Shown here piece after piece: positions 1-64,000 of a stretch of 64,000 bases of DNA. Numbering within the stretch: position 1 is the stretch's first letter; each line of letters begins with the position of its first letter. This DNA is from Candidatus Cloacimonadota bacterium (GTDB taxonomy: Bacteria > Cloacimonadota > Cloacimonadia > Cloacimonadales > GCA-2742885), in assembly GCA_002742885.1 (NCBI GenBank), contig PDOO01000028.1, positions 22,849 to 86,848 on the forward strand, in the 5' to 3' direction. The translations under genes and the position numbers were made by a program. Below the pieces are notes generated by a model, which made no database searches, was not told the origin of the DNA, and saw only the letters and a list, made by a program, of their open reading frames with translations.

Positions 1-602
1 TTTTACTCATATTTGTTTTATCATCTTATTGTTTCGCTGCTGAAAATAAATATGAAGTTGAACACGGCGAAATTGTCTATAAAGTGAATTCCTCAATGCT
101 GGGAGAAGGAGAAACAATTCTTAAATTTACGGATTGGGGAGCTTACTCTTTATCCGTTACTTCTTTCAAAGGAGGTAACGGCAATTTAAAAATTATTCAA
201 ACTCCGGAATTTATTTATACCTTAGACGATGAACAAAAAACTTATATTAAATCTGATCCGAATGAAGATGAAGACGGCGAGACGGACATTTCTGCTTTTG
301 ATGAAGAATCGCTTGGTGAACCTGTCGGAACTGAAACAATAGCCGGTAAAAAATGCAATATCTATGAAGATTCTTCCGATGGAGCAAAAATTAAAATATG
401 GTTATGGAAAAACATTCCTTTTAAAACTGAGATAAAGCATCCTTTCATGAATTCGGAAAATGTCGCTGTCTCTTTCAGCGAAAAGAAAATTTCAAAATCT
501 GAATTTAAAGTACCGTCCGATTACAAGGAAAAAGAAAATCCGGCAGATGTTATGATGGAAGGATTTAAGAATATGTTTAAAAATATGGAAGAGAATCAAT
601 AA
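1..602 (+). CDS. hypothetical secreted protein (5' end lies outside the window)
   Basis: The frame of track ORF 84..602 stays open back to base 3. The extra residues (..LLIFVLSSYCFAAENKYEV) look like the tail of a signal peptide, so GTG 84 is probably not the start. No family recognised. A hairpin terminator follows. Confidence 0.55.
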   Translation, partial: LLIFVLSSYCFAAENKYEVEHGEIVYKVNSSMLGEGETILKFTDWGAYSLSVTSFKGGNGNLKIIQTPEFIYTLDDEQKTYIKSDPNEDEDGETDISAFDEESLGEPVGTETIAGKKCNIYEDSSDGAKIKIWLWKNIPFKTEIKHPFMNSENVAVSFSEKKISKSEFKVPSDYKEKENPADVMMEGFKNMFKNMEENQ

Positions 603-620
603 AAAGATTAAAAGATTAAA

Positions 621-648
621 GCCCTGAAGAAATTCAGGGCTTTTTTTT
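621..648 (+). terminator. rho-independent terminator (GCCCTGAA-gaaa-TTCAGGGC + T8)
   Basis: Perfect 8-bp stem 621-628/633-640, 4-nt loop, T-run 641-648. It lies between the convergent genes ending at 602 (+) and 665 (-). Confidence 0.8.
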
Positions 649-664
649 ATTTGTTATTTTATTA

Positions 665-1699
665 TCAATAATCCAAAGGCAGAGCTATTTTTTTACCGGT
701 TTTCGCCGATCTGTAAACGGCATGGATAATTTCCAAAGATTTACGCCCGGAACGTCCGTCGGTATTTGCTTCCGCTTTACCCAGCAAAGTATCAGTCACG
801 TTTTTATAATAAGGGAGATGACCCAAACCGTAAACATTTTGCGGTTGATAATTTGCCTCTTCAACCAAACGATCATCGTCGTCATACTCGGAAAATTCCC
901 ATTTCTCAATTTTATTTACGGCAATTCCGCCTATTTTGACTGTACCTTTTTCTCCCAGCACAGTAATGGAACCTTCAAAGTTTTTCGGATATGTAAGCAT
1001 GGTTACGTTTAACGAACCTATAACGCCGTTTCTGAATTTTAATATTGCCGAACCGGTGTCTTCCGTTTCTATGCGTCTTTCCATGGTTGCGGTTTCTGCC
1101 ATTACCGATTCCACTTCTCCTATCAACCAGTGAATTGCATCCACGTAATGAGAAGCTTGATTTGTAAATGCTCCGCCGTCAAATTCCCAAGTTCCTCTCC
1201 ATTTTGCCAAATCGTAATAACTTTGAGGACGTTGCCAAAAAACATTTGACTGCACGAGAAAAATACGTCCGAAACGTCCTTTGTCAATAGCTCTTTTCAA
1301 CAATTGCATAGTGCTGTTAAGACGGTTTTGTTTTACCACAAAAAGCTTAACTTTATTATTATCGCATGTTTTAATCAGATTATCAACATCATTAAGACGA
1401 ATTCCCATGGGTTTTTCTGTAATAACGTGAATGCCTTTGGACGCTGCTTTAATTCCCATTTCAGGGTGTATTCCGCTCGGAGTACATATTATTGCCGCAT
1501 CCAATTCTTCTTTATCCAACATTTCGATATAATTTGTATAATAATTCGGTATTTTATAGGTTTCTGCCGCCTGTTTTGCTCTTTCTTCAATAATATCGGC
1601 GCAAGCCTTTATTTCGGAAGTTTCAATCAAAGCAACGGATTCAAAATGTTTTTTTGATATACGTCCGCATCCGATAAGTCCGAATTTAATTTTTTTCAT
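665..1699 (-). CDS. Gfo/Idh/MocA-family NAD(P)-dependent oxidoreductase (sugar or nucleotide-sugar dehydrogenase type)
   Basis: N-terminal Rossmann motif MKKIKFGLIGCGRISKKH and EKP motif (ITEKPMG). Sits in a nucleotide-sugar gene cluster. Confidence 0.8.
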   Translation of the reverse strand: MKKIKFGLIGCGRISKKHFESVALIETSEIKACADIIEERAKQAAETYKIPNYYTNYIEMLDKEELDAAIICTPSGIHPEMGIKAASKGIHVITEKPMGIRLNDVDNLIKTCDNNKVKLFVVKQNRLNSTMQLLKRAIDKGRFGRIFLVQSNVFWQRPQSYYDLAKWRGTWEFDGGAFTNQASHYVDAIHWLIGEVESVMAETATMERRIETEDTGSAILKFRNGVIGSLNVTMLTYPKNFEGSITVLGEKGTVKIGGIAVNKIEKWEFSEYDDDDRLVEEANYQPQNVYGLGHLPYYKNVTDTLLGKAEANTDGRSGRKSLEIIHAVYRSAKTGKKIALPLDY

Positions 1700-1761
1700 A
1701 ATAACTCCGCATATTTATAGTTTTACAGAAAAGGGCAGGATTAAAAACTTACCCGATAATT

Positions 1762-2928
1762 TTAGTCGCGAGTAAAAAGATCTCGCGTATATACTTTTTC
1801 TTTTACGTCTATCAGATTTTCGCATAATCTGTTTGCAACTATTACGTCAGACATTTCTTTAAATTTATTCAAATCGTTTACTACTTTCGAATGGAAAAAT
1901 TCTTTCTCTTTAAGTACCGGTTCATGTACAATAACCTTAATCCCTTTTGCTTTGATTCTTTTCATCACTCCTTGAATGGAAGATGCTCTGAAATTATCTG
2001 AATCGGTTTTCATGGTTAAACGGTATATTCCGACAACTTCCGGTTTTTTTCTTAATATCATTTCCGCAACATGATCTTTTCTGGTACGATTGGCATCGAC
2101 TATGGCGGCGATCAGGTTATTGGGAACGTTATCGTAATTGGCTCTTAGTTGTTTTGTGTCTTTGGGAAGACAATATCCGCCGTAACCGAATGAAGGATTG
2201 TTGTAATGACTTCCTATGCGCGGGTCAAGACCGACTCCTTCTATGATTTGTTTTGAGTCAAGTCCTCTGATTTCTGCATAAGTATCCAATTCGTTAAAAT
2301 ATGCGACTCTCATTGCCAAATATGTATTTGAAAATAATTTAACGGCTTCTGCTTCGGTTGAATCGATAAACAGAGTCGGAATATTTTTTTTCTCGGCTCC
2401 TTCTTTAAGAAGTTCTGCAAATTTCTCGGCTTTTTCTGATTTTTCTCCTACAATAATTCTTGAAGGATAAAGATTATCGTAAAGAGCTTTTCCTTCGCGC
2501 AAAAATTCAGGCGAAAAAATAATATTGTCAATTTTATATCTTTCTTTGATTTCTTTTGTATATCCTACCGGCACGGTTGATTTAATTATCATGGTTGTTT
2601 GAGGATTAATTTCCAAAACATCTCTGATTACTTTTTCAACCGTATCCGTGTTAAAATAATTTTTTACCGGATCGTAATCGGTAGGGGTTGCTATTATTAC
2701 GAAATCGGCATTTTTATATGCAAATTCTTTATCGGCGGTTGCCGTAAGATCCAATTTTTTATTCTTCAAAAAATCTTCTATTTCCGCATCAACTATCGGG
2801 GATATTTTATTATTGATTTTTTCTATTTTTTCCTGTATAATATCAAGGGCTTTAACTTCATTTTGCTGAGCTAAAAGCACGGCATTGGATAATCCTACAT
2901 AACCTGTTCCGACTATAGTTATCTTCAT
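1762..2928 (-). CDS. ugd: UDP-glucose 6-dehydrogenase
   Basis: [16 protein letters not shown] Rossmann start and [11 protein letters not shown] catalytic-Cys motif. Start moved from track 2961 to ATG 2928, which has GGAGA 7 nt upstream. Confidence 0.9.
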
Positions 2929-3016
2929 ATTAAATTCTCCTGTTAAATAATTATCTGACAATTTTTATCTTTTATCAATTTGTCAAGTTTGAGATGATAT
3001 GTTTTTCCTTACTTAA

Positions 3017-4018
3017 TTATTGCTTATTTTTAAGTTTAAAGTTCCAGTTATCTCGGCACATGTCCGCTATGTCTTTTTCGGCTTTCCAGCCCATCTCTTT
3101 TTCGGCAAGAGACGGATCGGCATAAGAAATTGCCAAATCTCCGGCTCTTCTTTCCGTAAATTTAAACGGAACTTTTATTTTATTTACTTGTTCAAAAGCG
3201 TGAATTAATTCCAGTACGGATGTGCCTTTGCCCGTTCCCAGGTTATAAATATTAAGTCCTGGTTTTTGTTTTTCAAGAGCCGCAATATGTCCTTTTGCCA
3301 AATCGGTAACATGGATGTAATCTCTTATTCCGGTTCCGTCAACAGTTTCGTAATCATTTCCGAAAACGCTTAATTCTTTAAGTTCTCCGGCAGCAACTTT
3401 GTTAACGTAAGGCATCAGATTATTGGGGATTCCGTTAGGGTCTTCTCCGATTAATCCGCTTTCGTGAGCTCCGGCAGGATTGAAATATCTGAGTAAAGTT
3501 ACCCCGAAAGAAGGATTTGCCTTTACGAAGTCGGATAAAATTCGTTCGCTTACGGCTTTTGTCTCGCCGTAGGGATTGGCGGCAGGCAATAATTCCATAC
3601 TTTCGTCAAGCGGAGCGACATTATCTCCGTAAACCGTTGCCGAAGAGCTGAAAATAAAGTTTGTTACCGAAAATTCCCGGCAAATTTCGGCTAAGGTAAT
3701 TGTTCCGTAAAGATTATTGCGATAGTACATAAGAGGTTTTTCTACGGATTCGCCCACTGCTTTATACCCGGCAAAATGAATAATTCCGTCAAATTTATAT
3801 TTCTCGAAAATTTCTCTCATTGCAAGATAATCGGTTACGTCTTTCTTATGAAAGGGAATTTTGATTCCCGTAATTTTTTCTATTTTATCGATTACGTCTT
3901 CTTTACTGTTGGAAAGGTTATCGACGATTACGGCTTCGTAACCTGAATTTATCAATTCAACGCAGGTGTGGGAACCTATAAAACCGGTTCCTCCCGTTAC
4001 AAGTATAAGTTTTTTCAT
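3017..4018 (-). CDS. galE: UDP-glucose 4-epimerase
   Basis: VTGGTGFIGSH NAD-binding motif, SSSATVYG and PYGETK (YxxxK) motifs of the extended SDR / GalE type. Confidence 0.9.
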   Translation of the reverse strand: MKKLILVTGGTGFIGSHTCVELINSGYEAVIVDNLSNSKEDVIDKIEKITGIKIPFHKKDVTDYLAMREIFEKYKFDGIIHFAGYKAVGESVEKPLMYYRNNLYGTITLAEICREFSVTNFIFSSSATVYGDNVAPLDESMELLPAANPYGETKAVSERILSDFVKANPSFGVTLLRYFNPAGAHESGLIGEDPNGIPNNLMPYVNKVAAGELKELSVFGNDYETVDGTGIRDYIHVTDLAKGHIAALEKQKPGLNIYNLGTGKGTSVLELIHAFEQVNKIKVPFKFTERRAGDLAISYADPSLAEKEMGWKAEKDIADMCRDNWNFKLKNKQ

Positions 4019-4036
4019 TTTTTCATCCTTTGGATT

Positions 4037-5119
4037 TCAGTTTTTTAATAATTCTCTTACTATTATATCGGAAGCCGAGCCGTTTCCGTAAAGTTCAAGA
4101 TTAGTCTCGGGAAAATCCGGGATATTTTGTGCGATTTTTACAATATCATCACTTTTAACATTAACCAGTCTGTTGACGCCGTTTAGTATCAGTTCCGTCC
4201 ATTCTGTTTGATCACGAAGAGTAAGGCAGTATTTTTTAAAGAAAAAAGCTTCTTTCTGTAATCCTCCGCTGTCAGTCATTACAAACCGACAATTCTTTAT
4301 AAGCCAAATCATCTCCAAATATCCTGCCGGCTCAATCGTTAAAATATTTTTCAATATAATATTATTTTTCTGTAAGATATTGCGTGTTCTCGGATGCAGA
4401 GGAATTACGATAGTTCGATATTTGCTTATTTCTTCAAAAGAGGTAAATATTTTTTTTAGATTAAACAGATCATCGGTATTTGAGGGACGGTGAATTGTAG
4501 CCAGAATAAAATCTGACGGCAACTTATTTTGCGGTTTTTTAGCTGAATTTGAATAAAAAACGGCTGCATCAAGCATAACATCTCCGTTTTTGATAATCTT
4601 ACAATTTAATTTTTCGTAACCTTCATTTTTCAGATTCTGAACTGCCGAATCTGTCGGACAAAATAAAATATCGGAAATTCTGTCCGTTAATATACGGTTT
4701 ATTTCTTCCGGCATTTTCATATTGAAAGAACGTAACCCGGATTCAACATGAATAACTTTTATATGAAGTTTTTTTGCAGCCAAAGCTCCGGCAAGAGTGG
4801 AGTTTGTATCACCGTAAACCAAGACATAATCCGGTTTTTCTTTTACTAGAATTTCTTCTGTTTGTTCAAGCATACGTCCGGTCATGGCTCCGTGTCCGAT
4901 ACTGTTTATGTTTAAGTTGTAATGCGGTTTGGGTATTTTCATTTGTCCGAAAAATATTTTACTCATATTTTCATCAAAATGTTGACCTGTATGAATTATT
5001 ATCTCCTTGATTTTAATGTTTCCATTAATCTCATTATTTTTTATAATTGCTCGTGATACGGCTGCCGCTTTTACAAATTGCGGTCTTGCTCCTATAACTG
5101 TAACTATTTTTATATTCAT
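4037..5119 (-). CDS. wecB: UDP-N-acetylglucosamine 2-epimerase (non-hydrolysing)
   Basis: VIGARPQFVKAA N-terminus, HVESGLRSFN and TDSGGLQKEA motifs typical of WecB/MnaA. Confidence 0.9.
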   Translation of the reverse strand: MNIKIVTVIGARPQFVKAAAVSRAIIKNNEINGNIKIKEIIIHTGQHFDENMSKIFFGQMKIPKPHYNLNINSIGHGAMTGRMLEQTEEILVKEKPDYVLVYGDTNSTLAGALAAKKLHIKVIHVESGLRSFNMKMPEEINRILTDRISDILFCPTDSAVQNLKNEGYEKLNCKIIKNGDVMLDAAVFYSNSAKKPQNKLPSDFILATIHRPSNTDDLFNLKKIFTSFEEISKYRTIVIPLHPRTRNILQKNNIILKNILTIEPAGYLEMIWLIKNCRFVMTDSGGLQKEAFFFKKYCLTLRDQTEWTELILNGVNRLVNVKSDDIVKIAQNIPDFPETNLELYGNGSASDIIVRELLKN

Positions 5120-5145
5120 GATATGTCTCTTTTTTATTTTAATTC

Positions 5146-5164
5146 CGGTTACTGTGATTAACCG
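5146..5164. promoter_or_regulatory. perfect inverted repeat CGGTTA-N7-TAACCG in the wecB / pilin-like divergent intergenic region
   Basis: Read directly: cggtta 5146-5151, taaccg 5159-5164. It lies about 145-160 nt upstream of the sigma-54-like -24 element at 5308. Function unknown (operator or UAS candidate). Confidence 0.25.
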
Positions 5165-5306
5165 TTTTCATTTATAAACATTAATTTTTCTTTATTATGA
5201 GGGTGTCAAATAAAATCGGGGAAATATTATAATGAACTCATATTCTTTTACTGATTCAATTTGATTTTATTTGTTATTTTTTTTAAAAATAATATTATAG
5301 ATATTC

Positions 5307-5323
5307 ATGGAATAATAATTGCT
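5307..5323 (+). promoter_or_regulatory. candidate sigma-54 promoter (TGG-N8-TTGC)
   Basis: aTGGaataataaTTGCt with GG at 5309-5310 and GC at 5321-5322. Spacing is exactly that of TGGCAC-N5-TTGC. It ends 26 nt before ATG 5348. The -24 half is weaker than consensus (TGGAAT). Confidence 0.4.
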
Positions 5324-5347
5324 TAACACTCATTTGAGGAGATTTTA

Positions 5348-5752
5348 ATGGGAACTAATCAAATATTCTTAATGCTTTTGGCAGTTCTGATTGTCGGTTT
5401 GGGGATTATGGCTGCTTTAATAAAAATTCAAGATAATATTTTAAATACCAACAAAGAGGCTATAATTTCTGACCTGGTTATGCTTGCAAATAAAGCTCAT
5501 AAATATAAGTTGATGCCTAAAAGTTACGGCGGAGGAAGCAACAGTTATAATGAAATGGAAATAGGTGATTTAGGAAGTTTGGCTTTTACGGATAACGAAA
5601 ATGCGCTTTATCATATTCTTTCCTTGAGTAATGACGAAGTTGTTATTCAGGCAAAAGGCAAAAAAGGAAAAATAGGTTGGATTATTAATTGTACGGTAGA
5701 TAATGACGGCAAGACAAAAGTTGAAACCATTCAAAAAGCCCGATTTAATTAG
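5348..5752 (+). CDS. pilin/pseudopilin-like small protein, paralog 1 (non-canonical MG leader)
   Basis: GAGGAG RBS 6 nt upstream. An in-frame TAA at 5324-5326, with no start codon between it and ATG 5348, rules out a longer N-terminus. About 22 hydrophobic N-terminal residues run into an amphipathic helix (NKEAIISDLVMLANKAHKY), followed by a Gly-rich loop and a beta-rich C-terminus. Alignable over its full length with ORF 5972..6373. Confidence 0.6.
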   Translation: MGTNQIFLMLLAVLIVGLGIMAALIKIQDNILNTNKEAIISDLVMLANKAHKYKLMPKSYGGGSNSYNEMEIGDLGSLAFTDNENALYHILSLSNDEVVIQAKGKKGKIGWIINCTVDNDGKTKVETIQKARFN

Positions 5753-5898
5753 CAATGGATTTTACCGCTTAATGTAATCTTATTGCGACTGGTGTAATTA
5801 TTTTATGACATTACTTTGGGGCAAAATAAAATAATTATTTCTTGTTATTTTTTTGTAAATTGTTATTATTTAAAGAAATTAATTGATAAATAATTTTT

Positions 5899-5916
5899 CC
5901 GGCACGCTAATTGCAT
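5899..5916 (+). promoter_or_regulatory. sigma-54 promoter (cGGCACG-N4-TTGCA)
   Basis: GGCACG at 5901-5906 and TTGCA at 5911-5915. This matches the TGGCACG-N4-TTGCW consensus at every core position except the first T. It lies 57 nt upstream of ATG 5972. Confidence 0.65.
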
Positions 5917-5971
5917 ATTATAAAGAGCAAATTTAGTAAAAACTAAAAAACTAAAAAAGAAGGAGACTATT

Positions 5972-6373
5972 ATGGGTCAACAGCAAATCTTACTTATTGT
6001 ATTAACCATTATCTTGGTTGGTATTGCAGTCAGCGTCGGTATAACGATGTTCAGAGATCAAACTTTACAGTCAAACAAAGATGCGATTATTGCTGATTTA
6101 ACAACTCTTGCTCAAAGAGCTTATCAGTACAGAATCAAGCCTGAGTCCATGGGCGGCGGCGGCGGCGACTACGATGATCTGGAACTTACAGATTTAGGTT
6201 CAGCCGAAATGACTAACAATGCAAATGCTCAGTATGTTTTAACTTCTGCGGCTGCAGATGAAGTTGTTATTACCGCAACAGGTAAAATAGGAGCAACTCC
6301 TTGGACTATTACATGCACTACTGACGGTGCTGGTAAGAATACAATTGATATAACAACTCAAGCTTCATTCTAA
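5972..6373 (+). CDS. pilin/pseudopilin-like small protein, paralog 2 (non-canonical MG leader)
   Basis: GAAGGAGA RBS. MGQQQILLIVLTIILVGIAVSVGITMF hydrophobic N-terminus, then NKDAIIADLTTLAQRAYQY amphipathic helix, GGGGG loop and a beta-rich C-terminus. A strong terminator follows. Confidence 0.6.
   Translation: MGQQQILLIVLTIILVGIAVSVGITMFRDQTLQSNKDAIIADLTTLAQRAYQYRIKPESMGGGGGDYDDLELTDLGSAEMTNNANAQYVLTSAAADEVVITATGKIGATPWTITCTTDGAGKNTIDITTQASF
6152..6166 (+). repeat. (GGC)5 in-frame trinucleotide repeat encoding Gly5
   Basis: Read directly. The codons are in frame with ATG 5972 (M-GGGGG-D). The paralog has GGG encoded by mixed codons at the same position. Confidence 0.9.
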
Positions 6374-6391
6374 GAAGATAAATCTTGTTAT

Positions 6392-6419
6392 AAAGCCTCC
6401 TTCGGGAGGCTTTTTTTTT
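6392..6419 (+). terminator. rho-independent terminator (GCCTCC-ttcg-GGAGGC + T9)
   Basis: Stem 6395-6400/6405-6410 with UUCG tetraloop, then a T-run 6411-6419. Confidence 0.9.
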
Positions 6420-6656
6420 CTGTTTTTCCTCTTTCATTATCCATAATTTTTGTTTTTTTTACATTTATTGTATTAAAAATTGAAATAACTGTTTCATATC
6501 TCTTCTTGACAAGAGTTGCTTTTATTTTCATTGGGTTTGTCGCCTTTTTATAAAAAGGAAAAGAATAAATTCAATCTAAAATATCGGATAAAACCGGAAT
6601 TGATTCTTTTTTGATCTTCCGAGTTATCAACCGGTAAAAATTCCAAGGAGAAAGGG

Positions 6657-9635
6657 ATGAAAGTTTTAAAAACCTTGAGCTTTATACTTATTTTAATGTT
6701 AACGGCTCAGATTTCTTTTGCCGTCTCCGGCAAGGTTACGGGAACAGTTAAAAATTCGGATAACGGTAAGAAAATTGCAAATGCCGCAGTTTTTTTGGTT
6801 GGAACGGAATTCGGCGATTATTCTGATGTTAAAGGTCATTTTTTAATTGAAAATGTTCCTGAAGGAGAATATTCCGTTCGTGTTACTCTTCTCGGATTTA
6901 AATCCGAAGACGTAAAAGTTAATGTTAAGGGAAATCAAACTCAAACCGTTAATATCAGCGTTAAATCAGCGGATGTTGAACTTGAATCTTTCACCGTTTC
7001 CGCTACGCGAGCCAAAGAACGCGAAACACCGGTTGCTTTCAGCAATGTTACGAAAGAAGAAATTTTAAATAAAGCGACTACCGAAGATATGCCGGAATTA
7101 TTGGATGATACACCGGGTTTATTTTCAAGTTCGACAGGTTTGGGAGAATCAGAAATTACCATGCGCGGTTTTGAAGCCGATAAAATCCAAATTTTGATTA
7201 ACGGCATTCCCGTAAATGATCCGGAAAGTCAAAAAGTTTATTGGTCAAATTGGACGGGAATTTCTTCCAATGCCAAGTCGGTTCAGGTTCAACGGGGAGC
7301 CGGTTCTTCGATGTACGGTTCCGGAGCATTCGGCGGATCTATCAATATTGAAACGATAGAAGCCGATCCTAAACATGAATTTACTTTAAGAACTTCCGGA
7401 GGATATTTTTTTACGGACGGAAAATCGGCAGACGGCAACGGAAATATAGACGATTATCGACCGGGCAATTATAATGTGCAGCTTAAATACAGCAGCGGAC
7501 ATCTCTATAGAGGAAAATTTAATTATAACTTAACTGCTGAACGTAAAGCCGGAGATTCTTATCTGCGGGGAACAGACTATGACGGTTGGTCTTTCGGAGT
7601 TGAAACTCAATCTGTATTCGGAGATCACAGTTTTAATCTCAGTTTTATCGGAGCTCCTCAGGAACATCATAACACTTATACAAAAAATGATGAAGAATTG
7701 ATGAAAGTTTTGGGACGAGAATATAATCGAGCCAATACTCCGGCTCAAAAAAATACTTATTATAAACCGCAAATATCTCTTCGTCATGAATGGACAATAA
7801 GCGATGAAAGCAAAGTTCTCTCTAATCTTTTTTATACTTCCGGAACCGGAGGCGGTCGTTATTGGTCGCAAGATAATTTTAATGTTGAGAACGGTGAGGT
7901 TACTCAAAAAGAATTATTTGACTGGGATGCTCAAAATGCCGCTTTCGGATCTCATGCTTTATACGTTTTCGAGCAAACAAACGGAGAATGCATGATGGAA
8001 GGATTTGAAGCGGATACATCTGCTGCCGGAACAGTAAAATATTATTATAACGGCAAGAGAATCAGAAGAGCTGATAATCTTTTCGCTTCTCCCAAACGTT
8101 ATGACATGACTTGGACAAATTATTCTGTAAGTAACCATAAACAATACGGATTTAATACTTATTATGAAAATCAAATTACGGACGGGTTTAAACTTATTAT
8201 GGGCGGAGAAGCTCGCTATTGGGATGCTGATCACTATCGAGAAATAGAAGATTTCCGTTACAACGCTTTGATTGACTCAGTGTACGAAGATGCCGATACC
8301 GTCGCTTTGGGAAATCATTCCGTGTTGGAAAGATCATACGATTACACCTCAAAAGTTTTGAATGCATCTGCTTTTGCCAGATTCCAGATTAAACCTGTTG
8401 ACGACGTAACATTGCTTTTGGACGGTCAGTTTGCGCGCTATTCTTCCGAAATAGAAGAAAATCCCATTAAATATTATGATTTAGAAACAGGCAACCCGAC
8501 GGATTTCTCTTATTACACTTCCAAAGAAGATAAAGATGAAAACGGTAACTTGAAATTTGACGAAGATGATTATAAAAAAGTTTTTAAATTTTTCTCTCCC
8601 AAATTCGGGGTGAATTGGAACCTAACTGAAGAAATTAACATGATTTCCAATTATTCCATAGCTTACAAAGAACCCAAAACCCGAGACTGGTATCACAGTT
8701 ACGACGGTCCCGACGGACGACAAATGTACACTGTCAGCAAGGTGAAAATGAACGAAGAAACCGGACTTTGGGAAGATTACGAGGAAGATGTTTATTACGG
8801 TGAACTTGATCCCGAACAAATAAATACCATAGAATTCGGTTTCGGTTACCATTCTTATATTTTCGGAGGAAAATTCAAATGCGGAGCAAATTACTATAAC
8901 AGTAAATATACCGATAAAATAGAACGAGCCGATATTTCCGTTGTCAATGAATACGCATCTCCGGCAGGCGACAGTACTTATACCGACGAAAGAAGCGCCT
9001 CTGTTACCATTAATGCCGGTAAAGCTCGCCATCAGGGCGTGGAAGCTGACTTCAGTTACAAACTCGGACAATGGGATGCGAACGGTTCCGCTACTTGGGC
9101 TCACAACCGCTGGATTTCGATGAGCGTAGGAGAAATTTTCGGAGTAAATTCTGAAGACATGAAAGATAAGACGGTTCCGTATTCTCCCGAAATAATGATA
9201 AATTCCGCTTTGGGATACACTTTTGATTTTAATAACGAATCTGACCTCAGAGTCGGCATGAATCATAAATATTGGGACGGCTATTATGCCAACCATGCAA
9301 ATGAATATGCCGTTTTCGGTGATCCTGAAAGTCAAGTAGCCACTGACACGCTTTCCTCTAAATTACCCGACTTCAGCGAATTTTCATTAAATTTAAGATA
9401 TGCTTTCAAACTTAACAACAAAGATTGTTCTGTCAGATTGGATATCAATAACGTTTTCAATCAGAAAAATTATTCTTCGGCAAGAGTATCGAAAGATTAT
9501 AACAGGGGTACTTATGTTGAAAACGAAGACGGAGAAACTGTTTGGGAATATGACGAATGGAGAGGTAAATATAAGCTTTATTACACTCCGGCTCCTTTAC
9601 TTAATCTGTTCCTGACCATGGAATATAAATTCTAA
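6657..9635 (+). CDS. TonB-dependent outer-membrane receptor with N-terminal CarboxypepD_reg-like domain
   Basis: Signal peptide, then the GKVTGTVKN..AAVFLVGT carboxypeptidase-regulatory-like fold. Plug motifs (ITMRGF, ILINGIPVND), a long beta-rich barrel and a C-terminal aromatic residue (..MEYKF). Confidence 0.9.
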   Translation: MKVLKTLSFILILMLTAQISFAVSGKVTGTVKNSDNGKKIANAAVFLVGTEFGDYSDVKGHFLIENVPEGEYSVRVTLLGFKSEDVKVNVKGNQTQTVNISVKSADVELESFTVSATRAKERETPVAFSNVTKEEILNKATTEDMPELLDDTPGLFSSSTGLGESEITMRGFEADKIQILINGIPVNDPESQKVYWSNWTGISSNAKSVQVQRGAGSSMYGSGAFGGSINIETIEADPKHEFTLRTSGGYFFTDGKSADGNGNIDDYRPGNYNVQLKYSSGHLYRGKFNYNLTAERKAGDSYLRGTDYDGWSFGVETQSVFGDHSFNLSFIGAPQEHHNTYTKNDEELMKVLGREYNRANTPAQKNTYYKPQISLRHEWTISDESKVLSNLFYTSGTGGGRYWSQDNFNVENGEVTQKELFDWDAQNAAFGSHALYVFEQTNGECMMEGFEADTSAAGTVKYYYNGKRIRRADNLFASPKRYDMTWTNYSVSNHKQYGFNTYYENQITDGFKLIMGGEARYWDADHYREIEDFRYNALIDSVYEDADTVALGNHSVLERSYDYTSKVLNASAFARFQIKPVDDVTLLLDGQFARYSSEIEENPIKYYDLETGNPTDFSYYTSKEDKDENGNLKFDEDDYKKVFKFFSPKFGVNWNLTEEINMISNYSIAYKEPKTRDWYHSYDGPDGRQMYTVSKVKMNEETGLWEDYEEDVYYGELDPEQINTIEFGFGYHSYIFGGKFKCGANYYNSKYTDKIERADISVVNEYASPAGDSTYTDERSASVTINAGKARHQGVEADFSYKLGQWDANGSATWAHNRWISMSVGEIFGVNSEDMKDKTVPYSPEIMINSALGYTFDFNNESDLRVGMNHKYWDGYYANHANEYAVFGDPESQVATDTLSSKLPDFSEFSLNLRYAFKLNNKDCSVRLDINNVFNQKNYSSARVSKDYNRGTYVENEDGETVWEYDEWRGKYKLYYTPAPLLNLFLTMEYKF

Positions 9636-9658
9636 AATCATTGAATTGCCGTTTTTAC

Positions 9659-9703
9659 ATACTTCCGATTACGGGCAACGCCTGCGGTCGGAAGTATTTT
9701 TTT
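9659..9703 (+). terminator. hairpin terminator (10-bp stem ATACTTCCGA/TCGGAAGTAT, 19-nt loop, T-run)
   Basis: Stem 9659-9668/9688-9697, followed by T6. The large loop makes it atypical. Confidence 0.55.
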
Positions 9704-9777
9704 GATTAAAAAGCTGATTTTATATTTTACAAATGAAATTTTATCGGAATTTATTCTTTAATTGACAGTATTTTTAT

Positions 9778-10560
9778 TTGATTAAGTGTGCCTCAGTTGA
9801 AATTTCGGAGGATAAGTTGAAATATTTTTTTATTGCATTACTGATATCCTGTTCCTGTTTGCTGACGGGATTTCAGAATAATGAAAAGCTTAAATTTAAA
9901 ATAAAATACGGTATGATAAGCGCAGGTTATGCGAGCATGACGATAGATACGCTTGTTTTTCGCGATTCCGTCGATTGCTATAAAATTTCCGCTAAAGCCG
10001 AAACAAACGGTTTTTTCGATAAAATTTTTAAAGTGAGAGATAACATTACAAGTATCTGGGATAAAGAAAAAAAAGTATCCAGACAATTTTCCAAAAAGTT
10101 GAGAGAAGGTTCTTATCGGCAAAAGAGAGATCAATATTTTTATCCGGAACAAAATTTTTCTCTTTATCTCAAATGGGATATGAAAAAACATAAAATGAAA
10201 GAAAAAAAACTTGAAATTATTGATAACACGCAAGACATATTAAGCGCTTTTTATTGGACTCGGCAACAAGAATTGAAAGTAGGCGAGAGTAAGTTTATAA
10301 ATGTCTCTGCTGACGGCAAAAATTATAAAGCCGAAGTTAAGGTTCACAGAAAAGAAACCCTGGATACCATATTCGGAACTAAAGAATGCTTTCTCATAGA
10401 ACCTGTTTTGGTGGGAGATGCCATATTTAAGCAGACAGGAAATATTTATATTTGGATTACCGACGATGACTTGAAAGTTCCTGTTTTGATGGAAAGCGAA
10501 GTTGTTTTCGGCAGTTTTAAAGCTGTATTAGAGGAAGCCGATAATGTCTCTTTTGAGTAA
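9778..10560 (+). CDS. DUF3108-like protein (signal peptide; start codon uncertain)
   Basis: EKLKFKIKYGMISAGYASMTI resembles the characteristic DUF3108 N-terminal strand pair. A hydrophobic leader FFIALLISCSCLL is present. The track start is a TTG; an internal TTG near 9816 is equally possible. Confidence 0.55.
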   Translation: MIKCASVEISEDKLKYFFIALLISCSCLLTGFQNNEKLKFKIKYGMISAGYASMTIDTLVFRDSVDCYKISAKAETNGFFDKIFKVRDNITSIWDKEKKVSRQFSKKLREGSYRQKRDQYFYPEQNFSLYLKWDMKKHKMKEKKLEIIDNTQDILSAFYWTRQQELKVGESKFINVSADGKNYKAEVKVHRKETLDTIFGTKECFLIEPVLVGDAIFKQTGNIYIWITDDDLKVPVLMESEVVFGSFKAVLEEADNVSFE

Positions 10561-11575
10561 AAAAAAATATTATTACGATTTACCTGAAAAATTGATAGCA
10601 AAATATCCGGCAGCAGGCAGAAAGTCATCTAGATTATTGAGTTTAAATAAAGAAAGCGGCGAAATAAAGCACGATAAATTTGATAACATAATTAATTATT
10701 TTAGTGAAGGAGATGTCTTGGTTATGAATAATACCAAGGTGATTCCTGCACGACTTTTGGGCAATAAAGATACCGGAGCGGCAGTTGAAATCTTCCTTTT
10801 GAACAGGTTGGGAGAAAAGGAATGGGAATGTCTGGTAAAGCCCGGCAGAAAATTAAAACCGGGAGTTAAGATAAATTTCCGCAATATGTTAACGGCAGAG
10901 ATCATTGCCGAAACAGAAGACGGTAAACGTAAAGTAAAATTTTCTTGGGAAGGATCATTTTTTGATGTTTTGGAGAAAACGGGAGAAATTCCTTTACCGC
11001 CTTATCTGAACAGAAAAGCGGAAGATACTGACCGAGAAACCTATCAAACCGTTTATGCCGAACACGAAGGTTCTGTGGCGGCGCCTACGGCAGGACTTCA
11101 TTTTACGGAAGATATTATAGGCAAGCTCAAAGACAAAGGAGTTATTGTCCTTAATGTGTTGCTGCACGTGGGGCTGGGTACTTTTCGTCCGGTAAAAACC
11201 GATGATATTACTCAACACGTAATGCATTCCGAATATTGTGAAATAAGCGAAGATGTCGCCAAGGCGGTAAATTCCGCCAAAGCGGAAAACAGAAGAGTTA
11301 TTGCCGTGGGAACTACTTCCACTCGCACTCTTGAATCTTTTGCGTCTGACGGAGTTTTGGAATCCGGTAAAAAATGGACTGATATTTTCATTTATCCGGG
11401 TAAAAAATTTCAAATTATCGATGGGCTTGTAACTAATTTTCATATGCCTGAATCAACTTTATTGATGCTTGTTTCTGCTTTTGCCGGATATGAAAAAATG
11501 ATGAATGCTTATCGGGAAGCCGTAGAATCCGAATATCGTTTTTTCAGTTACGGCGATTCTATGATTATATTATAA
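10544..11575 (+). CDS. queA: S-adenosylmethionine:tRNA ribosyltransferase-isomerase
   Basis: YDLPEKLIAKYP N-terminus, AVGTTSTRTLES and THFHMPES-like (TNFHMPEST) motifs. Confidence 0.95.
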   Translation: MSLLSKKKYYYDLPEKLIAKYPAAGRKSSRLLSLNKESGEIKHDKFDNIINYFSEGDVLVMNNTKVIPARLLGNKDTGAAVEIFLLNRLGEKEWECLVKPGRKLKPGVKINFRNMLTAEIIAETEDGKRKVKFSWEGSFFDVLEKTGEIPLPPYLNRKAEDTDRETYQTVYAEHEGSVAAPTAGLHFTEDIIGKLKDKGVIVLNVLLHVGLGTFRPVKTDDITQHVMHSEYCEISEDVAKAVNSAKAENRRVIAVGTTSTRTLESFASDGVLESGKKWTDIFIYPGKKFQIIDGLVTNFHMPESTLLMLVSAFAGYEKMMNAYREAVESEYRFFSYGDSMIIL

Positions 11576-11591
11576 TTCGGGAGATAAATAT

Positions 11592-12332
11592 ATGGAGCAT
11601 CCTTTTTTCGACAGCATAAAAAAATTTAAAAAAACAGGAAGTACGCATAAAAAAGCGGAAAGTCTGATAAAAAGCAGAGAAATATCCGGTAATTTTTTGC
11701 TTACGGCGGAAACTCAAACTTCCGGCAAAGGAAGGAAAGGAAATAAGTGGGATTCTCCGGAAGGCGGTATTTGGCTGTCAGCCGGGTGCTACGGGTTGCC
11801 GGTTTCTTCCAATTTAACTGTTTATACGGGAATTATTATTCACCGGGTTTTGAGCAGAATTTTGCCTGAATCTGAAAATAAGCTTAAAATAAAATGGCCC
11901 AACGATATTTATTACGACGGCAAAAAATTATGCGGAATTATTGCTTCTTGTCTTTCTCAACAGAAATATCATGTTTTGGGAATAGGCATAAACACAAATT
12001 TTGAAATTTTTGATGAGAGCATTGCCGAAAATGCCGTCTCTACCTTGCAAATATTAAATAAAAAAATCGATAATGATGAATTGATATGTAAAATTTTTAC
12101 CGAATTTTCCGAATTATTGCCTGAATTTGTTGAAAAGGGATTGGCTCCTTATTTGAAATATTATGCCGAAAAATCTTTTCTGATAAATAAAAAAGTAGAA
12201 CTGAAAACGGAGTTTGAATCTTACTCGGGAATTGCTCTCGGCATCAATAAAAAAGGAGCCTTAAAAATTCGTCTTGCGGGCGGAATGATTCAGCCTTTCT
12301 TTGGCGGAACCATTGTGAAAACTGAAAATTAA
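11592..12332 (+). CDS. birA: biotin--[acetyl-CoA-carboxylase] ligase (class I, no N-terminal HTH)
   Basis: GKGRKGNKWDSPEGG matches the GRGRxGRxWxSP biotin-ligase loop. About 246 aa, lacking a repressor domain. Confidence 0.85.
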   Translation: MEHPFFDSIKKFKKTGSTHKKAESLIKSREISGNFLLTAETQTSGKGRKGNKWDSPEGGIWLSAGCYGLPVSSNLTVYTGIIIHRVLSRILPESENKLKIKWPNDIYYDGKKLCGIIASCLSQQKYHVLGIGINTNFEIFDESIAENAVSTLQILNKKIDNDELICKIFTEFSELLPEFVEKGLAPYLKYYAEKSFLINKKVELKTEFESYSGIALGINKKGALKIRLAGGMIQPFFGGTIVKTEN

Positions 12333-12342
12333 CGGAGGTATT

Positions 12343-12645
12343 ATGTTAACCGGACAACAAAAAATGAAATTGAGAAAACTTGCCCACGATCTTAAACCTG
12401 TTATCATGATAGGGAAAACCGGTTTTTCCGAAAGCGTTAAAACAGCTTTGGAAGAAGCTTTGGAAGCTCATGAATTAATTAAGCTTAAGTTTATTGATTT
12501 TAAAGAAGAAAAAAAGAACATGGCGTATAAAATAGCTGCCGAAAGCGGAGCTGATATTGTCGGTTTGATCGGTAATATATTGATTTTATATCGTCCTTGT
12601 TCCGATGAAAACAAACGAAAAATTAAGCTTAATCAAGTAAGTTAA
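12343..12645 (+). CDS. yhbY: YhbY-family (CRM domain) RNA-binding protein
   Basis: 100 aa with LRKLAHDLKPVIMIGKTG..ALEAHELIKLKF, typical of YhbY. Confidence 0.85.
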   Translation: MLTGQQKMKLRKLAHDLKPVIMIGKTGFSESVKTALEEALEAHELIKLKFIDFKEEKKNMAYKIAAESGADIVGLIGNILILYRPCSDENKRKIKLNQVS

Positions 12646-12838
12646 ATATAAAAAACAATTTAAATTTTCCGACTCTAAACATAAATAATTGCGTAAATAT
12701 TTAATCGGTTGACAAATATATATTTACGATAATATTTGTTTTCGTTTGCCGAGAGCAGCGTGTTTCCTGTTTTAAATCTTTTTGTTATATATTGAATCAA
12801 CGGATAAAACAGCAATTCGGGAGTGTTGAAATAATATT

Positions 12839-13591
12839 ATGAAAATTACTCTTAACGGTTACGGACAAATGGGACGAATTACGGAGTCAGTCGCTTCTTC
12901 TTACGGTTGTGAGATTGTTGCGAAAGTTGATCCTTTTGTGTACGGTTGTCATGCTGAAATGACAAAAGAAATTTTATCCGAAACTGATGTCGTTATTGAT
13001 TTTTCTCTTCCGGAAAACTTGCTTGATAATATCTCTTTCTGCCTTAAAAATAACACTCCTGTTGTTATCGGAACTACCGGCTGGACGGATCATCTTGATT
13101 TTATCGTTGAAAAATCCGAAGAATATAAAACGCCGGTAATTTGGGGATCAAATTTCTCGATAGGCATGAATTTATTTTTTTCTCTGACCGAAAAAGCTGC
13201 CGAGTTGATGACAAAGATCAAAGATTACGATCCCTACGGCATAGAATATCACCATAAAAAGAAATCTGACAGTCCTTCGGGAACCGCTTTGACTTTATGT
13301 CGAAAAATACTTAAACATTACCCTGACAAAGTTTATCAATTTGATCGGATTAATCGAGTTAAGCAGGAAAACGAATTGCATTTTGCTTCGGTCAGAGCCG
13401 GATTTTTCCCGGGAACCCATAAAATCGGTTTTGATTCGAATTATGACACTGTAAATATTGAACATATTGCTCGAACCAGAGAGGGATTTGCGGCAGGAGC
13501 GATTTTAGCCGCAAAATGGATTTTCGGTAAATCCGGAGTTTTTGAATTTTGCGAAGTTTTTGACCGCATAACGGATGAGTTATATGATTAA
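12839..13591 (+). CDS. dapB: 4-hydroxy-tetrahydrodipicolinate reductase
   Basis: GYGQMGR NAD motif and EYHHKKKSDSPSGTAL (E-HH-K-D-PSGTA signature). Confidence 0.9.
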   Translation: MKITLNGYGQMGRITESVASSYGCEIVAKVDPFVYGCHAEMTKEILSETDVVIDFSLPENLLDNISFCLKNNTPVVIGTTGWTDHLDFIVEKSEEYKTPVIWGSNFSIGMNLFFSLTEKAAELMTKIKDYDPYGIEYHHKKKSDSPSGTALTLCRKILKHYPDKVYQFDRINRVKQENELHFASVRAGFFPGTHKIGFDSNYDTVNIEHIARTREGFAAGAILAAKWIFGKSGVFEFCEVFDRITDELYD

Positions 13592-14363
13592 ATTTATAAA
13601 GATGAGCGCTCAGGGAAACGATTATATTTATCTTGATCGAACAAAAAATGTTTACCATGAGCTTAATTTTTCCGAATTGGCAATTAAAATATCTGATCGC
13701 AATTTCGGCATAGGAAGCGACGGATTGGTTATTATTGATAATTCAGATGTTGCCGATGCGGCTTTACGCATTTTTAATTCCGACGGGAGCGAAGCGGCAA
13801 TGTGCGGTTCTGCGATAAGATCAGCTGTTGCTTACCTGTTAAAGTCAATTAATTTTTCCAAAGAATCTCTTTCTTTGGAAACTCTTTCCGGAATAAAATA
13901 CGGGTTTATGAAAGATCGTTCTGATTTAAATGTATCCGTTGATATGGGTAAAGTTGAAATTATCGGGAATTATGAAGTTTACGGAAGGCAAGGTTCAAAA
14001 ATTTCCGTCGGAAATCTTCATTTTGTCGTTTATTCCGAAAATCCTGCTGAAGATTGTTTAAAAAACGGACAGTTATTTTCAAGTTATTTTAAAGACGGAA
14101 TAAATGTTGAATTTATTAAGATAATTAATGAAAATGAAATAGAAATGAGTGTTTGGGAGAGGGGAAGCGGAATAACTTTAGCATGCGGAACGGGAAGTTG
14201 CGCCGTTTTCATAAAAGCTTTTAAAGACGGAAAAGCAGATTCTTCCGTAAAAATAAATGTTCCGGGAGGAACGGTTTATTGCCGTTATGATAAAAATACC
14301 GGGAACGTCTATTTGGAGGGTGATGTTAAAATAATTGCCTCCGGAGAATATTTTTGGGAGTAA
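13575..14363 (+). CDS. dapF: diaminopimelate epimerase
   Basis: KMSAQGNDYIY N-terminus and the two catalytic-Cys motifs MCGSAIRS and ACGTGSCA. The start could also be ATG 13584. Confidence 0.9.
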   Translation: MSYMIKFIKMSAQGNDYIYLDRTKNVYHELNFSELAIKISDRNFGIGSDGLVIIDNSDVADAALRIFNSDGSEAAMCGSAIRSAVAYLLKSINFSKESLSLETLSGIKYGFMKDRSDLNVSVDMGKVEIIGNYEVYGRQGSKISVGNLHFVVYSENPAEDCLKNGQLFSSYFKDGINVEFIKIINENEIEMSVWERGSGITLACGTGSCAVFIKAFKDGKADSSVKINVPGGTVYCRYDKNTGNVYLEGDVKIIASGEYFWE

Positions 14364-14367
14364 AATT

Positions 14368-14997
14368 ATGAAAGATATAGGACTTCATCTGAAAGAATTA
14401 CGTGAAAAGAAAAATCTTTCTATTGAAAAAGTTGCGGCTGAAACAAGAATGAAAAGTTATATAATTGAAGAAATAGAGAAAGAAGATTTTGCCGGCAACG
14501 ATGTTCAGGGTTACGGCAGAATTATGCTTTACACTTACGCAAAGTTTCTCGGAGCTGATGCTGATGCCGTTATTAATGAATATGACAAGCGTTACAGCGT
14601 GAAAAACGTAGTCAGGGAAATTTCCAGTTTCGGAGAAGGCGAGAAAAAATTAATGATTCCTCATCATTTTATTTATATAAGCCTTATTGTTGCATTTGCT
14701 CTTATTCTGGCGCTTATTCTTTTCAACTTTCATAAAAAAGGTATGCTTGAATCTCCGTTTAAAAAAGAGAATATAATCGAGAAAAAAGAAAATAGAGAGA
14801 AAATTAAATCCAGAAAAGCACAAATAAAATCAAAAATATTAAATGCAAATATAGCTGTTATCGAAGGTAAAAAAGAACCTGAAAAAAACAAGAAAGAAAA
14901 AATTACCGAAAATAAAATAGTTCGGGACGATACCGATTACGTTGAAGAATTGTTATTTAAAAACAATAATTCGGTTTTCAACGTTAAAGATAATTGA
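14368..14997 (+). CDS. RodZ-like HTH (XRE-type) membrane protein
   Basis: GGGAG RBS before ATG 14368 (track start 14335 rejected). N-terminal HTH (LKELREKKNLSIEKVAAETRMK), a single TM (IYISLIVAFALILALILF) and a Lys/Glu-rich tail. Confidence 0.6.
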   Translation: MKDIGLHLKELREKKNLSIEKVAAETRMKSYIIEEIEKEDFAGNDVQGYGRIMLYTYAKFLGADADAVINEYDKRYSVKNVVREISSFGEGEKKLMIPHHFIYISLIVAFALILALILFNFHKKGMLESPFKKENIIEKKENREKIKSRKAQIKSKILNANIAVIEGKKEPEKNKKEKITENKIVRDDTDYVEELLFKNNNSVFNVKDN

Positions 14998-15128
14998 GTT
15001 TAGATACACATTTTTTTTTGTTATTTGTAACTCAAAATATGATTTTGATGCTTACATACTGATTTCATTCAATTTTACAGTGAAAATTTTATTTAAATCT
15101 GCGTGAAATACATATATTATTTGAGGTA

Positions 15129-16049
15129 TTGATGTATAAAATTTTGATTCACGGAGGAGCTGGAACCATTTCCCGAAAAACATCTCCGGATATAAAAAAG
15201 CAATATAAAATAGGTTTGGAAAGGGCTGTTGTTGCCGGCATGAATATTCTTGCTGAAGGCGGAGATGCTCTTGCCGCCGTTGTTGAAGCAGTAAAGTCAA
15301 TGGAAGACAATCCTTTGTTTAATGCCGGTAAAGGAGCTGTTTTTACCAATGACGAAAAACATGAATTAGATGCTTCGGTTATGGACGGAAAGACTTTGAA
15401 ATGCGGAGCGGTTTGCGGAGTTAAGAAAGTTAAAAATCCGGTTCTTTTGGCAGAAAAAATATTATGGGAAAGCCGACATATCCTTATGGCTGCCGACGGA
15501 GCAGAAAGATTTGCTGAACAACACGGATTTGAAATGGTGGAGAATAATTATTTTGATACGGAAAAGAGACGAAGTCAATTGGAAAAAGCCAAAACCGGAG
15601 GCAAAATCTGTCGAGATCATGATTTGAACGATGATGCCAAAGGAACGGTCGGAGCAGTTGCGTTGGACAGCCGAGGAAATCTTGCGGCGGCAACTTCAAC
15701 CGGCGGCGTTACCGGTAAAATGTTCGGTCGAGTGGGAGATTCTCCTATAATAGGAAGCGGAACTTATGCCAATAACCGAAGTTGTGCCGTTTCATGTACG
15801 GGATTCGGAGAAGAATTTATAACAAAAGTTGTTGCTTACGACTTGCATGCCCGAATGATTTACAGGAACAAGAGTTTGGAAGAAGCTGCTTCGGAAATTG
15901 TAAAATCTCATCTTATTCCTGACAGCGGAGGTTTGATTGCAATCGACAAATGGGGAAATGCAGTTGCAAAATTTAATTCTCTCGGCATGTTCAGAGCAAG
16001 CGCCGACAAATCCGGGATTAATGAAATAAAAATTTGGGATGAAGAGTAA
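15129..16049 (+). CDS. iaaA: isoaspartyl peptidase / L-asparaginase (Ntn-hydrolase, Asparaginase_2)
   Basis: IHGGAGT N-terminus, autoproteolysis site DAKGTVGAVALD and GGVTGK motif. Confidence 0.9.
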   Translation: MMYKILIHGGAGTISRKTSPDIKKQYKIGLERAVVAGMNILAEGGDALAAVVEAVKSMEDNPLFNAGKGAVFTNDEKHELDASVMDGKTLKCGAVCGVKKVKNPVLLAEKILWESRHILMAADGAERFAEQHGFEMVENNYFDTEKRRSQLEKAKTGGKICRDHDLNDDAKGTVGAVALDSRGNLAAATSTGGVTGKMFGRVGDSPIIGSGTYANNRSCAVSCTGFGEEFITKVVAYDLHARMIYRNKSLEEAASEIVKSHLIPDSGGLIAIDKWGNAVAKFNSLGMFRASADKSGINEIKIWDEE

Positions 16050-16064
16050 AACGGGATATTTTTA

Positions 16065-17132
16065 ATGAAAATAACAACTTCCGCGCCCGGCAGAATTTGT
16101 CTGTTCGGCGAACATCAGGATTATTTGAATTTACCGGTTATAACCATGGCTATAGACAGACGGGTTTACGTTACCGGAACAATTAACGACTCAGGAAATA
16201 TAAAAATTGATTTGCCGGATATAAAATCAAAAGAAGAATTTAAAATCGGTAACGGTTTTTTGACATACAATAAAGAAAGAGAATACTTTAAAAGCTGTTT
16301 TAATGTTTTGATGAAAAATAATTTACATCCCGTTTGCGGTATTGAATGTTCGGTTTGCGGAAATATTCCCATCAACTCGGGAACATCATCTTCATCTGCT
16401 TTGAATAATGCCTGGATTGCTTTTTTATTGAAGGCAGGCGATAATTTTTCTAAAATAAAAGCCCATGAATTGGGTTTTTTGTCTTATCTGGCTGAAGTTG
16501 AAGAATTTAAAGAAGCCGGCGGCATGATGGATCAGATTGCCTGTGCCGCAGGAGGCGCTAAATTCATAGAATTCGGAGAAATCAGACCGAAAATTTCTGA
16601 TCTTGAGATCATTCCCGGAACTTTTGTTTTAGGAGATTCTCTGCAACCTAAAGATACTCAAAAAATTCTGTCTGAGACTAAAATTCCCGCTTTGAGAGGA
16701 TTGGAGAAACTTAAATCCGCAGAACCTCATTTGAATTTTAAAAACATTAAATTAAAAGATATTGAGATAAATCGGAAAGTTTTGACTGAAAAAGAGAGAA
16801 TAATTTTAACGGGAGCCGTAAAAAACAGGGATTTGACTTTGGAAGCTTTGTCTGAATTTCAATCTCCAAACCCCGATTGGAAAAAAACGGGAGAAATGCT
16901 GACTGCTTTACATGAGATTTTATCCGCAGATTTAAGAATAAGCACTGAAAAGATTGATCGAATGGTTAAAAGCGCTCTTAAAGCCGGAGCGATCGGCGGT
17001 AAAATAAACGGTTCCGGCGGAGGAGGCTGCATGTTTGCCTATGCTCCCGATAATCCCGCTAAAGTTAAAGAAGCAATTGAAAATGAAGGCGGAAAAGCTT
17101 GGATAATCAGAAGCGATGTCGGTGTTTTGTGA
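16065..17132 (+). CDS. GHMP-family sugar kinase (galactokinase-like)
   Basis: APGRICLFGEHQDYL (galactokinase-type signature), PINSGTSSSSAL GHMP ATP motif and a C-terminal GSGGGGC motif. Substrate not assignable. Confidence 0.8.
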   Translation: MKITTSAPGRICLFGEHQDYLNLPVITMAIDRRVYVTGTINDSGNIKIDLPDIKSKEEFKIGNGFLTYNKEREYFKSCFNVLMKNNLHPVCGIECSVCGNIPINSGTSSSSALNNAWIAFLLKAGDNFSKIKAHELGFLSYLAEVEEFKEAGGMMDQIACAAGGAKFIEFGEIRPKISDLEIIPGTFVLGDSLQPKDTQKILSETKIPALRGLEKLKSAEPHLNFKNIKLKDIEINRKVLTEKERIILTGAVKNRDLTLEALSEFQSPNPDWKKTGEMLTALHEILSADLRISTEKIDRMVKSALKAGAIGGKINGSGGGGCMFAYAPDNPAKVKEAIENEGGKAWIIRSDVGVL

Positions 17133-17134
17133 TG

Positions 17135-17953
17135 TTATTTGGGCAAATGATTAATTATCGCTGAATATACCCCGTTTTCGTTATTTGATTCTGTATTCAG
17201 AAACTTTTTTTTCAATTCTTCGGGAGAGTTTTCGGTAACGTAAGGATATTTGACTGTTTCCAACATGGCAAGATCGTTAAAATCATTTCCGGTCGCCAAT
17301 GTCTCTTCAAGACTTATTCCGTATTTTTCGCAAATATACCTTATTCCGAATCCTTTGTCTGTATTTCCCGGAAAAATTTCCAGCCAGATTGATTTACCGT
17401 CAATAGGAGAGGTTGCTCGAACCAAACCGAATTTGTCTTTAAGTTTATCGAAAATTTTTTTGTACTTTTGCGGATTATCGAAAATTGCCAAAAATTGAGC
17501 GGCTTCTCCCGTGTATTTTGAGATAAGAGGCTTAGAGTAATTACGGTAATAACTCTTTCTTCTTATGAAATCCTCTGTCGGATTTTCGTTTGCCCTAAAG
17601 AAAAATTTATGATTATCGGGAATCGGCAAATGAAGCATAAAATCAACATTTTCAGTCGTAAGAATTTCTTGCAAAAAAGACGTTTCCCGACAATTCAATT
17701 TTGCGGAATGAATTATTTTCTTTTGAGAAAAATCATATATTCCGGCTCCCGATGAAAATATCAAAAAATCAACTTTCAGGTTATCCGGAATAACGTCAAA
17801 AGAGGTTTTCAAAGATCTTCCCGTTGCCAAACAGGTTATAATTCCGTATTGCTTCAAGTTATTTATTAATTCAATGGTTACGGGAGAAATTTTAGAGTTG
17901 TCGTCCAGCAGAGTTCCGTCCAAATCAGTTGCGATAAGTTTTATTTTTCCCAT
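17135..17953 (-). CDS. Cof-type HAD-IIB phosphatase
   Basis: IATDLDGTLL motif I and GNDFNDLAML motif IV. Start placed at the ATG (MGKIKLIATD) rather than the track TTG at 17974. Confidence 0.8.
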   Translation of the reverse strand: MGKIKLIATDLDGTLLDDNSKISPVTIELINNLKQYGIITCLATGRSLKTSFDVIPDNLKVDFLIFSSGAGIYDFSQKKIIHSAKLNCRETSFLQEILTTENVDFMLHLPIPDNHKFFFRANENPTEDFIRRKSYYRNYSKPLISKYTGEAAQFLAIFDNPQKYKKIFDKLKDKFGLVRATSPIDGKSIWLEIFPGNTDKGFGIRYICEKYGISLEETLATGNDFNDLAMLETVKYPYVTENSPEELKKKFLNTESNNENGVYSAIINHLPK

Positions 17954-18004
17954 TTTATCATTTGCTCCGAGCAATAAAAGTTTCTCTTAACTGAAAGAGA
18001 TTGC

Positions 18005-18907
18005 TTATCCCCACAATTTTTTTGCCGTTTCCAAACCTCCGATCAGAGCTGCTTTGTTTCCGAATCGAGCTTTTTCAAAAATCAAAGATTTTTTCTGAGC
18101 CGCAGGAATGTAAGAAAGCGTTTTTTCTTTAAGCTCTTCGAAAGGATAAGACGCTATTTCGGAAAGACCGCCTCCGATCAAAATAACTTCAGGATTCAAA
18201 ATTGAGACGGTATTGGCAATGGATACGGCGGTTAAATCCGTAATTTCCGTTAAAATTTTATTTAATTTTTGCTCTTTTTGACATTGATCAAGCACTGCTT
18301 TTATGTTTGAAAAATTTCTTTCCGGATATTTTTCGTTAAATATTTTGAAAATGGATGAAGCTGAGGCATAAGCTTCGATGCAACCGATTTTTCCGCATCC
18401 GCATAATCTGCCTTTGGGATTTATAACCGTGTGTCCCGCTTCTGAGCCCGCAAAATTGCTGCCGCAGAAAATTTCGTCTTTTTGAATAAATCCGCTGCCT
18501 ATTCCTGTTCCGAAAGTGTAACCCAAGACATTTTTTTTGTATCCGTAAACCGATGCTTCGCCGAAAACCATTAAATTCGCGTCATTTTCCGCTTGAACAG
18601 GCATATTGTATTTTTCGGAGATCACTTTTTTCGGTTCGGCATTTTCCCATTCTTTAAGGTTAGGCGAACAACCGATAACTTTACCTTGAACCGTATCAAT
18701 GTAACCGGGGCTGCCCAATACTATCCCTGAAGGGCGTTTTTCGCAAATTTTCATGCATTTGTCTATAACTGAAAAAATTGTTTCGTAAATATGATTTGCG
18801 CCTTTGTTTTGATGCGTTTTTTTATCTGACAGGATCAGGCTGTCATCCGAAAAAACACCGTACTTAACCGAAGATCCGCCTAAATCCAATACTATATAAT
18901 TCTTCAT
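18005..18907 (-). CDS. ROK-family sugar kinase (glucokinase-like)
   Basis: LDLGGSSVK ATP motif and ROK zinc signature GRLCGCGKIGCIEAYAS. Confidence 0.85.
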   Translation of the reverse strand: MKNYIVLDLGGSSVKYGVFSDDSLILSDKKTHQNKGANHIYETIFSVIDKCMKICEKRPSGIVLGSPGYIDTVQGKVIGCSPNLKEWENAEPKKVISEKYNMPVQAENDANLMVFGEASVYGYKKNVLGYTFGTGIGSGFIQKDEIFCGSNFAGSEAGHTVINPKGRLCGCGKIGCIEAYASASSIFKIFNEKYPERNFSNIKAVLDQCQKEQKLNKILTEITDLTAVSIANTVSILNPEVILIGGGLSEIASYPFEELKEKTLSYIPAAQKKSLIFEKARFGNKAALIGGLETAKKLWG

Positions 18908-19320
18908 GAAATCCTCATTATTTTTTTATCGGTAAATCTGTTTTTTTATTTTTATTCCAAAATTTGTTTTTGCAAACAGCTGTAAACAGATTTTTATGAA
19001 AAAGGTATTTTTGCAAATATTGCTGAATTGTAAATAAAAATAATAATTATGTAAATATTTCTTTCTCTGACAGTATTTATTTTTTTTAAGAAAAATAATT
19101 TTTTTTTTTCTTGGTTTTATTATTTATAATTGTTTCTTTTGTTTTATATTTGATTGTATATCATGAAGTTATGCAGACAAAATTGATTTTTTCTTATTTG
19201 TTTTTATAATGCATGATTAAGTTAAATTACATGAAATAAAGTAAGTTAGAAGTATTTATGTTGACAATTTTTAGGCAGAACTTACTGCTCGTGAAAATTA
19301 AATAAATAAAGGGAGTTTTT

Positions 19321-19593
19321 ATGAGTCGAGAAGATTTTATTGAAAAAATTGCGCTTGAAGCCGGTCTTTCCAAAAAAGATGCCGCCGCAAGTTTGAATGC
19401 CGTACTTGACGGTATAACTTTAGCTCTTGAAAAAGGCGAAAAGGTTTCTTTTGTAGGATTCGGTACATTCAGTGTTGCTCATCGTAATGCCCGTACGGGA
19501 ATTAATCCGAAGACAGGCGAGAAAATTCAAATTGCGGAACGTAATGTTCCCGTATTTAAGGCCGGTAAAAAATTAAAAGATTCAGTTAAATAA
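19321..19593 (+). CDS. hup: HU-family DNA-binding protein
   Basis: 90 aa with GFGTFSVAHRNARTGINPKTGEKIQI, the canonical HU/IHF arm. GGGAG RBS. Confidence 0.95.
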   Translation: MSREDFIEKIALEAGLSKKDAAASLNAVLDGITLALEKGEKVSFVGFGTFSVAHRNARTGINPKTGEKIQIAERNVPVFKAGKKLKDSVK

Positions 19594-19617
19594 TTTTATC
19601 TGTTTTATCTTTAATTA

Positions 19618-19644
19618 AGCAAGGTTAAAGCCTTGCTTTTTTTT
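19618..19644 (+). terminator. rho-independent terminator (AGCAAGG-ttaaag-CCTTGCT + T-run)
   Basis: 7-bp stem 19618-19624/19631-19637, followed by T8. Confidence 0.85.
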
Positions 19645-19718
19645 ATGATTCAAATTTTATGGACAGAATAACCTTATTTTTCAAATTTGCCTCAAATATT
19701 TCCTAAAGGTGTGATACT

Positions 19719-20837
19719 ATGAAATTTTCTATTGAGAAAAAAGAAATAATAGTAAGTTTACAAAACTTGTTTACCATCGTTCCTTCAAAGAATACGATGC
19801 CTGTTTTAATGAATTTTTTAATAGATGCCGATGAAGCTGAAAACAGTTTAACCGTAACAGCCACGGATTTGGATATTACGTCAGTATTGACAATAAAAGC
19901 GATGGTTACCGAAGGCGGTAAGTTTTGCGTACCTGCGAAGAACTTTATAGATGTAATTAATTCTCTTTTTGATGATGTTATTTATTTTGAAAAAAATGAT
20001 GATTTATTAAGCGTAAAATGCCGAAGAGCCAGTTTTGATATACTTTGCCCGGATTACAATCAATATCCTTTGGTGCCGGAGATTTCATTTGAAAACGCCA
20101 AAAAAATGGAGGCGGAGTCATTTTCAAAAATGGTAAGTTCTACTTCTTTTGCCGTTTCAAACGATACCAACAGACAAATTTTTATGGGATTGTTTTGGAA
20201 AATAACTCCGAATTATCAGGTTATGGCTGCTACGGACGGTAAAAAAATTGCCGAATTTACTTTGAACGGGGAATACGATGTTGAAGAAAGCGTTGAAGTT
20301 GTGGTTCCGACCAAAGGATTGATTTATTTGCAGAAAATAATAAATAAAGATAATCCTGAGATTCAAGTTCTTATGGAATCTAAGAGAATCAGTTTCAAAT
20401 ACGGCAATACAATGATTTTCTCTCATGTTATTAACGGAACTTATCCGGACTACAAGCGTGTAATGGATGTTGAACACAAGAAAGAACTGATTGTGAACAA
20501 AAAAGTATTTCTTGAATCGATAAAACGTGTCGCGCTGATGGCGGGAGATGATACTTTCAGAGTTAAATTCGATATATCCGAAGATACTTTTATTGTATCG
20601 GCAAAAAATGAAGAATCAGGAGATGCCACTGATTATGTCGAAGACTACAGCTACAGCAACGAACCGATAAGCATTGCTTTTAATTACAGATTTATTCAAT
20701 CAATATTCAATGTTATTGAAACTGATGAAATTTTTGTGAAACTCGGAGACGGAAACGCCCCCGTATTGTTCTATAACCATGGTCTTGATAAAAATTACGC
20801 ATCAAGATTCCTGCTTATGCCGTTAAGAATTACCTAG
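19719..20837 (+). CDS. dnaN: DNA polymerase III beta sliding clamp
   Basis: 372 aa three-domain clamp pattern, LLMPLRI C-terminus, and position immediately upstream of recF. Confidence 0.93.
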   Translation: MKFSIEKKEIIVSLQNLFTIVPSKNTMPVLMNFLIDADEAENSLTVTATDLDITSVLTIKAMVTEGGKFCVPAKNFIDVINSLFDDVIYFEKNDDLLSVKCRRASFDILCPDYNQYPLVPEISFENAKKMEAESFSKMVSSTSFAVSNDTNRQIFMGLFWKITPNYQVMAATDGKKIAEFTLNGEYDVEESVEVVVPTKGLIYLQKIINKDNPEIQVLMESKRISFKYGNTMIFSHVINGTYPDYKRVMDVEHKKELIVNKKVFLESIKRVALMAGDDTFRVKFDISEDTFIVSAKNEESGDATDYVEDYSYSNEPISIAFNYRFIQSIFNVIETDEIFVKLGDGNAPVLFYNHGLDKNYASRFLLMPLRIT

Positions 20838-20858
20838 GGCTTTAATAAGCCCTTTTTT
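20837..20858 (+). terminator. hairpin GGGCTT-taat-AAGCCC + T6 between dnaN and recF
   Basis: The stem starts on the last base of the dnaN TAG. The T-run ends 3 nt before the recF ATG at 20861. Confidence 0.6.
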
Positions 20859-20860
20859 AT

Positions 20861-21928
20861 ATGATTGTCAAAGAAATTGAATTAATAAATTACAGGTCAT
20901 ATTCAAATAATAAGTTTGCTTTTTTTGACAAGGGCGCACTGATTACCGGAAGGAACGGTATAGGCAAGACCAATTTATTGGAAGCTGTTACTTATTTCAG
21001 TTTGGGTAAATCGCATAAAAAATTAAAAGACGGAGATTTGATAAAATTCGGAGAAAATTTTTTCTTCATAAAGATTATTTTTCAATGCAACGGCAGAGAT
21101 ATTTGCGTAAATGCCGGGTACGACAGGAACAATAAAAAAATCATAAAAGTCAATGATGTGTTGATTAATAAAAACAGTGAGCTTTTAAAATATTTGAAAG
21201 TTGTTTATTTTTCTCCTTCCGATACAGATTTGATATACGGAAGCCCCGGGGTAAGAAGACGATTTTTTGATTTGGCGGTTTCTCAAACTGATTTCCGTTA
21301 TTTGGAGATCCTGAAAAAATATAATCAAATATTAAAACAAAGAAACGCTTTGCTCAGAAGTGAATTTAATTTATCTGAAAAACGTGTTTGGGACAGAAGA
21401 TTTGCCGAAAAAATTTATGAAATAAGTCGGATGCGAAAAGATTATTTGGCTGATTTTAATAAATTGGCGGTTGAAAAGTATTCGCAAGTTTCGGGAGCTT
21501 TGGAAAAAATAGAAATATCTTATAAATCTGCCGTTCCCGATGAATATAAAGATTCCGTGAAATCTGTTAACGAATATATTGCTGCCGGGGAAGAGAAAGA
21601 AATCAGGTACGAAAGAAGTTTGGTCGGAGTTCATTTAGATGATTATTTTATCCGTATTGACGGTATTCCGGCTCGCGAATTCAGCTCTCAGGGGCAAGCT
21701 CGTTCCATTGCCTGCGCTTTGAGATTGGCTCAGGCTGAATTGATTTTCGGCATTGCCGGAGAAAGACCGGTACTGATTTTTGATGACGTTATGGCTGATT
21801 TGGATAAAATGAGAGTCAATAATCTGATTAAAGCGATTTTGGGAAAATATCAAATATTTATTGCTTCTCCTGACGGTGATTTATACCGAGACTTAAATTT
21901 GAATATTATAAATCTGGAAAATATATGA
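20861..21928 (+). CDS. recF: DNA replication and repair protein RecF
   Basis: Walker A GRNGIGKTNLLEA, an SMC-like signature region (SSQGQARS) and Walker B LIFDDV. Confidence 0.92.
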   Translation: MIVKEIELINYRSYSNNKFAFFDKGALITGRNGIGKTNLLEAVTYFSLGKSHKKLKDGDLIKFGENFFFIKIIFQCNGRDICVNAGYDRNNKKIIKVNDVLINKNSELLKYLKVVYFSPSDTDLIYGSPGVRRRFFDLAVSQTDFRYLEILKKYNQILKQRNALLRSEFNLSEKRVWDRRFAEKIYEISRMRKDYLADFNKLAVEKYSQVSGALEKIEISYKSAVPDEYKDSVKSVNEYIAAGEEKEIRYERSLVGVHLDDYFIRIDGIPAREFSSQGQARSIACALRLAQAELIFGIAGERPVLIFDDVMADLDKMRVNNLIKAILGKYQIFIASPDGDLYRDLNLNIINLENI

Positions 21929-23166
21929 AATTGAATAAAAATGTTCTCGGCTGGATTATGTATGATTTTGCCAATTCTTCATTTACTACTATAATTGTTA
22001 CGGTGGTTTACAGCGTTTATTTTGTGAATGTCGTTGCGGAAAATCCCGCAAAAGGAACCATGTTATGGAGTACGGCAATAAGTTTGTCGATGTTTTTGGT
22101 GGCTGTTTCATCTCCTGTATTCGGAGCAATTGCCGATTTTTCAAGATCGAAGAAAAAATTCTTGTTTATCAATACTTATATAACGATAATTTTTACGGCA
22201 TTGTTGTATTTTGTGGATAAAGGCGATGTTTTGAAAGGCATGATTTTTTTTGTTGTCGCCAATTTCGGATTTAACAGCGCTAATGTATTTTATAATGCTT
22301 TTTTGCCGGAAATAGCCGAAAAAGAAGAAGTAGGAAGAGTATCGGGGTTGGGTTGGGCTTTCGGTTATGTCGGAGGTTTGCTGTCTCTTGTTATTTGTCT
22401 TCCTCTCGTTCATAATGCCGTTCGTTGGGTTTTTCCCGTAATTTCTTTTTATTTTTTTATTTTTTCATTGGTTACTTTTTTTTGGCTGAAAGAATTTAAG
22501 CGTCCGTCCCGAAGAACAAATTATTTTAAAGTCGCTTTTCAAAGACTTGCTCATTCTTATAAAAATATTTCAAAAATAAAACAGCTTAAAAAATTTTTGA
22601 TCAGTTATTTTGTTTATAATGATGCCGTTGTTACCGTCATTGCTTTCGGAGCAATTTACGGTAAAGAAGCATTTGACATGAGCAATAAAGATCTTTTGAT
22701 TTATTTTATTTTGATGCAGGTTACGTCAATGGTTGGGGCTGCCGTATTCGGTTTTATCTCGGATAAAATCGGTTGCAAAAAGACTATTCAGATTACTTTA
22801 CTTATTTGGATAAGCGTGGTTTTTGCCGCATTTTTTTGCCGAACCGAGATGCAGTTTTACGGAGTAGGACTCATTGCCGGATTGGCTTTGGGATCATCTC
22901 AATCAGCCAGCAGATCAATGCTTGCTTTGTTGACGCCCGAGAATAAAAATGCCGAATTTTTCGGATTTTTTGCATTTTCAGGTAAATTGGCAGCTATTGC
23001 GGGACCTTTGGTGTACGGTTTTGCAAGAGAGATTACCGGTTCTCAAAGATGGGCGGTTTTAACTGTATCGGCTTTTTTTGTTGCAGGCTTTATATTATTG
23101 CTTTTTGTAGATGAGAAGCAAGGTATAAAAGAAGCGAATAATTGGGAAAAGATTGTTGGACAATAA
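21925..23166 (+). CDS. MFS transporter (UMF1/Atg22-like)
   Basis: About 12 predicted TM segments. ATGA overlap with the recF stop. Subfamily assignment is tentative. Confidence 0.75.
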   Translation: MKLNKNVLGWIMYDFANSSFTTIIVTVVYSVYFVNVVAENPAKGTMLWSTAISLSMFLVAVSSPVFGAIADFSRSKKKFLFINTYITIIFTALLYFVDKGDVLKGMIFFVVANFGFNSANVFYNAFLPEIAEKEEVGRVSGLGWAFGYVGGLLSLVICLPLVHNAVRWVFPVISFYFFIFSLVTFFWLKEFKRPSRRTNYFKVAFQRLAHSYKNISKIKQLKKFLISYFVYNDAVVTVIAFGAIYGKEAFDMSNKDLLIYFILMQVTSMVGAAVFGFISDKIGCKKTIQITLLIWISVVFAAFFCRTEMQFYGVGLIAGLALGSSQSASRSMLALLTPENKNAEFFGFFAFSGKLAAIAGPLVYGFAREITGSQRWAVLTVSAFFVAGFILLLFVDEKQGIKEANNWEKIVGQ

Positions 23167-23273
23167 GAAAATTTTGTAAAAAAGGAGTTTCGAGCAAAAA
23201 ACTTTTGACAAAATGAATCTTATTTAATATCTGCAAAACAAAATAATATTTTAATCAACATGAAGGTGATTAT

Positions 23274-24149
23274 ATGAATTCATTTATTTCGGTCAGACAA
23301 AAACTTCAGAAAATAGATAATTTGCCGACATTGCCTGCTGTGGCAGGTCGATTACTGGAGATTTTATCCTCGGACAATACTTCCATGTCTCAGATTGCCG
23401 ATATTTTGGCAACGGATCCTTCTCTTACCGGACGGGTTTTGAAAGTTTCCAATTCAGCTTATTTCGGAGTTACAAAAAAAATAGATACGATCAGGCTTGC
23501 TCTTGTTGTATTGGGAATGAAGGAAATAAACAATATTTTATTGAGTATTTCTTTATTTAAAACATTTGACGGAGTCGGGAAAAATTTTGATTTGAAAGAG
23601 TTTTGGTTACACTCCATTGCTGTCGGTTATTTATCGCAATACATTTTTAAACATTTCGGAATTTCTTCTCACGGAGAAGAATTTACTGCCGGGTTGATAC
23701 ATCAAATCGGTAAAATTATCCTGGAACAGTTTTTTCATGATGATTTTATTGAAATACTTGATTTGATAAATGATGAAAATTTGAGTGATTTGGAAGCGGA
23801 AGAAAAAGTCTTGGGCGTAACTCATCCCGACTTGGGAGCATGGCTGGCTCGTAAATGGCGTATTCCGGCTAATTTGGTTGAAGCAATAAGATATCACCGA
23901 ATGCCCGAATATGCTCAAAAAAATAAATTACTGCCTGCCGTTGTTAATATAAGCAATTCAATTGCCAATTATTACGAAATAGGGATGAGTACTGGCAAAG
24001 AACATTATGACCCGCATACAGCTCCGGGGTGGAAAATTATTGAAGAAAAGATAGAAAGAAAAATTAATCTCGAAGAATTTATTGAGTCGGTTGCCGATAA
24101 AAAAGAAGATATCATACAATACGCCGAATCAACTTTTAGAATAAAATAA
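23274..24149 (+). CDS. HDOD domain signalling protein
   Basis: LPTLPAVAGRLLEIL start and HS..VG..S, GLIHQIGK, THPDLGAWLARKWRIP motifs typical of HDOD (HD-related output domain). Confidence 0.85.
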   Translation: MNSFISVRQKLQKIDNLPTLPAVAGRLLEILSSDNTSMSQIADILATDPSLTGRVLKVSNSAYFGVTKKIDTIRLALVVLGMKEINNILLSISLFKTFDGVGKNFDLKEFWLHSIAVGYLSQYIFKHFGISSHGEEFTAGLIHQIGKIILEQFFHDDFIEILDLINDENLSDLEAEEKVLGVTHPDLGAWLARKWRIPANLVEAIRYHRMPEYAQKNKLLPAVVNISNSIANYYEIGMSTGKEHYDPHTAPGWKIIEEKIERKINLEEFIESVADKKEDIIQYAESTFRIK

Positions 24150-24172
24150 TTAAAATATTAAAGGATGTTTTT

Positions 24173-24550
24173 ATGGATATAAATTTTTTAGTTGTGGATG
24201 ACTCTCCCACTATGAGGAGAATTGTTATAAATACTCTCAAAAGATTAGGATATCGTTCTATCGAAGAAGCAGATAACGGACAAACTGCTTTGGATAAACT
24301 TAAAACAACCGAAGGCATTAATTTTATCGTTACCGATTGGAATATGCCTGTAATGGACGGACTTACTTTTGTAAAAACAGTCAGAAGTTCGCCTGAATTT
24401 GCCGATATCCCTATACTTATCGTAACTACCAGAAGCGTAAAGGATGATATTATCGAAGCCATGAAATCCGGAGTTAATAATTACGTTGTTAAACCTTTTA
24501 CGCCTGAAATCATGAAATCTAAAATAGAAACAATTCTCAGTAATCTTTAG
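24173..24550 (+). CDS. cheY: chemotaxis-type single-domain response regulator CheY
   Basis: Close match along the whole length to E. coli CheY as I remember it (FLVVDDSPTMRRIV, VTDWNMPVMDG, YVVKPFT). Confidence 0.9.
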   Translation: MDINFLVVDDSPTMRRIVINTLKRLGYRSIEEADNGQTALDKLKTTEGINFIVTDWNMPVMDGLTFVKTVRSSPEFADIPILIVTTRSVKDDIIEAMKSGVNNYVVKPFTPEIMKSKIETILSNL

Positions 24551-24558
24551 GAGGAATT

Positions 24559-25509
24559 GTGAGTAATGATACCGCTAAACGGGGAGTTTTACCGCTTATC
24601 GAAGAGTTAAAAGATGATTTCAATGCTCTTATGGAGGAAATGGCTCCTGAGATAGATAAAATGGAGTCTCGCGATCTTTCATCTCATTTCAGAAACCATT
24701 TTATAAGCATTTACAGTAAAATGAAAGAGCTTCCCGATAAGGTTGACCAAAGTTACGAGTTGGTTCAATCTGTAATAAAATCAATCCAATCTTCTCGGAG
24801 TGAACTGAAAAAAAGTGTGGACGGTTTGATAAAAAAAACCGGTATGCAATTACAGAAAATTACTTCCACTACAGAAGAAGCTACCAATAAAATACTCGAT
24901 ATTGCAGAAAAACTTGACGAAGATCAAGAAAAAATAATTGCTTTGATAGAAAAAATTGAAGCAGGTTCCGATAATGAAATATTTGCAGAGATTAAAGAAA
25001 AAATTTATAAAAATCAGGAATCGGCATTTACCATAATTGACTTTTTGCAATTTCAGGATATTACTGCTCAGCAAATTGCCGGCGCTTACGCCTTGCTTTC
25101 GGATACTGAAACTACTCTGCTTCGAGTTTCCAATTTGCTCAAAGAATTTGATGATAGAGAAACTGCCCTGAAAACTTTAAAAATTGATATTGATAGAAAT
25201 TCATTTAATTCGGATGCTGCTTTTTCCGATAAAAAAGATATACAAAACGCCATAGACGATATGTTTGAATCCCAAAATACTGATGTTGATATTCCGGATG
25301 ATAAAACATGCGTTAAAAAAATTTTGCCGAGTTCCGGTAAAGAAATTGATGAAAATTTTGATATTGACGCCTTGTTTGACAATAAGATGAAATCGGAAGA
25401 AAAATCATCTAAAGACGAAGATTTTGACATAGACGCCTTATTTAATAACAATAATAAAAAAGAAGAAAATAAGACTTCGCAAGATGAAATAGATAAATTG
25501 TTTGGATAA
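24559..25509 (+). CDS. CheZ-like CheY-P phosphatase with three C-terminal EIDAL-like peptides
   Basis: LQFQDITAQQI reproduces the CheZ active-site D-x3-Q (E. coli FQDLTGQ). Long predicted helical hairpin. C-terminal SQDEIDKLFG plus two internal [ND]FDIDALF repeats. GGAGG RBS. Confidence 0.65.
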   Translation: MSNDTAKRGVLPLIEELKDDFNALMEEMAPEIDKMESRDLSSHFRNHFISIYSKMKELPDKVDQSYELVQSVIKSIQSSRSELKKSVDGLIKKTGMQLQKITSTTEEATNKILDIAEKLDEDQEKIIALIEKIEAGSDNEIFAEIKEKIYKNQESAFTIIDFLQFQDITAQQIAGAYALLSDTETTLLRVSNLLKEFDDRETALKTLKIDIDRNSFNSDAAFSDKKDIQNAIDDMFESQNTDVDIPDDKTCVKKILPSSGKEIDENFDIDALFDNKMKSEEKSSKDEDFDIDALFNNNNKKEENKTSQDEIDKLFG

Positions 25510-25521
25510 AGTTGAGGAATT

Positions 25522-25887
25522 ATGACTAAAAATATTTTGGTTGTTGATGATGAAGAAAATATCCGTGAGATAATTTCGGAGTTTTTGCAGACATTGGGCT
25601 ATAATGTGGTTGAAGCATCTAACGGAGAAGAAGCTATAGTCGCTTGCAGCAAAACTAAATTTGATCTTATTTTATCTGATATACGAATGCCGAAAATGAA
25701 CGGATTGAAACTTTTGAAATCCATTAAAACTTATCGTCCTGATATGCCGGTTATTCTGATGACCGGTTATCAACCCTCGAAATCTCAGGAAGAAAGTTTA
25801 ACTACAAAAGCGGACGGTTATTTGCTTAAACCGTTTTCTCTTAACACATTAAGACAAGCTATCTTAAAAGTATTCAGAACTCTGTAG
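25522..25887 (+). CDS. single-domain response regulator (REC only)
   Basis: VVDDEE, LILSDIRMP, ILMTGY and LLKPF conserved REC residues. Confidence 0.9.
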   Translation: MTKNILVVDDEENIREIISEFLQTLGYNVVEASNGEEAIVACSKTKFDLILSDIRMPKMNGLKLLKSIKTYRPDMPVILMTGYQPSKSQEESLTTKADGYLLKPFSLNTLRQAILKVFRTL

Positions 25888-25894
25888 ATGTGAT

Positions 25895-26164
25895 ATGATA
25901 AATAATAAAATAATATCTAATTACGAAATTATTGATGATGATAAAGACCTTACCGGACAAAACCATCAAGTATATTCCGTTCCTAAAATTATTAAAAAGG
26001 CAATAATAGAAGAAGGGATTGAAGAACATATTTGCAAGGAACCTGATTTACCTGACAGAAATGTCAGGATTGAAGCTGTTCGCAATGAAAATAATGAAGT
26101 TGTAGGATTTGATATTGTTTGTAAATGCGGCGAGACTTTTAGTATTGAATTGGAATATGAGTGA
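25895..26164 (+). CDS. hypothetical 89-aa protein between the two REC genes
   Basis: An ORF with tight spacing on both sides: 7 nt after the upstream stop, and its own stop 3 nt before the next ATG. No motif recognised; C-terminal CKCGE. Confidence 0.45.
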   Translation: MINNKIISNYEIIDDDKDLTGQNHQVYSVPKIIKKAIIEEGIEEHICKEPDLPDRNVRIEAVRNENNEVVGFDIVCKCGETFSIELEYE

Positions 26165-26166
26165 GT

Positions 26167-26622
26167 ATGAAATTACTTATAGTTGACGATGAAATTAATT
26201 TAGCTGATTTATTGTCTGATTTCTTTCTGAAAAAAGAATACGAGGTCTTTTACGCTTCCACAGGGAGGGAAGCTCTGGCTGTTTGCAATAATGAAAAATT
26301 TGATATAGCTTTGGTGGATATGAAAATCCCTGACATAAGCGGTTTTGAAATAACATCAAACTTAAAAAAAATCAGTCCCGATTGCGTTGTTATTCTAATG
26401 ACCGGCTATCCTTATTCCGATTCTGATAAGGAAGCGATGAAAAACGGAGCTTCCGAATATATACTTAAACCTTTCAGCCTTAATGATTTGTGGGATTTAA
26501 TAGTGAAATATTTCGGAGAGGATAATAAAACTGCCGATTTGTCGGATAAACAAAACTTTAATGAACGGAGAAGAAAACAACATGTTCCTGACTCCTCTGA
26601 CAGAAAAATTTCGGAAATTTAA
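26167..26622 (+). CDS. single-domain response regulator (REC plus a basic tail)
   Basis: LLIVDDE, ALVDMKIP, ILMTGY and ILKPF motifs. Start placed at the ATG (MKLLIVDD) rather than the track GTG at 26161. Confidence 0.9.
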   Translation: MKLLIVDDEINLADLLSDFFLKKEYEVFYASTGREALAVCNNEKFDIALVDMKIPDISGFEITSNLKKISPDCVVILMTGYPYSDSDKEAMKNGASEYILKPFSLNDLWDLIVKYFGEDNKTADLSDKQNFNERRRKQHVPDSSDRKISEI

Positions 26623-26628
26623 TTCAGC

Positions 26629-27930
26629 ATGAAAAAATTAGGGATTAAAGAATTAACAGACGCTTTTCATAATTTTACCGATATTTTTGAAAAAATAGAG
26701 AAAACACATCAGGTTTTACAATCAAAAATAGATTTTTTGTCTTCTGAACTGGAAGAAAAAAATAAAGCTCTCGAAGGTGAGATAATTGAAGGCGGAAAAG
26801 TTAAAAACTTTTTGAATAATATATTGGAAAATATTTACAACGGAGTTATTGTTGTTAATGTGAAGGGAAAAATTACTTTGGCAAATAAAGCTGCCGAAGA
26901 AATAACCGGTTATTCAAAATCTTCTTTGATCGGGAAATCTTATAATCAGGTTTTTAATTATTCCGATTCTAAAAATAAATCAGCTCTTTATACTTTGACT
27001 ACGGGAAAAGAGTTTCATCATCGACAAAAAATTATCAGAACGGCAGAAGACGTTCAGTGTAACGTGGAGTTCAGCACCTCTTTGTTGCGAGATGAGAACG
27101 AGATTGTTTACGGAGCTATTGAGATGTTTAACGATATCTCGGAATTGCGTGAGCTGCAATCACGAATTACACAGGTGGAAACTTTGGCTGCTCTGGGCGA
27201 GATGGCTGCAAGCGTAGCTCATGAAATTCGCAATCCCTTGGGCGGCATCGGAGGATTTGCCGGATTGCTGGACAGGCAAATTCCTGCGGAAGACCCTAAA
27301 AAAGAACTGGTTAAACCCATAATAACGGGAGTTTCGAGATTAAATGATATTGTTTCCGATTTATTGACTTTTACCAGACCTCAACGCATTAATCCGGTTT
27401 GGGTTGATTTGAACGAAACTATTTCCGGAATCGTTGATTTTTTTAAATTCAGCCTTTCCGATATGGAAAAAGATGTCAGCGTTAATTTTGAGGTTCGCGG
27501 AACAGTTCCGAATTTATATTTGGATATTACTCTGTTTCAGCAGATAATGATAAACTTATTGAAAAATGCTTATGATGCTATTGATGATAAGGGAAGCATA
27601 ACCGTTTTAACAAAAATTGAAGTTCCCGATTCCATGAATGAAATTTTAAATGAAGAAGAGAAAGAAGAATTGTTGCAATTATTCAGTTTTGTTGAAATTT
27701 CCGTGTCGGATACGGGAAAAGGAATTGAACCTGAAAATTTAGCAAAACTTTTTAATCCTTTCTTTACTACAAAGGATGACGGTAACGGATTGGGATTGTC
27801 TATTTGCAAAAAGATAACTCAATTGCATAAAGGAGATATTAACGTTAAGTCGGTTGTAAACGAAGGAACAACATTTACCATAACATTGCCGTTGTATGAG
27901 AAATATGATGAGAAAAATACTGATAATTGA
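26629..27930 (+). CDS. soluble PAS-domain sensor histidine kinase
   Basis: No TM segment. N-terminal coiled coil and a PAS-like region. H-box SVAHEIRNPLGGI, N box LLKNAYDA and G boxes DTGKGI / GNGLGLS. Confidence 0.9.
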   Translation: MKKLGIKELTDAFHNFTDIFEKIEKTHQVLQSKIDFLSSELEEKNKALEGEIIEGGKVKNFLNNILENIYNGVIVVNVKGKITLANKAAEEITGYSKSSLIGKSYNQVFNYSDSKNKSALYTLTTGKEFHHRQKIIRTAEDVQCNVEFSTSLLRDENEIVYGAIEMFNDISELRELQSRITQVETLAALGEMAASVAHEIRNPLGGIGGFAGLLDRQIPAEDPKKELVKPIITGVSRLNDIVSDLLTFTRPQRINPVWVDLNETISGIVDFFKFSLSDMEKDVSVNFEVRGTVPNLYLDITLFQQIMINLLKNAYDAIDDKGSITVLTKIEVPDSMNEILNEEEKEELLQLFSFVEISVSDTGKGIEPENLAKLFNPFFTTKDDGNGLGLSICKKITQLHKGDINVKSVVNEGTTFTITLPLYEKYDEKNTDN

Positions 27931-29284
27931 TGATGAAGTTTTAATCAGAGGATTTATTTCCGGATTTTTTAAAACTTCAGAAACATATAAAAATTGCAAA
28001 GTTGATATTGCGGTTGACGGGGAAGAAGGAATATCCAAAATACGCGAAAATAAATATGACTTGATTTTTACGGATTTGAAAATGCCTCGTAAAACCGGAC
28101 TTGATGTATTGAAATTTGTGTCGGAGCATTCTCCGGAAACCGATACTGTTTTATTGACAGCTTACGGAGGAGGAGAAAGCGCTAAAAAAGCAATGGATTA
28201 CGGAGCTTACGAATATATTACCAAACCTATTGAAATATCTGAACTTGAATTAATTATAAAACGTATATTCGAGAGACGAGATTTGATTGCCGAAAACGAA
28301 TCCATGCAGAAAGAGCTTGAAGCAGGACGAATTTTTCCGAAAATGATTTACTCAAGTAAAGTCATGACGGAGATAATGGAGCTTATAAAACTTGTTGCTC
28401 CGACTTCATCAACCGTATTGATTACAGGAGAAAGCGGAACAGGTAAAGAGCTTATAGCCGAAGCTCTACATCATCTCAGTCCTCGAAAAAAACAAAATTA
28501 TATAAGAATAAATTGTGCCGCTTTGCCGGAACATTTGATAGAAAGCGAATTGTTCGGATTTGAAAAAGGAGCTTTTACCGGAGCCGTAAAGAGGACAAGA
28601 GGAAAATTTGAACTGGCTGACGGAGGTTCCATTCTTTTGGATGAAATCAGTGAGATGAACCTTGATTTGCAATCCAAACTTTTACGAGTTTTGCAAGAAA
28701 AAGAAGTTGCCAGAATCGGCAGCGAAAGTCCCGTAAAAGTTGATACGAGAGTGATAGCTACTTCCAACCGAGATTTGACTGAAGAGATTAAAAACGGGCG
28801 TTTCAGAGAAGATTTATTTTTTCGACTGAATATTGTTCCTGTTCATCTTCCTCCTTTACGAGAAAGAAAGAGCGATATTCCGGCATTGGTTGAAAAATTT
28901 GTCAAAAAAACTGCTTTTCAAGTCGGAGTCGGTAAAAAAACAATTAAATCTGAAGTTTTTGACTTATTGATGAAATATGATTGGCCGGGAAATATTCGAG
29001 AATTGCAAAACTCCATAGAACGAGCCATGATAACTACCCGTAAAGATGTATTGGATTTAAATTCTTTTCGTTTTTTGAATGTTAAAGGCTATGAAAGAGA
29101 AGAAAAAAATAATGTTTCGGAATCGTGCGGTTATGAGGGCATGACTTTAGCTGAAATAGAAAAGGATTTAATTTATAAAACTTTGGAAAAAACCGGAAAT
29201 AACAAGACTGAAACCGCTAAAATTCTCGGAGTTACGACCAGAACTTTGAGAAATAAGCTTAATCAATACGAACAGGAAGATTAA
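27896..29284 (+). CDS. sigma-54-dependent response regulator (NtrC-family enhancer-binding protein)
   Basis: REC (ILIIDDE, FTDLKMP, ITKPI), AAA+ (GESGTGKE, EKGAFTGA sigma-54 contact loop, ESELFG) and a C-terminal Fis-type HTH (NKTETAKILGVTTRTLRNKL). The start may be ATG 27905 or 27908. Overlaps the kinase stop. Confidence 0.9.
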   Translation: MRNMMRKILIIDDEVLIRGFISGFFKTSETYKNCKVDIAVDGEEGISKIRENKYDLIFTDLKMPRKTGLDVLKFVSEHSPETDTVLLTAYGGGESAKKAMDYGAYEYITKPIEISELELIIKRIFERRDLIAENESMQKELEAGRIFPKMIYSSKVMTEIMELIKLVAPTSSTVLITGESGTGKELIAEALHHLSPRKKQNYIRINCAALPEHLIESELFGFEKGAFTGAVKRTRGKFELADGGSILLDEISEMNLDLQSKLLRVLQEKEVARIGSESPVKVDTRVIATSNRDLTEEIKNGRFREDLFFRLNIVPVHLPPLRERKSDIPALVEKFVKKTAFQVGVGKKTIKSEVFDLLMKYDWPGNIRELQNSIERAMITTRKDVLDLNSFRFLNVKGYEREEKNNVSESCGYEGMTLAEIEKDLIYKTLEKTGNNKTETAKILGVTTRTLRNKLNQYEQED

Positions 29285-29292
29285 AATAAATT

Positions 29293-31002
29293 ATGCTTGC
29301 TTTTTTTATTGACTATAAACTTAAAAGTTATGAAAAAAAAATAAAGTATGCCATAGATTACGTGTGTTCCGTTTGCGGGTTTAATTATCGATATATCCTT
29401 AAAATGAGCGAATTAATGCCGAATGACATTCTTCTTTGTTATTCTTTGAATGAACCGACAAGCGAAGAATTGGCAAGGATCTCCGTAACGGGAATTACTT
29501 TTTATATTCCGGCTAACTTTATTTTGTTTGATTCTAAAGAATTTATTAAGTTTGTTAAAGGAAATCCGCGCAATTATCTTTATGAATTCAGATTGGATCA
29601 GAAAATTCCTGTTTTCGGAGAAAAACGATTTAAAAACCCGTTAAATCGTTATTCTTTGGGAGATGTTTTTATAGGAAAATTTAATTTTGATTTTTTCGGC
29701 AATATCTTTTTTAATTTAAATCTTTTGGAAGAGAGGCTTATTGGAGAAAAAAAAGATGCTCAAGGAAAATATCCGGATTCTTCTTATCTCTTGGGTGATT
29801 ATACCGATTATCCTTATATAAACGCATTAATTAAATTATTTGAGAATTTTATAGAAGAAGGAATTTCCGTATCAGGTCAATATCTTCTCAAAAAAGAAGT
29901 TTGGCCGGAAAAAGAAGAATTTGCCGTTGCCGTTATGCATTCTCTGAAGTCTTATCGAAAATGGGAGGGACTCAGTATTTTCACGGCTTTTGGAAAAGAT
30001 ATTCTAAAACTTTTTTCATCCAAATACAAAATGGCTTTCAAAAATATAATCGAAGAATTTAAATATGCTTTCAACAATGATGAACCTTATTGGAATTTCG
30101 GTGAGATGTTTTCTATTGAAGAAGAATATAATATTAACACTTCTTATTTTTTCAAAACCGATTTTGATAAGTCAGGTGATAAAGATTTGTATGAATTGGT
30201 TAACTATTTGAAAGAAAATGACCATGAAATAGGTCTGTTGGCTTCCGAAAAATCCATGAAAGATGAATTGCATAAAACGGAATGCGAAAGGTTAGAACAA
30301 AAAACTGATGTTGAAATTAAAGGCGTAAGACAGGTAAATAATTTTTTTGACAGAGAATATACCGTTCAAAATCACGGGAAAGCGGATTTCCTTTATGACG
30401 CTTCACTCGGTTTTTCTGAAAAATCGGGATTTAAAGGGGGAATAGCTTATCCTTTTAATTTTTATAATTTTTATCCGGGAAGGGAAAGTAAAGAGGATGA
30501 TATTCAGCAATATAAACAATTGGAAATACCGGTAATTTTTTCTGATGATCATCTTAGAATAAATGAATATGAATATTGTTCTTATGATGATGCTTCCATT
30601 TTGCTGAGAAGATATATCGGATACATAAAAAAGTTTAACGGTTTATTGACGCTGGATTTCAATCAGGAAAATTTTTATGACATTTCTTACGACAGAACTC
30701 TTTATTCGTTCGCTTTGGCAAAAATAAAAGAAAATAATACGTGGGTTGCTCCTTTGAATGAAATTGCGGAGTGGTGGCAAAAACGAAAGAGAGTTAAATC
30801 TTTTGCAACGGAAGAAGGCATAAAAATAGTTTTTTATGATGATATTAAATCCATTACTTTTTCGGTAAAAGGCATTGCTGAAATAAATTCCGTTAAAGGA
30901 GCTTCTCATTTCATTTCAGAAAATAAAGTTACTTTTACGGATGTAAAAAAGAAGCAGGAAGCTTTTATTATTTTGGATACTCCGCCGGAAGCGGTTGAGT
31001 GA
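29293..31002 (+). CDS. large uncharacterised protein, possibly polysaccharide-deacetylase-related
   Basis: 569 aa. The FNFDFFGNIFFNLNLLEE segment resembles the N-terminal domain seen on some deacetylase-like EPS proteins, from memory and unverified. First gene after the EBP, 8 nt downstream. Confidence 0.35.
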   Translation: MLAFFIDYKLKSYEKKIKYAIDYVCSVCGFNYRYILKMSELMPNDILLCYSLNEPTSEELARISVTGITFYIPANFILFDSKEFIKFVKGNPRNYLYEFRLDQKIPVFGEKRFKNPLNRYSLGDVFIGKFNFDFFGNIFFNLNLLEERLIGEKKDAQGKYPDSSYLLGDYTDYPYINALIKLFENFIEEGISVSGQYLLKKEVWPEKEEFAVAVMHSLKSYRKWEGLSIFTAFGKDILKLFSSKYKMAFKNIIEEFKYAFNNDEPYWNFGEMFSIEEEYNINTSYFFKTDFDKSGDKDLYELVNYLKENDHEIGLLASEKSMKDELHKTECERLEQKTDVEIKGVRQVNNFFDREYTVQNHGKADFLYDASLGFSEKSGFKGGIAYPFNFYNFYPGRESKEDDIQQYKQLEIPVIFSDDHLRINEYEYCSYDDASILLRRYIGYIKKFNGLLTLDFNQENFYDISYDRTLYSFALAKIKENNTWVAPLNEIAEWWQKRKRVKSFATEEGIKIVFYDDIKSITFSVKGIAEINSVKGASHFISENKVTFTDVKKKQEAFIILDTPPEAVE

Positions 31003-31016
31003 AATGAGCAGTAAGA

Positions 31017-32276
31017 TTGAAAAGAATTCTTTTTATTTCGTATTTTTTTCCGCCCTTGGGAGGTTCCGGCGTACAGCGTCCTGTCAAACAGGTTAAATAT
31101 TTTAGAAAAAAAGGCTGGAAAGTTGACGTTGTTTCCGTAAAAGACATTATTTTTAATTCCTTTGACGAAACTTTGCTTGATGATTGCGGAGATTTTGATA
31201 TTTTTCGCACTAAAACTTTTGATCCGATGGGCATTCTTTATCTTTTCCAAAAATCAAATTCCGTCGATAATAAAATTTATAACGGCACGAAAGAAAATTT
31301 AAAATCTTTGATCAGAACCTCTTTTCCCGTGGATGAAAAGATCGGTTGGTTTTTGCCGGCTGTTTGGAAATGTCTCTTGCTTATCGGAAAAAACAATTAT
31401 GATTTAATCTTTTCTTCCTGTTTACCTGCTTCTTCCGGGCTTATAGCTTATTTTCTGTCTGAAATTTCGGGCATAAAATTTGCCGTTGATTTTCGTGATT
31501 TATACTTTTTGAATCCTTATCCCCGTTTTTTGACTCCATTGCATAAATTCATAGGATTTCAATTGGAAAAAAGACTGATGATTCATGCTGAATTTATCGT
31601 AACTTCAACCCGTTCTTCCCGAGATGATTTGATGAAATTATACGGTAAACGTTACGGAAAAAAAATAATTTATTCTTATAACGGTTGGGATGAAGATGAT
31701 TTCAAGAGTGAAGTTTCGTCAAACAGCAATAAATTTACAATCAGATTTACGGGTAATTTATATTCCAATCAAACTTCCCTCTATTTTGTAAAAGCATTAA
31801 AGAAAATAAAAAAAGATAATCCTGAATTATTGGAAAATGTTGCAATAAATTTTGTCGGAAATTATTTCGCAAATGAAGCGGCTTACTTATCCGACAAGGA
31901 GTTTAAGGAATTAATTGAGATTACTCCTCAGGTTGAACACAGAGTTGCAATCGAAAAAATGCAGTCTGCCGATTTATTGCTTATTTTTTTGTCTTCCGTA
32001 AAAAGCGACGGCGTTGTTCCCGGAAAATTATTTGAATATCTACGCTCGGGAAGACCGATTTTCGGTATGGTTCCTCCGCAAGGAGAGTGTGCGGAATTAA
32101 TGCTTGAACACGGACATGAATTGATTTGCCCTCAGGAAAATGTTGATTTGATTATTAAAAATTTAAAAAAAATTCTGACGCATAAAGAATATTATAAACT
32201 AGTTTCTCGCAAATTCAATCCTCAATATTGTCGCCGAAATCAGATGAATGCAATCATGGAAAGGATAGAATGTTAA
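31017..32276 (+). CDS. glycosyltransferase (GT-B, GT4-like)
   Basis: MKRILFISYFFPPLGGSGVQR N-terminus and C-terminal VVPGKLFEYLRSGRPIFG (E-x7-E-region-like). Confidence 0.7.
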   Translation: MKRILFISYFFPPLGGSGVQRPVKQVKYFRKKGWKVDVVSVKDIIFNSFDETLLDDCGDFDIFRTKTFDPMGILYLFQKSNSVDNKIYNGTKENLKSLIRTSFPVDEKIGWFLPAVWKCLLLIGKNNYDLIFSSCLPASSGLIAYFLSEISGIKFAVDFRDLYFLNPYPRFLTPLHKFIGFQLEKRLMIHAEFIVTSTRSSRDDLMKLYGKRYGKKIIYSYNGWDEDDFKSEVSSNSNKFTIRFTGNLYSNQTSLYFVKALKKIKKDNPELLENVAINFVGNYFANEAAYLSDKEFKELIEITPQVEHRVAIEKMQSADLLLIFLSSVKSDGVVPGKLFEYLRSGRPIFGMVPPQGECAELMLEHGHELICPQENVDLIIKNLKKILTHKEYYKLVSRKFNPQYCRRNQMNAIMERIEC

Positions 32277-33169
32277 GATATTTTATTGCTGAGGTTAAGA
32301 AAAAAATTCTGTCTTTGATCGGTTCCGAAAAGATAAAAAATAAAATAAGATATTATTATAATTACAAAACTTTTAAAGAAGCCGAGAAGCTTGAAAAAAA
32401 AATTAAACGTTTAGCCGAAGAATCAACGGAATCCGGTATTTCCGGAAAAGACGACAATTTAATTGTTTCTATGACAACTTTCGGAAAAAGGACTGATAAG
32501 GTTTATTTGACGGTTGAAACGCTTTTCAGACAATCTGTAAAAGCCGATAAAATAATTCTTTGGCTGGCGAAAGATGAATTTAATCCGAATAATATTCCTG
32601 AAAGTTTAAAAAGGTGCATTAAACGCGGTTTAACTGTTGATTTTTGCAAAAATATCAGGTCTTATAAAAAATTGATTCCGACTTTGCGAAAATATTCAGG
32701 TTATAAAATCGTAACCGTTGATGACGATGTATTTTATCCCGAAAATTTTCTTGAGGATTTCGTTAAGGCATATGAAGATGATCCCGGTTCCGTATATTGT
32801 ACGAGAGCCAGAAAAATTCACTCCGACAGAGATTACGAGTATTGGGAAAATATAATAGAACCTGAGCGCGGACTTGATGTTATGCCTATCGGATGCGGAG
32901 GTGTTTTTTATCCTCCGGAAGTTTTTCATGAAGACATTTTGAAAGAAAATTTATTTTGGGAAATGGCGAGATTCGGAGATGATATTTGGTTTAAAGCCAT
33001 GACATTGCTCAATAATTATCCTTGCAAATTAATAAAAAAACAAAAAGACTTTCCTATTGTTCCGGACACTCAAAATTATGCTTTGTGGGATGATAATTTT
33101 TCGGGAAGAAACGATAAACAGATAAAAAAAGTGTTCGATTATTATAATTTATGGGAAAAATTTAAATAA
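32270..33169 (+). CDS. putative glycosyltransferase (capsule-locus type, DxD)
   Basis: IVSMTTFGKRTDKVYLTVETLFRQS..IILWLAKDEF and TVDDDVFYP motifs, as seen in capsule/O-antigen locus transferases. Start moved to ATG 32270, which gives an ATGTTAA overlap with the upstream stop. Confidence 0.5.
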   Translation: MLRYFIAEVKKKILSLIGSEKIKNKIRYYYNYKTFKEAEKLEKKIKRLAEESTESGISGKDDNLIVSMTTFGKRTDKVYLTVETLFRQSVKADKIILWLAKDEFNPNNIPESLKRCIKRGLTVDFCKNIRSYKKLIPTLRKYSGYKIVTVDDDVFYPENFLEDFVKAYEDDPGSVYCTRARKIHSDRDYEYWENIIEPERGLDVMPIGCGGVFYPPEVFHEDILKENLFWEMARFGDDIWFKAMTLLNNYPCKLIKKQKDFPIVPDTQNYALWDDNFSGRNDKQIKKVFDYYNLWEKFK

Positions 33170-33171
33170 AG

Positions 33172-34755
33172 TTGTCGATTATGAATAAATTTTCTTCTCT
33201 TGAGATTGCCGTTTACGGAAATGATGAAATGCGAGATTCTTTGCTTTTGACGGAAGGATTTTTTACCGAAAAAATAAGCTCTCTCTCTGAAATTTTTAAT
33301 TATCCGGTTACGGTGATTTCCGATATTTGTTCTTACTCTGAAATTACTGAGTTTGCCGAAAAAGGCGGTTTCTTTATTCTTGATTCTGCTGCTGCCGGCA
33401 AGATATTTAATATTAAATATAAAACCGATAATTGCAAATATTGGGAATGTCGTTTTAAAAAATTGAATATTGCCTCTTCGATTATAGAGCTTCCTTTCAA
33501 AACAATTTGGTCGAGTTATCCCGATTCATGGACTGAAATTGATCAGGGAAGCGGAATTTTGAAAAGAACCTGCGGTAAAGGCGGATTTATTGTTTTGCCT
33601 TTTGTTTTTGAGGATTTAACGAAAAGACGAACTTTAAAAAGAAAACAATTTTACGCCGAAAGATTAGAACTTCCTTCTGAAAGAGTTGCTTCTTTTTCGT
33701 TGAAACCGGCAAGAGAAATATTATCTGCTGTCATTGAGTTTATTTACGGAGAGAAAAATCTTCCTTTGCTTAAAAAACGTCCTTATCCCGGTTTGGAGAA
33801 GAATCTTTTTTTATTCAGAATAGATACTGATTTCGCTTCTTCGGAAGATTCCGAAAAATTAAATGAACTTTTGAAAAAACATAAATTGCGAGCTTCTTGG
33901 TTTATTGATACGTTTGATGAAAAAAGAGTCAAAAATTTTTATGCGGCTTTGGAAACCGGAGAAACAGGCATTCATTGTTATCATCATTTTATTTCCGGAG
34001 ACAAGAATCAAATAGAAACTGATTTGAATGCTTCTTTGCGAGTATGCAAAAAATACGGAATTTCTCCTAAAGGTTATGTCGCTCCGTTCGGAGAATGGTA
34101 TCCCGAGCTTACGGAAGTTTTGTCGGAAAAAGGATTTAATTATTCTTCTGAATTTGCTTACGATTATGATAATTTTCCCTCTTATCCTGTAATCAACGGA
34201 AAAAAAACTGATGTTATGCAGATTCCGATTCATCCTGTCAGTCCGGGGCGTTTGCGTCGTTCTCATTTTCTTGACGCAGAAAAAAAAGCTTATTTCAGGA
34301 AAGTTGCCGAAAAGAAAATATTAAATAACGAAATTATTGCTTTTTATCATCATCCTGCTCATAAAATGTTTGACGTATTATCTGATGTCTTTGATTATAT
34401 AGGAAGCTTTAAATTAAAAAATATAACATTTTATGAATATTATAATTTTTGCAAAAAGAGAGACGAATTTAAAATAAAAACCAAATTCGAGAACGGTAAA
34501 ATCTTTTTGCGCAAAGAAATTTCCTGTTCTGAAATCGGTTTGGAAATTATTTGGAAAGGTAAATCGGCAGACGTCAATTGCGCTGATATTTTGCATCTCG
34601 AAAATATAAATTTTTCCGTTAAAACTCATTCTGAACCTGAAGATGATTATAAGAAAATTTATCGTTTTCATTGGCGAAGTTTGCTTTATGATTACGAATC
34701 GAAAAAAAGCAAGAAGTATTTTGAAAGGAGACTGAAAGAATGCGGATATTTATGA
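33172..34755 (+). CDS. large uncharacterised protein with NodB/polysaccharide-deacetylase-like core
   Basis: FRIDTDF..ASWFI and IHCYHH / APFGEW resemble degenerate CE4 motifs. The N-terminal ~200 aa are unassigned. The start may be ATG 33181. Confidence 0.35.
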   Translation: MSIMNKFSSLEIAVYGNDEMRDSLLLTEGFFTEKISSLSEIFNYPVTVISDICSYSEITEFAEKGGFFILDSAAAGKIFNIKYKTDNCKYWECRFKKLNIASSIIELPFKTIWSSYPDSWTEIDQGSGILKRTCGKGGFIVLPFVFEDLTKRRTLKRKQFYAERLELPSERVASFSLKPAREILSAVIEFIYGEKNLPLLKKRPYPGLEKNLFLFRIDTDFASSEDSEKLNELLKKHKLRASWFIDTFDEKRVKNFYAALETGETGIHCYHHFISGDKNQIETDLNASLRVCKKYGISPKGYVAPFGEWYPELTEVLSEKGFNYSSEFAYDYDNFPSYPVINGKKTDVMQIPIHPVSPGRLRRSHFLDAEKKAYFRKVAEKKILNNEIIAFYHHPAHKMFDVLSDVFDYIGSFKLKNITFYEYYNFCKKRDEFKIKTKFENGKIFLRKEISCSEIGLEIIWKGKSADVNCADILHLENINFSVKTHSEPEDDYKKIYRFHWRSLLYDYESKKSKKYFERRLKECGYL

Positions 34756-35783
34756 CGGGCTATCAAACGTTGATGATGAACAGGGGCGGTCCGACGTATA
34801 AAATTCAGAAAACGAAAGAGCATTTGGAAAAACTCGGATTGGAAGTTATTCTCTATGATATGTGGGAAAAAAAATACGGTCTCGGAAAAGGCGATATCTT
34901 CCATATATTCAGCGCGAGCATAAGCACCTACGATATGGCAAAAAATTTAAAGTCAAAAGGATTGCCTTATGTCGTTAATCCTATTTTTTACAGTAATCTT
35001 TCCGCTTCTCAAATAAAAATTTATCGTAAAGCGAGCGGATTTCTCAAAAAAGCTTTTGTTCGTTCTTATAATGACTATGATTTGACAAAATATATTTGCG
35101 ACGGAGCTGAATTTGTTTTGCCGAATACGGATGCGGAAGGCGATTTATTGCATGACGGTCTGGAAGTATCTCGCAAAAATATGCTGACAATGCGCAACGG
35201 AGTCGAAGAAAGATTTTATCATGCGACTCCCGAACTTTTTGTCAAAAAATACGGTCTGAAAGATTTTCTTTTGTATGTCGGTCATATAGGACCTTACAGG
35301 AAAAACACGCTTCGGATTTTGAAAGCGGCGGAAAAAATTGATCGTCCTTTTGTTTTGATTGCCGATATGTTGAAAGACGGCGAAGCTCCCGCTTGTCGAG
35401 AAATTATAGAAAGAAACAAGCATATTTTTTATTTGGGCTGGATGGATCATGATGATCCCATGTTGGAATCGGCTTATGCGGCAGCTGATTCATTTATTTT
35501 GTCGTCAACTTTCGAAACTCCGGGACGAGCCGCTTTGGAAGCAGCTTTGGCGGGGGCAAAAATTATTATTACTCCGAACGGAGGAACAAAAGAATATTTC
35601 GGTAATCATGCTTTGTATCCGAATCCTCGAAAAGTTGACGAAATTGCGGATGCTGCCGAAAAATCTTTTAATAAAAAGAAAAGCAATTGTTTGAGAAATC
35701 ACATCAGAGAAAATTTTATTTGGGAAAAAATCGCTTATAAACATGCGGAACTTTATCGGAAAATAAATGAGCAAATACGTTAA
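34740..35783 (+). CDS. glycosyltransferase family 4 (GT-B)
   Basis: FILSSTFETPGRAALEAALAGAKIIITPNGGTKEYF, the classic GT4 C-terminal motif. Confidence 0.8.
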   Translation: MRIFMTGYQTLMMNRGGPTYKIQKTKEHLEKLGLEVILYDMWEKKYGLGKGDIFHIFSASISTYDMAKNLKSKGLPYVVNPIFYSNLSASQIKIYRKASGFLKKAFVRSYNDYDLTKYICDGAEFVLPNTDAEGDLLHDGLEVSRKNMLTMRNGVEERFYHATPELFVKKYGLKDFLLYVGHIGPYRKNTLRILKAAEKIDRPFVLIADMLKDGEAPACREIIERNKHIFYLGWMDHDDPMLESAYAAADSFILSSTFETPGRAALEAALAGAKIIITPNGGTKEYFGNHALYPNPRKVDEIADAAEKSFNKKKSNCLRNHIRENFIWEKIAYKHAELYRKINEQIR

Positions 35784-37218
35784 AAAAACTTTTCAATACT
35801 TCTCGGGGAAGTTATTGGAGAAAATATCCGTTTTTTTTACGATCCCGATTTTAACCGGCAATTTATCGGGTACCGATTACGGAATTTACGTAAATACAGG
35901 ATTTTATGTCTCTATTTGCAGTTTAATTTTGCTTTTGGGATTTGAACAGGCGATATTTTCTTTTTTTAATGCCGGCAAGACAAAAGATTATCATAAAAAA
36001 TTATTTGCTTCCATGTTCGGATTAATGGGCATTGCCGGTGTAATTTCGGCTTTTGCATTATTTATTTTTTCCGATCAATTGTCCTATCTTTTAGCGAAAG
36101 AAAACAATATCTCCGGCATATTTTTACTTGTTTCCGGGATAATTTATTTTGATTCTTTTACGGCTTTGACCGGTTCGGTTTTTAATATGGGAGAAGACGC
36201 AAAGCGTTATGCCGTAATCACAAATCTCAAAACGGTTTTGATTTTAGTCGGATTTCTTGTTTTTTCGCATTTTCATGACTTGACTTTGATCTTAGTTTAC
36301 AGGATTATTTTTATTTTTTCTTTTATTCAATTCCCCGTTTCCGTTTTTTTCTTGCATCAAAAATTTAACTTTAATTTTTTTACCGATATTTTTAAAAATA
36401 TTGATTTTGTTTTGGTTCGCAAATTATTGATTTTTTCTTTGCCTATGATACCCGGTACTCTGGGTTCTCTTATTTTGAGATCGTCGGACAGATTGATGTT
36501 GACTCACTTATCTGAAAACGGTTTGGTTGCCTCGGGTTTATACGGAGTCGGTTACAGAATGGGCATGATTATGGGTTTTTTATTCTCGATTATAAGTTTG
36601 AGCTTTTTTCCCGTCGCAATAAAAAAATATCAAAAGGAGAATGACGATAACTACGGCTTGTTGCGCGAAATGTTTAATATTATCTGTAAATACGGATTTT
36701 TGCTGGGATTGGGTATTATTATGTTTGTCCCTGATTTGTTCTCTTTTTATGTCGGACCCGATTTTTTTGTTGCCCGTAAGTATGTGATTTACGGAGTAGG
36801 CTCGGTTTTTATGCTCGGAATTATGAATTATTATAATCTCGGCTTTTATATTCACAAAAAATCTTATCACATTGCCGGAATTGTTATTTCGGCTTCTCTG
36901 TTGAACATATTTTTGAATTGGCTTCTGATTCCTGAAATCGGGATTGTCGGAGCCGGTATTTCTTCCGTAGCAGCTTATGCCGTCGCTTCTTTTTTTCACG
37001 GCAGAAACTCTTATCGGTTATTCGGGATTGCTCCTGATTTCGCCAAATCTTTTTATGTCCTGACGGGATTTATCATTGCCGATTTTTTGATTTCCGATCT
37101 TAAAGTCTGTCTAAGTAATTTTTTTATGAAATTAATGATTTTTTCCGGCGTTTCGCTTATGATCCTTTTACGCAGTTATAAAAAAAAGGATTTAATTTTT
37201 CGAAATATTTTTAAATAA
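35767..37218 (+). CDS. wzx: Wzx-type oligosaccharide flippase (MOP superfamily)
   Basis: 483 aa with about 12-14 TM segments, the usual polysaccharide-biosynthesis-protein architecture. Located in a glycan locus. Confidence 0.75.
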   Translation: MSKYVKKTFQYFSGKLLEKISVFFTIPILTGNLSGTDYGIYVNTGFYVSICSLILLLGFEQAIFSFFNAGKTKDYHKKLFASMFGLMGIAGVISAFALFIFSDQLSYLLAKENNISGIFLLVSGIIYFDSFTALTGSVFNMGEDAKRYAVITNLKTVLILVGFLVFSHFHDLTLILVYRIIFIFSFIQFPVSVFFLHQKFNFNFFTDIFKNIDFVLVRKLLIFSLPMIPGTLGSLILRSSDRLMLTHLSENGLVASGLYGVGYRMGMIMGFLFSIISLSFFPVAIKKYQKENDDNYGLLREMFNIICKYGFLLGLGIIMFVPDLFSFYVGPDFFVARKYVIYGVGSVFMLGIMNYYNLGFYIHKKSYHIAGIVISASLLNIFLNWLLIPEIGIVGAGISSVAAYAVASFFHGRNSYRLFGIAPDFAKSFYVLTGFIIADFLISDLKVCLSNFFMKLMIFSGVSLMILLRSYKKKDLIFRNIFK

Positions 37219-37228
37219 ACGGGGAATT

Positions 37229-38332
37229 ATGAAAAAAATCCGAATACTTCATATTCAGTTATTGCCTCTGCTGTCCGGGGTACAAAACGTAATGCTTGAT
37301 ATTTTGGACGGGTTGCCGAAAGATAAATACGAAATTTGGGTTATGTCGAGAGGAAACGGTCCTCTTATAAAAGTTTTGAAAGAGAGAAAATTTCATCATA
37401 TAGAATTAAAAAAAATTGTCAGAAATATTTCTTTAAGCGATATTTCCGCTTTCCTGGAAATTTATTTTCACATAAGAAATTATAAATTTGATATCGTTCA
37501 TACTCACAGTTCGAAACCGGGATTTTTGGGACGAATCGCAGCAAAAGCGACAGGAACAAGCTTAATTGTTCATACTTCCCACGGAGCGCCTTACCATGAA
37601 ATGCAACCTTTTTTTATAAACAGATTTTATAAAATTTTGGAAAAAATTGCAGGATTGTTTGCCGATAAAGTTGTTTTTGTTAATAATTTTATCGAAGAAG
37701 AAGCAATTGATTTGAAACTTATCGCTCCCGAAAAAGCCGTGACAATTTACAACGGAATTTATTTAAAGAAAAATATTGTAAAGGAAATAAAAAATACCGA
37801 AAAAATAATCGTTGGGACGTGCAGCAGATTTGAGAAACAAAAAAATATAAAAGTTATGACAAGAGCAATTATAAAGGCTTGTCGCAAAAATAAAAATCTT
37901 CATTTTATCATGCTCGGAGACGGAAAAGATTTCGATTATTGTCTTAATTTGGTAAAATCCGCCGGATTGGAAGAACGAATTGAGATGCCCGGTTGGCAAA
38001 ATCCGGATGAACGCTATCCCGAATTTGATTATTTTTTGATTTATTCCGGATGGGAAGGTTTATCAATAAGCGCTTTGGATGCTTTGAGTTACGGCTTACC
38101 TGTTGTCAGTTCTGATATTCCTGCCATGCAGGTTTTGGTAAAAGAAAATTATAACGGTTTTTTGGTTGATTTTCATAATCCCGATAAATTGACGGAAGTT
38201 TTGGCAAATTTAAAGAAGGACGAAAAATTTTTGGAAATGGGAAAAAATTCTCTTAAACTTGCCGATAATTTTTCGGTTGAAAAAATGAAAAAAGAATATT
38301 TGAAATTATACGAGGAAGGGACGGTAAAATGA
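37229..38332 (+). CDS. glycosyltransferase family 4
   Basis: IVHTHSSKPG N-domain and SGWEGLSISALDALSYGLPVVSSDIPAMQVLVKENYNGFLV C-domain motif. Confidence 0.85.
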   Translation: MKKIRILHIQLLPLLSGVQNVMLDILDGLPKDKYEIWVMSRGNGPLIKVLKERKFHHIELKKIVRNISLSDISAFLEIYFHIRNYKFDIVHTHSSKPGFLGRIAAKATGTSLIVHTSHGAPYHEMQPFFINRFYKILEKIAGLFADKVVFVNNFIEEEAIDLKLIAPEKAVTIYNGIYLKKNIVKEIKNTEKIIVGTCSRFEKQKNIKVMTRAIIKACRKNKNLHFIMLGDGKDFDYCLNLVKSAGLEERIEMPGWQNPDERYPEFDYFLIYSGWEGLSISALDALSYGLPVVSSDIPAMQVLVKENYNGFLVDFHNPDKLTEVLANLKKDEKFLEMGKNSLKLADNFSVEKMKKEYLKLYEEGTVK

Positions 38333-39381
38333 AAATAAATTTTATTTTGTTGGCTGTTATGACGGCGGTTCAGATTGGCGGAACCTATTTTTTGACTCCT
38401 TTAAACATAAAATTAAGTAAACGTTTCGGATTTACGGTTCATCCTCACAATAGGGGGATTCATACTAAGGTTACTCCTGTTGCCGGCGGTTTGTCGATTG
38501 CCGTTCCTTTTTTGATTAATTTGTTTATGTTAGCTTATTTTTTCAGATCTGCTTGGGAATCTTCCTCTTTCGGGATTCTTATTGCAGGCAATATTTTGTT
38601 TCTGCTCTTGGGATTGGCGGATGATAAATTGACACATTCGGCATGGTATAAATTAGTTGTCCAAATCGCAATTGCGATTCTTATGTTTTACGGAAATTTC
38701 AGAATTAATCTTTTGACCAATCCTTTCGGAGAAAGCTTTGAACTGGGATTTTTATCTTTACCTTTAACAATAGGTTGGTATCTTGTCGTTATTAATGCCT
38801 TGAACCTTATAGACGGTATGGACGGATTGGCTTCCGGAATAAGTTCTATTGTTTGTTTTTCTCTTTTTATTTTCGGATTGAAGTTGGGAAATCCTGTTTT
38901 GATTTATGCCGGATTAACTTTGGGAATCGGATCTTTTACTTTTCTTAAGTATAATTTTTATCCTGCGAGAATATTTCTCGGAGATACGGGAAGTCTTTTT
39001 TTGGGGTTCAATATTGCGTCTTTAACGGTAGCCGGTTTATCTCAGGTAAAAGGTTTTACTGCCATGACGATGATCTTTCCTATAGCTTTGCTTTTTATAC
39101 CCATATTTGATATGATAAGTTCGGTTTTCAGAAGATTAGGAAAAAAAAGACATATTTTTCAGGCTGATAAAGAGCATATTCATCATGTTTTGCTCGGAAG
39201 CGGTTTGAGTCAAAAGACTGTTGCAATAATTTGTTATGTGATTACCGCAATGTTTTCTTTGGTGGCAATAGGCTTTTCTTTTTCGGGGAAAAAGATATTT
39301 TTTGCTTTGCTGCTGGCTGTCTTAATGGCGGTTACGGCATCGGTTTTTTATTTATACAAACATTTTAAAAAAGAACAATAA
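38329..39381 (+). CDS. MraY/WecA-family polyprenyl-phosphate HexNAc-1-phosphate transferase (initiating enzyme)
   Basis: About 10-11 TM segments, with LGLADDKL, NLIDGMDGLA and FLGDTGSLFLG motifs. Confidence 0.9.
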   Translation: MKINFILLAVMTAVQIGGTYFLTPLNIKLSKRFGFTVHPHNRGIHTKVTPVAGGLSIAVPFLINLFMLAYFFRSAWESSSFGILIAGNILFLLLGLADDKLTHSAWYKLVVQIAIAILMFYGNFRINLLTNPFGESFELGFLSLPLTIGWYLVVINALNLIDGMDGLASGISSIVCFSLFIFGLKLGNPVLIYAGLTLGIGSFTFLKYNFYPARIFLGDTGSLFLGFNIASLTVAGLSQVKGFTAMTMIFPIALLFIPIFDMISSVFRRLGKKRHIFQADKEHIHHVLLGSGLSQKTVAIICYVITAMFSLVAIGFSFSGKKIFFALLLAVLMAVTASVFYLYKHFKKEQ

Positions 39382-39428
39382 CTTCAGTAATATTTATTAT
39401 TTGGAGACAGATCGTTACGGGAATTTAT

Positions 39429-41642
39429 ATGAAAAGAAAAAACAGAGACAGTTTATCTAAGCAGTTTTTATTATACTTAATTCCGGGTATTATAGCTATT
39501 TGTATTTTGGGCGGAATTTTTATCGGTTGGCTGCAATATGACGTTCAATATAAAAGATTGCTGAATAAAGGCGAAGAAAGGGTTGATTTTTATGCCGGCA
39601 TTATCGATGAAGCGTTATGGAACATGTCGGAAAATCATATTCGCAAAATAATTTACGTTATAATGAAAGATGATGAAATAGAGGCGGTTGTCTTGAAAAA
39701 TGAGGTCGGTACGATTGTTGCTGCTTCGGGAATGGAGTTTTTGGATAATGTTGATTCCGAACTTATTTTCGAAAAACCTGTTTTTCATAAAGAAAACTCT
39801 GAGCGAATAGGAAGTCTCGGAATTTATTTTACAGATAAAGGAATCAGTAAAACTATTTGGGAAAATATGGTTATTGTCAGCAGTTTATTTCTGATTTTTG
39901 TTGTCAGTTTATCATTGATTCATTTGATTTTTCAGCATAAAATAATTATTATTCCCATGCGAGAATTACTTGCCGGCATTAAGAAAAATAAAGGTATTTT
40001 TAATGCAGAGGTTCTTCCCGTTCCGGAAAGTCAGGAGTTTGCCGAAATTACCGAATCATTTAATGACATGATTTTATTTAACAGACAGGCGGTAAAAAAT
40101 CTTGAGGAAACAGGAGAATATTTAAGAGCTATTTTTGATACCGGATCATCTTTGCTGTGTGTCGTCAACTCGGAAGGATTTGTTATCGGTTGGAACAGCG
40201 TTATTGCCGAATATCTCGGTATAAGCAGAGATGAAGCTGAAGGAAAACATTTTTGGCTGTTGCATCCGGTTTTGAAGCGTTATAAAAATTATTTATCTGC
40301 CGTAATTTTAAATTCTTCCAAATTTTATTTTTCCAGAGTTATTTTCGACGGTATTGCAAACCGTATATTTAATGTATATCTTTTCCCCATTAAATTCGGA
40401 AGGCAAATCGGTTTGGTTATCAGAATGGACGATATTACTGATCTGGAGAAAAAAGACGAGCAATTGCGACAAATGCAAAAGATGGAAGTTATAGGTATGA
40501 TTGCCGGCGGCATTGCTCATGATTTGAATAATGTCCTCAGCGGAATTACGGGACCTGTTTCCATGCTTAATCACATGATTCAAAAAGAATCTTACGTTGA
40601 TGCGAAAAAGTTGAAATCTAATTTCGATTTAATATCAAATTCCGCTAAACGCGTTTCCGAGATGGTTACTCATTTGTTTTATGTCTCCAAGAAAAAGGAG
40701 CCGAAATTTATTTATATGGATTTAAACAATTCCGTCAGAAATACTTTGAAGTTTTGTAAAAACTCTTTTGATAAGTCTATTGAAATAAAAGCAGAATATC
40801 CTGAAAAAAATGCTTTTATAAAAGCTGATCCTACTCAAATTGAGCAGGTTGTCTTAAATCTTTTGATAAATGCTTCGCAGGCTATGACTGTTATGAGGGA
40901 GAACAATGAAAATAAAGGCGGAACAATTTATGTAAAGGTAGATAAAGTTCATCTCGGAAAATATTTTAATTCCATTCATAATGCAGATCCTTTTAACGGT
41001 TATTATCATGTTTTGAAAGTTACTGATGAAGGCGTGGGCATGGATAAGGAAACGGTAAAAAATATTTTTGAGCCGCTTTATACCAAAAAAAGAAAAAAAG
41101 GCGGATCCGGAATGGGATTGTTCTCTGCTTACACAATTATTGATGCTCATAAAGGTTTTATTAATGTTGATTCCGAACCGGGAGTCGGGTCTTCGTTCTT
41201 TGTTTACATACCGGTTGCGGAAGGGAAAGAATTTACTGATAAAGATACTATTGTCAGCAATAATTTCCATAAAGGTCAAGGCAATATTTTATTGGTTGAT
41301 GACGAGCCTATTTTGATACAGGCGGGGCGAGAAATTATGGAGATTCTCGGTTATGACGTGATTACCGCCAAAAACGGTCAGGAAGCGGTTGATATATTTA
41401 AGCGTGAACACGATAAAATAGATGCGGTCGTTATGGATGTTTCCATGCCCGTAAAAAACGGAATTGACGCATCCAGAGAAATAAAATCAATTGATCCCGA
41501 AGTTGTTATTGTTCTTTCTTCTGGACATACTCAAGAACATGTTTTTGAACAGGGAAATGTTGATGAAGTCGATACTTTTATACAAAAACCTTATACTATG
41601 CGTAATCTTTCAGACACTTTGCACAAGTATCTTAAAAAATAA
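39429..41642 (+). CDS. hybrid sensor histidine kinase / response regulator
   Basis: Two TM segments flank a periplasmic region. HAMP-like and PAS-like segments. H-box GIAHDLNNVLSGI, HATPase (GSGMGL) and a C-terminal REC (ILLVDDE, VVMDVSMP, IQKPY). Confidence 0.9.
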   Translation: MKRKNRDSLSKQFLLYLIPGIIAICILGGIFIGWLQYDVQYKRLLNKGEERVDFYAGIIDEALWNMSENHIRKIIYVIMKDDEIEAVVLKNEVGTIVAASGMEFLDNVDSELIFEKPVFHKENSERIGSLGIYFTDKGISKTIWENMVIVSSLFLIFVVSLSLIHLIFQHKIIIIPMRELLAGIKKNKGIFNAEVLPVPESQEFAEITESFNDMILFNRQAVKNLEETGEYLRAIFDTGSSLLCVVNSEGFVIGWNSVIAEYLGISRDEAEGKHFWLLHPVLKRYKNYLSAVILNSSKFYFSRVIFDGIANRIFNVYLFPIKFGRQIGLVIRMDDITDLEKKDEQLRQMQKMEVIGMIAGGIAHDLNNVLSGITGPVSMLNHMIQKESYVDAKKLKSNFDLISNSAKRVSEMVTHLFYVSKKKEPKFIYMDLNNSVRNTLKFCKNSFDKSIEIKAEYPEKNAFIKADPTQIEQVVLNLLINASQAMTVMRENNENKGGTIYVKVDKVHLGKYFNSIHNADPFNGYYHVLKVTDEGVGMDKETVKNIFEPLYTKKRKKGGSGMGLFSAYTIIDAHKGFINVDSEPGVGSSFFVYIPVAEGKEFTDKDTIVSNNFHKGQGNILLVDDEPILIQAGREIMEILGYDVITAKNGQEAVDIFKREHDKIDAVVMDVSMPVKNGIDASREIKSIDPEVVIVLSSGHTQEHVFEQGNVDEVDTFIQKPYTMRNLSDTLHKYLKK

Positions 41643-41662
41643 TTCGGGAAATACGGAGTAAA

Positions 41663-42802
41663 ATGGAATTGGAATATTTAAAGTGGAAACAGTATTTTGC
41701 CCAATGCGCCGGAAAAACCGAAAGATTTGTTGCAGAAAGTCTTAAGGAGCTCGGAGCGAAAAAATGCAAAGAAAATTACAGAGGCGTTTTTTTTGAAGCG
41801 GAAGAAGAAGTCCTTTATAAAATCATGGCTAATGTTCGCACCGTTTCCAGAATTTTGGCTCCTTTTATGATTTTCACCTGTCATAATACGAAATATCTTT
41901 ATCGAAAAATCAAAAAATTCCCTTGGGAAAATATTCTTTCCGAAGATGACAGTTTTTATATAATAAACAGCAGCTCGGACAGTAAAATAAAACATTCCCT
42001 TTATGCTTCGCAAGTTATGAAAGACGGTATTGTCGACAGATTGCGAGAGATACGAAATATTCGCCCTGACGTATCATCAGTCAATCCCGATAAAACGTTT
42101 TATATTCGCATCAGAAACAATAAAGTTGTCGCAGGGATAGATTTGGTCGGACGTTCGCTTCATAAAAGAGGGTATCGCAAAGAAAGTACGGAAGCTCCCG
42201 TTATAGAAACTTTGGCTGCCCAAATTGCCGAAATTGTTGATTGGAAAGGAGAAAATGAACTTTATGATCCTATGTGCGGTTCGGGGACTTTGCTTGCCGA
42301 AGCTTACATGAGAGCCGCCGATATTCCCGTCATTAAAAAAAATGAAATGCCGACAGCCGTATTTCTTCCCGGTTTTGACAAATATAAATGGAAACGATTT
42401 ATAACCGAGGCATGGGAAAAGTCAGACGATAAAAATCTTGTTATCAGCGGAAGCGATATAAGCGGAAAAGCGGTACGGGCGGCTGAAACTAATTTACGCG
42501 AATTGGCGCCTAATTTTAATTGGAATTTAAAACAAATGTCTTATGAAGACATAAAAGACTTATCGAACAGAACCATTATCGTAAATCCGCCTTACGGAGT
42601 CAGATTGCAGGATAAAGAAGAAGTCAAAAGGCTTTACGGTAAATTCGGCGATTTTTTAAAGCAATGCTGCAAAGGATCTGCAGTCTGGATTTTAACAGGC
42701 GATAAATCCATGTCTTCCTGTTTTGGATTGAGACCGTCAAAAAAGATTCCTCTTGTCAACGGTTCCTTGGACAGCAGGTTGCTTAAATTTGAAATATATT
42801 AG
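41663..42802 (+). CDS. THUMP-domain class I SAM-dependent RNA methyltransferase (RlmL/YpsC-like)
   Basis: N-terminal THUMP-like region, SAM motif I DPMCGSGTLLAEA and catalytic IVNPPYG. Confidence 0.85.
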   Translation: MELEYLKWKQYFAQCAGKTERFVAESLKELGAKKCKENYRGVFFEAEEEVLYKIMANVRTVSRILAPFMIFTCHNTKYLYRKIKKFPWENILSEDDSFYIINSSSDSKIKHSLYASQVMKDGIVDRLREIRNIRPDVSSVNPDKTFYIRIRNNKVVAGIDLVGRSLHKRGYRKESTEAPVIETLAAQIAEIVDWKGENELYDPMCGSGTLLAEAYMRAADIPVIKKNEMPTAVFLPGFDKYKWKRFITEAWEKSDDKNLVISGSDISGKAVRAAETNLRELAPNFNWNLKQMSYEDIKDLSNRTIIVNPPYGVRLQDKEEVKRLYGKFGDFLKQCCKGSAVWILTGDKSMSSCFGLRPSKKIPLVNGSLDSRLLKFEIY

Positions 42803-42810
42803 GATTTATT

Positions 42811-43290
42811 ATGATTAAAGATAAAATTTTTACGGATAAAGATAAACTCAGGGAAAAAATAGAGGAATGTGTCGAAAAAGGTCAACGCATTGTTTTTACG
42901 AACGGATGTTTTGATATTTTGCATTTCGGACATGTTTCTTATTTGGAAAAAGCCAAGAGTGAGGGAGATTGTTTGGTGGTGGGCGTGAACTCCGATTCCT
43001 CCGTCAAACGCCTTAAAGGCGAAAACAGACCGGTCAATCATGAGGATGACAGAACAGCTGTTTTGGCAGCATTGGAATCAGTTTCTTATGTTATTATTTT
43101 TAAGGAAGATACTCCTATTGATCTAATTAAACTTATTAAGCCTGATGTTTTGGTTAAAGGCGGAGATTGGAAACCGGAAGAAATTGTCGGATCTGATTTT
43201 GTTTCAGCCTGCGGGGGAAAGGTAAAAACCATCAAGTTTGAAGACGGAAGATCTACCACAAACGTTATCGAAAGAATCAGGGAGAGTTAA
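42811..43290 (+). CDS. D-glycero-beta-D-manno-heptose-1-phosphate adenylyltransferase-like cytidylyltransferase (stand-alone RfaE domain II)
   Basis: VFTNGCFDILHFGHVSYLEKAK..VGVNSDSSVKRLKGENRPVN closely follows the HldE C-terminal domain. 159 aa, with no kinase domain. Confidence 0.8.
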   Translation: MIKDKIFTDKDKLREKIEECVEKGQRIVFTNGCFDILHFGHVSYLEKAKSEGDCLVVGVNSDSSVKRLKGENRPVNHEDDRTAVLAALESVSYVIIFKEDTPIDLIKLIKPDVLVKGGDWKPEEIVGSDFVSACGGKVKTIKFEDGRSTTNVIERIRES

Positions 43291-43291
43291 T

Positions 43292-43723
43292 ATGAGCAGT
43301 ATTGAACAAGAAGATATTGCAACCGTAAAAGAAATATCGGGGGATAAGGTAACGTTTGAATTATGCAATAACGAAAGTTGCGCGAGTTGCGGATTACACG
43401 GAATGTGCGGAGGCGGAAAAGTTATTACTCATACGGTTAAAACTTCGCTTGCTCTTAAAAAAGGAGATAAAGTGAGAATAAAATTATCGACGAGAATTAA
43501 GCTGGCATCGTCTTTCATTGTTTTTGTGGTTCCTGTTATTTTAATGATTGTTTTTTATGCTGTCGGAAAATATTTTTTCGGATTAAATGAAGATTTATCC
43601 GTACTTTTTTCTTTGGGCGGATTGGGAATAAGCGTCTTATTTATAAAATTTGTTGATGTTAAAGCAGGAGAAAAAATTAATTTTGAAATAATCGAGAAGG
43701 CTGAAAATGAAAATCTATCTTAA
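43292..43723 (+). CDS. RseC/MucC-family (SoxR-reducing system) membrane protein
   Basis: GGAGAG RBS before ATG 43292. CASCGLHGMCGG motif followed by two TM segments. Confidence 0.7.
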   Translation: MSSIEQEDIATVKEISGDKVTFELCNNESCASCGLHGMCGGGKVITHTVKTSLALKKGDKVRIKLSTRIKLASSFIVFVVPVILMIVFYAVGKYFFGLNEDLSVLFSLGGLGISVLFIKFVDVKAGEKINFEIIEKAENENLS

Positions 43724-44075
43724 TGACATGGTTTTTTACGGTTATCACGGCGTACATCCTGAAGAACAGGTTTTAGGACAGAGATTCATTGTTAATATTA
43801 CGGTTGAAACTGATCCGGAAACTGACGACACTATTGAAAGTTTGGAACAAACTGTTGATTATACCCTGATTTATGCGGAAGTAAAACATTTGATGGAAAA
43901 TCAAGTATTTCAATTATTGGAATCCTGCGCCAATTCTATTCTTGATCGTTTGCTGGAAAATTTTCCGGAAATTGTTTCCGCTGCCGTGAATATTAAAAAG
44001 CCTTCGGTGCCGATCCGAGGTTCTCTTGCCGGGGTTGCCGTTGAAATGAAAAGGACTCGAAAATGTCGGTCTTAA
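43707..44075 (+). CDS. folB: dihydroneopterin aldolase
   Basis: FYGYHGVHPEEQVLGQRF N-terminus and DYTLIY motif, about 120 aa. Confidence 0.9.
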   Translation: MKIYLNDMVFYGYHGVHPEEQVLGQRFIVNITVETDPETDDTIESLEQTVDYTLIYAEVKHLMENQVFQLLESCANSILDRLLENFPEIVSAAVNIKKPSVPIRGSLAGVAVEMKRTRKCRS

Positions 44076-44530
44076 TAGGACTCGGCTCAAATATCGGAGA
44101 CAGAAAGAGCAATTTGGAAAAAGCAGAAAAAATTCTGAGGAGTTATTCCGAAATTTCCGTAATTGACAAAAGTAAAATAATAGAAACGGAACCTTTCGGA
44201 GTAATAGATCAGCCGTATTTCCTGAATCGGGTATTGAAAATAAAAACTGATTTTAAACCGACAGATTTACTTGCCGTTTGTTTAGATACGGAAAAAAAAA
44301 TGGGACGAATCAGAGTAAGAAAGTGGGGAGAACGTAAAATTGATGTCGATATTCTCGTATTTGACGAAGAAATCGTAAACGATGATGTCTTAATTTTACC
44401 TCATCCGGGAATTGCGGAAAGAAAATTTGTTCTGGAATCTTTGGTTGAAATAGTACCTGATGAGATTCATCCTGTCGAAAAAAAAACTTATGCCGAACTT
44501 TACGAAGAATTGATTTTGAACAGCAAATAA
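44063..44530 (+). CDS. folK: 2-amino-4-hydroxy-6-hydroxymethyldihydropteridine diphosphokinase
   Basis: IGLGSNIGDR, RKWGERKIDVDIL and LPHPGIAERKFVL motifs. Confidence 0.9.
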   Translation: MSVLIGLGSNIGDRKSNLEKAEKILRSYSEISVIDKSKIIETEPFGVIDQPYFLNRVLKIKTDFKPTDLLAVCLDTEKKMGRIRVRKWGERKIDVDILVFDEEIVNDDVLILPHPGIAERKFVLESLVEIVPDEIHPVEKKTYAELYEELILNSK

Positions 44531-44681
44531 AAAAAATCATTTAAATTAAAAAAATAAAAAAATAATTCCGGATTTCTTGACGATCAAACGGGGAAAAAGA
44601 TGTTTAGTCTTCAATTGCGATCCGTTTTAAGAAAAATAAAAGAAAAATTTATCTGGGCAAAATTTTTATAAAGCAAATAAT

Positions 44682-44698
44682 ATCGTAAATATTACGAT
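44682..44698. promoter_or_regulatory. perfect inverted repeat ATCGTAA-ata-TTACGAT just upstream of the 44716 gene
   Basis: Read directly. 18 nt upstream of ATG 44716, ahead of the AGAGG RBS. Function unknown. Confidence 0.25.
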
Positions 44699-44715
44699 TA
44701 AAAAAAGAGGTTTAT

Positions 44716-45534
44716 ATGGTCTTCGGCGAAATTTTAAACAAAATGCTGAAAACGGAAAAAAATGCAGTAAACAGAATGTATTTAAACGAAATAGTCATAA
44801 AATGGAAAAAAATAGAAAGCAAAATGGAAGAATCTGATGAGCCTATCCCTGCTTTGGTCGAAGCTCTGAATGATTTTATGCATGTTTTGCAAAACCCCAA
44901 ATTTAAATATGACGCCAAAACGAACTCAGGCTTTAAAAGCAACATTGAATTGTATTCCACTTCTTATATAGACGATATGATTGAAATGTTATTGAAAAAA
45001 CGAGGCATTTTAAACAAAAAAGGAGTTTTTTGGGGTTATACCAAATTTACGACAAATCTCAAATTTGATCACAAGAGTATTTTCGGAGAAATAAAAGATT
45101 TGGGATTGCAGTTGGGAAGTTCTCCGAAATTTTTGCAATTAGTTCAAAACGTTGACTTGCAGTATCGTTTAAGCGGAACCAGAAAATTTATAAAACATCA
45201 AATATCTTTGCCTGTATTGGTTTTCAGTATAGTCAGAAATATAAGCGAAGACAATTTCATAAGATTAAATTATCATGCCGAAAGCGCAAAAGAAACATAT
45301 CCGGATGCCAAATTTCTCATCATTGTCGAAACCATCGATAAAGGATATACGCCCGATGTTTCAAATTCATTTGTTGACGCATTGTTTATTTTAAGAAAAC
45401 AGCATAAAACTCAAAAAACGCATTTAATATCCGCTGAAGTTATAGAATTGTTGGATTCTAAAATAAGAGAATATACAGACGTAAATCACAGAAAAGAAAT
45501 TGATATGATAAAAGCAAAAGGGATATTGGAATAA
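44716..45534 (+). CDS. hypothetical protein (possible PD-(D/E)xK-like nuclease; unverified)
   Basis: 272-aa ORF with an AGAGG RBS, preceded by a 185-nt A/T-rich spacer. YPDAKFLIIVETIDK is loosely nuclease-like but not a clean D..ExK. No methyltransferase partner. Confidence 0.4.
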   Translation: MVFGEILNKMLKTEKNAVNRMYLNEIVIKWKKIESKMEESDEPIPALVEALNDFMHVLQNPKFKYDAKTNSGFKSNIELYSTSYIDDMIEMLLKKRGILNKKGVFWGYTKFTTNLKFDHKSIFGEIKDLGLQLGSSPKFLQLVQNVDLQYRLSGTRKFIKHQISLPVLVFSIVRNISEDNFIRLNYHAESAKETYPDAKFLIIVETIDKGYTPDVSNSFVDALFILRKQHKTQKTHLISAEVIELLDSKIREYTDVNHRKEIDMIKAKGILE

Positions 45535-45549
45535 TCCTGAGGAGGTAAA

Positions 45550-47565
45550 ATGTCCTTAATTAACAAAAAACCGGTTGTATTTAAATTGCCGGATGAATTG
45601 CCTGAAGCAAAAACTTTTGACAAAAAGTACAGACGAGCCCCGAGCAGAGGTTTCAATCTTAATAAAAGGGAAACTAAAATGGCTCTTGAAAATGCGCTTC
45701 GCTATGTACCGGAACATTTGCACGCCGAATTGGCTCCGGAATTTTTGGAAGAGTTAAAGTCCATGGGACGTATTTACGCTTACAGATACAGACCGGAAGG
45801 AGCTTTGTACGGAAAACCGATAAATGAATATAAAGGCATTACCGCCGCTAAAGCTATTCAGGTTATGATTGATAACAATCTTGATTTTGATATTGCCCTT
45901 TATCCTTATGAATTAGTTACTTACGGAGAAACAGGACAGGTTTGTCAAAACTGGATGCAGTACAGATTGATTATGCTTTATCTCCAAAATATGACCGAAG
46001 ATCAAACCTTGGTTGTCAATTCAGGTCATCCCGTCGGACTTTTCCCGTCAAAACCTGACGCTCCTCGGGTTATTTCCACTAACGGTCTTCTTATCGGAAA
46101 ATGGGATAATCCTGAAGAATTTAAACGCTTAACAGCTTTGGGCGTAACTAATTACGGACAAATGACAGCCGGCGGATGGATGTATATCGGACCGCAGGGA
46201 ATCGTACACGGAACTTATATTACGCTGTTGAATGCCGGAAGAAAATATTTGGGTATTCCTCAAGATAAAGATCTTAAAGGCGTTTGTTTTATCTCATCAG
46301 GGCTGGGCGGAATGTCCGGAGCTCAGTCAAAAGCCGTGGAAATTGCCGGCGGAATAGGTATAATTGCAGAAGTTGATTACAGCCGCATAGAAACTCGTCT
46401 TTCTCAAGGTTGGGTATCTTTGGTCTCTTATGATTTGGAACAGATCGGAAAGTGGATTGAAGAGTATCGCAATAAGAAAGAAACCGTTTCCATTGCTTAT
46501 CACGGAAATGCAGTAGATCTTCTTGAATACGTTGAACAAAATAATATAAAAATAGAACTTATCTCCGATCAAACATCTTGTCATGCCGTTTACGAAGGCG
46601 GTTATACGCCGGTCGGAATCAGTTTTGAAGAAGGACGTGAATATATAGAAAATAATCCTGAAAAATTTAAAGAATTGGTGGATGCTTCTTTGGCGCGTCA
46701 TTATAAAGTTATTAAAAAACTTACTGATAAGGGAAGTTATTTCTGGGATTACGGCAACAGCTTTATGGCTTCCGTTTTTGATGCAGGAGAAAAAGACGTT
46801 GCCAAAAACGGCAAAGATACATCCGAAGGATTTATCTGGCCTTCCTATGTTGAAGACATTATGGGACCTGTTTGTTTTGATTACGGTTACGGTCCTTTCC
46901 GCTGGGTTTGCCTCAGTCGCAAGGACGAAGATTTGAGAAAAACAGACCAAGCTGCCATGTCTTGCATTGATCCAGAACGTTCTCCTCAGGACAGAGACAA
47001 CCATCATTGGATTGCTTCGGCAGAAGAAAATAAACTGGTTGTCGGCACAAAAGCGAGAATCCTTTACGCCGACGAAGAAGGACGGGTTCGCATTGCCTTG
47101 AAATTTAATGAAATGATCAGAAAAGGCATTATCGGACCGGTTATGCTGGGACGAGATCATCACGATGTGTCCGGTACGGATTCTCCTTTCAGAGAAACAG
47201 CCAATATTTATGACGGAAGCAACGTTACAGCCGATATGTCTGTTCAGTGTTTCGCAGGCAATGCGGCAAGAGGAATGAGTTTGGTTGTTCTTTCAAACGG
47301 CGGAGGCGTCGGAATAGGAAGATCCAGCAACGGCGGAAACGGTATTGTCCTTGACGGTTCCAAACGCATGGACGAAATTATCAAAAGCGGTCTTTCCTGG
47401 GATGTAATGGGCGGAGTCGCCAGACGTAACTGGGCAAGAAATGAACATGCCGTCGAAACCTGCAAAAAGTGGAACGAAAAACATCTCGGAGCAGGTCATA
47501 TTACTGTTCCTAATTTAGCGGATCAAAACTTGATAGACAGTTTGGTTGATCCCGAATTTAAGTAA
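45550..47565 (+). CDS. hutU: urocanate hydratase (long form)
   Basis: GGWMYIGPQGIVHGT, SGLGGMSGAQ and VMLGRDHHD motifs. GGAGG RBS. Confidence 0.93.
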   Translation: MSLINKKPVVFKLPDELPEAKTFDKKYRRAPSRGFNLNKRETKMALENALRYVPEHLHAELAPEFLEELKSMGRIYAYRYRPEGALYGKPINEYKGITAAKAIQVMIDNNLDFDIALYPYELVTYGETGQVCQNWMQYRLIMLYLQNMTEDQTLVVNSGHPVGLFPSKPDAPRVISTNGLLIGKWDNPEEFKRLTALGVTNYGQMTAGGWMYIGPQGIVHGTYITLLNAGRKYLGIPQDKDLKGVCFISSGLGGMSGAQSKAVEIAGGIGIIAEVDYSRIETRLSQGWVSLVSYDLEQIGKWIEEYRNKKETVSIAYHGNAVDLLEYVEQNNIKIELISDQTSCHAVYEGGYTPVGISFEEGREYIENNPEKFKELVDASLARHYKVIKKLTDKGSYFWDYGNSFMASVFDAGEKDVAKNGKDTSEGFIWPSYVEDIMGPVCFDYGYGPFRWVCLSRKDEDLRKTDQAAMSCIDPERSPQDRDNHHWIASAEENKLVVGTKARILYADEEGRVRIALKFNEMIRKGIIGPVMLGRDHHDVSGTDSPFRETANIYDGSNVTADMSVQCFAGNAARGMSLVVLSNGGGVGIGRSSNGGNGIVLDGSKRMDEIIKSGLSWDVMGGVARRNWARNEHAVETCKKWNEKHLGAGHITVPNLADQNLIDSLVDPEFK

Positions 47566-47635
47566 TTATTTTTAGGGATTCCCGTTTTTTGAGGAACTCT
47601 GTTGAAGTTGAAAAAAATTTTAAGAGGTTAATATT

Positions 47636-48439
47636 ATGAAAAGAATGCTTGTTATTGCCGGTAACTGGAAAATGAATAAAGATTTTGAAGAAGCCGAAAA
47701 GTTTATGGATGATTTACTTGTCGGTTTAGATGAATACGGTGATTTGGAAGAAGAATTGGAAAATGTTCAGGTTGTCATTTGTCCGCCTGCTCCTTTTATC
47801 GAGTTGGTCGGAGACATGACCGAGGAATCTGAGATTTATGTCGGCGGTCAGGATGTCAGTAAGTTCAAAAGCGGAGCTTACACAGGAGAAATCTCAGCCC
47901 AAATGTACAGATCCATGGATATTAATTATTGTATCGCAGGTCATTCTGAAAGACGTAAGTATCATAATGAAACAAATGCCGACATTCATGAAAAAATGTT
48001 GCGTTTGAAAGAATCTTTTATTGCTCCGATTATTTGTGTCGGAGAAACGGAAGAAGAACGGGAAGAAGGAAAAACCTTTGACGTTATAGAAAAACAATTA
48101 TCAGAAATTCTTTTTGATATTGATGAGAAAAATGATATGTTGCTTTTGGCATACGAGCCTGTATGGGCAATAGGAACCGGAAAAACCGCTTCTCCCGGAC
48201 AAGCTCAGGAAGTACATGCTTTTATTCGCAACTGGGTAAAAGAAAATATATCCGAAACTTTTGCCGAAGAAATTCATATTCTTTACGGCGGAAGCGTTAA
48301 ACCGACTAATGCCGAAGAATTATTAATGAAAGAAGATATTGACGGCGCCCTGATCGGAGGAGCATCATTGGATGCAAAGCAGTTTACCGAGATTATCGTT
48401 ACTGCGGCAAAACTTTCCAAAAGGAAGAGTAATGGTTGA
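47636..48439 (+). CDS. tpiA: triosephosphate isomerase
   Basis: AGNWKMN, IAGHSERR and AYEPVWAIGTGKTA motifs. Confidence 0.95.
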   Translation: MKRMLVIAGNWKMNKDFEEAEKFMDDLLVGLDEYGDLEEELENVQVVICPPAPFIELVGDMTEESEIYVGGQDVSKFKSGAYTGEISAQMYRSMDINYCIAGHSERRKYHNETNADIHEKMLRLKESFIAPIICVGETEEEREEGKTFDVIEKQLSEILFDIDEKNDMLLLAYEPVWAIGTGKTASPGQAQEVHAFIRNWVKENISETFAEEIHILYGGSVKPTNAEELLMKEDIDGALIGGASLDAKQFTEIIVTAAKLSKRKSNG

Positions 48440-49694
48440 CATTAAATTAATCCGGAGTCAGCCGGATATGGTGGCGGAAGCCGTTAAAAATAAAGGAGAA
48501 AAAGCGGATATTAAAGCTGTTCTCCGTTTGGATGAAGAATTAAAAAAGAAGAAATTTTATTTTGAAACTCTGAGAGCAGAGCAAAATCGTGTTTCAAAAG
48601 AGATTCCCAAACTTAAAAAAGCAAAAGAAGACACGACGGAAATCATGGCAAAAATGAAAGAGATCGCCGCCAAGGTAAAATCTTTTTCAACCGAAATTTC
48701 CGAGTTGGAAAATAAATTGAATGAGGAGCTTTTGAAAGTTCCGAATATTCCGCAAAAAGATATTCCGACAGGCGATGAGTCGCATAATCTTATGCTTGAA
48801 GAATGGGGAACCAAAAAAGAATTTTCTTTTAAATTAAAAGAACAAAGCGAATTGCTGGAAAGCAAAGGTCTGGTTGATTTCAGACGAGGTTCCGGAATTA
48901 CCGGATCAGGTTTCCCGGTTTACGTTGACAGAGGAGCTTTGCTGGAAAGAGCTTTGATTAATTATATGCTGGATAAGCATATTTACGAACACGGTTATAC
49001 GGAATTGAAAGTTCCCTTTATCGTAAATCGCAAAACCATGACAGGCACGGGACAATTACCCAAGCTTGAAGATGATATGTACAGGATAAACGAAGACGAC
49101 TTTTTTCTTATTCCTACGGCAGAAGTTCCGGTAACGAATTTTTATGCCGGAGAGATTTTGAAAGAAAAGGATTTACCGGCTAGATTTGTTTCTTACACGC
49201 CTTGCTTCCGTCGGGAAGCCGGCTCTTACGGAAAAGATACCAAAGGTTTGCAGCGTCTTCATCAGTTTAATAAAGTCGAGATGGTAAGATTTGTAAAACC
49301 GGAAGATTCCGATGCTGTTTTGGATGAAATGGTAAAAGATGCCGCCTCGATTCTTGAAGATTTTGGTATTCATTATCGTACCGTGAAATTGGCGACAGGC
49401 GATTTAAGTTTTGCTTCCGCCAAAACAATTGATTTGGAAGCGTGGGCTCCCGGAACAGGGAAATATCTTGAGGTCTCTTCCGTCAGTAATTTTGAAGATT
49501 TTCAGGCGAGAAGAGCAGGAATAAGATTCAGAGATTCAGACGGTAAAGTAAAATTTGTTCATACTTTAAACGGTTCCGGACTTGCTGCTCCCAGAACAAT
49601 GATCATTATTTTGGAGCAATATCAAAACGAAGACGGTTCAATTACTGTTCCAGAGGTTTTGCGTCCTTATTTACGCAATTTGGAAAAAATATGA
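48432..49694 (+). CDS. serS: seryl-tRNA synthetase
   Basis: MVDIKLIR start with an N-terminal coiled-coil arm. Class II motifs FRREAGS and LNGSGLAAPRT. Track start 48372 rejected; it would lie inside tpiA. Confidence 0.95.
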   Translation: MVDIKLIRSQPDMVAEAVKNKGEKADIKAVLRLDEELKKKKFYFETLRAEQNRVSKEIPKLKKAKEDTTEIMAKMKEIAAKVKSFSTEISELENKLNEELLKVPNIPQKDIPTGDESHNLMLEEWGTKKEFSFKLKEQSELLESKGLVDFRRGSGITGSGFPVYVDRGALLERALINYMLDKHIYEHGYTELKVPFIVNRKTMTGTGQLPKLEDDMYRINEDDFFLIPTAEVPVTNFYAGEILKEKDLPARFVSYTPCFRREAGSYGKDTKGLQRLHQFNKVEMVRFVKPEDSDAVLDEMVKDAASILEDFGIHYRTVKLATGDLSFASAKTIDLEAWAPGTGKYLEVSSVSNFEDFQARRAGIRFRDSDGKVKFVHTLNGSGLAAPRTMIIILEQYQNEDGSITVPEVLRPYLRNLEKI

Positions 49695-49724
49695 TAATTA
49701 TCGATTCAGCATCGATTTATAAAA

Positions 49725-49760
49725 AGAGGGAGACGCAGTTTTCTCCCTCTCTTGTCTTTT
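49725..49760 (+). terminator. hairpin AGAGGGAGA-cgcagttt-TCTCCCTCT followed by a T-rich tail
   Basis: 9-bp stem 49725-49733/49742-49750, lying 31 nt after the serS stop. Confidence 0.65.
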
Positions 49761-49761
49761 A

Positions 49762-50922
49762 ATGGGGATTCTTCCGATGATTTATTTTGATAATGCGGCG
49801 ACATCTTATCCGAAAGCTCCCGATGTTGCTTCTGCTCTTGCTTCTGCGATTTTAAATATTCCCGGGAATGCCGGAAGATCAAGTTTCAAGCATTCCTTAA
49901 AAACTTCTGAAATTATTTTTGATTGCAGGGAACGAATTGCTCGTATGTTTAATATCGAAGATTCCGAAAACGTTATATTTACGTCGGGAGCAACTGAAGC
50001 TTTGAATTTGTTGATTCACGGACTTGCCGAACCGGGAGGAAGAGTTTTAACTTCTCCCATGGAGCATAATTCCGTTTTACGTCCTCTGGAAGAATTAAGA
50101 AAGCGACAAGGACTTAGAACAGATTTTGTTAAATGCGATAAAAACGGTTTGCCTGATTTGGAAGATTGGAAAGAAAAATTGCGGTTAAAACCTGAATTTG
50201 CTGTTGTTACGGCAGCTTCCAACGTAACCGGATCGGTTTTTCCTTTTTACGAAATGGCAAAGACGGCTCATCAGGAAAATATACCTTTTATTTTAGATAC
50301 GGCTCAAGCTGCCGGAACGGTTGAAATCGATTGCGGAGACGAAGGTATTTCTGCTGCCTGTTTTGCCGGTCATAAAGGACTTCTCGGTCCCGGCGGAATA
50401 GGATTTTGTTACATTTCCGAAAAAATAAATCCCAGAACTTTGAAACAGGGCGGTACCGGAAGCAGGTCAGATGAACCTTTGCAACCGGAATTTCGCCCCG
50501 ATAAATATGAAGCCGGAACTCAGAATATCACTTGCATAGCCGGTTTGAATGCCGCATTGAAATTTATTGAAGAAACCGGAATCGTAAAAATTAAAAAACG
50601 AAAAAAAGAGCTTTTTCTTTATTTTACAGATAGTATAAAAAAGATAAAAAGCTTAACCGTTCATGCCGATGCAAACATTGAAAATACAGGTATTATTTCC
50701 GTAAGTTCCGACAAATTAACTTCTTCTGAACTTACAGAAATTTTAAACAAATATGACATTGCGGTTCGCACCGGGCTTCATTGCGCTCCTGAGGCTCATA
50801 AAGCAATAGGCACTTTCGAAGCAGGGGGAGCTGTTCGTTTCAGTTTGGGTTATTTTAATACGGAAAAGGAAATAGATTATGCGATTAATTTGCTTGAAGA
50901 CATTCACAAAGAGGAAAAATGA
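49762..50922 (+). CDS. class V aminotransferase: cysteine desulfurase / selenocysteine-lyase-like
   Basis: IYFDNAATSYP start, PLP-Lys FAGHKGLLGP and group-II active-site VRTGLHCAPEA. The start could be ATG 49777. The stop overlaps the selD ATG (ATGA). Confidence 0.85.
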   Translation: MGILPMIYFDNAATSYPKAPDVASALASAILNIPGNAGRSSFKHSLKTSEIIFDCRERIARMFNIEDSENVIFTSGATEALNLLIHGLAEPGGRVLTSPMEHNSVLRPLEELRKRQGLRTDFVKCDKNGLPDLEDWKEKLRLKPEFAVVTAASNVTGSVFPFYEMAKTAHQENIPFILDTAQAAGTVEIDCGDEGISAACFAGHKGLLGPGGIGFCYISEKINPRTLKQGGTGSRSDEPLQPEFRPDKYEAGTQNITCIAGLNAALKFIEETGIVKIKKRKKELFLYFTDSIKKIKSLTVHADANIENTGIISVSSDKLTSSELTEILNKYDIAVRTGLHCAPEAHKAIGTFEAGGAVRFSLGYFNTEKEIDYAINLLEDIHKEEK

Positions 50923-51956
50923 CTGAAATAAAATTGACGACTATGACCTCGGCTTCCGGCTGAGGGGCTAAACTCGGTCCCGGAGTTCTGGGAAAAGCTT
51001 TATGCGGTTTGTTGCAACCGGACTTTAAAAATGTTATTGCCGATTACAAAAATGCGGAAGATGCCGGAGTTTATAAATTGAATGACGATCAGGCAATTAT
51101 TCAAACTTTGGATTTTTTCCCGCCCATTGTCGATGATCCGTTTGAATTCGGACAAATTGCCGCTGCCAATTCTTTATCTGATATTTATGCCATGGGCGGT
51201 CGTCCGATTACGGCTATGAGTATTGTTTGTTTTCCTCAGGATAAACTTGATATTGAGCATTTGCAGGCTATCCTTGCCGGCGGAATGGATAAATTGAACG
51301 AAGCAGGTTGCGCTTTGGTCGGCGGACACAGCGTAGATGATCCCGAATTGAAATACGGTTTATCTGTTACCGGGATTGCGCGTCCCGAAGATATAAAGTT
51401 GAATAATACCCCGAAAGAAAATGATATTCTTATTTGTACGAAACCGCTGGGAACAGGAATCATAAGCACTGCCGGGAAAGCGGATGCCGTTGATCCCGAA
51501 ATACTGAAGAAATCTTCTCATTACATGAAACAGCTCAATAAAATTCCTTTTGAATTAACAAAAGGTTTTCGTGTTTCCGCCTGCACAGACGTTACAGGAT
51601 TCGGTTTGGCGGGGCATCTGGCGGAAATGTCCGGCAAAGACGGGATCGGATTTGAAATAGATTTTAAGAAAGTGGAAATTTTGCCTTCTGTTTCGGATTT
51701 GATCGAATACGGATTTGTTCCTGCCGGAACTTTCAGAAATCGCAATTACAGAAAAAACGATATCATTAATTTTGCGGAAATTCCGACTTATGTTACTGAT
51801 ATTTTGTTTGATCCCCAAACTTCGGGAGGTTTGATTTTGGCGATTAATGAAGATGATGCCGAAAAATATCTTAACTTGCTGAAAAAAGAAGGAATTGATG
51901 CTTATATTTTCGGGAAAACAAAGAAAAATTCCGGAAAGACAGAGGTTCTTTATTAA
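50919..51956 (+). CDS. selD: selenide, water dikinase (selenophosphate synthetase), selenocysteine-containing (UGA 50961-50963 recoded)
   Basis: ATG 50919 is in frame with track ORF 51009..51956 through a single TGA. Translation MTEIKLTTMTSASG-U-GAKLGPGVL aligns with E. coli RLTQYSHGAG-C17-GCKISPKVL. Downstream motifs: DFFPPIVDDPFEFG, VGGHS, DVTGFGL, DPQTSGGL. Confidence 0.9.
50971..50987 (+). promoter_or_regulatory. candidate bacterial SECIS hairpin apex (AACUC-GGUCCCG-GAGUU)
   Basis: 5-bp stem 50971-50975/50983-50987. The GGUC-containing loop begins 15 nt after the U of UGA. It is only a short helix found by eye; the full structure was not folded. Confidence 0.35.
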
Positions 51957-52216
51957 TGAAAAAATTTCTTGTAACTTTCTTGAATACTCATGCTTCCTTG
52001 AAAGCTAAAAAAGTTTTTTCGGATATTGATTGCGAAAATGAGTTTATTCCCGTTCCGAGATCAATAAGCTCTGAATGCGGATATTCTATGCTTATTTTAA
52101 TTGAAACGCATGAAAAACTTTTGACTCTACTGGAAAAAGAAAAGATAAAAATACGCCATATCTATTTATGCAAAGATGAGAACGGAGAAAGAAATTATGA
52201 AAAAATTAACGGTTGA
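51956..52216 (+). CDS. DUF3343-like small protein (putative Se/S carrier-associated)
   Basis: 86 aa with FLNTHASLKAKKV..IPVPRSISSECGYSM, the pattern typical of DUF3343. Starts on the last base of the selD TAA stop (TAATG overlap). Confidence 0.65.
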   Translation: MKKFLVTFLNTHASLKAKKVFSDIDCENEFIPVPRSISSECGYSMLILIETHEKLLTLLEKEKIKIRHIYLCKDENGERNYEKING

Positions 52217-52799
52217 TAACAGAGGTCTCGGATGTCCGCAACCCGTAATAAACACTAAAAAAGCTCTTGGTGCAAAGAATTTTGACGAATTAACAATTTT
52301 AATCGATAATGATGTTGCTCTCTCCAATGTTAAACGGCTTATAAAAAAAACGGGTTTTGAAATAAATAAAGAAGAAAAAAAAGACGGAATTTACAGTCTT
52401 TTGATAAAAAATAATTTCGGAAAAACAGAAGATTCTTACGATGCGGAAACCAAATCTGAACATGGGAAAAATATTTTATTTCTTAACGATAAAATCGGAG
52501 CGGGAAACGATGATTTGGGCAGATTATTGATGAACGGATTCATTTATTCATTGACGGAATCGGAAAATATGCCCGGAAAACTTATCTTCATGAATAACGG
52601 AGTTAAACTTTGCGCAGAGGGATCCGAAGCTGTTAAAAATTTGAGAATGCTGGAAGACAGAGGGGCGGAGATTTTAGTATGCGGCACGTGCCTTAATTTT
52701 TTTGATATTACCGATAAATTGGCTGTCGGAAAAATCTCCAATATGTACGATATTTCGGAATCAATGCTTGAAAAAAGCGAGTTGATTACGATTGATTAA
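52197..52799 (+). CDS. yedF: selenium metabolism protein YedF-like (TusA/SirA domain + DsrE-like domain)
   Basis: GGAGAAAG RBS before ATG 52197. DNRGLGCPQPVINTKKAL is the TusA CPxP motif. The C-terminal half ends in VCGTCLN. Confidence 0.8.
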   Translation: MKKLTVDNRGLGCPQPVINTKKALGAKNFDELTILIDNDVALSNVKRLIKKTGFEINKEEKKDGIYSLLIKNNFGKTEDSYDAETKSEHGKNILFLNDKIGAGNDDLGRLLMNGFIYSLTESENMPGKLIFMNNGVKLCAEGSEAVKNLRMLEDRGAEILVCGTCLNFFDITDKLAVGKISNMYDISESMLEKSELITID

Positions 52800-52839
52800 C
52801 TTTAAATAAAAACATAAAATATTAAATTACGGAGGAATA

Positions 52840-53793
52840 ATGAAAAAATTTTATTTAATATGCCTGATTATGATTATCGGTGTCGCATTATGCGCCGACA
52901 AAATTTTAGTATTGCCTTTTCAAAATGATTTTTCCAATAAAACATCTTTGGGAGCGGTACGCAATTATTTGACTATGCTGTTGGAAGAAAAAAACTTTGA
53001 AGTTGTTTTTGCCAATGATTTTGAATATGATTCAGACAGAGCGTTAACCAATGAAGAAATCGTAAAATCAGGAAAATCTTATCAAGCCGATCAGGTTGTT
53101 TACATTAATATGCAATATCTCGGAAATAAGATTATCATTTTGGCTAAAATAGTTGATGCGGAAAAGCAAAAAATTGTTTACAGTAAAAAGTTTACTTCTC
53201 TTAAAGTGGAAGAATTGGATGCCGTAATGGATGAAACGGTTGCCGGTTTTATGAAGGAAAGAGAAAGTAAAAAATCCGTTAAATCCGAAAAAAAGAAAAA
53301 AAACAAAAGATCTTTAAATCAGCCTGTCAGAAAAAAACAAGCTAAGAGGTATAACGGAATAACATTCGGTTATCTTTTCCCTTTACACGGTTTTGACGGG
53401 GACAGAGAAAGTAAATTGACTGCCGATTATCGTTTCAGTTTTGAAATGGCAAATTCGAGAGCAGGCGTTCTGGCAGGATGGCGCGAGGGCGTTGCCGCAA
53501 GTTTATTTTATAATTACCTTTTTACGGATGGAGATATCAGCCCTTACGCAGGCGGAAACTTGGGATTCCATTGGATAGATCATGATTCTCCGAAAGATGT
53601 TCTCGATGAGTTCGGAAATATAATTGAGGAAAAAGAAAGCATGAGAGAAGACGGTATTGAATTGGGATTAAACTGCGGAATAAATTTTTTCCGTTACTAT
53701 AATTTCCAAATGGTTGCCAATCTCGAATATACATGGACTTTGAACGATTACGACGACCAATCAATTATATTTACCATCGGCTTGATGCAATAA
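52840..53793 (+). CDS. hypothetical outer-membrane protein (signal peptide, N-terminal alpha/beta domain, Lys-rich linker, C-terminal small beta-barrel)
   Basis: Signal peptide MKKFYLICLIMIIGVALCA. Linker KKSVKSEKKKKNKRSLNQPVRKKQAKR. The C-terminal part has alternating-hydrophobic, aromatic-rich strands. No family recognised. Confidence 0.5.
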   Translation: MKKFYLICLIMIIGVALCADKILVLPFQNDFSNKTSLGAVRNYLTMLLEEKNFEVVFANDFEYDSDRALTNEEIVKSGKSYQADQVVYINMQYLGNKIIILAKIVDAEKQKIVYSKKFTSLKVEELDAVMDETVAGFMKERESKKSVKSEKKKKNKRSLNQPVRKKQAKRYNGITFGYLFPLHGFDGDRESKLTADYRFSFEMANSRAGVLAGWREGVAASLFYNYLFTDGDISPYAGGNLGFHWIDHDSPKDVLDEFGNIIEEKESMREDGIELGLNCGINFFRYYNFQMVANLEYTWTLNDYDDQSIIFTIGLMQ

Positions 53794-53819
53794 AATTTTT
53801 TATTTTCGGGGGAGACGAG

Positions 53820-54233
53820 ATGATTTTGGTAAGCGCCTGTTTATCCGGATTTTGTTGTACTTACAACGGTAAAAGTCATTTGAAGCAAAAAATTTTAGAT
53901 TTGGCGCGAAACGGAAAAGCAATTCCTGTCTGCCCCGAGCAACTCGGAGGATTGCCTACTCCGCGCTCTCCGGTTGAAATATTAAACGGCAGATTTTTGA
54001 CGAAAGACGGAAAAGACGTTACGGATAATTTCAGAAAAGGAGCGGAAGAAGTTTTGCGTTTTGCGAAAAATATAGGAGCTGATTGCGCCGTATTGAAATC
54101 AAATTCTCCTTCTTGCGGCTTCGGAAAAATTTACGACGGAACATTTTCAGGAACCAAAACAGACGGTAACGGCATTGCTGCTCAAATGCTTTTTGACAAC
54201 GGAATAAAAATTATTTCAAGCGATGATTTTTAG
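53820..54233 (+). CDS. DUF523-family protein (TudS-like Fe-S desulfidase family)
   Basis: GGGGAG RBS before ATG 53820. MILVSACLSGFCCTYNG, PVCPEQLGGLPTPR and SPSCG motifs typical of DUF523. Track start 53733 rejected. Confidence 0.8.
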   Translation: MILVSACLSGFCCTYNGKSHLKQKILDLARNGKAIPVCPEQLGGLPTPRSPVEILNGRFLTKDGKDVTDNFRKGAEEVLRFAKNIGADCAVLKSNSPSCGFGKIYDGTFSGTKTDGNGIAAQMLFDNGIKIISSDDF

Positions 54234-54305
54234 GATATTAATTTCTTAAAATCAGCATAATAAAATTTAAAAATAATATTAATCTGATTTAGTCAGTTTT
54301 GAATT

Positions 54306-55139
54306 TTATTTCCAATCCCCGATTTTCGGGGATTTTTTTTGTTGTCCGTCAAGAGGTTTGTAAAATTTATCGGAAAAGCCTGTTTCATTTATTTTCTCGA
54401 TCAGTTCTTGAGGATTATTGAATGTCCAAAATATTATTTCGGAATCATATGATTTTACGCTATGATTTATTTTTATTCCTTGTCCCAAAAAAGGAATCAG
54501 AACATAAGGTTCAATGGAAATTACGTCTTTTGAAGAGAAAATAAATTTTCCTAAAATAAATATGTTCAGTTCAAGTTTATTTTGGCTGATTATCAGTTTT
54601 GCGAACGGAAATGTTACATTAAATAAGCCTGTTCTTGCTCCGCCTCTTATACTTATTTCATCGGTGAAGTTTTTATTTGATATTGCTTGTCGGGATATTT
54701 TTTGTTCTTTTTCATTCCGCGAACCGGTATTTTTGACGATTTTTTCCCTCTTATACGTGTTTTTTTCTATTATTATCCCAATCGCAAAACCGATCAATGA
54801 GCCTATTATGCCTGCTGTAAGGCTGTACGCCGGAATAAATATGAAAGCCAAACTTGCAGTCGAAGCTCCTGTTTTTATTCTTGAAAAATCCGTAATCCAT
54901 GCTGTAATAAAAAAGCTTTGAAGAAAATTAAAGCCCGTTACTCCGCAGATATTGCACATTTTCAATGAAAATGGAATTTTTTGACTTGAAGAGTCTCTTG
55001 ATCTGTTTATAATTTCGGTTAATCCCGAAGCAGTTGCAAACGGAAGAATATTCCATAAAAATAATGACAGGTTCATTCCGGGAATAAGAAATACCGCAAT
55101 TGCTCCGAAGGCTGAAATTATATGAATAAAAATTCTCAT
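54306..55139 (-). CDS. hypothetical membrane protein (about 4 TM segments plus a C-terminal soluble beta-rich domain)
   Basis: Hydrophobic N-terminal half, Lys/Arg-rich linker, and a C-terminal ~110 aa domain (FPFAKLIISQNKLELN..IKINHSVKSYDSEIIFWTF). No family recognised. Confidence 0.5.
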   Translation of the reverse strand: MRIFIHIISAFGAIAVFLIPGMNLSLFLWNILPFATASGLTEIINRSRDSSSQKIPFSLKMCNICGVTGFNFLQSFFITAWITDFSRIKTGASTASLAFIFIPAYSLTAGIIGSLIGFAIGIIIEKNTYKREKIVKNTGSRNEKEQKISRQAISNKNFTDEISIRGGARTGLFNVTFPFAKLIISQNKLELNIFILGKFIFSSKDVISIEPYVLIPFLGQGIKINHSVKSYDSEIIFWTFNNPQELIEKINETGFSDKFYKPLDGQQKKSPKIGDWK

Positions 55140-55244
55140 ATTTTTCTCTGCAAGCTGTTATTTGTTTTTTTGAATTTCTATTAATGAATTCGGGCGGAAT
55201 CAGAATAACAAGCCCGGTTCTTAATATTTTTAATTCTGAAAACT

Positions 55245-55538
55245 TTATTCCGTTTCTCGTTTTTTTAAGATATTCTTTCTTTCTTCAGTGAATTTATGCC
55301 ACGGTAAAACTTTACCTGTTTCCATAAAATAAACAGCTGACATAAAGACATCAATTACGCAGGGATCATGTCTTTGACCTGTTGCTTTGCAAAGTTCGTC
55401 GTACATATTGAAAGGATCTTTCCCCGATAATTTCCGAGGATGATCAATGTCAATTTGCCTGAGACGATCTGCAATGGCTTTTCCTACATTCGGAAGATCT
55501 TCAAGAACGGAAACTGCTCCTTTATTTTTATCTTTCAT
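55245..55538 (-). CDS. helix-hairpin-helix domain protein (TfoX-C / Cdd1-like)
   Basis: LEDLPNVGKAIADRLRQIDI HhH motif, 97 aa. Confidence 0.6.
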   Translation of the reverse strand: MKDKNKGAVSVLEDLPNVGKAIADRLRQIDIDHPRKLSGKDPFNMYDELCKATGQRHDPCVIDVFMSAVYFMETGKVLPWHKFTEERKNILKKRETE

Positions 55539-55599
55539 TTCTCGCCTTATTTTCTGTTGCAGATTAAATAATTAATATCCGTAAAGTTCATAAATTTCA

Positions 55600-56949
55600 T
55601 TATTTATCCGTTTCAGAGTTTTTGCTTTTCTTCATGAGATAATCGGAGACGGCTTGATAGGCAGGTAATGAAGAAGGATCAATTGACGAGTTTTTAGCCG
55701 ACGGGAAAGATGCCAGGCGGACAATTACCATATCGGCTGTCGGGTCAATATATATGGTTTGTCCGTGAACGCCGCGTGCGGCAAAAGCTCCGTTTTTATT
55801 ATGAAAACTCCACCACATGCTCTTGTAGCTTCCGCCTTCAAGAGTTTTATATCCGGCTTTGGCGAATGCTTCTTTGTCGCCGCCTGCCATAATGTTTTCG
55901 GTTACTTTCGGAGAGAACAATTGTTTCCCGTTAATGCTTCCTTTGTTAAGCATTAAAAGACCTAAACGTCCTAAATCACGCATCCCGGCATTGAGTCCGC
56001 CTCCGGCGAAAGGCGTTCCCTTGGCATCTGCTGTCATGTATCCGTCCTGCTCCGCTCCTATTTTACTCCAAATGCGTTCAGACAATAATTGAGTAATGTC
56101 TTTTCCGGAAACTCTTGATATTATCCAACCGAGTACGTCGGAGTTTATTGTTCTGTAGCCGAAAGCTTCTCCGTGTTTTCCGCCTTTTTTTACGGTTTGC
56201 AAATATTCAAAATATCCATCGGGTCCGTTATAGTTTTTAGGCTTGGGCAAAGGACTTGCCGCTTTTGAATAAATCCAAATATCCGCATTGGGATCGGAAT
56301 AGTTTTCGCTGTAATCAAGAGCAGTTGTCATATCCATTACTTGACGTATTGAGGCATCTCCGAAGCCGCTGTTTTTAAGTTCCGGAATAATAGAGGATAC
56401 TTTTTCCTGATCATTAATTTTGCCTTCAACCGTTAATATTTCAGCTAAAAGTCCGGTAACCGATTTTGTCATAGACATTGCAGCATGTTTACCGTATTGG
56501 TTAAGACTTCCGAAATATTTTTCGTAAACGACTTTGCCTTTATGAATAATCAGGACTCCGTCTGTATAATTGGCTGAGAGTGATTCTTTCCAAGTCATAA
56601 CTTTATTGCTGTTAAGAGGTTTGAATATTAGCTGATCTATCTTTTCATCAAGATTGTATTCTAAAGGAATCGGAGCTTCTATGCCTCTGCTTACTTCTTT
56701 TGTCGGCATAAGTTCTCGGATATGACATACAGTCCATCTCAGCTTCGGGAAACTGAAAAAATCAGATTCCGGTTGCATGATTAATTTATCCGGCGGAGGA
56801 GGAAAGCCTTTCATCCAGCCTAATTTTTCAGGATTTGATTCTTCTGCATTCAAATAAGTCTCAGGTTTTGTCTTTGCTTCTGCAATCAGACCTTCGGCAA
56901 TAATAAGTACAATCGCAATAAATATTAATTTGTTAATTGATAATTTCAT
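55600..56949 (-). CDS. serine hydrolase, beta-lactamase (class C/AmpC-like) fold, secreted
   Basis: Signal peptide and SMTKS (SxxK) nucleophile motif, about 450 aa. Confidence 0.85.
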   Translation of the reverse strand: MKLSINKLIFIAIVLIIAEGLIAEAKTKPETYLNAEESNPEKLGWMKGFPPPPDKLIMQPESDFFSFPKLRWTVCHIRELMPTKEVSRGIEAPIPLEYNLDEKIDQLIFKPLNSNKVMTWKESLSANYTDGVLIIHKGKVVYEKYFGSLNQYGKHAAMSMTKSVTGLLAEILTVEGKINDQEKVSSIIPELKNSGFGDASIRQVMDMTTALDYSENYSDPNADIWIYSKAASPLPKPKNYNGPDGYFEYLQTVKKGGKHGEAFGYRTINSDVLGWIISRVSGKDITQLLSERIWSKIGAEQDGYMTADAKGTPFAGGGLNAGMRDLGRLGLLMLNKGSINGKQLFSPKVTENIMAGGDKEAFAKAGYKTLEGGSYKSMWWSFHNKNGAFAARGVHGQTIYIDPTADMVIVRLASFPSAKNSSIDPSSLPAYQAVSDYLMKKSKNSETDK

Positions 56950-57128
56950 GTTATTTTCTCCCCCGGGTGATTTTTATCTGCTTGAGCATAAAACCGAAGT
57001 TGCAAGCATATTTTTCTAAATCTTTGTTTTCATATCTTATTTAATGTCAATATCTTTTTGCTGTTTCTTCTATGTCGAGAAAATAAAAATGACGTTTTAG
57101 ATAAAATTTTTACATTTTTTATTTTTTT

Positions 57129-57146
57129 ATTTGCAACTCATTTGCA
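57129..57146 (+). promoter_or_regulatory. direct repeat ATTTGCA-N4-ATTTGCA upstream of the zur-znu operon
   Basis: Copies at 57129-57135 and 57140-57146, with 11-bp periodicity, about 40 nt upstream of ATG 57185. It is not a Fur-type palindrome. Confidence 0.2.
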
Positions 57147-57184
57147 TTTATTTATTTTGGCAACATCAAAAAAAAGGCAATAAA

Positions 57185-57583
57185 ATGGAAAGTATCAATG
57201 GAAATATAAAGTTAACGAACAAAAGAGAAATAATTTGGAAAGAAATACAAAAATTCAGTTTACCTTTTTCCGCAAATGATTTGCAAAAGGTATTAAGACA
57301 GGATACAGTCAATCAAACTACGATTTACAGATTTTTGCAACTTTTGACCGAAAAACAAATAATACGGGAAATTTCTATCGAAGACGGTATGCAATATTAT
57401 GAACTTCCGGGAGAAAATCACCCTCATTTTATTTGTAACAAATGCGGAGAAATAATTTGTCTCGGAAAACTTGATAACACGGATTTGCTTACTTTAACCA
57501 AATATTTGGGAGACAACGAAGCAAAATCTTTGAATTTAATTTTCCGAGGAATATGTTATAAATGCAGGAGGAAAAAATTATGA
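57185..57583 (+). CDS. zur: Fur-family metalloregulator (Zur-like)
   Basis: Winged-helix N-terminus (VNQTTIYRFLQLL), HPHFICNKCG and CYKC CxxC pairs. First gene of the znu operon. Start set at ATG 57185 (MESING). Confidence 0.8.
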   Translation: MESINGNIKLTNKREIIWKEIQKFSLPFSANDLQKVLRQDTVNQTTIYRFLQLLTEKQIIREISIEDGMQYYELPGENHPHFICNKCGEIICLGKLDNTDLLTLTKYLGDNEAKSLNLIFRGICYKCRRKKL

Positions 57584-58470
57584 AAAAATTAATTGCGCTG
57601 ATTGCAGCAATTTTGACGGTTCCGGGATGCAAAGGCAATATCGACAATACACCTGTCGTTTTTGTTTCGATTTTACCGCAAAAATATTTTGTCGAGAAGA
57701 TTGCCGGGGATATTGCAAATATAGAAGTCATGGTGCGTCCCGGATTTAATCCTGTCTCTTACAAGCCTGCTCCGAAACAATTTTCTTTGCTTGAAAAGTC
57801 CGACTTATTTTTTACGACGGGAGTGCCTTTTGAAAAATCATGGATACCAAAAATAAAATCAAATTATCCGAATTTAAATATTTGTCCCGTTCAAAAAGGA
57901 ATAAAACTCAGGGTAATGAAAGAAAATCATCATCACGAAGAGCATGAGAATGAACTCGTACATAATCATGAAGATAAAGTTCTTGATCCTCATATTTGGC
58001 TTGATCCGGTTCTTGTTAAAAAACAAGCGGAAAACATAAAAAACGGTTTGGTAAGTCAATATCCCGATAAAAAAGAAATTTTCGAAGAAAATTATCTTAA
58101 ATTTATTGCCGAACTTACAGAGCTGAATTCTGATCTTCAAGAAAAATTTAAACCTTTTGCCGGGAAAAAATTCATGGTATTTCATCCTACTTGGGGATAT
58201 TTTGCCGACCGTTTCAATATTGAACAGGTTCCGATCGAAACAGGAGGAAAAGAACCGACTTCAGCGCAACTTTTGGAAATTTTATCTTTGGCAAAAAAAG
58301 AAAACATAAGAGTAATTTTTATTCAAAAGCAGTTCAGCATCCATATTGCCGAATCGATTGCCGAAGAAATTAAAGGGGAAATCATCAGTTTAGATCCTTT
58401 GGCTTACGATTATATCATGAATTTGAGAAAAATTGCAACCGAAATGACAGAAGCGTTTAAGAGGAACTGA
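57580..58470 (+). CDS. znuA: zinc ABC transporter substrate-binding lipoprotein with His-rich loop
   Basis: AGGAGG RBS. Lipobox-like LTVPGC. His/acidic loop HHHEEHENELVHNHED and DPHIWLDP motif. ATGA overlap with the zur stop. Confidence 0.9.
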   Translation: MKKLIALIAAILTVPGCKGNIDNTPVVFVSILPQKYFVEKIAGDIANIEVMVRPGFNPVSYKPAPKQFSLLEKSDLFFTTGVPFEKSWIPKIKSNYPNLNICPVQKGIKLRVMKENHHHEEHENELVHNHEDKVLDPHIWLDPVLVKKQAENIKNGLVSQYPDKKEIFEENYLKFIAELTELNSDLQEKFKPFAGKKFMVFHPTWGYFADRFNIEQVPIETGGKEPTSAQLLEILSLAKKENIRVIFIQKQFSIHIAESIAEEIKGEIISLDPLAYDYIMNLRKIATEMTEAFKRN

Positions 58471-59195
58471 TGGCTATAATAGAATTTTCCGATGTTTGGT
58501 TCAGTTACAATAATTCAGTTGTTTTGGAAGACATTAATTTAAAAATAGAAAGAAACGATTTCTTTGCCGTTATCGGATCAAACGGCGGCGGGAAAACGAC
58601 TTTACTGAAATTAATTTTAGGTATTTTAAAGCCTGATTCAGGAATTGTTACGATAGACGGTCAAAAAGCAGGCGAAAAAAACATCATCGGTTATGTTCCT
58701 CAATACAGCGAATTTGACAACTCTTTTCCCATTAAAGTAAGAGAAGTTGTTCTTTCAGGTTTGGTGCAGCGAAAATCTTTTTTCCCGTATTATTCAGACA
58801 AAGAGATAAAAAAAGCTGAGGAAAGTTTGGAGGTATTGGGGGTAAGTCAAGTCGGCAAAAAAATTTTTCATAATCTTTCCGGAGGGCAAAAACAACGCGT
58901 GTTGATGGCGAGAGCTTTAATTTCAAAACCTGAAATTCTTATTTTGGACGAACCTACGGCAAGCGTTGATCATTCTGTTGAACAGGATATATTTGAACAT
59001 CTGAAAAAAATAAACGATAATATGACTATCGTAATGGTAACTCATGATCTGGGATTTGTATCTTCTTATGTAAATAAAGCAGCATGTCTGAACAGAAAAA
59101 TACACGTACATAATACATCGGAAATTAACAGGGATTCCGTATTTGAAATGTATCAAAACTCTGTTAAAATGATTCATCACAGTTGCGGATTATAG
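58470..59195 (+). CDS. znuC: zinc ABC transporter ATP-binding protein
   Basis: Walker A GSNGGGKTT, signature LSGGQKQR and Walker B ILILDEP. Confidence 0.9.
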   Translation: MAIIEFSDVWFSYNNSVVLEDINLKIERNDFFAVIGSNGGGKTTLLKLILGILKPDSGIVTIDGQKAGEKNIIGYVPQYSEFDNSFPIKVREVVLSGLVQRKSFFPYYSDKEIKKAEESLEVLGVSQVGKKIFHNLSGGQKQRVLMARALISKPEILILDEPTASVDHSVEQDIFEHLKKINDNMTIVMVTHDLGFVSSYVNKAACLNRKIHVHNTSEINRDSVFEMYQNSVKMIHHSCGL

Positions 59196-59203
59196 GGATT
59201 AAA

Positions 59204-60019
59204 ATGGATTTTTTTACGGCTTTAACTCAATATACCTTTTTACAAAATGCTGTTTTTGCAGCGGTTTTGTCAGCAATTACCTGCGGAGTAATCGGAAGTT
59301 TTGTGGTTGTCAGAAGAATGAGCATGATTTCAGGAGGACTTGCTCATGCCGTTTTGGGCGGAATAGGGGTTGCTTATTATTTCGGTTTTCCGTCTATGAC
59401 GGGAGCATTTATTACGGCAGTTCTGATGGCAATTGCTTTAGCGTGGCTGAAATCGAAAAACTTTGCTAACGAAGATATTATAATCAGCGCTTTTTGGTCG
59501 GGCGGAATGGCTGTCGGCATTATATTTATGAATCTTACTGCGGGTTACAACGTAGATTTAATGACAGTTCTTTTCGGTAATATTCTTTTGGTTACCAAAA
59601 CTGACTTGTATATTCTTTTGAGTCTTGCGGTTTCGGTTTGTTTATTTGCTTTTTTGTTTTACAGACAGCTTATTTCTGCCTCATTTGATGAAATTTATGC
59701 TAAACTCAGAGGTCTTAATTCAACTTTGATTTCTGTTCTTTTGCTTATCTTAACGGCTGTATCGATTGTTATTATTATGAAAATTGTCGGATTATTGCTG
59801 GTTATGGCTTTGATGACGCTTCCTGCCGCATCGGCTCGATTTTTTTCTGCCTCAGTTGCTCAAATGATTTTCGGAGCAATTATTATCGGACTGTTTAATT
59901 GTTTGACCGGAATTATCGCGGCATATATTCCGGATTTACCGCCGGGACCGGTTATAATTTTAATCAGTACTTTCGTTTATTTCGGATCATTAGCATTAAG
60001 TAAGTTTATAAAAATTTAA
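59204..60019 (+). CDS. znuB: zinc/manganese ABC transporter permease
   Basis: About 8 TM segments of the ABC-3 family pattern. Start set at ATG 59204 (MDFFTAL). Confidence 0.88.
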   Translation: MDFFTALTQYTFLQNAVFAAVLSAITCGVIGSFVVVRRMSMISGGLAHAVLGGIGVAYYFGFPSMTGAFITAVLMAIALAWLKSKNFANEDIIISAFWSGGMAVGIIFMNLTAGYNVDLMTVLFGNILLVTKTDLYILLSLAVSVCLFAFLFYRQLISASFDEIYAKLRGLNSTLISVLLLILTAVSIVIIMKIVGLLLVMALMTLPAASARFFSASVAQMIFGAIIIGLFNCLTGIIAAYIPDLPPGPVIILISTFVYFGSLALSKFIKI

Positions 60020-60044
60020 AAATAATAAAAAAAGGCGGTTAATT

Positions 60045-60359
60045 ATGGAAAAAACATCAAAATTTGTCGGGTTCATCCTTTTATATCATGATTATGTTTA
60101 TTTGTTTGCGGTAAACTTAATTTCTTTTGCGCTTTTCGGAATAGATAAACTGAAATCTTTGGGCAATAAAAAACGCATATCTGAAAAAACGCTTTTGTTT
60201 TTTACTTTTATAGGGGGAACTCCGGGATCTTTTGCAGGTAAATTTTTGTTCAAACACAAAACAAGTAAACGAAGCTTCAATGTAAAGCTTGCAGCGATTG
60301 CGGTTATTCAGGTTTTTCTTATCACAGGATGGATTTTTCTGAAAAGAAACAATCAGTAA
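60045..60359 (+). CDS. DUF1294 membrane protein
   Basis: FGIDKLKS..KRISEKTLLFFTFIGGTPGSFAGKFLFKHKTSK matches the DUF1294 core. Confidence 0.75.
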   Translation: MEKTSKFVGFILLYHDYVYLFAVNLISFALFGIDKLKSLGNKKRISEKTLLFFTFIGGTPGSFAGKFLFKHKTSKRSFNVKLAAIAVIQVFLITGWIFLKRNNQ

Positions 60360-60418
60360 AATAATATGTTTGTATTATGATTGCGGACAAGCGATAGTTT
60401 ATTTGTATTCAAACGCTC

Positions 60419-60444
60419 AAAAAAAACCCCGATTTAAATCGGGG
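60419..60444 (-). terminator. rho-independent terminator (CCCCGATTT/AAATCGGGG palindrome; U-run on the minus strand)
   Basis: 18-nt perfect palindrome at 60427-60444, flanked by A8 on the plus strand, which is T8 after the hairpin on the minus strand. It lies downstream of the TPR gene. Confidence 0.85.
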
Positions 60445-60468
60445 TTCGTAAAATCAATAAGTGATGTG

Positions 60469-61449
60469 TTATTCAGACTCAATTGATTTTATATAATCTT
60501 TGGCAATTTTACCGTATTTCGGGCTTGACGTAATTTTTTTGAAATCCGCCAAAGCTTCCTGTTTCTTATTAAGATCGTAAGATATTCTGGCGCGGTAATA
60601 GATTGCGTCTTTGTTGTTCTTTTCTTTTTTAAGCAATTGTTCAACTTTCTTTTTGGCATTGATGAGATCTTTTTTGTCGTAATATTTTACAAGCAACAAT
60701 AAAGAAATATCTTTGTCGTAATTCATTGAAATCGATTTCTCGTAATTTTCGAGTGATTTTTGAGTATTGCCGAGATCTTCGTATAATTTACCCATGTTTT
60801 TATAGGTAGCTGCTTTATTTTGATTGCTGGGATTAGTTGCAAGATAGCGAGAATAAGCATCGATTGCTTTGGCGTTTTCGCCCATTTTTTTGTAGAGATA
60901 AGCAATGTTTTTGATTGTTTTTGCTGATGCTTTTTCGGAAAAAGATTTTTCGTAGTAAATAACCGAATTTTCCAAGTCGTTAAGTTTCTTGTAATAAGAT
61001 CCTATTTTGGAATAAGTTTTTGCAGATTTTTTTATTTTCGTTTTTTCTTTTAAGATTTCAATGGCTTTATTGTAATCTTTAAGTTTTTTTACGTATATCA
61101 AAGCTGCTTGGTCGTAATTTTTAAGTTTGTGATCCAATTTATAAGTATCTAATTTGATTCTTACGGCATTTTCGTAATCTTTTCCGTTTAAATAGCAACC
61201 GTAAAGATTTTTATTCATTTTCATGAGTTTGTCTTTCATGGCTGCTTCGCCTGTTTCTTTGGCTGCTTCCTTATATTTTCCGAGAGCTGCTTCATATTTC
61301 TCGGCTGCCTCTCGGAATTTGCTTTCTTTAAATAAAGCATCTCCTTCCGATGCCAATTTGTTTCCTTCTGATTCAACTCCGGCTGCGAATAATACGCCGC
61401 ATGAGATAATAATGGTTATAAACAGTATGAATGCTTTACGCAAATTCAT
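60469..61449 (-). CDS. tetratricopeptide-repeat protein, secreted
   Basis: Signal peptide, then repeated A..Y..A(L/I)...P-type 34-residue TPR units throughout. Confidence 0.8.
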   Translation of the reverse strand: MNLRKAFILFITIIISCGVLFAAGVESEGNKLASEGDALFKESKFREAAEKYEAALGKYKEAAKETGEAAMKDKLMKMNKNLYGCYLNGKDYENAVRIKLDTYKLDHKLKNYDQAALIYVKKLKDYNKAIEILKEKTKIKKSAKTYSKIGSYYKKLNDLENSVIYYEKSFSEKASAKTIKNIAYLYKKMGENAKAIDAYSRYLATNPSNQNKAATYKNMGKLYEDLGNTQKSLENYEKSISMNYDKDISLLLLVKYYDKKDLINAKKKVEQLLKKEKNNKDAIYYRARISYDLNKKQEALADFKKITSSPKYGKIAKDYIKSIESE

Positions 61450-61522
61450 TTAAAAACCTCCGTCTTAATTTTTCGCCAAAATATTTTGTTAGGTTGAAGT
61501 GTCAATTATGATTTAGTTGTTT

Positions 61523-62425
61523 CTAACTGGTCAAAGCTGCTAAAGCAATGGAATAAAGTTTTGTGTTTTCTGAGTCTCCCCGCGATGAAAGGATAGCCGG
61601 AACTTTGGCTCCGACCAAAACAGCTGCAACTTCTGCTCCGGCAAGTTTGGTCATTGATTTATAAAAAACGTTTCCTGCTTCGATGTTGGGGAAGAGAAGG
61701 CAGTCGGCATCTCCGGCAACTTCGCTTTTAAGACCTTTTATTTCTGCTGATTTCTTGTCTATGGCTACATCCAGAGCAAGAGGTCCGTCAATTATGCATT
61801 TTTTTATTTGTCCTCTGTCGTTCATTTTGGCAAGCACTGCCGCATCAACGCAAGGAGGCATTTTGGGGTTGGCTTTTTCGGTTGCGGTAATTATTGCCAC
61901 TTTGGGAGTTTCGATACCGAGAGAATGAGCGGCTTTTACCAAATAATTGATAATGGCTGCTTTTTGAGGAAGTTCGGGATATGGAATAATGGCAACGTCT
62001 CCGACCAGAAGAAGTTTATGATAATATTGAGATTCAACAACCGTAACATGGGTCAAAGTTGCTTTGGGAGGCAAGAGTCCTTTTTCTTTATTTAAGATTG
62101 CTCTCATGTATTTATCGGTTGAAATCAGTCCTTTCATAATGAAATCGCCTTTGCCTTCATTTATGAGATCAACGGCTTTTATGCCGCTTTTCATTTCGTC
62201 TTTTTCGTTTACGATTTCAAAAATTTCAGGATTAATTTTATTGGTTTGACAAAGTTCTTTTATTTTTTCTTCGTCACCCACTAAGGTTGCGTCAATAATG
62301 CCGAGTTCAACGGCTTTGGTAAGAGCGGCTATAGTGTTAGGATCTTGACCGTAAGCGACTACGACTCTTTTTTTCGGTTTTGATTTGATTGCTTCAAGCA
62401 TTTGTGATAATTTTGTTACTTTCAC
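61523..62425 (-). CDS. ptb: phosphate butyryltransferase (PTA_PTB family)
   Basis: 300 aa with KKRVVVAYGQD, IMKGLISTD and LLFPNIEAGNVFYK motifs typical of Ptb. Confidence 0.85.
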   Translation of the reverse strand: MKVTKLSQMLEAIKSKPKKRVVVAYGQDPNTIAALTKAVELGIIDATLVGDEEKIKELCQTNKINPEIFEIVNEKDEMKSGIKAVDLINEGKGDFIMKGLISTDKYMRAILNKEKGLLPPKATLTHVTVVESQYYHKLLLVGDVAIIPYPELPQKAAIINYLVKAAHSLGIETPKVAIITATEKANPKMPPCVDAAVLAKMNDRGQIKKCIIDGPLALDVAIDKKSAEIKGLKSEVAGDADCLLFPNIEAGNVFYKSMTKLAGAEVAAVLVGAKVPAILSSRGDSENTKLYSIALAALTS

Positions 62426-62605
62426 ATTTCCTCCGAGGAATTTTAATATTATTCAAAGCAAAAAAAATATATGTTCATGTCAAGTAATTTGAACAGGTTT
62501 AACCTTGTGCCGAAAATGAAATTGACGTAATGGACAGTCTCAAAAAAAATCAGTTTCATCAAAATAATTGAAATAAAAAAATTATATTTATGCGGACGGA
62601 AGATT

Positions 62606-64000
62606 ATGGGTTTGGAATTTAAATTCTGCGGATTTGACGAAGATGTCGTAAAAAAGAGTTATGATCTTGCCGAATATGATAGGATTTTATATATTTTGCC
62701 GACGGCTTCCAATAAAAAGGCTTTGATAAAAACACATCAATACAGAAAATCAAACAAAAAAATTGATTTTATGACATGGCATGAATTTAAGGATTTTATA
62801 ATATTGCCCGAAAAACGGATTGCTGATGATTTGCAGCAGGCGTGGTTTCTTTATAAATCTTTTTCTGAAAATAATTTGGCATTTTTCGGAATAGACAGTT
62901 TTCGCGATTTGACGGTTTTTGCGGAAAACTTTAATAATTTCAGGTCTGAAATTTCTGAAGAAAATATCGGTTTCTGCGATTTGGAGTTGGAAGAATCCGA
63001 TAACGTAACCTCGATTTTACGTCTGGATTGGCAGATTAAAACTGCGGATATTCTCGGTAAGGTTTTAAAAAAATATTACGGATTCCTCGATGAAAACAAT
63101 TTTACGGATTTGCAAGAGGTTCATTACGATATTTTTTCAGGAAAATTGCCGCTGAACTCTTGTTTCTTATCTTTTTATGACGAAATAATTATTGTAAATC
63201 AATTTCAATTTTCAAAACTGGATAAATTTATCGTCAGCGAAATGAAAGAGAATAACGAAAAAGTTACTTTGCTTTTACAAATGCCGGAAATTTGGTACGA
63301 CAAAGAAAGAATGATGATGAAAGATAAAACCGATCTTGCAACAGTGAAATCATTTAAGACCAAAAATATTAATTTTAAAACAGGTAAAGGAGAATTGGAA
63401 ATTTGGAATTCTTTTGCTTCTGAATCAGATAAATTTAAAGCAGCCGCAATAATTGATAATTCGTTTAAAAATTCTTTTATATCCGGTTTCTTAAATGAAA
63501 AAAAAGTAAGAATAAAAAATACGGAACCTGCCGAAGCCGGTTTGATTTATAATATATTATTTTGCTTTAGCGAGTTATTGAGATCGACTGCAACCGTGAA
63601 CGATAAGCTTGTTTTTGAAATGAACTCCATTCTTTCGGTATTGAATAATTCTTCTTTTATCAAATATTATTTTGATAATGACGTTTCTGAACTTGAACCT
63701 TATTTTGTCGATAAAATTTATCATGAACAGATCATTTATTTTGAGGAAGATAATTGTCCGGATGATACGGAGTCATGGAAAAAGTTGAAAGAAATATTGC
63801 TCTTCGTAAAGAAAATGCGTTATTTTTCGGTTGAGGAATTTCTTGAATTTATCATAAATATTCTTATGAACGAAGAGGCTGAGTCGGATTCGGAAGAAAA
63901 AAATACGATTTTGACATTGCTCAACGATTTTAGAGATTCCGTCCGTTTTATGCCCGGTTTTGATAAATCAAAATTTGGTCGAGGTTACCGCTTTATTGAT
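62606..64000 (+). CDS. large hypothetical protein, 3' end outside the window (not in the ORF track)
   Basis: I translated from ATG 62606 by hand (MGLEFKFCGFDEDVVKKSYDLAEYDRILYILPTASNKKAL...). The frame is open for all 465 codons to the window edge. An AddB/RecB-like helicase-nuclease subunit is a guess only. Confidence 0.5.
   Translation, partial: MGLEFKFCGFDEDVVKKSYDLAEYDRILYILPTASNKKALIKTHQYRKSNKKIDFMTWHEFKDFIILPEKRIADDLQQAWFLYKSFSENNLAFFGIDSFRDLTVFAENFNNFRSEISEENIGFCDLELEESDNVTSILRLDWQIKTADILGKVLKKYYGFLDENNFTDLQEVHYDIFSGKLPLNSCFLSFYDEIIIVNQFQFSKLDKFIVSEMKENNEKVTLLLQMPEIWYDKERMMMKDKTDLATVKSFKTKNINFKTGKGELEIWNSFASESDKFKAAAIIDNSFKNSFISGFLNEKKVRIKNTEPAEAGLIYNILFCFSELLRSTATVNDKLVFEMNSILSVLNNSSFIKYYFDNDVSELEPYFVDKIYHEQIIYFEEDNCPDDTESWKKLKEILLFVKKMRYFSVEEFLEFIINILMNEEAESDSEEKNTILTLLNDFRDSVRFMPGFDKSKFGRGYRFID

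Follow-up and report, generated by a model that had tools for sequence, protein, structure and literature searches.

Tandem genes for probable PilA-type major pilins with a non-canonical N-terminus in a Candidatus Cloacimonadota bacterium

Two adjacent genes in a 64-kb stretch of Candidatus Cloacimonadota DNA (the window) very probably encode PilA-type major type IV pilins of a T4aP-like system that is specific to the FCB superphylum. The initial annotation regarded the products as divergent, pilin-like filament subunits without a canonical prepilin motif. This assignment is supported by the predicted fold, the conservation of the N-terminus, and the linkage of related genes to pilC and pilB. 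Both genes are on the forward strand. Paralog 1 (5348..5752; 134 aa, beginning with MGTNQIFLML) is a divergent, fast-evolving copy, and paralog 2 (5972..6373; 133 aa, beginning with MGQQQILLIV) is a conserved copy that matches the family consensus. As initially annotated, they are tandem paralogs that align over their full length, with 42% identity and no gaps from end to end (E=5e-34). Paralog 2 shares 64% identity with a protein from a Ca. Cloacimonadales MAG, and paralog 1 shares just 39% with the upstream paralog of the closest relative.

In both window proteins, MG is immediately followed by a hydrophobic helix. No basic residue precedes this helix, and no acidic residue is present among residues 1-28 of either protein. 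A C-terminal disulfide D-region is lacking, there being a single Cys. An in-frame TAA is located upstream of each gene (5324-5326 for gene 1 and 5921-5923 for gene 2), and the interval between this stop and the ATG contains no ATG, GTG, or TTG in either gene. These stops exclude a longer N-terminus, as had been concluded for paralog 1, and the same applies to paralog 2. The strong ribosome-binding sites previously noted were located on the forward strand as GGAG-type sequences, namely, GAGGAG (5336..5341) for paralog 1 and (A)AGGAG(A) (5959..5965) for paralog 2, each read from the sequence and 6 nt from the ATG. The UUCG-loop terminator described after the second gene was also recovered. It spans 6392..6423 on the forward strand and consists of a hairpin with a 9-bp stem (6392-6413) and a subsequent T-run. 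No terminator was found between the two paralogs.

The AF2 models of paralogs 1 and 2 (pLDDT 90.2 and 89.3, respectively) both show one unbroken N-terminal helix of ~54 residues (3-55 and 2-55, respectively) packed on a four-stranded sheet, which is the lollipop fold of type IV pilins. The models bear out the layout that had been read from the sequence, including an extended helix packed on a beta-sheet, the absence of which had been named as counter-evidence. In Foldseek searches, the best match of paralog 2 was PilV of N. meningitidis (5v23; probability 0.99). The best PDB matches of paralog 1 were PilV (5v23; probability 0.97), PilA4 of Thermus (6xxd), and PilA of P. aeruginosa (8v7p and 6bbk; TM of ~0.5), and four of its five top matches were type IV pilins. 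E-values for paralog 1 were just 0.01-0.3, and no Foldseek E-value was below 1e-3.

Profile searches did not identify a match above the Pfam or NCBIfam cutoffs for the window proteins, and no pilin model of either database detects the family. N_methyl (PF07963) matched 0 of 110 members and was not among the 25 most frequent families at E<=1, and neither T2SSG/TIGR01710 nor any NCBIfam model was matched. The similarities obtained to ComP_DUS (E=0.034; 10 of 110 members at E<=1) and to Geobacter PilA (E ~0.09) were sub-threshold. A confident match to an unrelated family, which the initial annotation had listed as evidence against a pilin, was not found.

The survey of related genomes revealed a large family of ~2,300 clusters at 50% identity (2,319) distributed throughout the FCB superphylum, which comprises Cloacimonadota, Ignavibacteriota, Bacteroidota, Calditrichota, Kryptoniota, KSB1, and Gemmatimonadota. 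The MG start is not peculiar to the window; it was present in 246 of the 267 family representatives retrieved, among which Gly2 was found in 246 of 246 and Gln5 in 245 of 246. A class III leader is short and basic with Gly at -1, whereas only M-G precedes the helix in this family, which has an invariant Gln5 and neither Phe/Met at +1 nor Glu at +5. The N-terminal hydrophobic segment of ~24 residues is near-invariant, and the majority-residue fraction was 0.78 for residues 1-27 versus 0.36 for the head. Conservation is thus highest in the N-terminal segment, a pattern that is typical of the core of a pilin filament and atypical of a disposable signal anchor, the interpretation that had been put forward as a possible refutation. 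Tandem copies (2-4) of the family gene were found in 28 of 82 loci. We did not find a description of this family in the literature ('leaderless pilin', FCB pilins), and no filament composed of the family protein has ever been observed.

Genetic association with ATPase, platform, and secretin genes was found for the family in relatives and not in the window itself. Of 82 related loci, 52 have a family gene and pilC no more than 10 kb apart, and in 45 of these 52 pilC-containing loci the distance is at most 500 nt (median gap of 204 nt). The strongest support for the pilin assignment comes from relatives in which a complete T4aP-like cluster has the family gene immediately upstream of pilC and pilB; in MAGs of a Melioribacteraceae member and of I. 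album, family genes likewise directly precede pilC. The gene order is kept across phyla: pilin gene(s), pilC, pilB, three leaderless minor-pilin-like genes, pilT, pilM/N-like genes, and the secretin gene. T2SSF and T2SSE domains are present in the machinery. The best match of the 595-aa ATPase was type IV-A PilB, and the 414-aa ATPase passed the NCBIfam PilT/PilU cutoff (339.6 versus 319.1 bits). The secretin matched PF00263 (E=7e-30), matches to PilN and PilM-like proteins were weak, and an uncharacterised membrane protein of ~293 aa is also encoded. Each cluster has 1-4 tandem major-subunit genes, and a PilS/PilR-like pair is a neighbour in some loci.

The three minor-pilin families start with MxTGQ (unk163), MxxxLD (unk150), and MG[RK]. 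In unk163, an invariant Gly at position 4 immediately precedes a conserved Gln, and many unk150 members (MSTLLD..., MASMLD...) have no Gly. One minor pilin carries Glu5, and one Cloacimonadota minor pilin has Gln at position 4, not 5. The large minor pilin in Cloacimonadota contains an adhesin-like domain (DUF7305 and pAdhesive_15).

We propose the following mechanism. The hydrophobic N-terminal helix would insert the pilin into the inner membrane, and, judging by gene linkage in relatives, the PilC platform and PilB ATPase would extract and polymerise the subunit. A PilM/N-like fusion and the ~293-aa membrane protein, which is possibly PilO-like, may support assembly. The fibre would exit via the PilQ-type secretin and be retracted by the PilT-family ATPase, and the three equally leaderless minor pilins may prime or tip it. 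The two window paralogs may replace each other as major subunits or assemble together; presumably, the downstream protein is the conserved core pilin and its upstream counterpart a rapidly diverging variant.

Consistent with the initial annotation, tblastn and Pfam annotation did not identify homologues of T2SSE, T2SSF, PilM-like proteins, or minor pilins in the 64-kb window. A G[F/M]xxxE prepilin motif is likewise absent from it, as is any additional MGxxQ paralog. The window pair is an orphan, and its putative machinery would have to be elsewhere in the genome. This arrangement is normal in Cloacimonadota; two machinery loci of this phylum (L091 and L092) have no adjacent major pilin and the closest relative likewise carries an orphan pilin pair. 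The 3.68-Mb contig of the closest relative was not among the matches to a minor pilin or PilC. We noted that L091 is from the same assembly and has the same GC content as this contig, which is suggestive only. The genes upstream of the window pair are, as stated initially, nucleotide-sugar genes (Epimerase_2, an NAD-dependent epimerase, a UDPG_MGDP dehydrogenase, and a GFO_IDH_MocA oxidoreductase). However, neither the closest relative nor the other loci share this association, and a functional link, such as pilin glycosylation, was rejected because the neighbourhoods differ.

The initial annotation assigned each gene its own promoter. A putative element precedes each gene; however, these elements are best read as sigma-54 -24/-12 promoters, not sigma-70 promoters. 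Sequences were scored against TGGCAC-N5-TTGCW (-24 GG and -12 GC; 11 consensus positions). The element of paralog 2 (5901..5915, forward strand; GGCACGCTAATTGCA) matches 10 of 11 positions, with 57 nt between the final motif base and the ATG. The element of paralog 1 (5309..5323, forward strand; GGAATAATAATTGCT within TGGAATAATAATTGCT) is the weaker of the two, with 9 of 11 positions, and would give a 5' UTR of only ~14 nt. Since ~1.8% of control ORFs score at least 9, this site alone is no more than suggestive. The upstream paralog in locus L002 has an equivalent element. Scores of at least 10 were found upstream of 10 of 121 family genes versus 5 of 1268 other ORFs. Near-perfect elements were present in all Cloacimonadota loci (L012, L014 with three, L050, and L002 with two), and the motif was missing from most family members outside this phylum.

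Domain annotation identified a PAS-HisKA sensor kinase and an NtrC/PilR-type sigma-54 activator (receiver, Sigma54_activat, and HTH_8) at 26629..29284 on the forward strand, the activator gene being at 27896-29284; rpoN was not found in the window. The kinase and activator are candidates for regulating the pilin promoters, but they may instead control the adjacent EPS cluster. A similar pair is directly downstream of the pilin pair in locus L005. The response regulators of the window and L005 share 39% identity, which is no higher than the generic level of the NtrC family, and we make no claim of orthology. The motifs suggest that each window gene has a sigma-54 promoter of its own, presumably controlled by a two-component system resembling PilS/PilR.

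The family resembles the T4a major pilins (PilA/PilE) in its lollipop fold, with an alpha1 of ~53 residues and a four-stranded antiparallel sheet, in its conserved hydrophobic alpha1N and variable head, and in its gene position directly upstream of pilC/pilB in a cluster with pilT, pilM/N, and a secretin gene. Tandem paralogs, putative sigma-54 promoters, and a PilS/PilR-like pair in some loci are further similarities. In contrast to T4a major pilins, the family lacks the basic leader, the Gly|Phe junction, Glu5, the C-terminal disulfide D-region, and an N_methyl match, and the clusters examined contain no prepilin peptidase gene.

The proteins may instead be pseudopilins of a T2SS-like secretion or Com-like DNA-uptake machine that build a short periplasmic piston and no extracellular pilus, which we consider improbable. 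Their size of ~133 aa and the D-L..L..A..Y segment, which the initial annotation compared to GspG, align weakly to E. coli GspG (b3328), a protein of similar length (hhalign P ~0.01, sub-threshold). Family residue n corresponds to mature GspG residue n-3 in alpha1 (G17=G14, D42=D39, and Y53=Y50), which places Glu5 of GspG opposite the invariant Leu8. The weak ComP_DUS matches in a few members and the label PulG given to a few members by JGI point in the same direction, as does the Bacteroidetes 'T2SS', a secretion system that Denise et al. (2019; PMC6668835) placed within T4aP. However, the PilT/PilU-family retraction ATPase scores above a curated cutoff, the clusters have 1-4 tandem major-subunit genes and lack GspC, GspL, and GspM, and the large minor subunit includes a domain resembling adhesins. 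The combination that characterises GspG (a profile match, GspC/L/M together with H-K, and no PilT) was not found, and E. coli GspG itself differs in having a 9-residue basic leader and a GFTLLE box, in needing GspO, and in working without a retraction ATPase. The resemblance to GspG is thus limited to a weak alignment, whereas the machinery is of the T4aP type with PilT and not of the T2SS type.

The 'T2SS' of Cytophaga hutchinsonii (CHU_3191-3202; PMC5553014), the major pilin of which Denise et al. (2019) describe as very divergent, is similar to the family system in that it belongs to the FCB group, is derived from T4aP, and has a secretin, an ATPase, a platform, and PilM/N/O-like proteins. 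However, its GspG was recognised by BLAST and KEGG, a Peptidase_A24 (CHU_3197) is encoded inside the cluster, and the paper describes no PilT there and a role in secretion and cellulose use (PMC5553014). The family system combines MG-start pilins with a PilT-family ATPase, and A24 genes were not found in it. We rejected an identity of the two because the Cytophaga cluster has a canonical GspG and Peptidase_A24; it is a different system and also argues against pseudopilins. It is very unlikely that the proteins are not filament subunits at all, but small signal-anchored or Sec-cleaved periplasmic or surface proteins for which the pilin shape and proximity to pil genes are coincidental. In favour of this explanation, the window pair adjoins no pil gene, the neighbourhoods of family genes vary among genomes, the head domain is also found in larger proteins with ordinary signal peptides, and no pilin HMM reaches its threshold. 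It is opposed by the distance of at most 500 nt to pilC in most pilC-containing loci and the single continuous 54-residue helix in the models. Moreover, a near-invariant hydrophobic N-terminus of 24 residues is inexplicable for a cleaved signal peptide or simple anchor. A cleaved Sec signal peptide or lipoprotein was also rejected since there is no lipobox Cys, the segment is too conserved, and it is modelled in one continuous helix.

The N-terminus of these pilins is non-canonical and probably unprocessed, and we consider the chances to be approximately even that no prepilin peptidase acts on it and that at most a formyl group or Met is removed. Neither a prepilin peptidase nor a canonical G|FxxxE protein was found in 1.38 Mb of family and machinery loci. 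No A24 peptidase was detected in 79 family loci, two machinery loci, or the window by regex or by jackhmmer with E. coli GspO as the seed; these searches covered ~10 kb around family and machinery genes and included no A24 peptidase from the FCB group as a positive control. pilD was reported to be absent from the complete M. roseus genome (PMC3534657). We more tentatively speculate, at somewhat less than even probability, that this family and the three minor-pilin families form the first type IV filament system without a class III signal peptide that is assembled without a prepilin peptidase. A Met/Gly-Gln-Gln-Gln cap, possibly formylated, and Gln5 would then replace the pair of N-methyl-Phe1 and Glu5 in the core. 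The invariance of Gln5 and the Glu5 of one minor pilin make an equivalence of Gln5 with Glu5, and of Met1 with Phe1, attractive. However, the hhalign and HMM alignments with GspG and Geobacter PilA give an offset of 3, with Glu5 opposite Leu8, and the minor pilin with Gln at position 4 also weakens this equivalence; we keep it only as a possibility. An MG myristoylation signal of the eukaryotic style was rejected because, to our knowledge, no bacterial enzyme for it exists.

The same pilins may alternatively be processed, which appears possible but doubtful. A peptidase encoded elsewhere, of the A24 or a new type, would cleave MG|QQQ... and MxTG|Q..., and a leader of 1-3 uncharged residues would be removed to leave a mature Gln, possibly as pyroglutamate or methylated as in some archaeal pilins. 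Gly2, which is invariant among the MG-start members (one family member has Ala2), would fit a cut after Gly, as would the invariant Gly directly before the conserved Gln of unk163. The Gln at position 4 in one Cloacimonadota minor pilin shows some latitude in the distance to Met1. In archaea, EppA cuts its substrates at G|Q, and Glu5 is absent in many archaeal pilins and archaellins (EppA/FlaK substrates, such as those of Methanococcus maripaludis with Gln at +1). A Gly-Gln junction is possible and a pyroglutamate N-terminus conceivable in the family. However, archaeal pilins and archaellins have basic leaders and need a dedicated A24-type peptidase, and their FlaI/FlaJ-like machinery, with no secretin and no PilT, is in its details unrelated; no sequence similarity of the family to archaeal pilins was detected. 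The A24 peptidase of some FCB bacteria, which is encoded in a separate T2SS-like cluster (Cytophaga CHU_3197; PMC5553014), could act in trans on the family pilins. Against processing stand the A24 search results, the M. roseus genome, and the variable position of Gly, which is at 2 in the major pilins and 4 in unk163 and missing from many unk150 members. Furthermore, no prepilin peptidase substrate is known to have a leader this short that lacks a basic residue.

Type IV filaments are defined by pilins with a class III signal peptide, and PilFind, N_methyl, and TIGR02532 key on this signal peptide. Genome annotations missed the present family because its subunits have no cleavable leader and no Gly|Phe...Glu5 motif, features that are taken to mark all type IV pilins. 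The whole FCB superphylum, comprising environmental, gut, and bioreactor bacteria, would thus have T4aP-like machines with subunits invisible to pilin-finding tools, and pilus-dependent traits, including polymer adhesion, twitching, DNA uptake, and possibly electron transfer, would be under-called in FCB genomes and MAGs. An HMM constructed from the family alignment could annotate more than 2,000 protein clusters that are now labelled hypothetical. If no prepilin peptidase is needed, the family would be a natural experiment on the roles of the leader, N-methylation, and Glu5 in assembly. Leaderless assembly, if true, would break a rule held to be universal among type IV filaments, a superfamily that includes bacterial pili, T2SS, and archaella. 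In all likelihood, the family pilins are the principal subunits of a retractable type IV pilus on the cell surface in a large group of environmental bacteria.

The two genes, gene 1 at 5348-5752 and gene 2 at 5972-6373, both on the + strand, are open reading frames of 134 and 133 aa. Their products align without gaps over the full length (42% identity, E=5e-34), in agreement with the initial annotation of tandem full-length paralogs. An in-frame TAA lies upstream of gene 1 at 5324-5326 and of gene 2 at 5921-5923, with no intervening ATG, GTG, or TTG in either case; therefore, both starts are fixed at M-G, and the exclusion of a longer N-terminus, originally made for gene 1, also applies to gene 2. 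The strong ribosome-binding sites and UUCG-loop terminator described initially were also found, as a GGAG-type site 6 nt 5' of each ATG and a hairpin with a T-run at 6392-6413, 3' of gene 2. Neither a G[F/M]xxxE motif of the canonical prepilin type nor a third paralog occurs anywhere in the window (35.5% GC). The gene 2 product is the conserved copy: it is 64% identical to the corresponding protein of a Ca. Cloacimonadales MAG, the closest relative, whereas the gene 1 product shows 39% identity to its counterpart and evolves much faster. These identities suggest that the pair consists of a core major pilin (gene 2) and a variable alternative subunit (gene 1).

The AlphaFold2 models of the paralogs are confident (pLDDT 89.3 for gene 2 and 90.2 for gene 1, pTM 0.74); each contains one unbroken helix from residue 2 or 3 to 55, and the remainder comprises a Gly-rich loop, two short helices, and four beta-strands. 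The top Foldseek matches in the PDB were type IV pilins, at E-values of only 0.01-0.3: N. meningitidis PilV 5v23 (probability 0.99 and 0.97 for the two paralogs), Thermus PilA4 6xxd, P. aeruginosa PilA 8v7p and 6bbk (TM about 0.5), and an Acinetobacter T4P subunit. The lollipop layout proposed from the sequence is thus borne out by the predicted structures. Pfam and NCBIfam gave no match above the cutoff (best, ComP_DUS, E=0.034). N_methyl was not among the families listed for a scan of 110 family members, and the best matches of the profile to PDB sequences, Geobacter PilA (E ~0.09) and Thermus PilA5 (E ~0.4), were non-significant.

A search with the gene 2 product matched 441 proteins, and a profile search of a representative library (50% identity clusters) returned 2,319 at E<=1e-3 and 1,612 at E<=1e-10. 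Members are labeled 'hypothetical' at the source, with a few named PulG or PilE by JGI. An MG start was present in 246/267 retrieved sequences; among these 246, G2 is found in 100%, Q3 in 230, Q4 in 242, and Q5 in 245, and residues 6-24 are almost invariant (consensus MGQQQLLLIILGVIIVGIAIAVG). The majority-residue fraction decreases from 0.78 (residues 1-27) to 0.51 (residues 28-56) and 0.36 (head), a pattern that would be expected of a pilin. The head domain (profile positions ~30-118) also occurs in 2-5 tandem copies within longer proteins (P0121 [581 aa], P0122, P0123, P0125, P0127, P0140, P0143, and others). Since an ordinary Sec or lipoprotein-type signal peptide replaces the MG pilin helix in these proteins, secreted proteins other than pilins have reused the pilin head. 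One family member (L013, JBBAFS010000056.1) falls outside the FCB group, its contig being binned as Sphaerochaetaceae (Spirochaetota); this could reflect mis-binning or horizontal transfer.

The window pair lies between nucleotide-sugar genes and the gene of a TonB-dependent receptor; the closest relative retains the tandem pair, but its neighbours are quite different. The neighbourhood is not conserved. The receptor (992 aa, N-terminal CarboxypepD_reg; 6657-9635), directly 3' of the pilin terminator, is of a type typical of the FCB group and is not kept beside the pilins in relatives.

Across 82 loci (79 genome loci plus earlier loci), a pilC homologue was located within 10 kb of a family gene in 52, at a distance of <500 nt in 45 of these 52 (median gap 204 nt), and 2-4 tandem family copies were present in 28. 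Family genes are directly 5' of pilC in a Melioribacteraceae MAG (L083) and an I. album MAG (L030), and loci L003 and L004 carry four tandem copies followed by T2SSF, T2SSE, three unknowns, a second T2SSE, and more genes. From Cloacimonadota to Gemmatimonadota, the order is pilin(s), pilC, pilB (~595 aa), three pilin-like genes, a pilT-like ATPase (~410 aa), a PilM/N-like fusion (~520 aa), a membrane protein (~293 aa), and a secretin. Profile scans detected T2SSF and T2SSE domains and matched the secretin to PF00263 (E=7e-30). The long ATPase best matched type IV-A PilB, and a 414-aa ATPase exceeded the curated PilT/PilU cutoff (339.6 vs 319.1 bits). Judging from these profiles, the machine is of the T4aP type with a retraction ATPase rather than a T2SS. 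No major pilin gene adjoins the machinery in the Cloacimonadota loci L091 and L092; therefore, it is normal in Cloacimonadota for a pilin pair to be an orphan, as it is in the window.

Cloacimonadota pilus clusters also encode a T2SSE-family ATPase (512-516 aa; L014:2787-4331(-), L091:15490-17028, L092:15670-17220) that is fused at its N-terminus to a response-regulator receiver domain, which suggests that phosphorylation directly controls an assembly or retraction motor. In several Ignavibacteria-type loci (L003:3873-9016(-), also L076, L021, L030, and L083), the region 5' of the pilins encodes two large proteins of the multi-TM/TPR kind (634 and 653 aa); their N-termini resemble glycosyltransferase-39/PMT-type membrane proteins, and they could be pilin-modifying enzymes.

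In the three minor-pilin-like families, the hydrophobic segment starts right at the N-terminus, as in the major pilins. One family begins with M-x-[T/L]-G-Q, the Q being replaced by E in a single member, another with M-x-x-x-L-D, and the third with M-G-[R/K] or M-F-G-K. The non-canonical N-terminus is a trait of the whole pilus system. In 1.38 Mb of loci and the window, we found neither a canonical G|FxxxE N-terminus nor, by a GxGDxK-plus-TM criterion or by jackhmmer seeded with E. coli GspO, an A24 prepilin peptidase. The large MG-start minor pilin of Cloacimonadota (L014:1373-2569; also P0268-P0280) carries DUF7305 and pAdhesive_15, an ice-binding-like adhesive domain, and is likely a tip adhesin; its Ignavibacteria and Kryptoniota counterparts show a weak DUF4900 match only.

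Three registers of the N-terminus are possible. Counting from Met1 would make Q5 the Glu5 equivalent of a leaderless pilin, while cleavage may instead occur after the invariant Gly2 (MG|QQQ). Alternatively, family residue n may correspond to canonical residue n-3 (G17=G14, D42=D39, Y53=Y50), which places Glu5 opposite the invariant Leu8; both the hhalign comparison with GspG and an HMM-based alignment with Geobacter PilA yielded this register. We favour pilins without endoproteolytic processing because the clusters contain no peptidase gene, the Gly position differs between subunit families, with Gly missing in many members of one, and the N-terminal length is almost fixed.

Putative sigma-54-type elements (GG-N10-GC) precede gene 1 (5309-5323, +) and gene 2 (5901-5915, +), scoring 9/11 and 10/11 against the consensus TGGCAC-N5-TTGCW. 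The element precedes both genes of the closest relative, and a near-perfect copy is present in every Cloacimonadota locus. Scores >=10 were obtained upstream of 10/121 family genes vs 5/1268 other ORFs. In L005, genes for a PAS-HisKA kinase and a sigma-54 activator come after the pilin pair; such genes are also found at 26629-29284 of the window, as candidate regulators only. They lie in a signalling and exopolysaccharide block (23274-41642). Besides the kinase and the activator (27896-29284), this block encodes an HDOD protein and three response regulators that consist of a single domain. Glycosyltransferases, a flippase (Polysacc_synt), and an initiating transferase (Glycos_transf_4) are encoded next, at 31017-39381, and a hybrid histidine kinase at 39429-41642; ORFs 29293-31002, 32228-33169, and 33172-34755 had no Pfam match. 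Elsewhere, the window contains a selenium or sulfur-carrier cluster (51009-54233; SelD-like AIRS, Se_S_carrier, TusA/DsrE, an unknown 317-aa protein, and a 2-thiouridine desulfurase-like protein) and, at 57131-60019, a ZnuA/ABC/ABC-3 operon for metal uptake that comes after a Fur-family regulator.

The previously described Bacteroidetes 'T2SS' of Cytophaga encodes an A24 peptidase within its cluster, and its GspG can be recognised as such (PMC5553014; PMC6668835); it is, therefore, a different system from the FCB pilus cluster. By sequence, the pair lacks the features that define type IV pilins, and the pilin question is decided by the genomic context of the family, the pilus cluster in relatives. 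The initial reading is upheld: based on the predicted fold and genomic role in relatives, the products are probably type IV pilins. The family represents a widespread, FCB-specific pilin variant that current annotation has missed.

Follow-up and report, generated by a model that had tools for sequence, protein, structure and literature searches.

The flagellum-associated two-component systems FlrBC (V. cholerae), FleSR (P. aeruginosa) and FlgSR (C. jejuni, H. pylori) combine a cytoplasmic, TM-less kinase carrying a PAS domain with an NtrC-type REC-AAA+-HTH activator containing GAFTGA. They co-occur strictly with flagella, and are accompanied by sigma-54 promoters preceding rod genes and further flagellar genes and by an apparently sigma-28-type promoter before at least one flagellin gene; all of these features recur at the locus described here. 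In the Vibrio and Campylobacter hierarchy the products of fliF and fliG are sensed by the two-component system, and in Pseudomonas and Vibrio flagellar regions the chemotaxis genes follow the order cheY-cheZ-cheA-cheB. Two further arrangements bear comparison: that of Helicobacter pylori, where CheY1 is paired with a remote CheZ (CheZ-HP) too divergent for routine annotation, as in our case, and the branched pathways of Sinorhizobium (CheY1/CheY2 sink) and Caulobacter (DivK/PleD), where several stand-alone receivers likewise lie beside a single kinase.

The cassette analyzed here lies in a 64,000-nt stretch of DNA (the window) from a Candidatus Cloacimonadota bacterium (GCA_002742885.1, contig PDOO01000028.1, forward strand, 22,849 to 86,848). 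Our results favor, as the probable interpretation, that it is a motility control operon of flagellated Cloacimonadota, in which cheYZ is combined with a flagellum-associated two-component system resembling FlrBC, FleSR and FlgSR. This interpretation is built on the domains identified, on conserved gene order, on orthologous genes in outgroup che operons, on joint occurrence with flagella and on an adjacent glycan locus that is independent of the cassette. However, the cassette differs from FlrBC, FleSR and FlgSR insofar that its kinase-activator pair is an ortholog by no curated model, that it occurs in an FCB-group phylum, Cloacimonadota, in one operon with cheY-cheZ, and that cheZ is separated from the kinase gene by two stand-alone receivers and a small protein.

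Layout and conservation of the cassette

The cassette (positions 23274-29284) comprises eight + strand ORFs in the order HDOD, CheY, CheZ, REC (REC2), 89-aa protein (p89), REC (REC3), soluble PAS kinase and sigma-54 activator (EBP), with intergenic gaps of 23, 8, 12, 7, -4, 6 and -35 nt. The ORF coordinates and the Pfam domains (HDOD, three stand-alone REC proteins, PAS-HisKA-HATPase_c and REC-Sigma54_activat-HTH_8) confirm the original prediction of eight same-strand genes spaced by -35 to +23 nt, and TM segments were found in none of the eight proteins. The accompanying statement that there is only one kinase is correct for the 6-kb cassette but not for the window, where a membrane hybrid PAS kinase of 737 aa is encoded 10 kb 3' of the cassette (39429-41642). 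A candidate sigma-70-type promoter (23205..23233, + strand), with an A-tract, TTGACA, a 17-nt spacer and TATCTG, may drive the operon; AAAAAACTTTGACAAA together with an AT-rich -10 recurs 5' of whichever gene opens the cluster in almost every Cloacimonadota locus, before HDOD if this gene is present and otherwise before CheY.

As far as each contig reaches, the order CheY-CheZ-REC2-p89-REC3-HK-EBP is kept in 21/21 Cloacimonadota loci, and the arrangement is therefore not a product of chance. Conservation of the gene order in relatives was thus borne out, with the exception of the HDOD gene, which adjoins cheY in one clade only (L006, L009, L012, L014-L018, L022 and the window). The stand-alone HDOD protein (291 aa; 23274..24149, + strand; PF08668, E 6.9e-59) is one of five paralogs in the genome; two of those elsewhere follow fliA (C50) and cheB-cheR-REC (C31), respectively. 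Stand-alone HDOD proteins influence swimming in Pseudomonas, Xanthomonas and Campylobacter, and the HDOD gene of the cassette is a clade-specific addition of a protein type repeatedly tied to swimming, with a putative role of this kind.

CheY, CheZ and the intervening receivers

Judged by its sequence, CheY (125 aa; 24173..24550, + strand; Pfam REC domain, E 2.4e-27) is of the canonical flagellar type: the top 49 matches in the PDB are all CheY, the closest being 3GWG (E 1.2e-39), which we take to be H. pylori CheY1, while E. coli CheY follows at about 1e-34. Its identity to CheY from outgroup che operons is 59-66%, and its best NCBIfam match is the CheY model at 133 bits, under the cut-off of 189.

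The following ORF (316 aa; 24559..25509, + strand), the sole CheZ in the genome, falls under the Pfam threshold (PF04344, 15.7 bits versus a cut-off of 30.7), but is a divergent yet genuine CheZ, with predicted phosphatase function. Two lines of evidence point to this. First, profile comparison with hhalign matched the ORF to PF04344-positive proteins with 99.5% probability (E 6.7e-23), and the PF04344-positive profile in turn matched E. coli CheZ (1KMI_Z, E 0.0023), with QDITAQQ aligned with QDLTGQ. Secondly, the motif LQFQDITAQQI, including D167 and Q171, is invariant, and three C-terminal peptides resemble CheY-docking peptides (DIDALF at 268 and 290, EIDKLF at 310). This CheZ shares the Asp/Gln motif for catalysis and a docking peptide at the C-terminus with the CheZ proteins of Pseudomonas, Vibrio and the outgroups, but is longer and carries 1-5 docking repeats across the phylum. 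The resemblance to Helicobacter pylori is found in a different lineage, and no ChePep-like partner was identified for the CheY/CheZ of the window.

In the sister phyla Zixibacteria and Ignavibacteria the gene order is REC-cheR-cheY'-cheY-cheZ-cheA-cheB-HK-EBP, with a MotA-like gene next in L052. There, as in Pseudomonas, Vibrio and the cassette, cheY and cheZ are adjacent and linked to flagellar regulators; in contrast, cheA and cheB of Cloacimonadales are found at other loci (C10 and C31). Both genes appear to have been relocated in Cloacimonadales, with REC-p89-REC occupying their place. The CheY/CheZ pair thus comes close to being part of a split canonical che operon, as the original prediction had allowed for, although the split is evolutionary and not an assembly artefact. 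The same prediction had noted the lack of CheA, CheW and MCPs, which is true of the window but not of the genome: a single CheA (Hpt, H-kinase_dim, HATPase, two CheW and REC domains) is encoded on another contig, and CheW, CheB, CheR and six MCPs on others, as are FlhA, rod and hook genes and three flagellins. With a canonical CheY, these chemotaxis genes, a full flagellum and the outgroup che operon, a Che-like system apart from the flagellar motor can be set aside.

REC2 (121 aa; 25522..25887, + strand; Pfam REC domain, E 2.4e-32) and REC3 (153 aa, with a variable C-terminal tail; 26161..26622, + strand; REC domain, E 1.7e-24) are stand-alone receivers that keep the phospho-acceptor residues, in REC2 all of them. 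REC2 shows the highest conservation in the cluster, with identities of 70-91% in most of the Cloacimonadota loci, and among 201 Cloacimonadota genomes its orthologs are confined to the flagellated ones, the same pattern as for EBP; REC3 of relatives is 40-48% identical and 118-249 aa long. Both could be auxiliary chemotaxis receivers fed by CheA, either as sinks or as alternative outputs, in which case the cassette would chiefly serve chemotaxis with the kinase-EBP pair as a mere neighbor. Their location beside cheZ, the extreme conservation of REC2, and a REC2/REC3-like receiver between a HEAT-repeat protein and CheR in outgroup che operons are in line with such a role. However, in both REC2 and REC3 helix alpha1 (VDDE-x-I/L-R) follows the NtrC type seen in the EBP receiver and not the CheY pattern VDDSPTMRRIV; their best NCBIfam matches are NtrC- and AtoC-type receivers, the nearest solved structures to REC2 are generic stand-alone receivers, e.g. 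Spo0F, and the presence of CheZ makes a sink unnecessary. We consequently find this role unlikely. A dedicated CheY phosphatase and NtrC-type rather than CheY-type receivers also distinguish the cassette, with its predicted phosphotransfer, from the branched pathways of Sinorhizobium and Caulobacter. The originally suggested layout, with one kinase and several receivers feeding a sigma-54 activator, is plausible.

Between the receivers, p89 (89 aa; 25895..26164, + strand) is disordered in its N-terminal half and carries CxCGE in a three-stranded beta module at the C-terminal end. Residues 58-85 form a beta sheet in the AlphaFold2 model (pLDDT about 90), for which no fold match was found in the PDB, and no family was found for p89 in Pfam or NCBIfam. 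The gene is present in 20/20 Cloacimonadota loci spanning the REC2-REC3 interval, and in other phyla p89-family genes adjoin flgB (KSB1) or directly follow a FliA-type sigma factor in flagellar clusters. This small-protein family has not been described before.

The kinase-EBP pair and its candidate targets

The cytoplasmic histidine kinase (433 aa; 26629..27930, + strand) contains a coiled-coil-like region followed by PAS, HisKA and HATPase_c (Pfam), has no TM segment, and its H-box (H198), N, G1 and G2 boxes are intact. EBP (462 aa; 27896..29284, + strand), one of five such activators encoded in the genome, is a response regulator of REC-AAA+(sigma-54)-HTH_8 architecture (Pfam) with Walker A and GAFTGA present. 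The kinase matches FleS and FlrB, which were described as lacking TM segments and having a coiled coil and PAS in a survey of FlhF/FlhG polar flagellates (PMC7064773), where co-occurrence of kinase and FlhF was likewise used as an argument; in our genome FlhF- and FlhG-like genes, assigned by position and motif only, follow flhA (C50). Since the kinase and EBP score under every NCBIfam equivalog cut-off (FlgR 311 and FlbD 389, both with a cut-off of 750; AtoC and NtrC slightly higher), orthology to FlrBC, FleSR or FlgSR is not established.

The link to flagella is seen in both synteny and distribution. The outgroup HK and EBP have the window HK and EBP as best matches by wide margins, the kinases beside cheB scoring 216-268 bits against the window kinase and at most 125 against the next. 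Outgroup EBP orthologs are found at the end of che operons or within a flagellar cluster, and in G022 a homologous HK-EBP pair is flanked by a motA-flgI-flgH-like run on one side and by cheY-cheZ on the other, with flhA about 4 kb away. In the set of 201 Cloacimonadota genomes, each of the 20 Cloacimonadales genomes that carry FlhA has an EBP ortholog (63-68% identity), whereas none of the remaining genomes, about 180, has one. The significance of this co-occurrence (Fisher p 1e-26) should be interpreted with care since phylogeny is ignored, and a single gain or loss could account for it if the flagellated families form one clade. A control EBP from the same genome (C19) displayed graded identity (41-60%) in more than 110 genomes irrespective of flagella.

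Both rpoN and a FliA-type sigma factor are present in the genome. Near-consensus sigma-54 sites lie 5' of the flgB-like operon (C39), fliD (C51) and flgI (C25), and at least one flagellin gene (flaB) is preceded by an apparently sigma-28-type promoter. The flgB operon appears to include fliF and fliG, which are thus apparently sigma-54-preceded here, in contrast to the Vibrio and Campylobacter hierarchy. Sigma-54-like sites also precede both leaderless pilin-like genes of the window (5348-6373) and a canonical type IV pilin on C53, and the pilus genes on C53 have no EBP gene in their vicinity. The pair could accordingly be a PilSR-like regulator of either or both sets of pilin genes, with only a historical link to cheYZ. 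Yet the kinase has no membrane domain, the pair adjoins no pilin or pilus gene, its neighbors in G022 and the outgroups are flagellar and che genes, and FlhA is tracked exactly by the EBP orthologs; we regard such a regulator as quite improbable.

The EBP stop lies 8 nt from g569, the first glycan gene, and no terminator or promoter was detected between them, so read-through into the glycan genes is possible in this genome. Furthermore, g569 and glycosyltransferases come after the cluster in most flagellated relatives, which is in line with the originally proposed glycan coupling. However, g569 is present in 182/201 genomes, with or without flagella or EBP (about 160 of them lack an EBP ortholog), leads its own operon in the non-flagellated relatives G003, G006 and G021, and in most flagellated relatives is separated from EBP by about 0.9-1.9 kb holding an extra gene of ~320 aa. 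No sigma-54 site was found before g569 or anywhere in 22.8-31.2 kb of the window, and matches over the whole window are at chance level (87 versus 100.7 expected); the best of them lies 5' of a pilin-like gene. The glycan locus is independent of the cassette. A CheA-independent branched phosphotransfer or phosphate-sink circuit, in which EBP would couple glycan to the pilin-like filament much as PilSR and Dif/Eps do, is therefore highly improbable, given also that the genome does encode CheA, CheW and MCPs, that the outgroups have CheY-CheZ within a canonical che operon, and that the analogies with PilSR and Dif/Eps break down at the parts that define those systems.

The proposed motility control operon

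We propose that the motility control operon joins two modules, which would already have been neighbors in the common ancestor with Zixibacteria and Ignavibacteria. The first would be the output and signal-termination end of an ordinary chemotaxis pathway: CheY would be phosphorylated by the single CheA from the other contig, CheY-P would act on the flagellar switch, and CheZ would dephosphorylate it through the conserved Asp/Gln pair, aided by the three docking peptides. In the second, the cytoplasmic coiled-coil and PAS kinase would phosphorylate the NtrC-type activator and thereby turn on sigma-54-dependent flagellar genes; with five such activators in the genome, the flgB-fliI operon, fliD and flgI are candidate targets. 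REC2, REC3 and p89, which may fill the former place of cheA and cheB, are probably side branches of the PAS kinase that would tune EBP activation, either as rival phospho-acceptors or as connectors, and a link to the state of flagellar assembly may be provided by p89.

In conclusion, the new parts of what is probably the motility control operon of flagellated Cloacimonadota are limited to the two extra receivers and the p89 small-protein family.

Gene content and conservation of the cassette

Our results identify the eight-gene cassette (window 23274-29284, forward strand) as a motility control operon of flagellated Cloacimonadales, which combines the CheY/CheZ end of an ordinary chemotaxis pathway with dispersed genes and an FlrBC/FleSR/FlgSR-like two-component system carrying a lineage-specific receiver-p89-receiver insert, p89 being an 89-aa protein. 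In the source genome (2.17 Mb in 53 contigs, 93.6% complete, and placed in Candidatus Cloacimonadota by the names of its homologs; the window is C17:22849-86848, C-numbers denoting contigs) the eight open reading frames lie at the positions originally predicted, with intergenic gaps of 23, 8, 12, 7, -4, 6 and -35 nt and, as claimed, 8 nt between the gene for the sigma-54 activator (EBP) and the next gene. Pfam and NCBIfam searches assigned an HDOD domain to the first product (E 6.9e-59), a PAS-HisKA-HATPase_c architecture to the kinase (HK) and REC-Sigma54_activat-HTH_8 to the EBP (Sigma54_activat E 3.8e-69). The kinase retains its H, N, G1 and G2 boxes, and the EBP its Walker A motif and GAFTGA (at 225). 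The receivers CheY, REC2 and REC3 measure 125, 121 and 153 aa, and no transmembrane segment was found in any of the eight cassette proteins.

Conservation of the gene order in relatives was borne out by a pattern scan using one genome per species, which yielded 21 Cloacimonadota loci with a cassette-type CheZ. The order CheY-CheZ-REC2-p89-REC3-HK-EBP holds in all 21 as far as the contigs reach, with small gaps or overlaps, and p89 is present in 20 of the 20 loci whose contig covers the stretch from REC2 to REC3. Identity to the window proteins is highest for REC2 (70-91% in most loci), followed by CheY (71-81%), EBP (62-72%), HK (44-58%), CheZ (44-56%), REC3 (40-48%) and p89 (27-40%). HDOD adjoins the cluster in one clade only, and the upstream genes vary in the other loci. 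Ahead of whichever cluster gene comes first there is a conserved A-tract followed by TTGACA and an AT-rich -10, in the window at 23205-23233 (forward strand); given this candidate sigma-70-type promoter, transcription of the operon probably starts from a housekeeping promoter. Upstream of the cluster, neither a sigma-28 nor a sigma-54 site was found.

Three of the five HDOD paralogs in the genome adjoin motility genes: the cassette copy, one that follows flhA and FlhF-, FlhG- and FliA-like genes (C50:29706-31363), and one that ends a cheB-cheR-(CheY-like receiver, 142 aa)-HDOD string near an MCP gene (C31:58256-61555). Stand-alone HDOD proteins alter swimming in Pseudomonas syringae, P. protegens, Xanthomonas and Campylobacter.

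CheY, CheZ and the dispersed chemotaxis genes

The cassette CheY carries residues matching D12, D13, D57, T87, Y106 and K109 of E. coli CheY (DD at 9-10, TDWNMP, VTT and NNYVVKPF). Its 49 top matches in the PDB are all CheY proteins (E 1e-39 to 1e-28), the best being 3GWG (E 1.2e-39), which we take to be Helicobacter pylori CheY1; E. coli CheY is among them at an E of about 1e-34. The NCBIfam CheY model is its best match by 16 orders of magnitude, at a score (133.1 bits) under the equivalog cut-off of 189 for NF007901, a model built for enteric-type CheY. Putative partners for CheY, namely CheA and the flagellar switch, are encoded in the genome.

The 316-aa CheZ-like protein scores 15.7 bits with PF04344, under the gathering cut-off of 30.7, and matches no family above threshold; direct sequence and profile searches against the PDB returned coiled-coil noise only. 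The link to CheZ was established through an intermediate profile of PF04344-positive relatives. First, the motif LQFQDITAQQI is invariant in 22 Cloacimonadota homologs and places D167 and Q171 four residues apart, as are D143 and Q147 of E. coli CheZ. Secondly, the weakest matches in the homolog search are PF04344-positive proteins that bear LQVQDITAQQLA and end in SQDEIDKLFS, and profile-profile comparison of the window CheZ set with the PF04344-positive set gave 99.5% probability (E 6.7e-23). The PF04344-positive profile in turn matches E. coli CheZ (1KMI_Z, E 0.0023), with QDITAQQ aligned on QDLTGQ. On the strength of the motif and this profile chain the protein is a divergent but genuine CheZ, and the cassette gene is the only copy in the genome. 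All 22 homologs end in SQD(D/E)IDKLF and bear one to five C-terminal DIDALF-type repeats; in the window protein the C-terminus SQDEIDKLFG and two further DIDALF copies make three predicted CheY-docking peptides. The repeat number, which varies from one to five across Cloacimonadota, is mostly one in the PF04344-positive CheZ of the Ignavibacteria type.

The original prediction had stressed that the window lacks CheA, CheW and MCPs. This is true of the window only: CheA, CheW and six MCPs are encoded on other contigs of the genome, as a search for such genes elsewhere established. The only CheA is a 1006-aa hybrid (C10:30112-33132) with Hpt, H-kinase_dim, HATPase_c, two CheW domains and REC; a CheW gene lies at C10:53485, and CheB and CheR are encoded on C31. 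An RsbW-like kinase and a STAS protein precede CheA (C10:29062-33132), and these partner-switching genes also stand at the head of the che operon in Zixibacteria and Ignavibacteria. Contig C50 encodes FlhA and a FliA-type sigma factor along with FlhF-, FlhG- and MotA/B-like proteins, these last named by position and motif. Further flagellar genes in the genome comprise rod and hook genes, FlgI, FlgK/L-like, FliD and three flagellins; rpoN (C26) and type IV pilus ATPases are also present. A genome-wide HMM census counted about 31 receiver proteins, about 20 kinases, 5 EBPs and 5 HDOD proteins.

The kinase-activator pair, its origin and its neighbours

The association of the HK-EBP pair with flagella emerged from one set of 201 Cloacimonadota genomes, profiled four times. 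EBP homologs are bimodal across them, with 63-68% identity in 20 genomes (families f1, f2, f8, f9, f10 and f12) and at most 46% elsewhere. FlhA is encoded by exactly those 20 and by G022, a genome of another family (Fisher p 1e-26, uncorrected for phylogeny), so that EBP orthologs occur in 20/20 FlhA-positive and 0/about 180 FlhA-negative Cloacimonadales genomes. G022 has its best EBP match (45% identity in the genome search, 44% with BLAST), together with a kinase, at a site flanked by a motA-flgI-flgH-like run on one side and cheY-cheZ on the other, with flhA about 4 kb away. REC2 orthologs, at 71% identity or more, were found in 19 of the 20 EBP/FlhA genomes and in none of the non-flagellated ones; in the remaining genome a divergent copy adjoins the EBP. 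The EBP encoded on C19, 3.6 kb away from the flagellins, served as a control. Its homologs form a graded series of 41 to 60% identity and turn up in more than 110 genomes with or without flagella; a role for it as a second flagellum-specific activator was rejected on account of this spread among non-flagellated genomes. Just 21 of the 201 genomes sampled encode FlhA, which makes flagellar motility the exception in this phylum and limits it to a few families.

Polar flagellates that use FlhF and FlhG almost always have a flagellum-associated two-component system, in which the kinase is cytoplasmic (with PAS in FlrB and FleS and a coiled coil also in FleS) and rod and hook genes that depend on sigma-54 are switched on by a partner of the NtrC type, a scheme validated by co-occurrence of the kinase with FlhF (Burnham, Kolar and Hendrixson, PMC7064773). 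The window pair resembles FlrBC, FleSR and FlgSR in several respects. Its kinase has no hydrophobic segment, a PAS domain at 61-172 and a heptad-like N-terminus; its EBP is of the NtrC type (REC-AAA+-HTH with GAFTGA), rpoN being present in the genome; and the EBP tracks FlhA, with FlhF- and FlhG-like genes (identified by position and motif only) after flhA on C50. It differs in that the EBP falls under the curated cut-offs for FlgR (311 bits against 750) and FlbD (389 against 750), and the generic AtoC and NtrC models of NCBIfam score it at least as well (413 and 390 bits). By analogy, the pair fits the functional description of this kind of system, membership by descent being unsupported by the curated models. 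All phosphotransfer steps and all targets of the EBP considered here are ones that we infer. Our literature search found nothing specific on chemotaxis or motility regulation in Cloacimonadota.

The pattern scan also returned loci of Zixibacteria, Ignavibacteriales, KSB1, Kryptoniota and Gemmatimonadota. The order in Zixibacteria and Ignavibacteriales is RsbU/W-like, STAS, HEAT-repeat protein, a REC2/REC3-like receiver, CheR, a CheY-like receiver, CheY, CheZ, CheA, CheB, PAS kinase and EBP, and at one locus (L052) a MotA-like gene follows the EBP. CheR, CheA and CheB were named in these outgroups by N-terminal motifs and best match to the Pfam-confirmed genes of our genome, the gene after CheA matching the CheB on C31. 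Outgroup CheY is 59-66% identical to window CheY. Searched against the whole genome, the outgroup kinases match the window HK at 216-268 bits (next kinase at most 125) and the outgroup EBPs the window EBP at 384-416 bits (next at most 334). From these best matches and the position in the operon it follows that HK and EBP have long stood 3' of the che genes. In Cloacimonadales, cheA and cheB have been removed from between cheZ and the kinase, and REC2-p89-REC3 stands there instead. The possibility raised originally, that CheY and CheZ belong to a canonical che operon split by assembly, was thus half right: the pair is split from such an operon, and the split is evolutionary rather than an assembly artefact, since the contig extends for about 46 kb before the cassette and for 37 kb after it.

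The original prediction had instead taken the cassette to hint at a regulatory unit coupling surface glycan and filament production, analogous in logic to Myxococcus PilSR and Dif/Eps. The downstream locus (29293-39381) does encode glycosyltransferases, a Wzx-type flippase and a WecA-type initiating transferase. Its first gene, g569, is present in 182 of the 201 genomes, about 160 of which have no EBP ortholog, and in the non-flagellated G003, G006 and G021 it is the leading gene of an operon of its own, preceded by a divergent intergenic region of 250-320 nt. In most flagellated relatives (L004-L022) EBP and g569 are about 0.9-1.9 kb apart and flank a further gene, of about 320 aa; the junction is tight, and that gene absent, only in the window (8 nt, 29285-29292), L007 and L024. 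No sigma-54 site or terminator was found between EBP and g569 or in 22.8-31.2 kb. Given the order-wide, EBP-independent distribution of g569, its own operon in non-flagellated relatives and the absence of a sigma-54 site there, the proposed coupling finds no support: the glycan link is adjacency to an order-wide core locus and no regulatory unit. Read-through from the cassette into g569 is possible in the source genome. A more natural candidate regulator of the glycan locus may be the 737-aa membrane hybrid kinase (39429-41642; TM, PAS, HisKA, HATPase, REC) that closes it on the same strand. The count of a single kinase holds for the cassette, and the window has this second one as well.

Both analogies lack their defining parts, there being no membrane kinase, adjacent pilin genes or MCP/CheW/CheA in the cassette. 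PilS is membrane-anchored and the PilS-PilR pair sits beside pilin and pilus genes, whereas the window kinase has no transmembrane segment, the nearest pilin-like gene is 17 kb away and the canonical pilin is on C53. In the Dif/Eps system MCP-, CheW- and CheA-like proteins are encoded with the regulators and the EPS locus is a dedicated one, whereas the cassette encodes none of the former and the window glycan locus is order-wide and independent of it.

Sigma-54-like matches over the whole window are at chance level (87 observed, 100.7 expected), and only 5900-5915 stands out. Across the genome, the best -24/-12 matches that lie between genes in the right orientation include sites before flagellar, pilin and other genes. 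Near-consensus candidate sigma-54 promoters are TGGCATTATAATTGCA on C39, directly before a flgB-flgC-fliE-fliF-fliG-fliH-fliI-like operon (C39:2184-8498), TGGCATATACATTGCA before fliD (C51) and CGGCGCAAGGATTGCA before flgI (C25). Further sigma-54-like sites precede the canonical pilin (C53) and two pilin-like genes of the window, and TGGCAAAGAATTTGCA, before a 562-aa Glyco_trans_1_2/DUF3880 protein (C53:71986-73751), is among the best in the genome. The region upstream of the hook gene falls at a contig end, and one flagellin has a sigma-28-like promoter. Unlike in the Vibrio and Campylobacter hierarchy, the MS-ring and rotor genes at C39 would share a sigma-54 promoter with the rod genes.

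The REC2-p89-REC3 insert

Novelty is confined to the REC2-p89-REC3 insert and the p89 family. REC2 (25522-25887) and REC3 (26161-26622) retain all phospho-acceptor residues, and their helix alpha1 opens VDDE-x-(I/L)-R like that of the EBP receiver, whereas CheY has VDDSPTMRRIV. Both find their best family matches among NtrC- and AtoC-type receivers (NCBIfam), and the nearest solved structures to REC2 are Spo0F and the response regulator of 3A0R. We infer from these sequence features that both would be extra substrates of the adjacent kinase. Among relatives the C-terminal tail of REC3 ranges from absent to about 125 residues long, for overall lengths of 118-249 aa, and REC2 is nearly constant in length and sequence.

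The p89 protein (25895-26164) has four invariant residues (C76, C78, G79 and Y88). It was considered as the Hpt of a REC-Hpt-REC phosphorelay and ruled out because it has no invariant His, its ordered part being a beta sheet. AlphaFold2 predicts disorder for residues 1-55 and, with confidence, a three-stranded sheet at 58-85 with the invariant CxCG motif. A fold search against the PDB gave no significant match (best E 0.74, Trm112-like or zinc-ribbon-like), and no Pfam or other database family describes the protein. A profile search brought up about 350 representative clusters that share this C-terminal module; most of the proteins have 58-100 aa, and some are acidic and 180-390 aa long; the family consensus, '...INKxxxGxIxxIEVxCxCGEKIxIxxxY', follows a disordered acidic region, and a Pfam scan of ten proteins with the module, including larger ones, returned no family.

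Four contexts were sampled outside Cloacimonadota; one is a 735-bp contig showing nothing, and the other three are flagellar. The KSB1 relative (L088:6001-6273) lies directly upstream of flgB-flgC-(REC protein)-fliE-fliF-fliG. A second (L090:5001-5222) lies right after a FliA-type sigma factor, within a fliN-fliO-fliP-flhA cluster that goes on to an HDOD-GGDEF protein and a receiver; a third (L091:2650-2883) also comes right behind a FliA-type sigma factor, with CheX, two receivers and CheA downstream of it. Given these contexts p89 belongs to an undescribed family of small proteins encoded beside flagellar genes. The insert might even form a new checkpoint module, with p89 reporting the status of flagellar assembly or export and both receivers gating phosphotransfer from HK to EBP; we regard this as unlikely, and if true it would provide flagellum-associated two-component systems with the input mechanism that has long been looked for.

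In conclusion, a receiver-rich, kinase-poor cassette with no CheA can be one fragment of an ordinary, dispersed chemotaxis and flagellar system, and a tempting misreading is thereby corrected. The extra receiver pair and the p89 family, recurrently found beside fliA, flgB or che genes, are marked as items of interest. The idea of a flagellum-associated two-component system is extended past Proteobacteria and Campylobacterota to phyla of the FCB group, in which its association with the che operon is an old one. Only about one in ten of the sampled Cloacimonadota genomes is flagellated, and those share a fixed regulatory operon.
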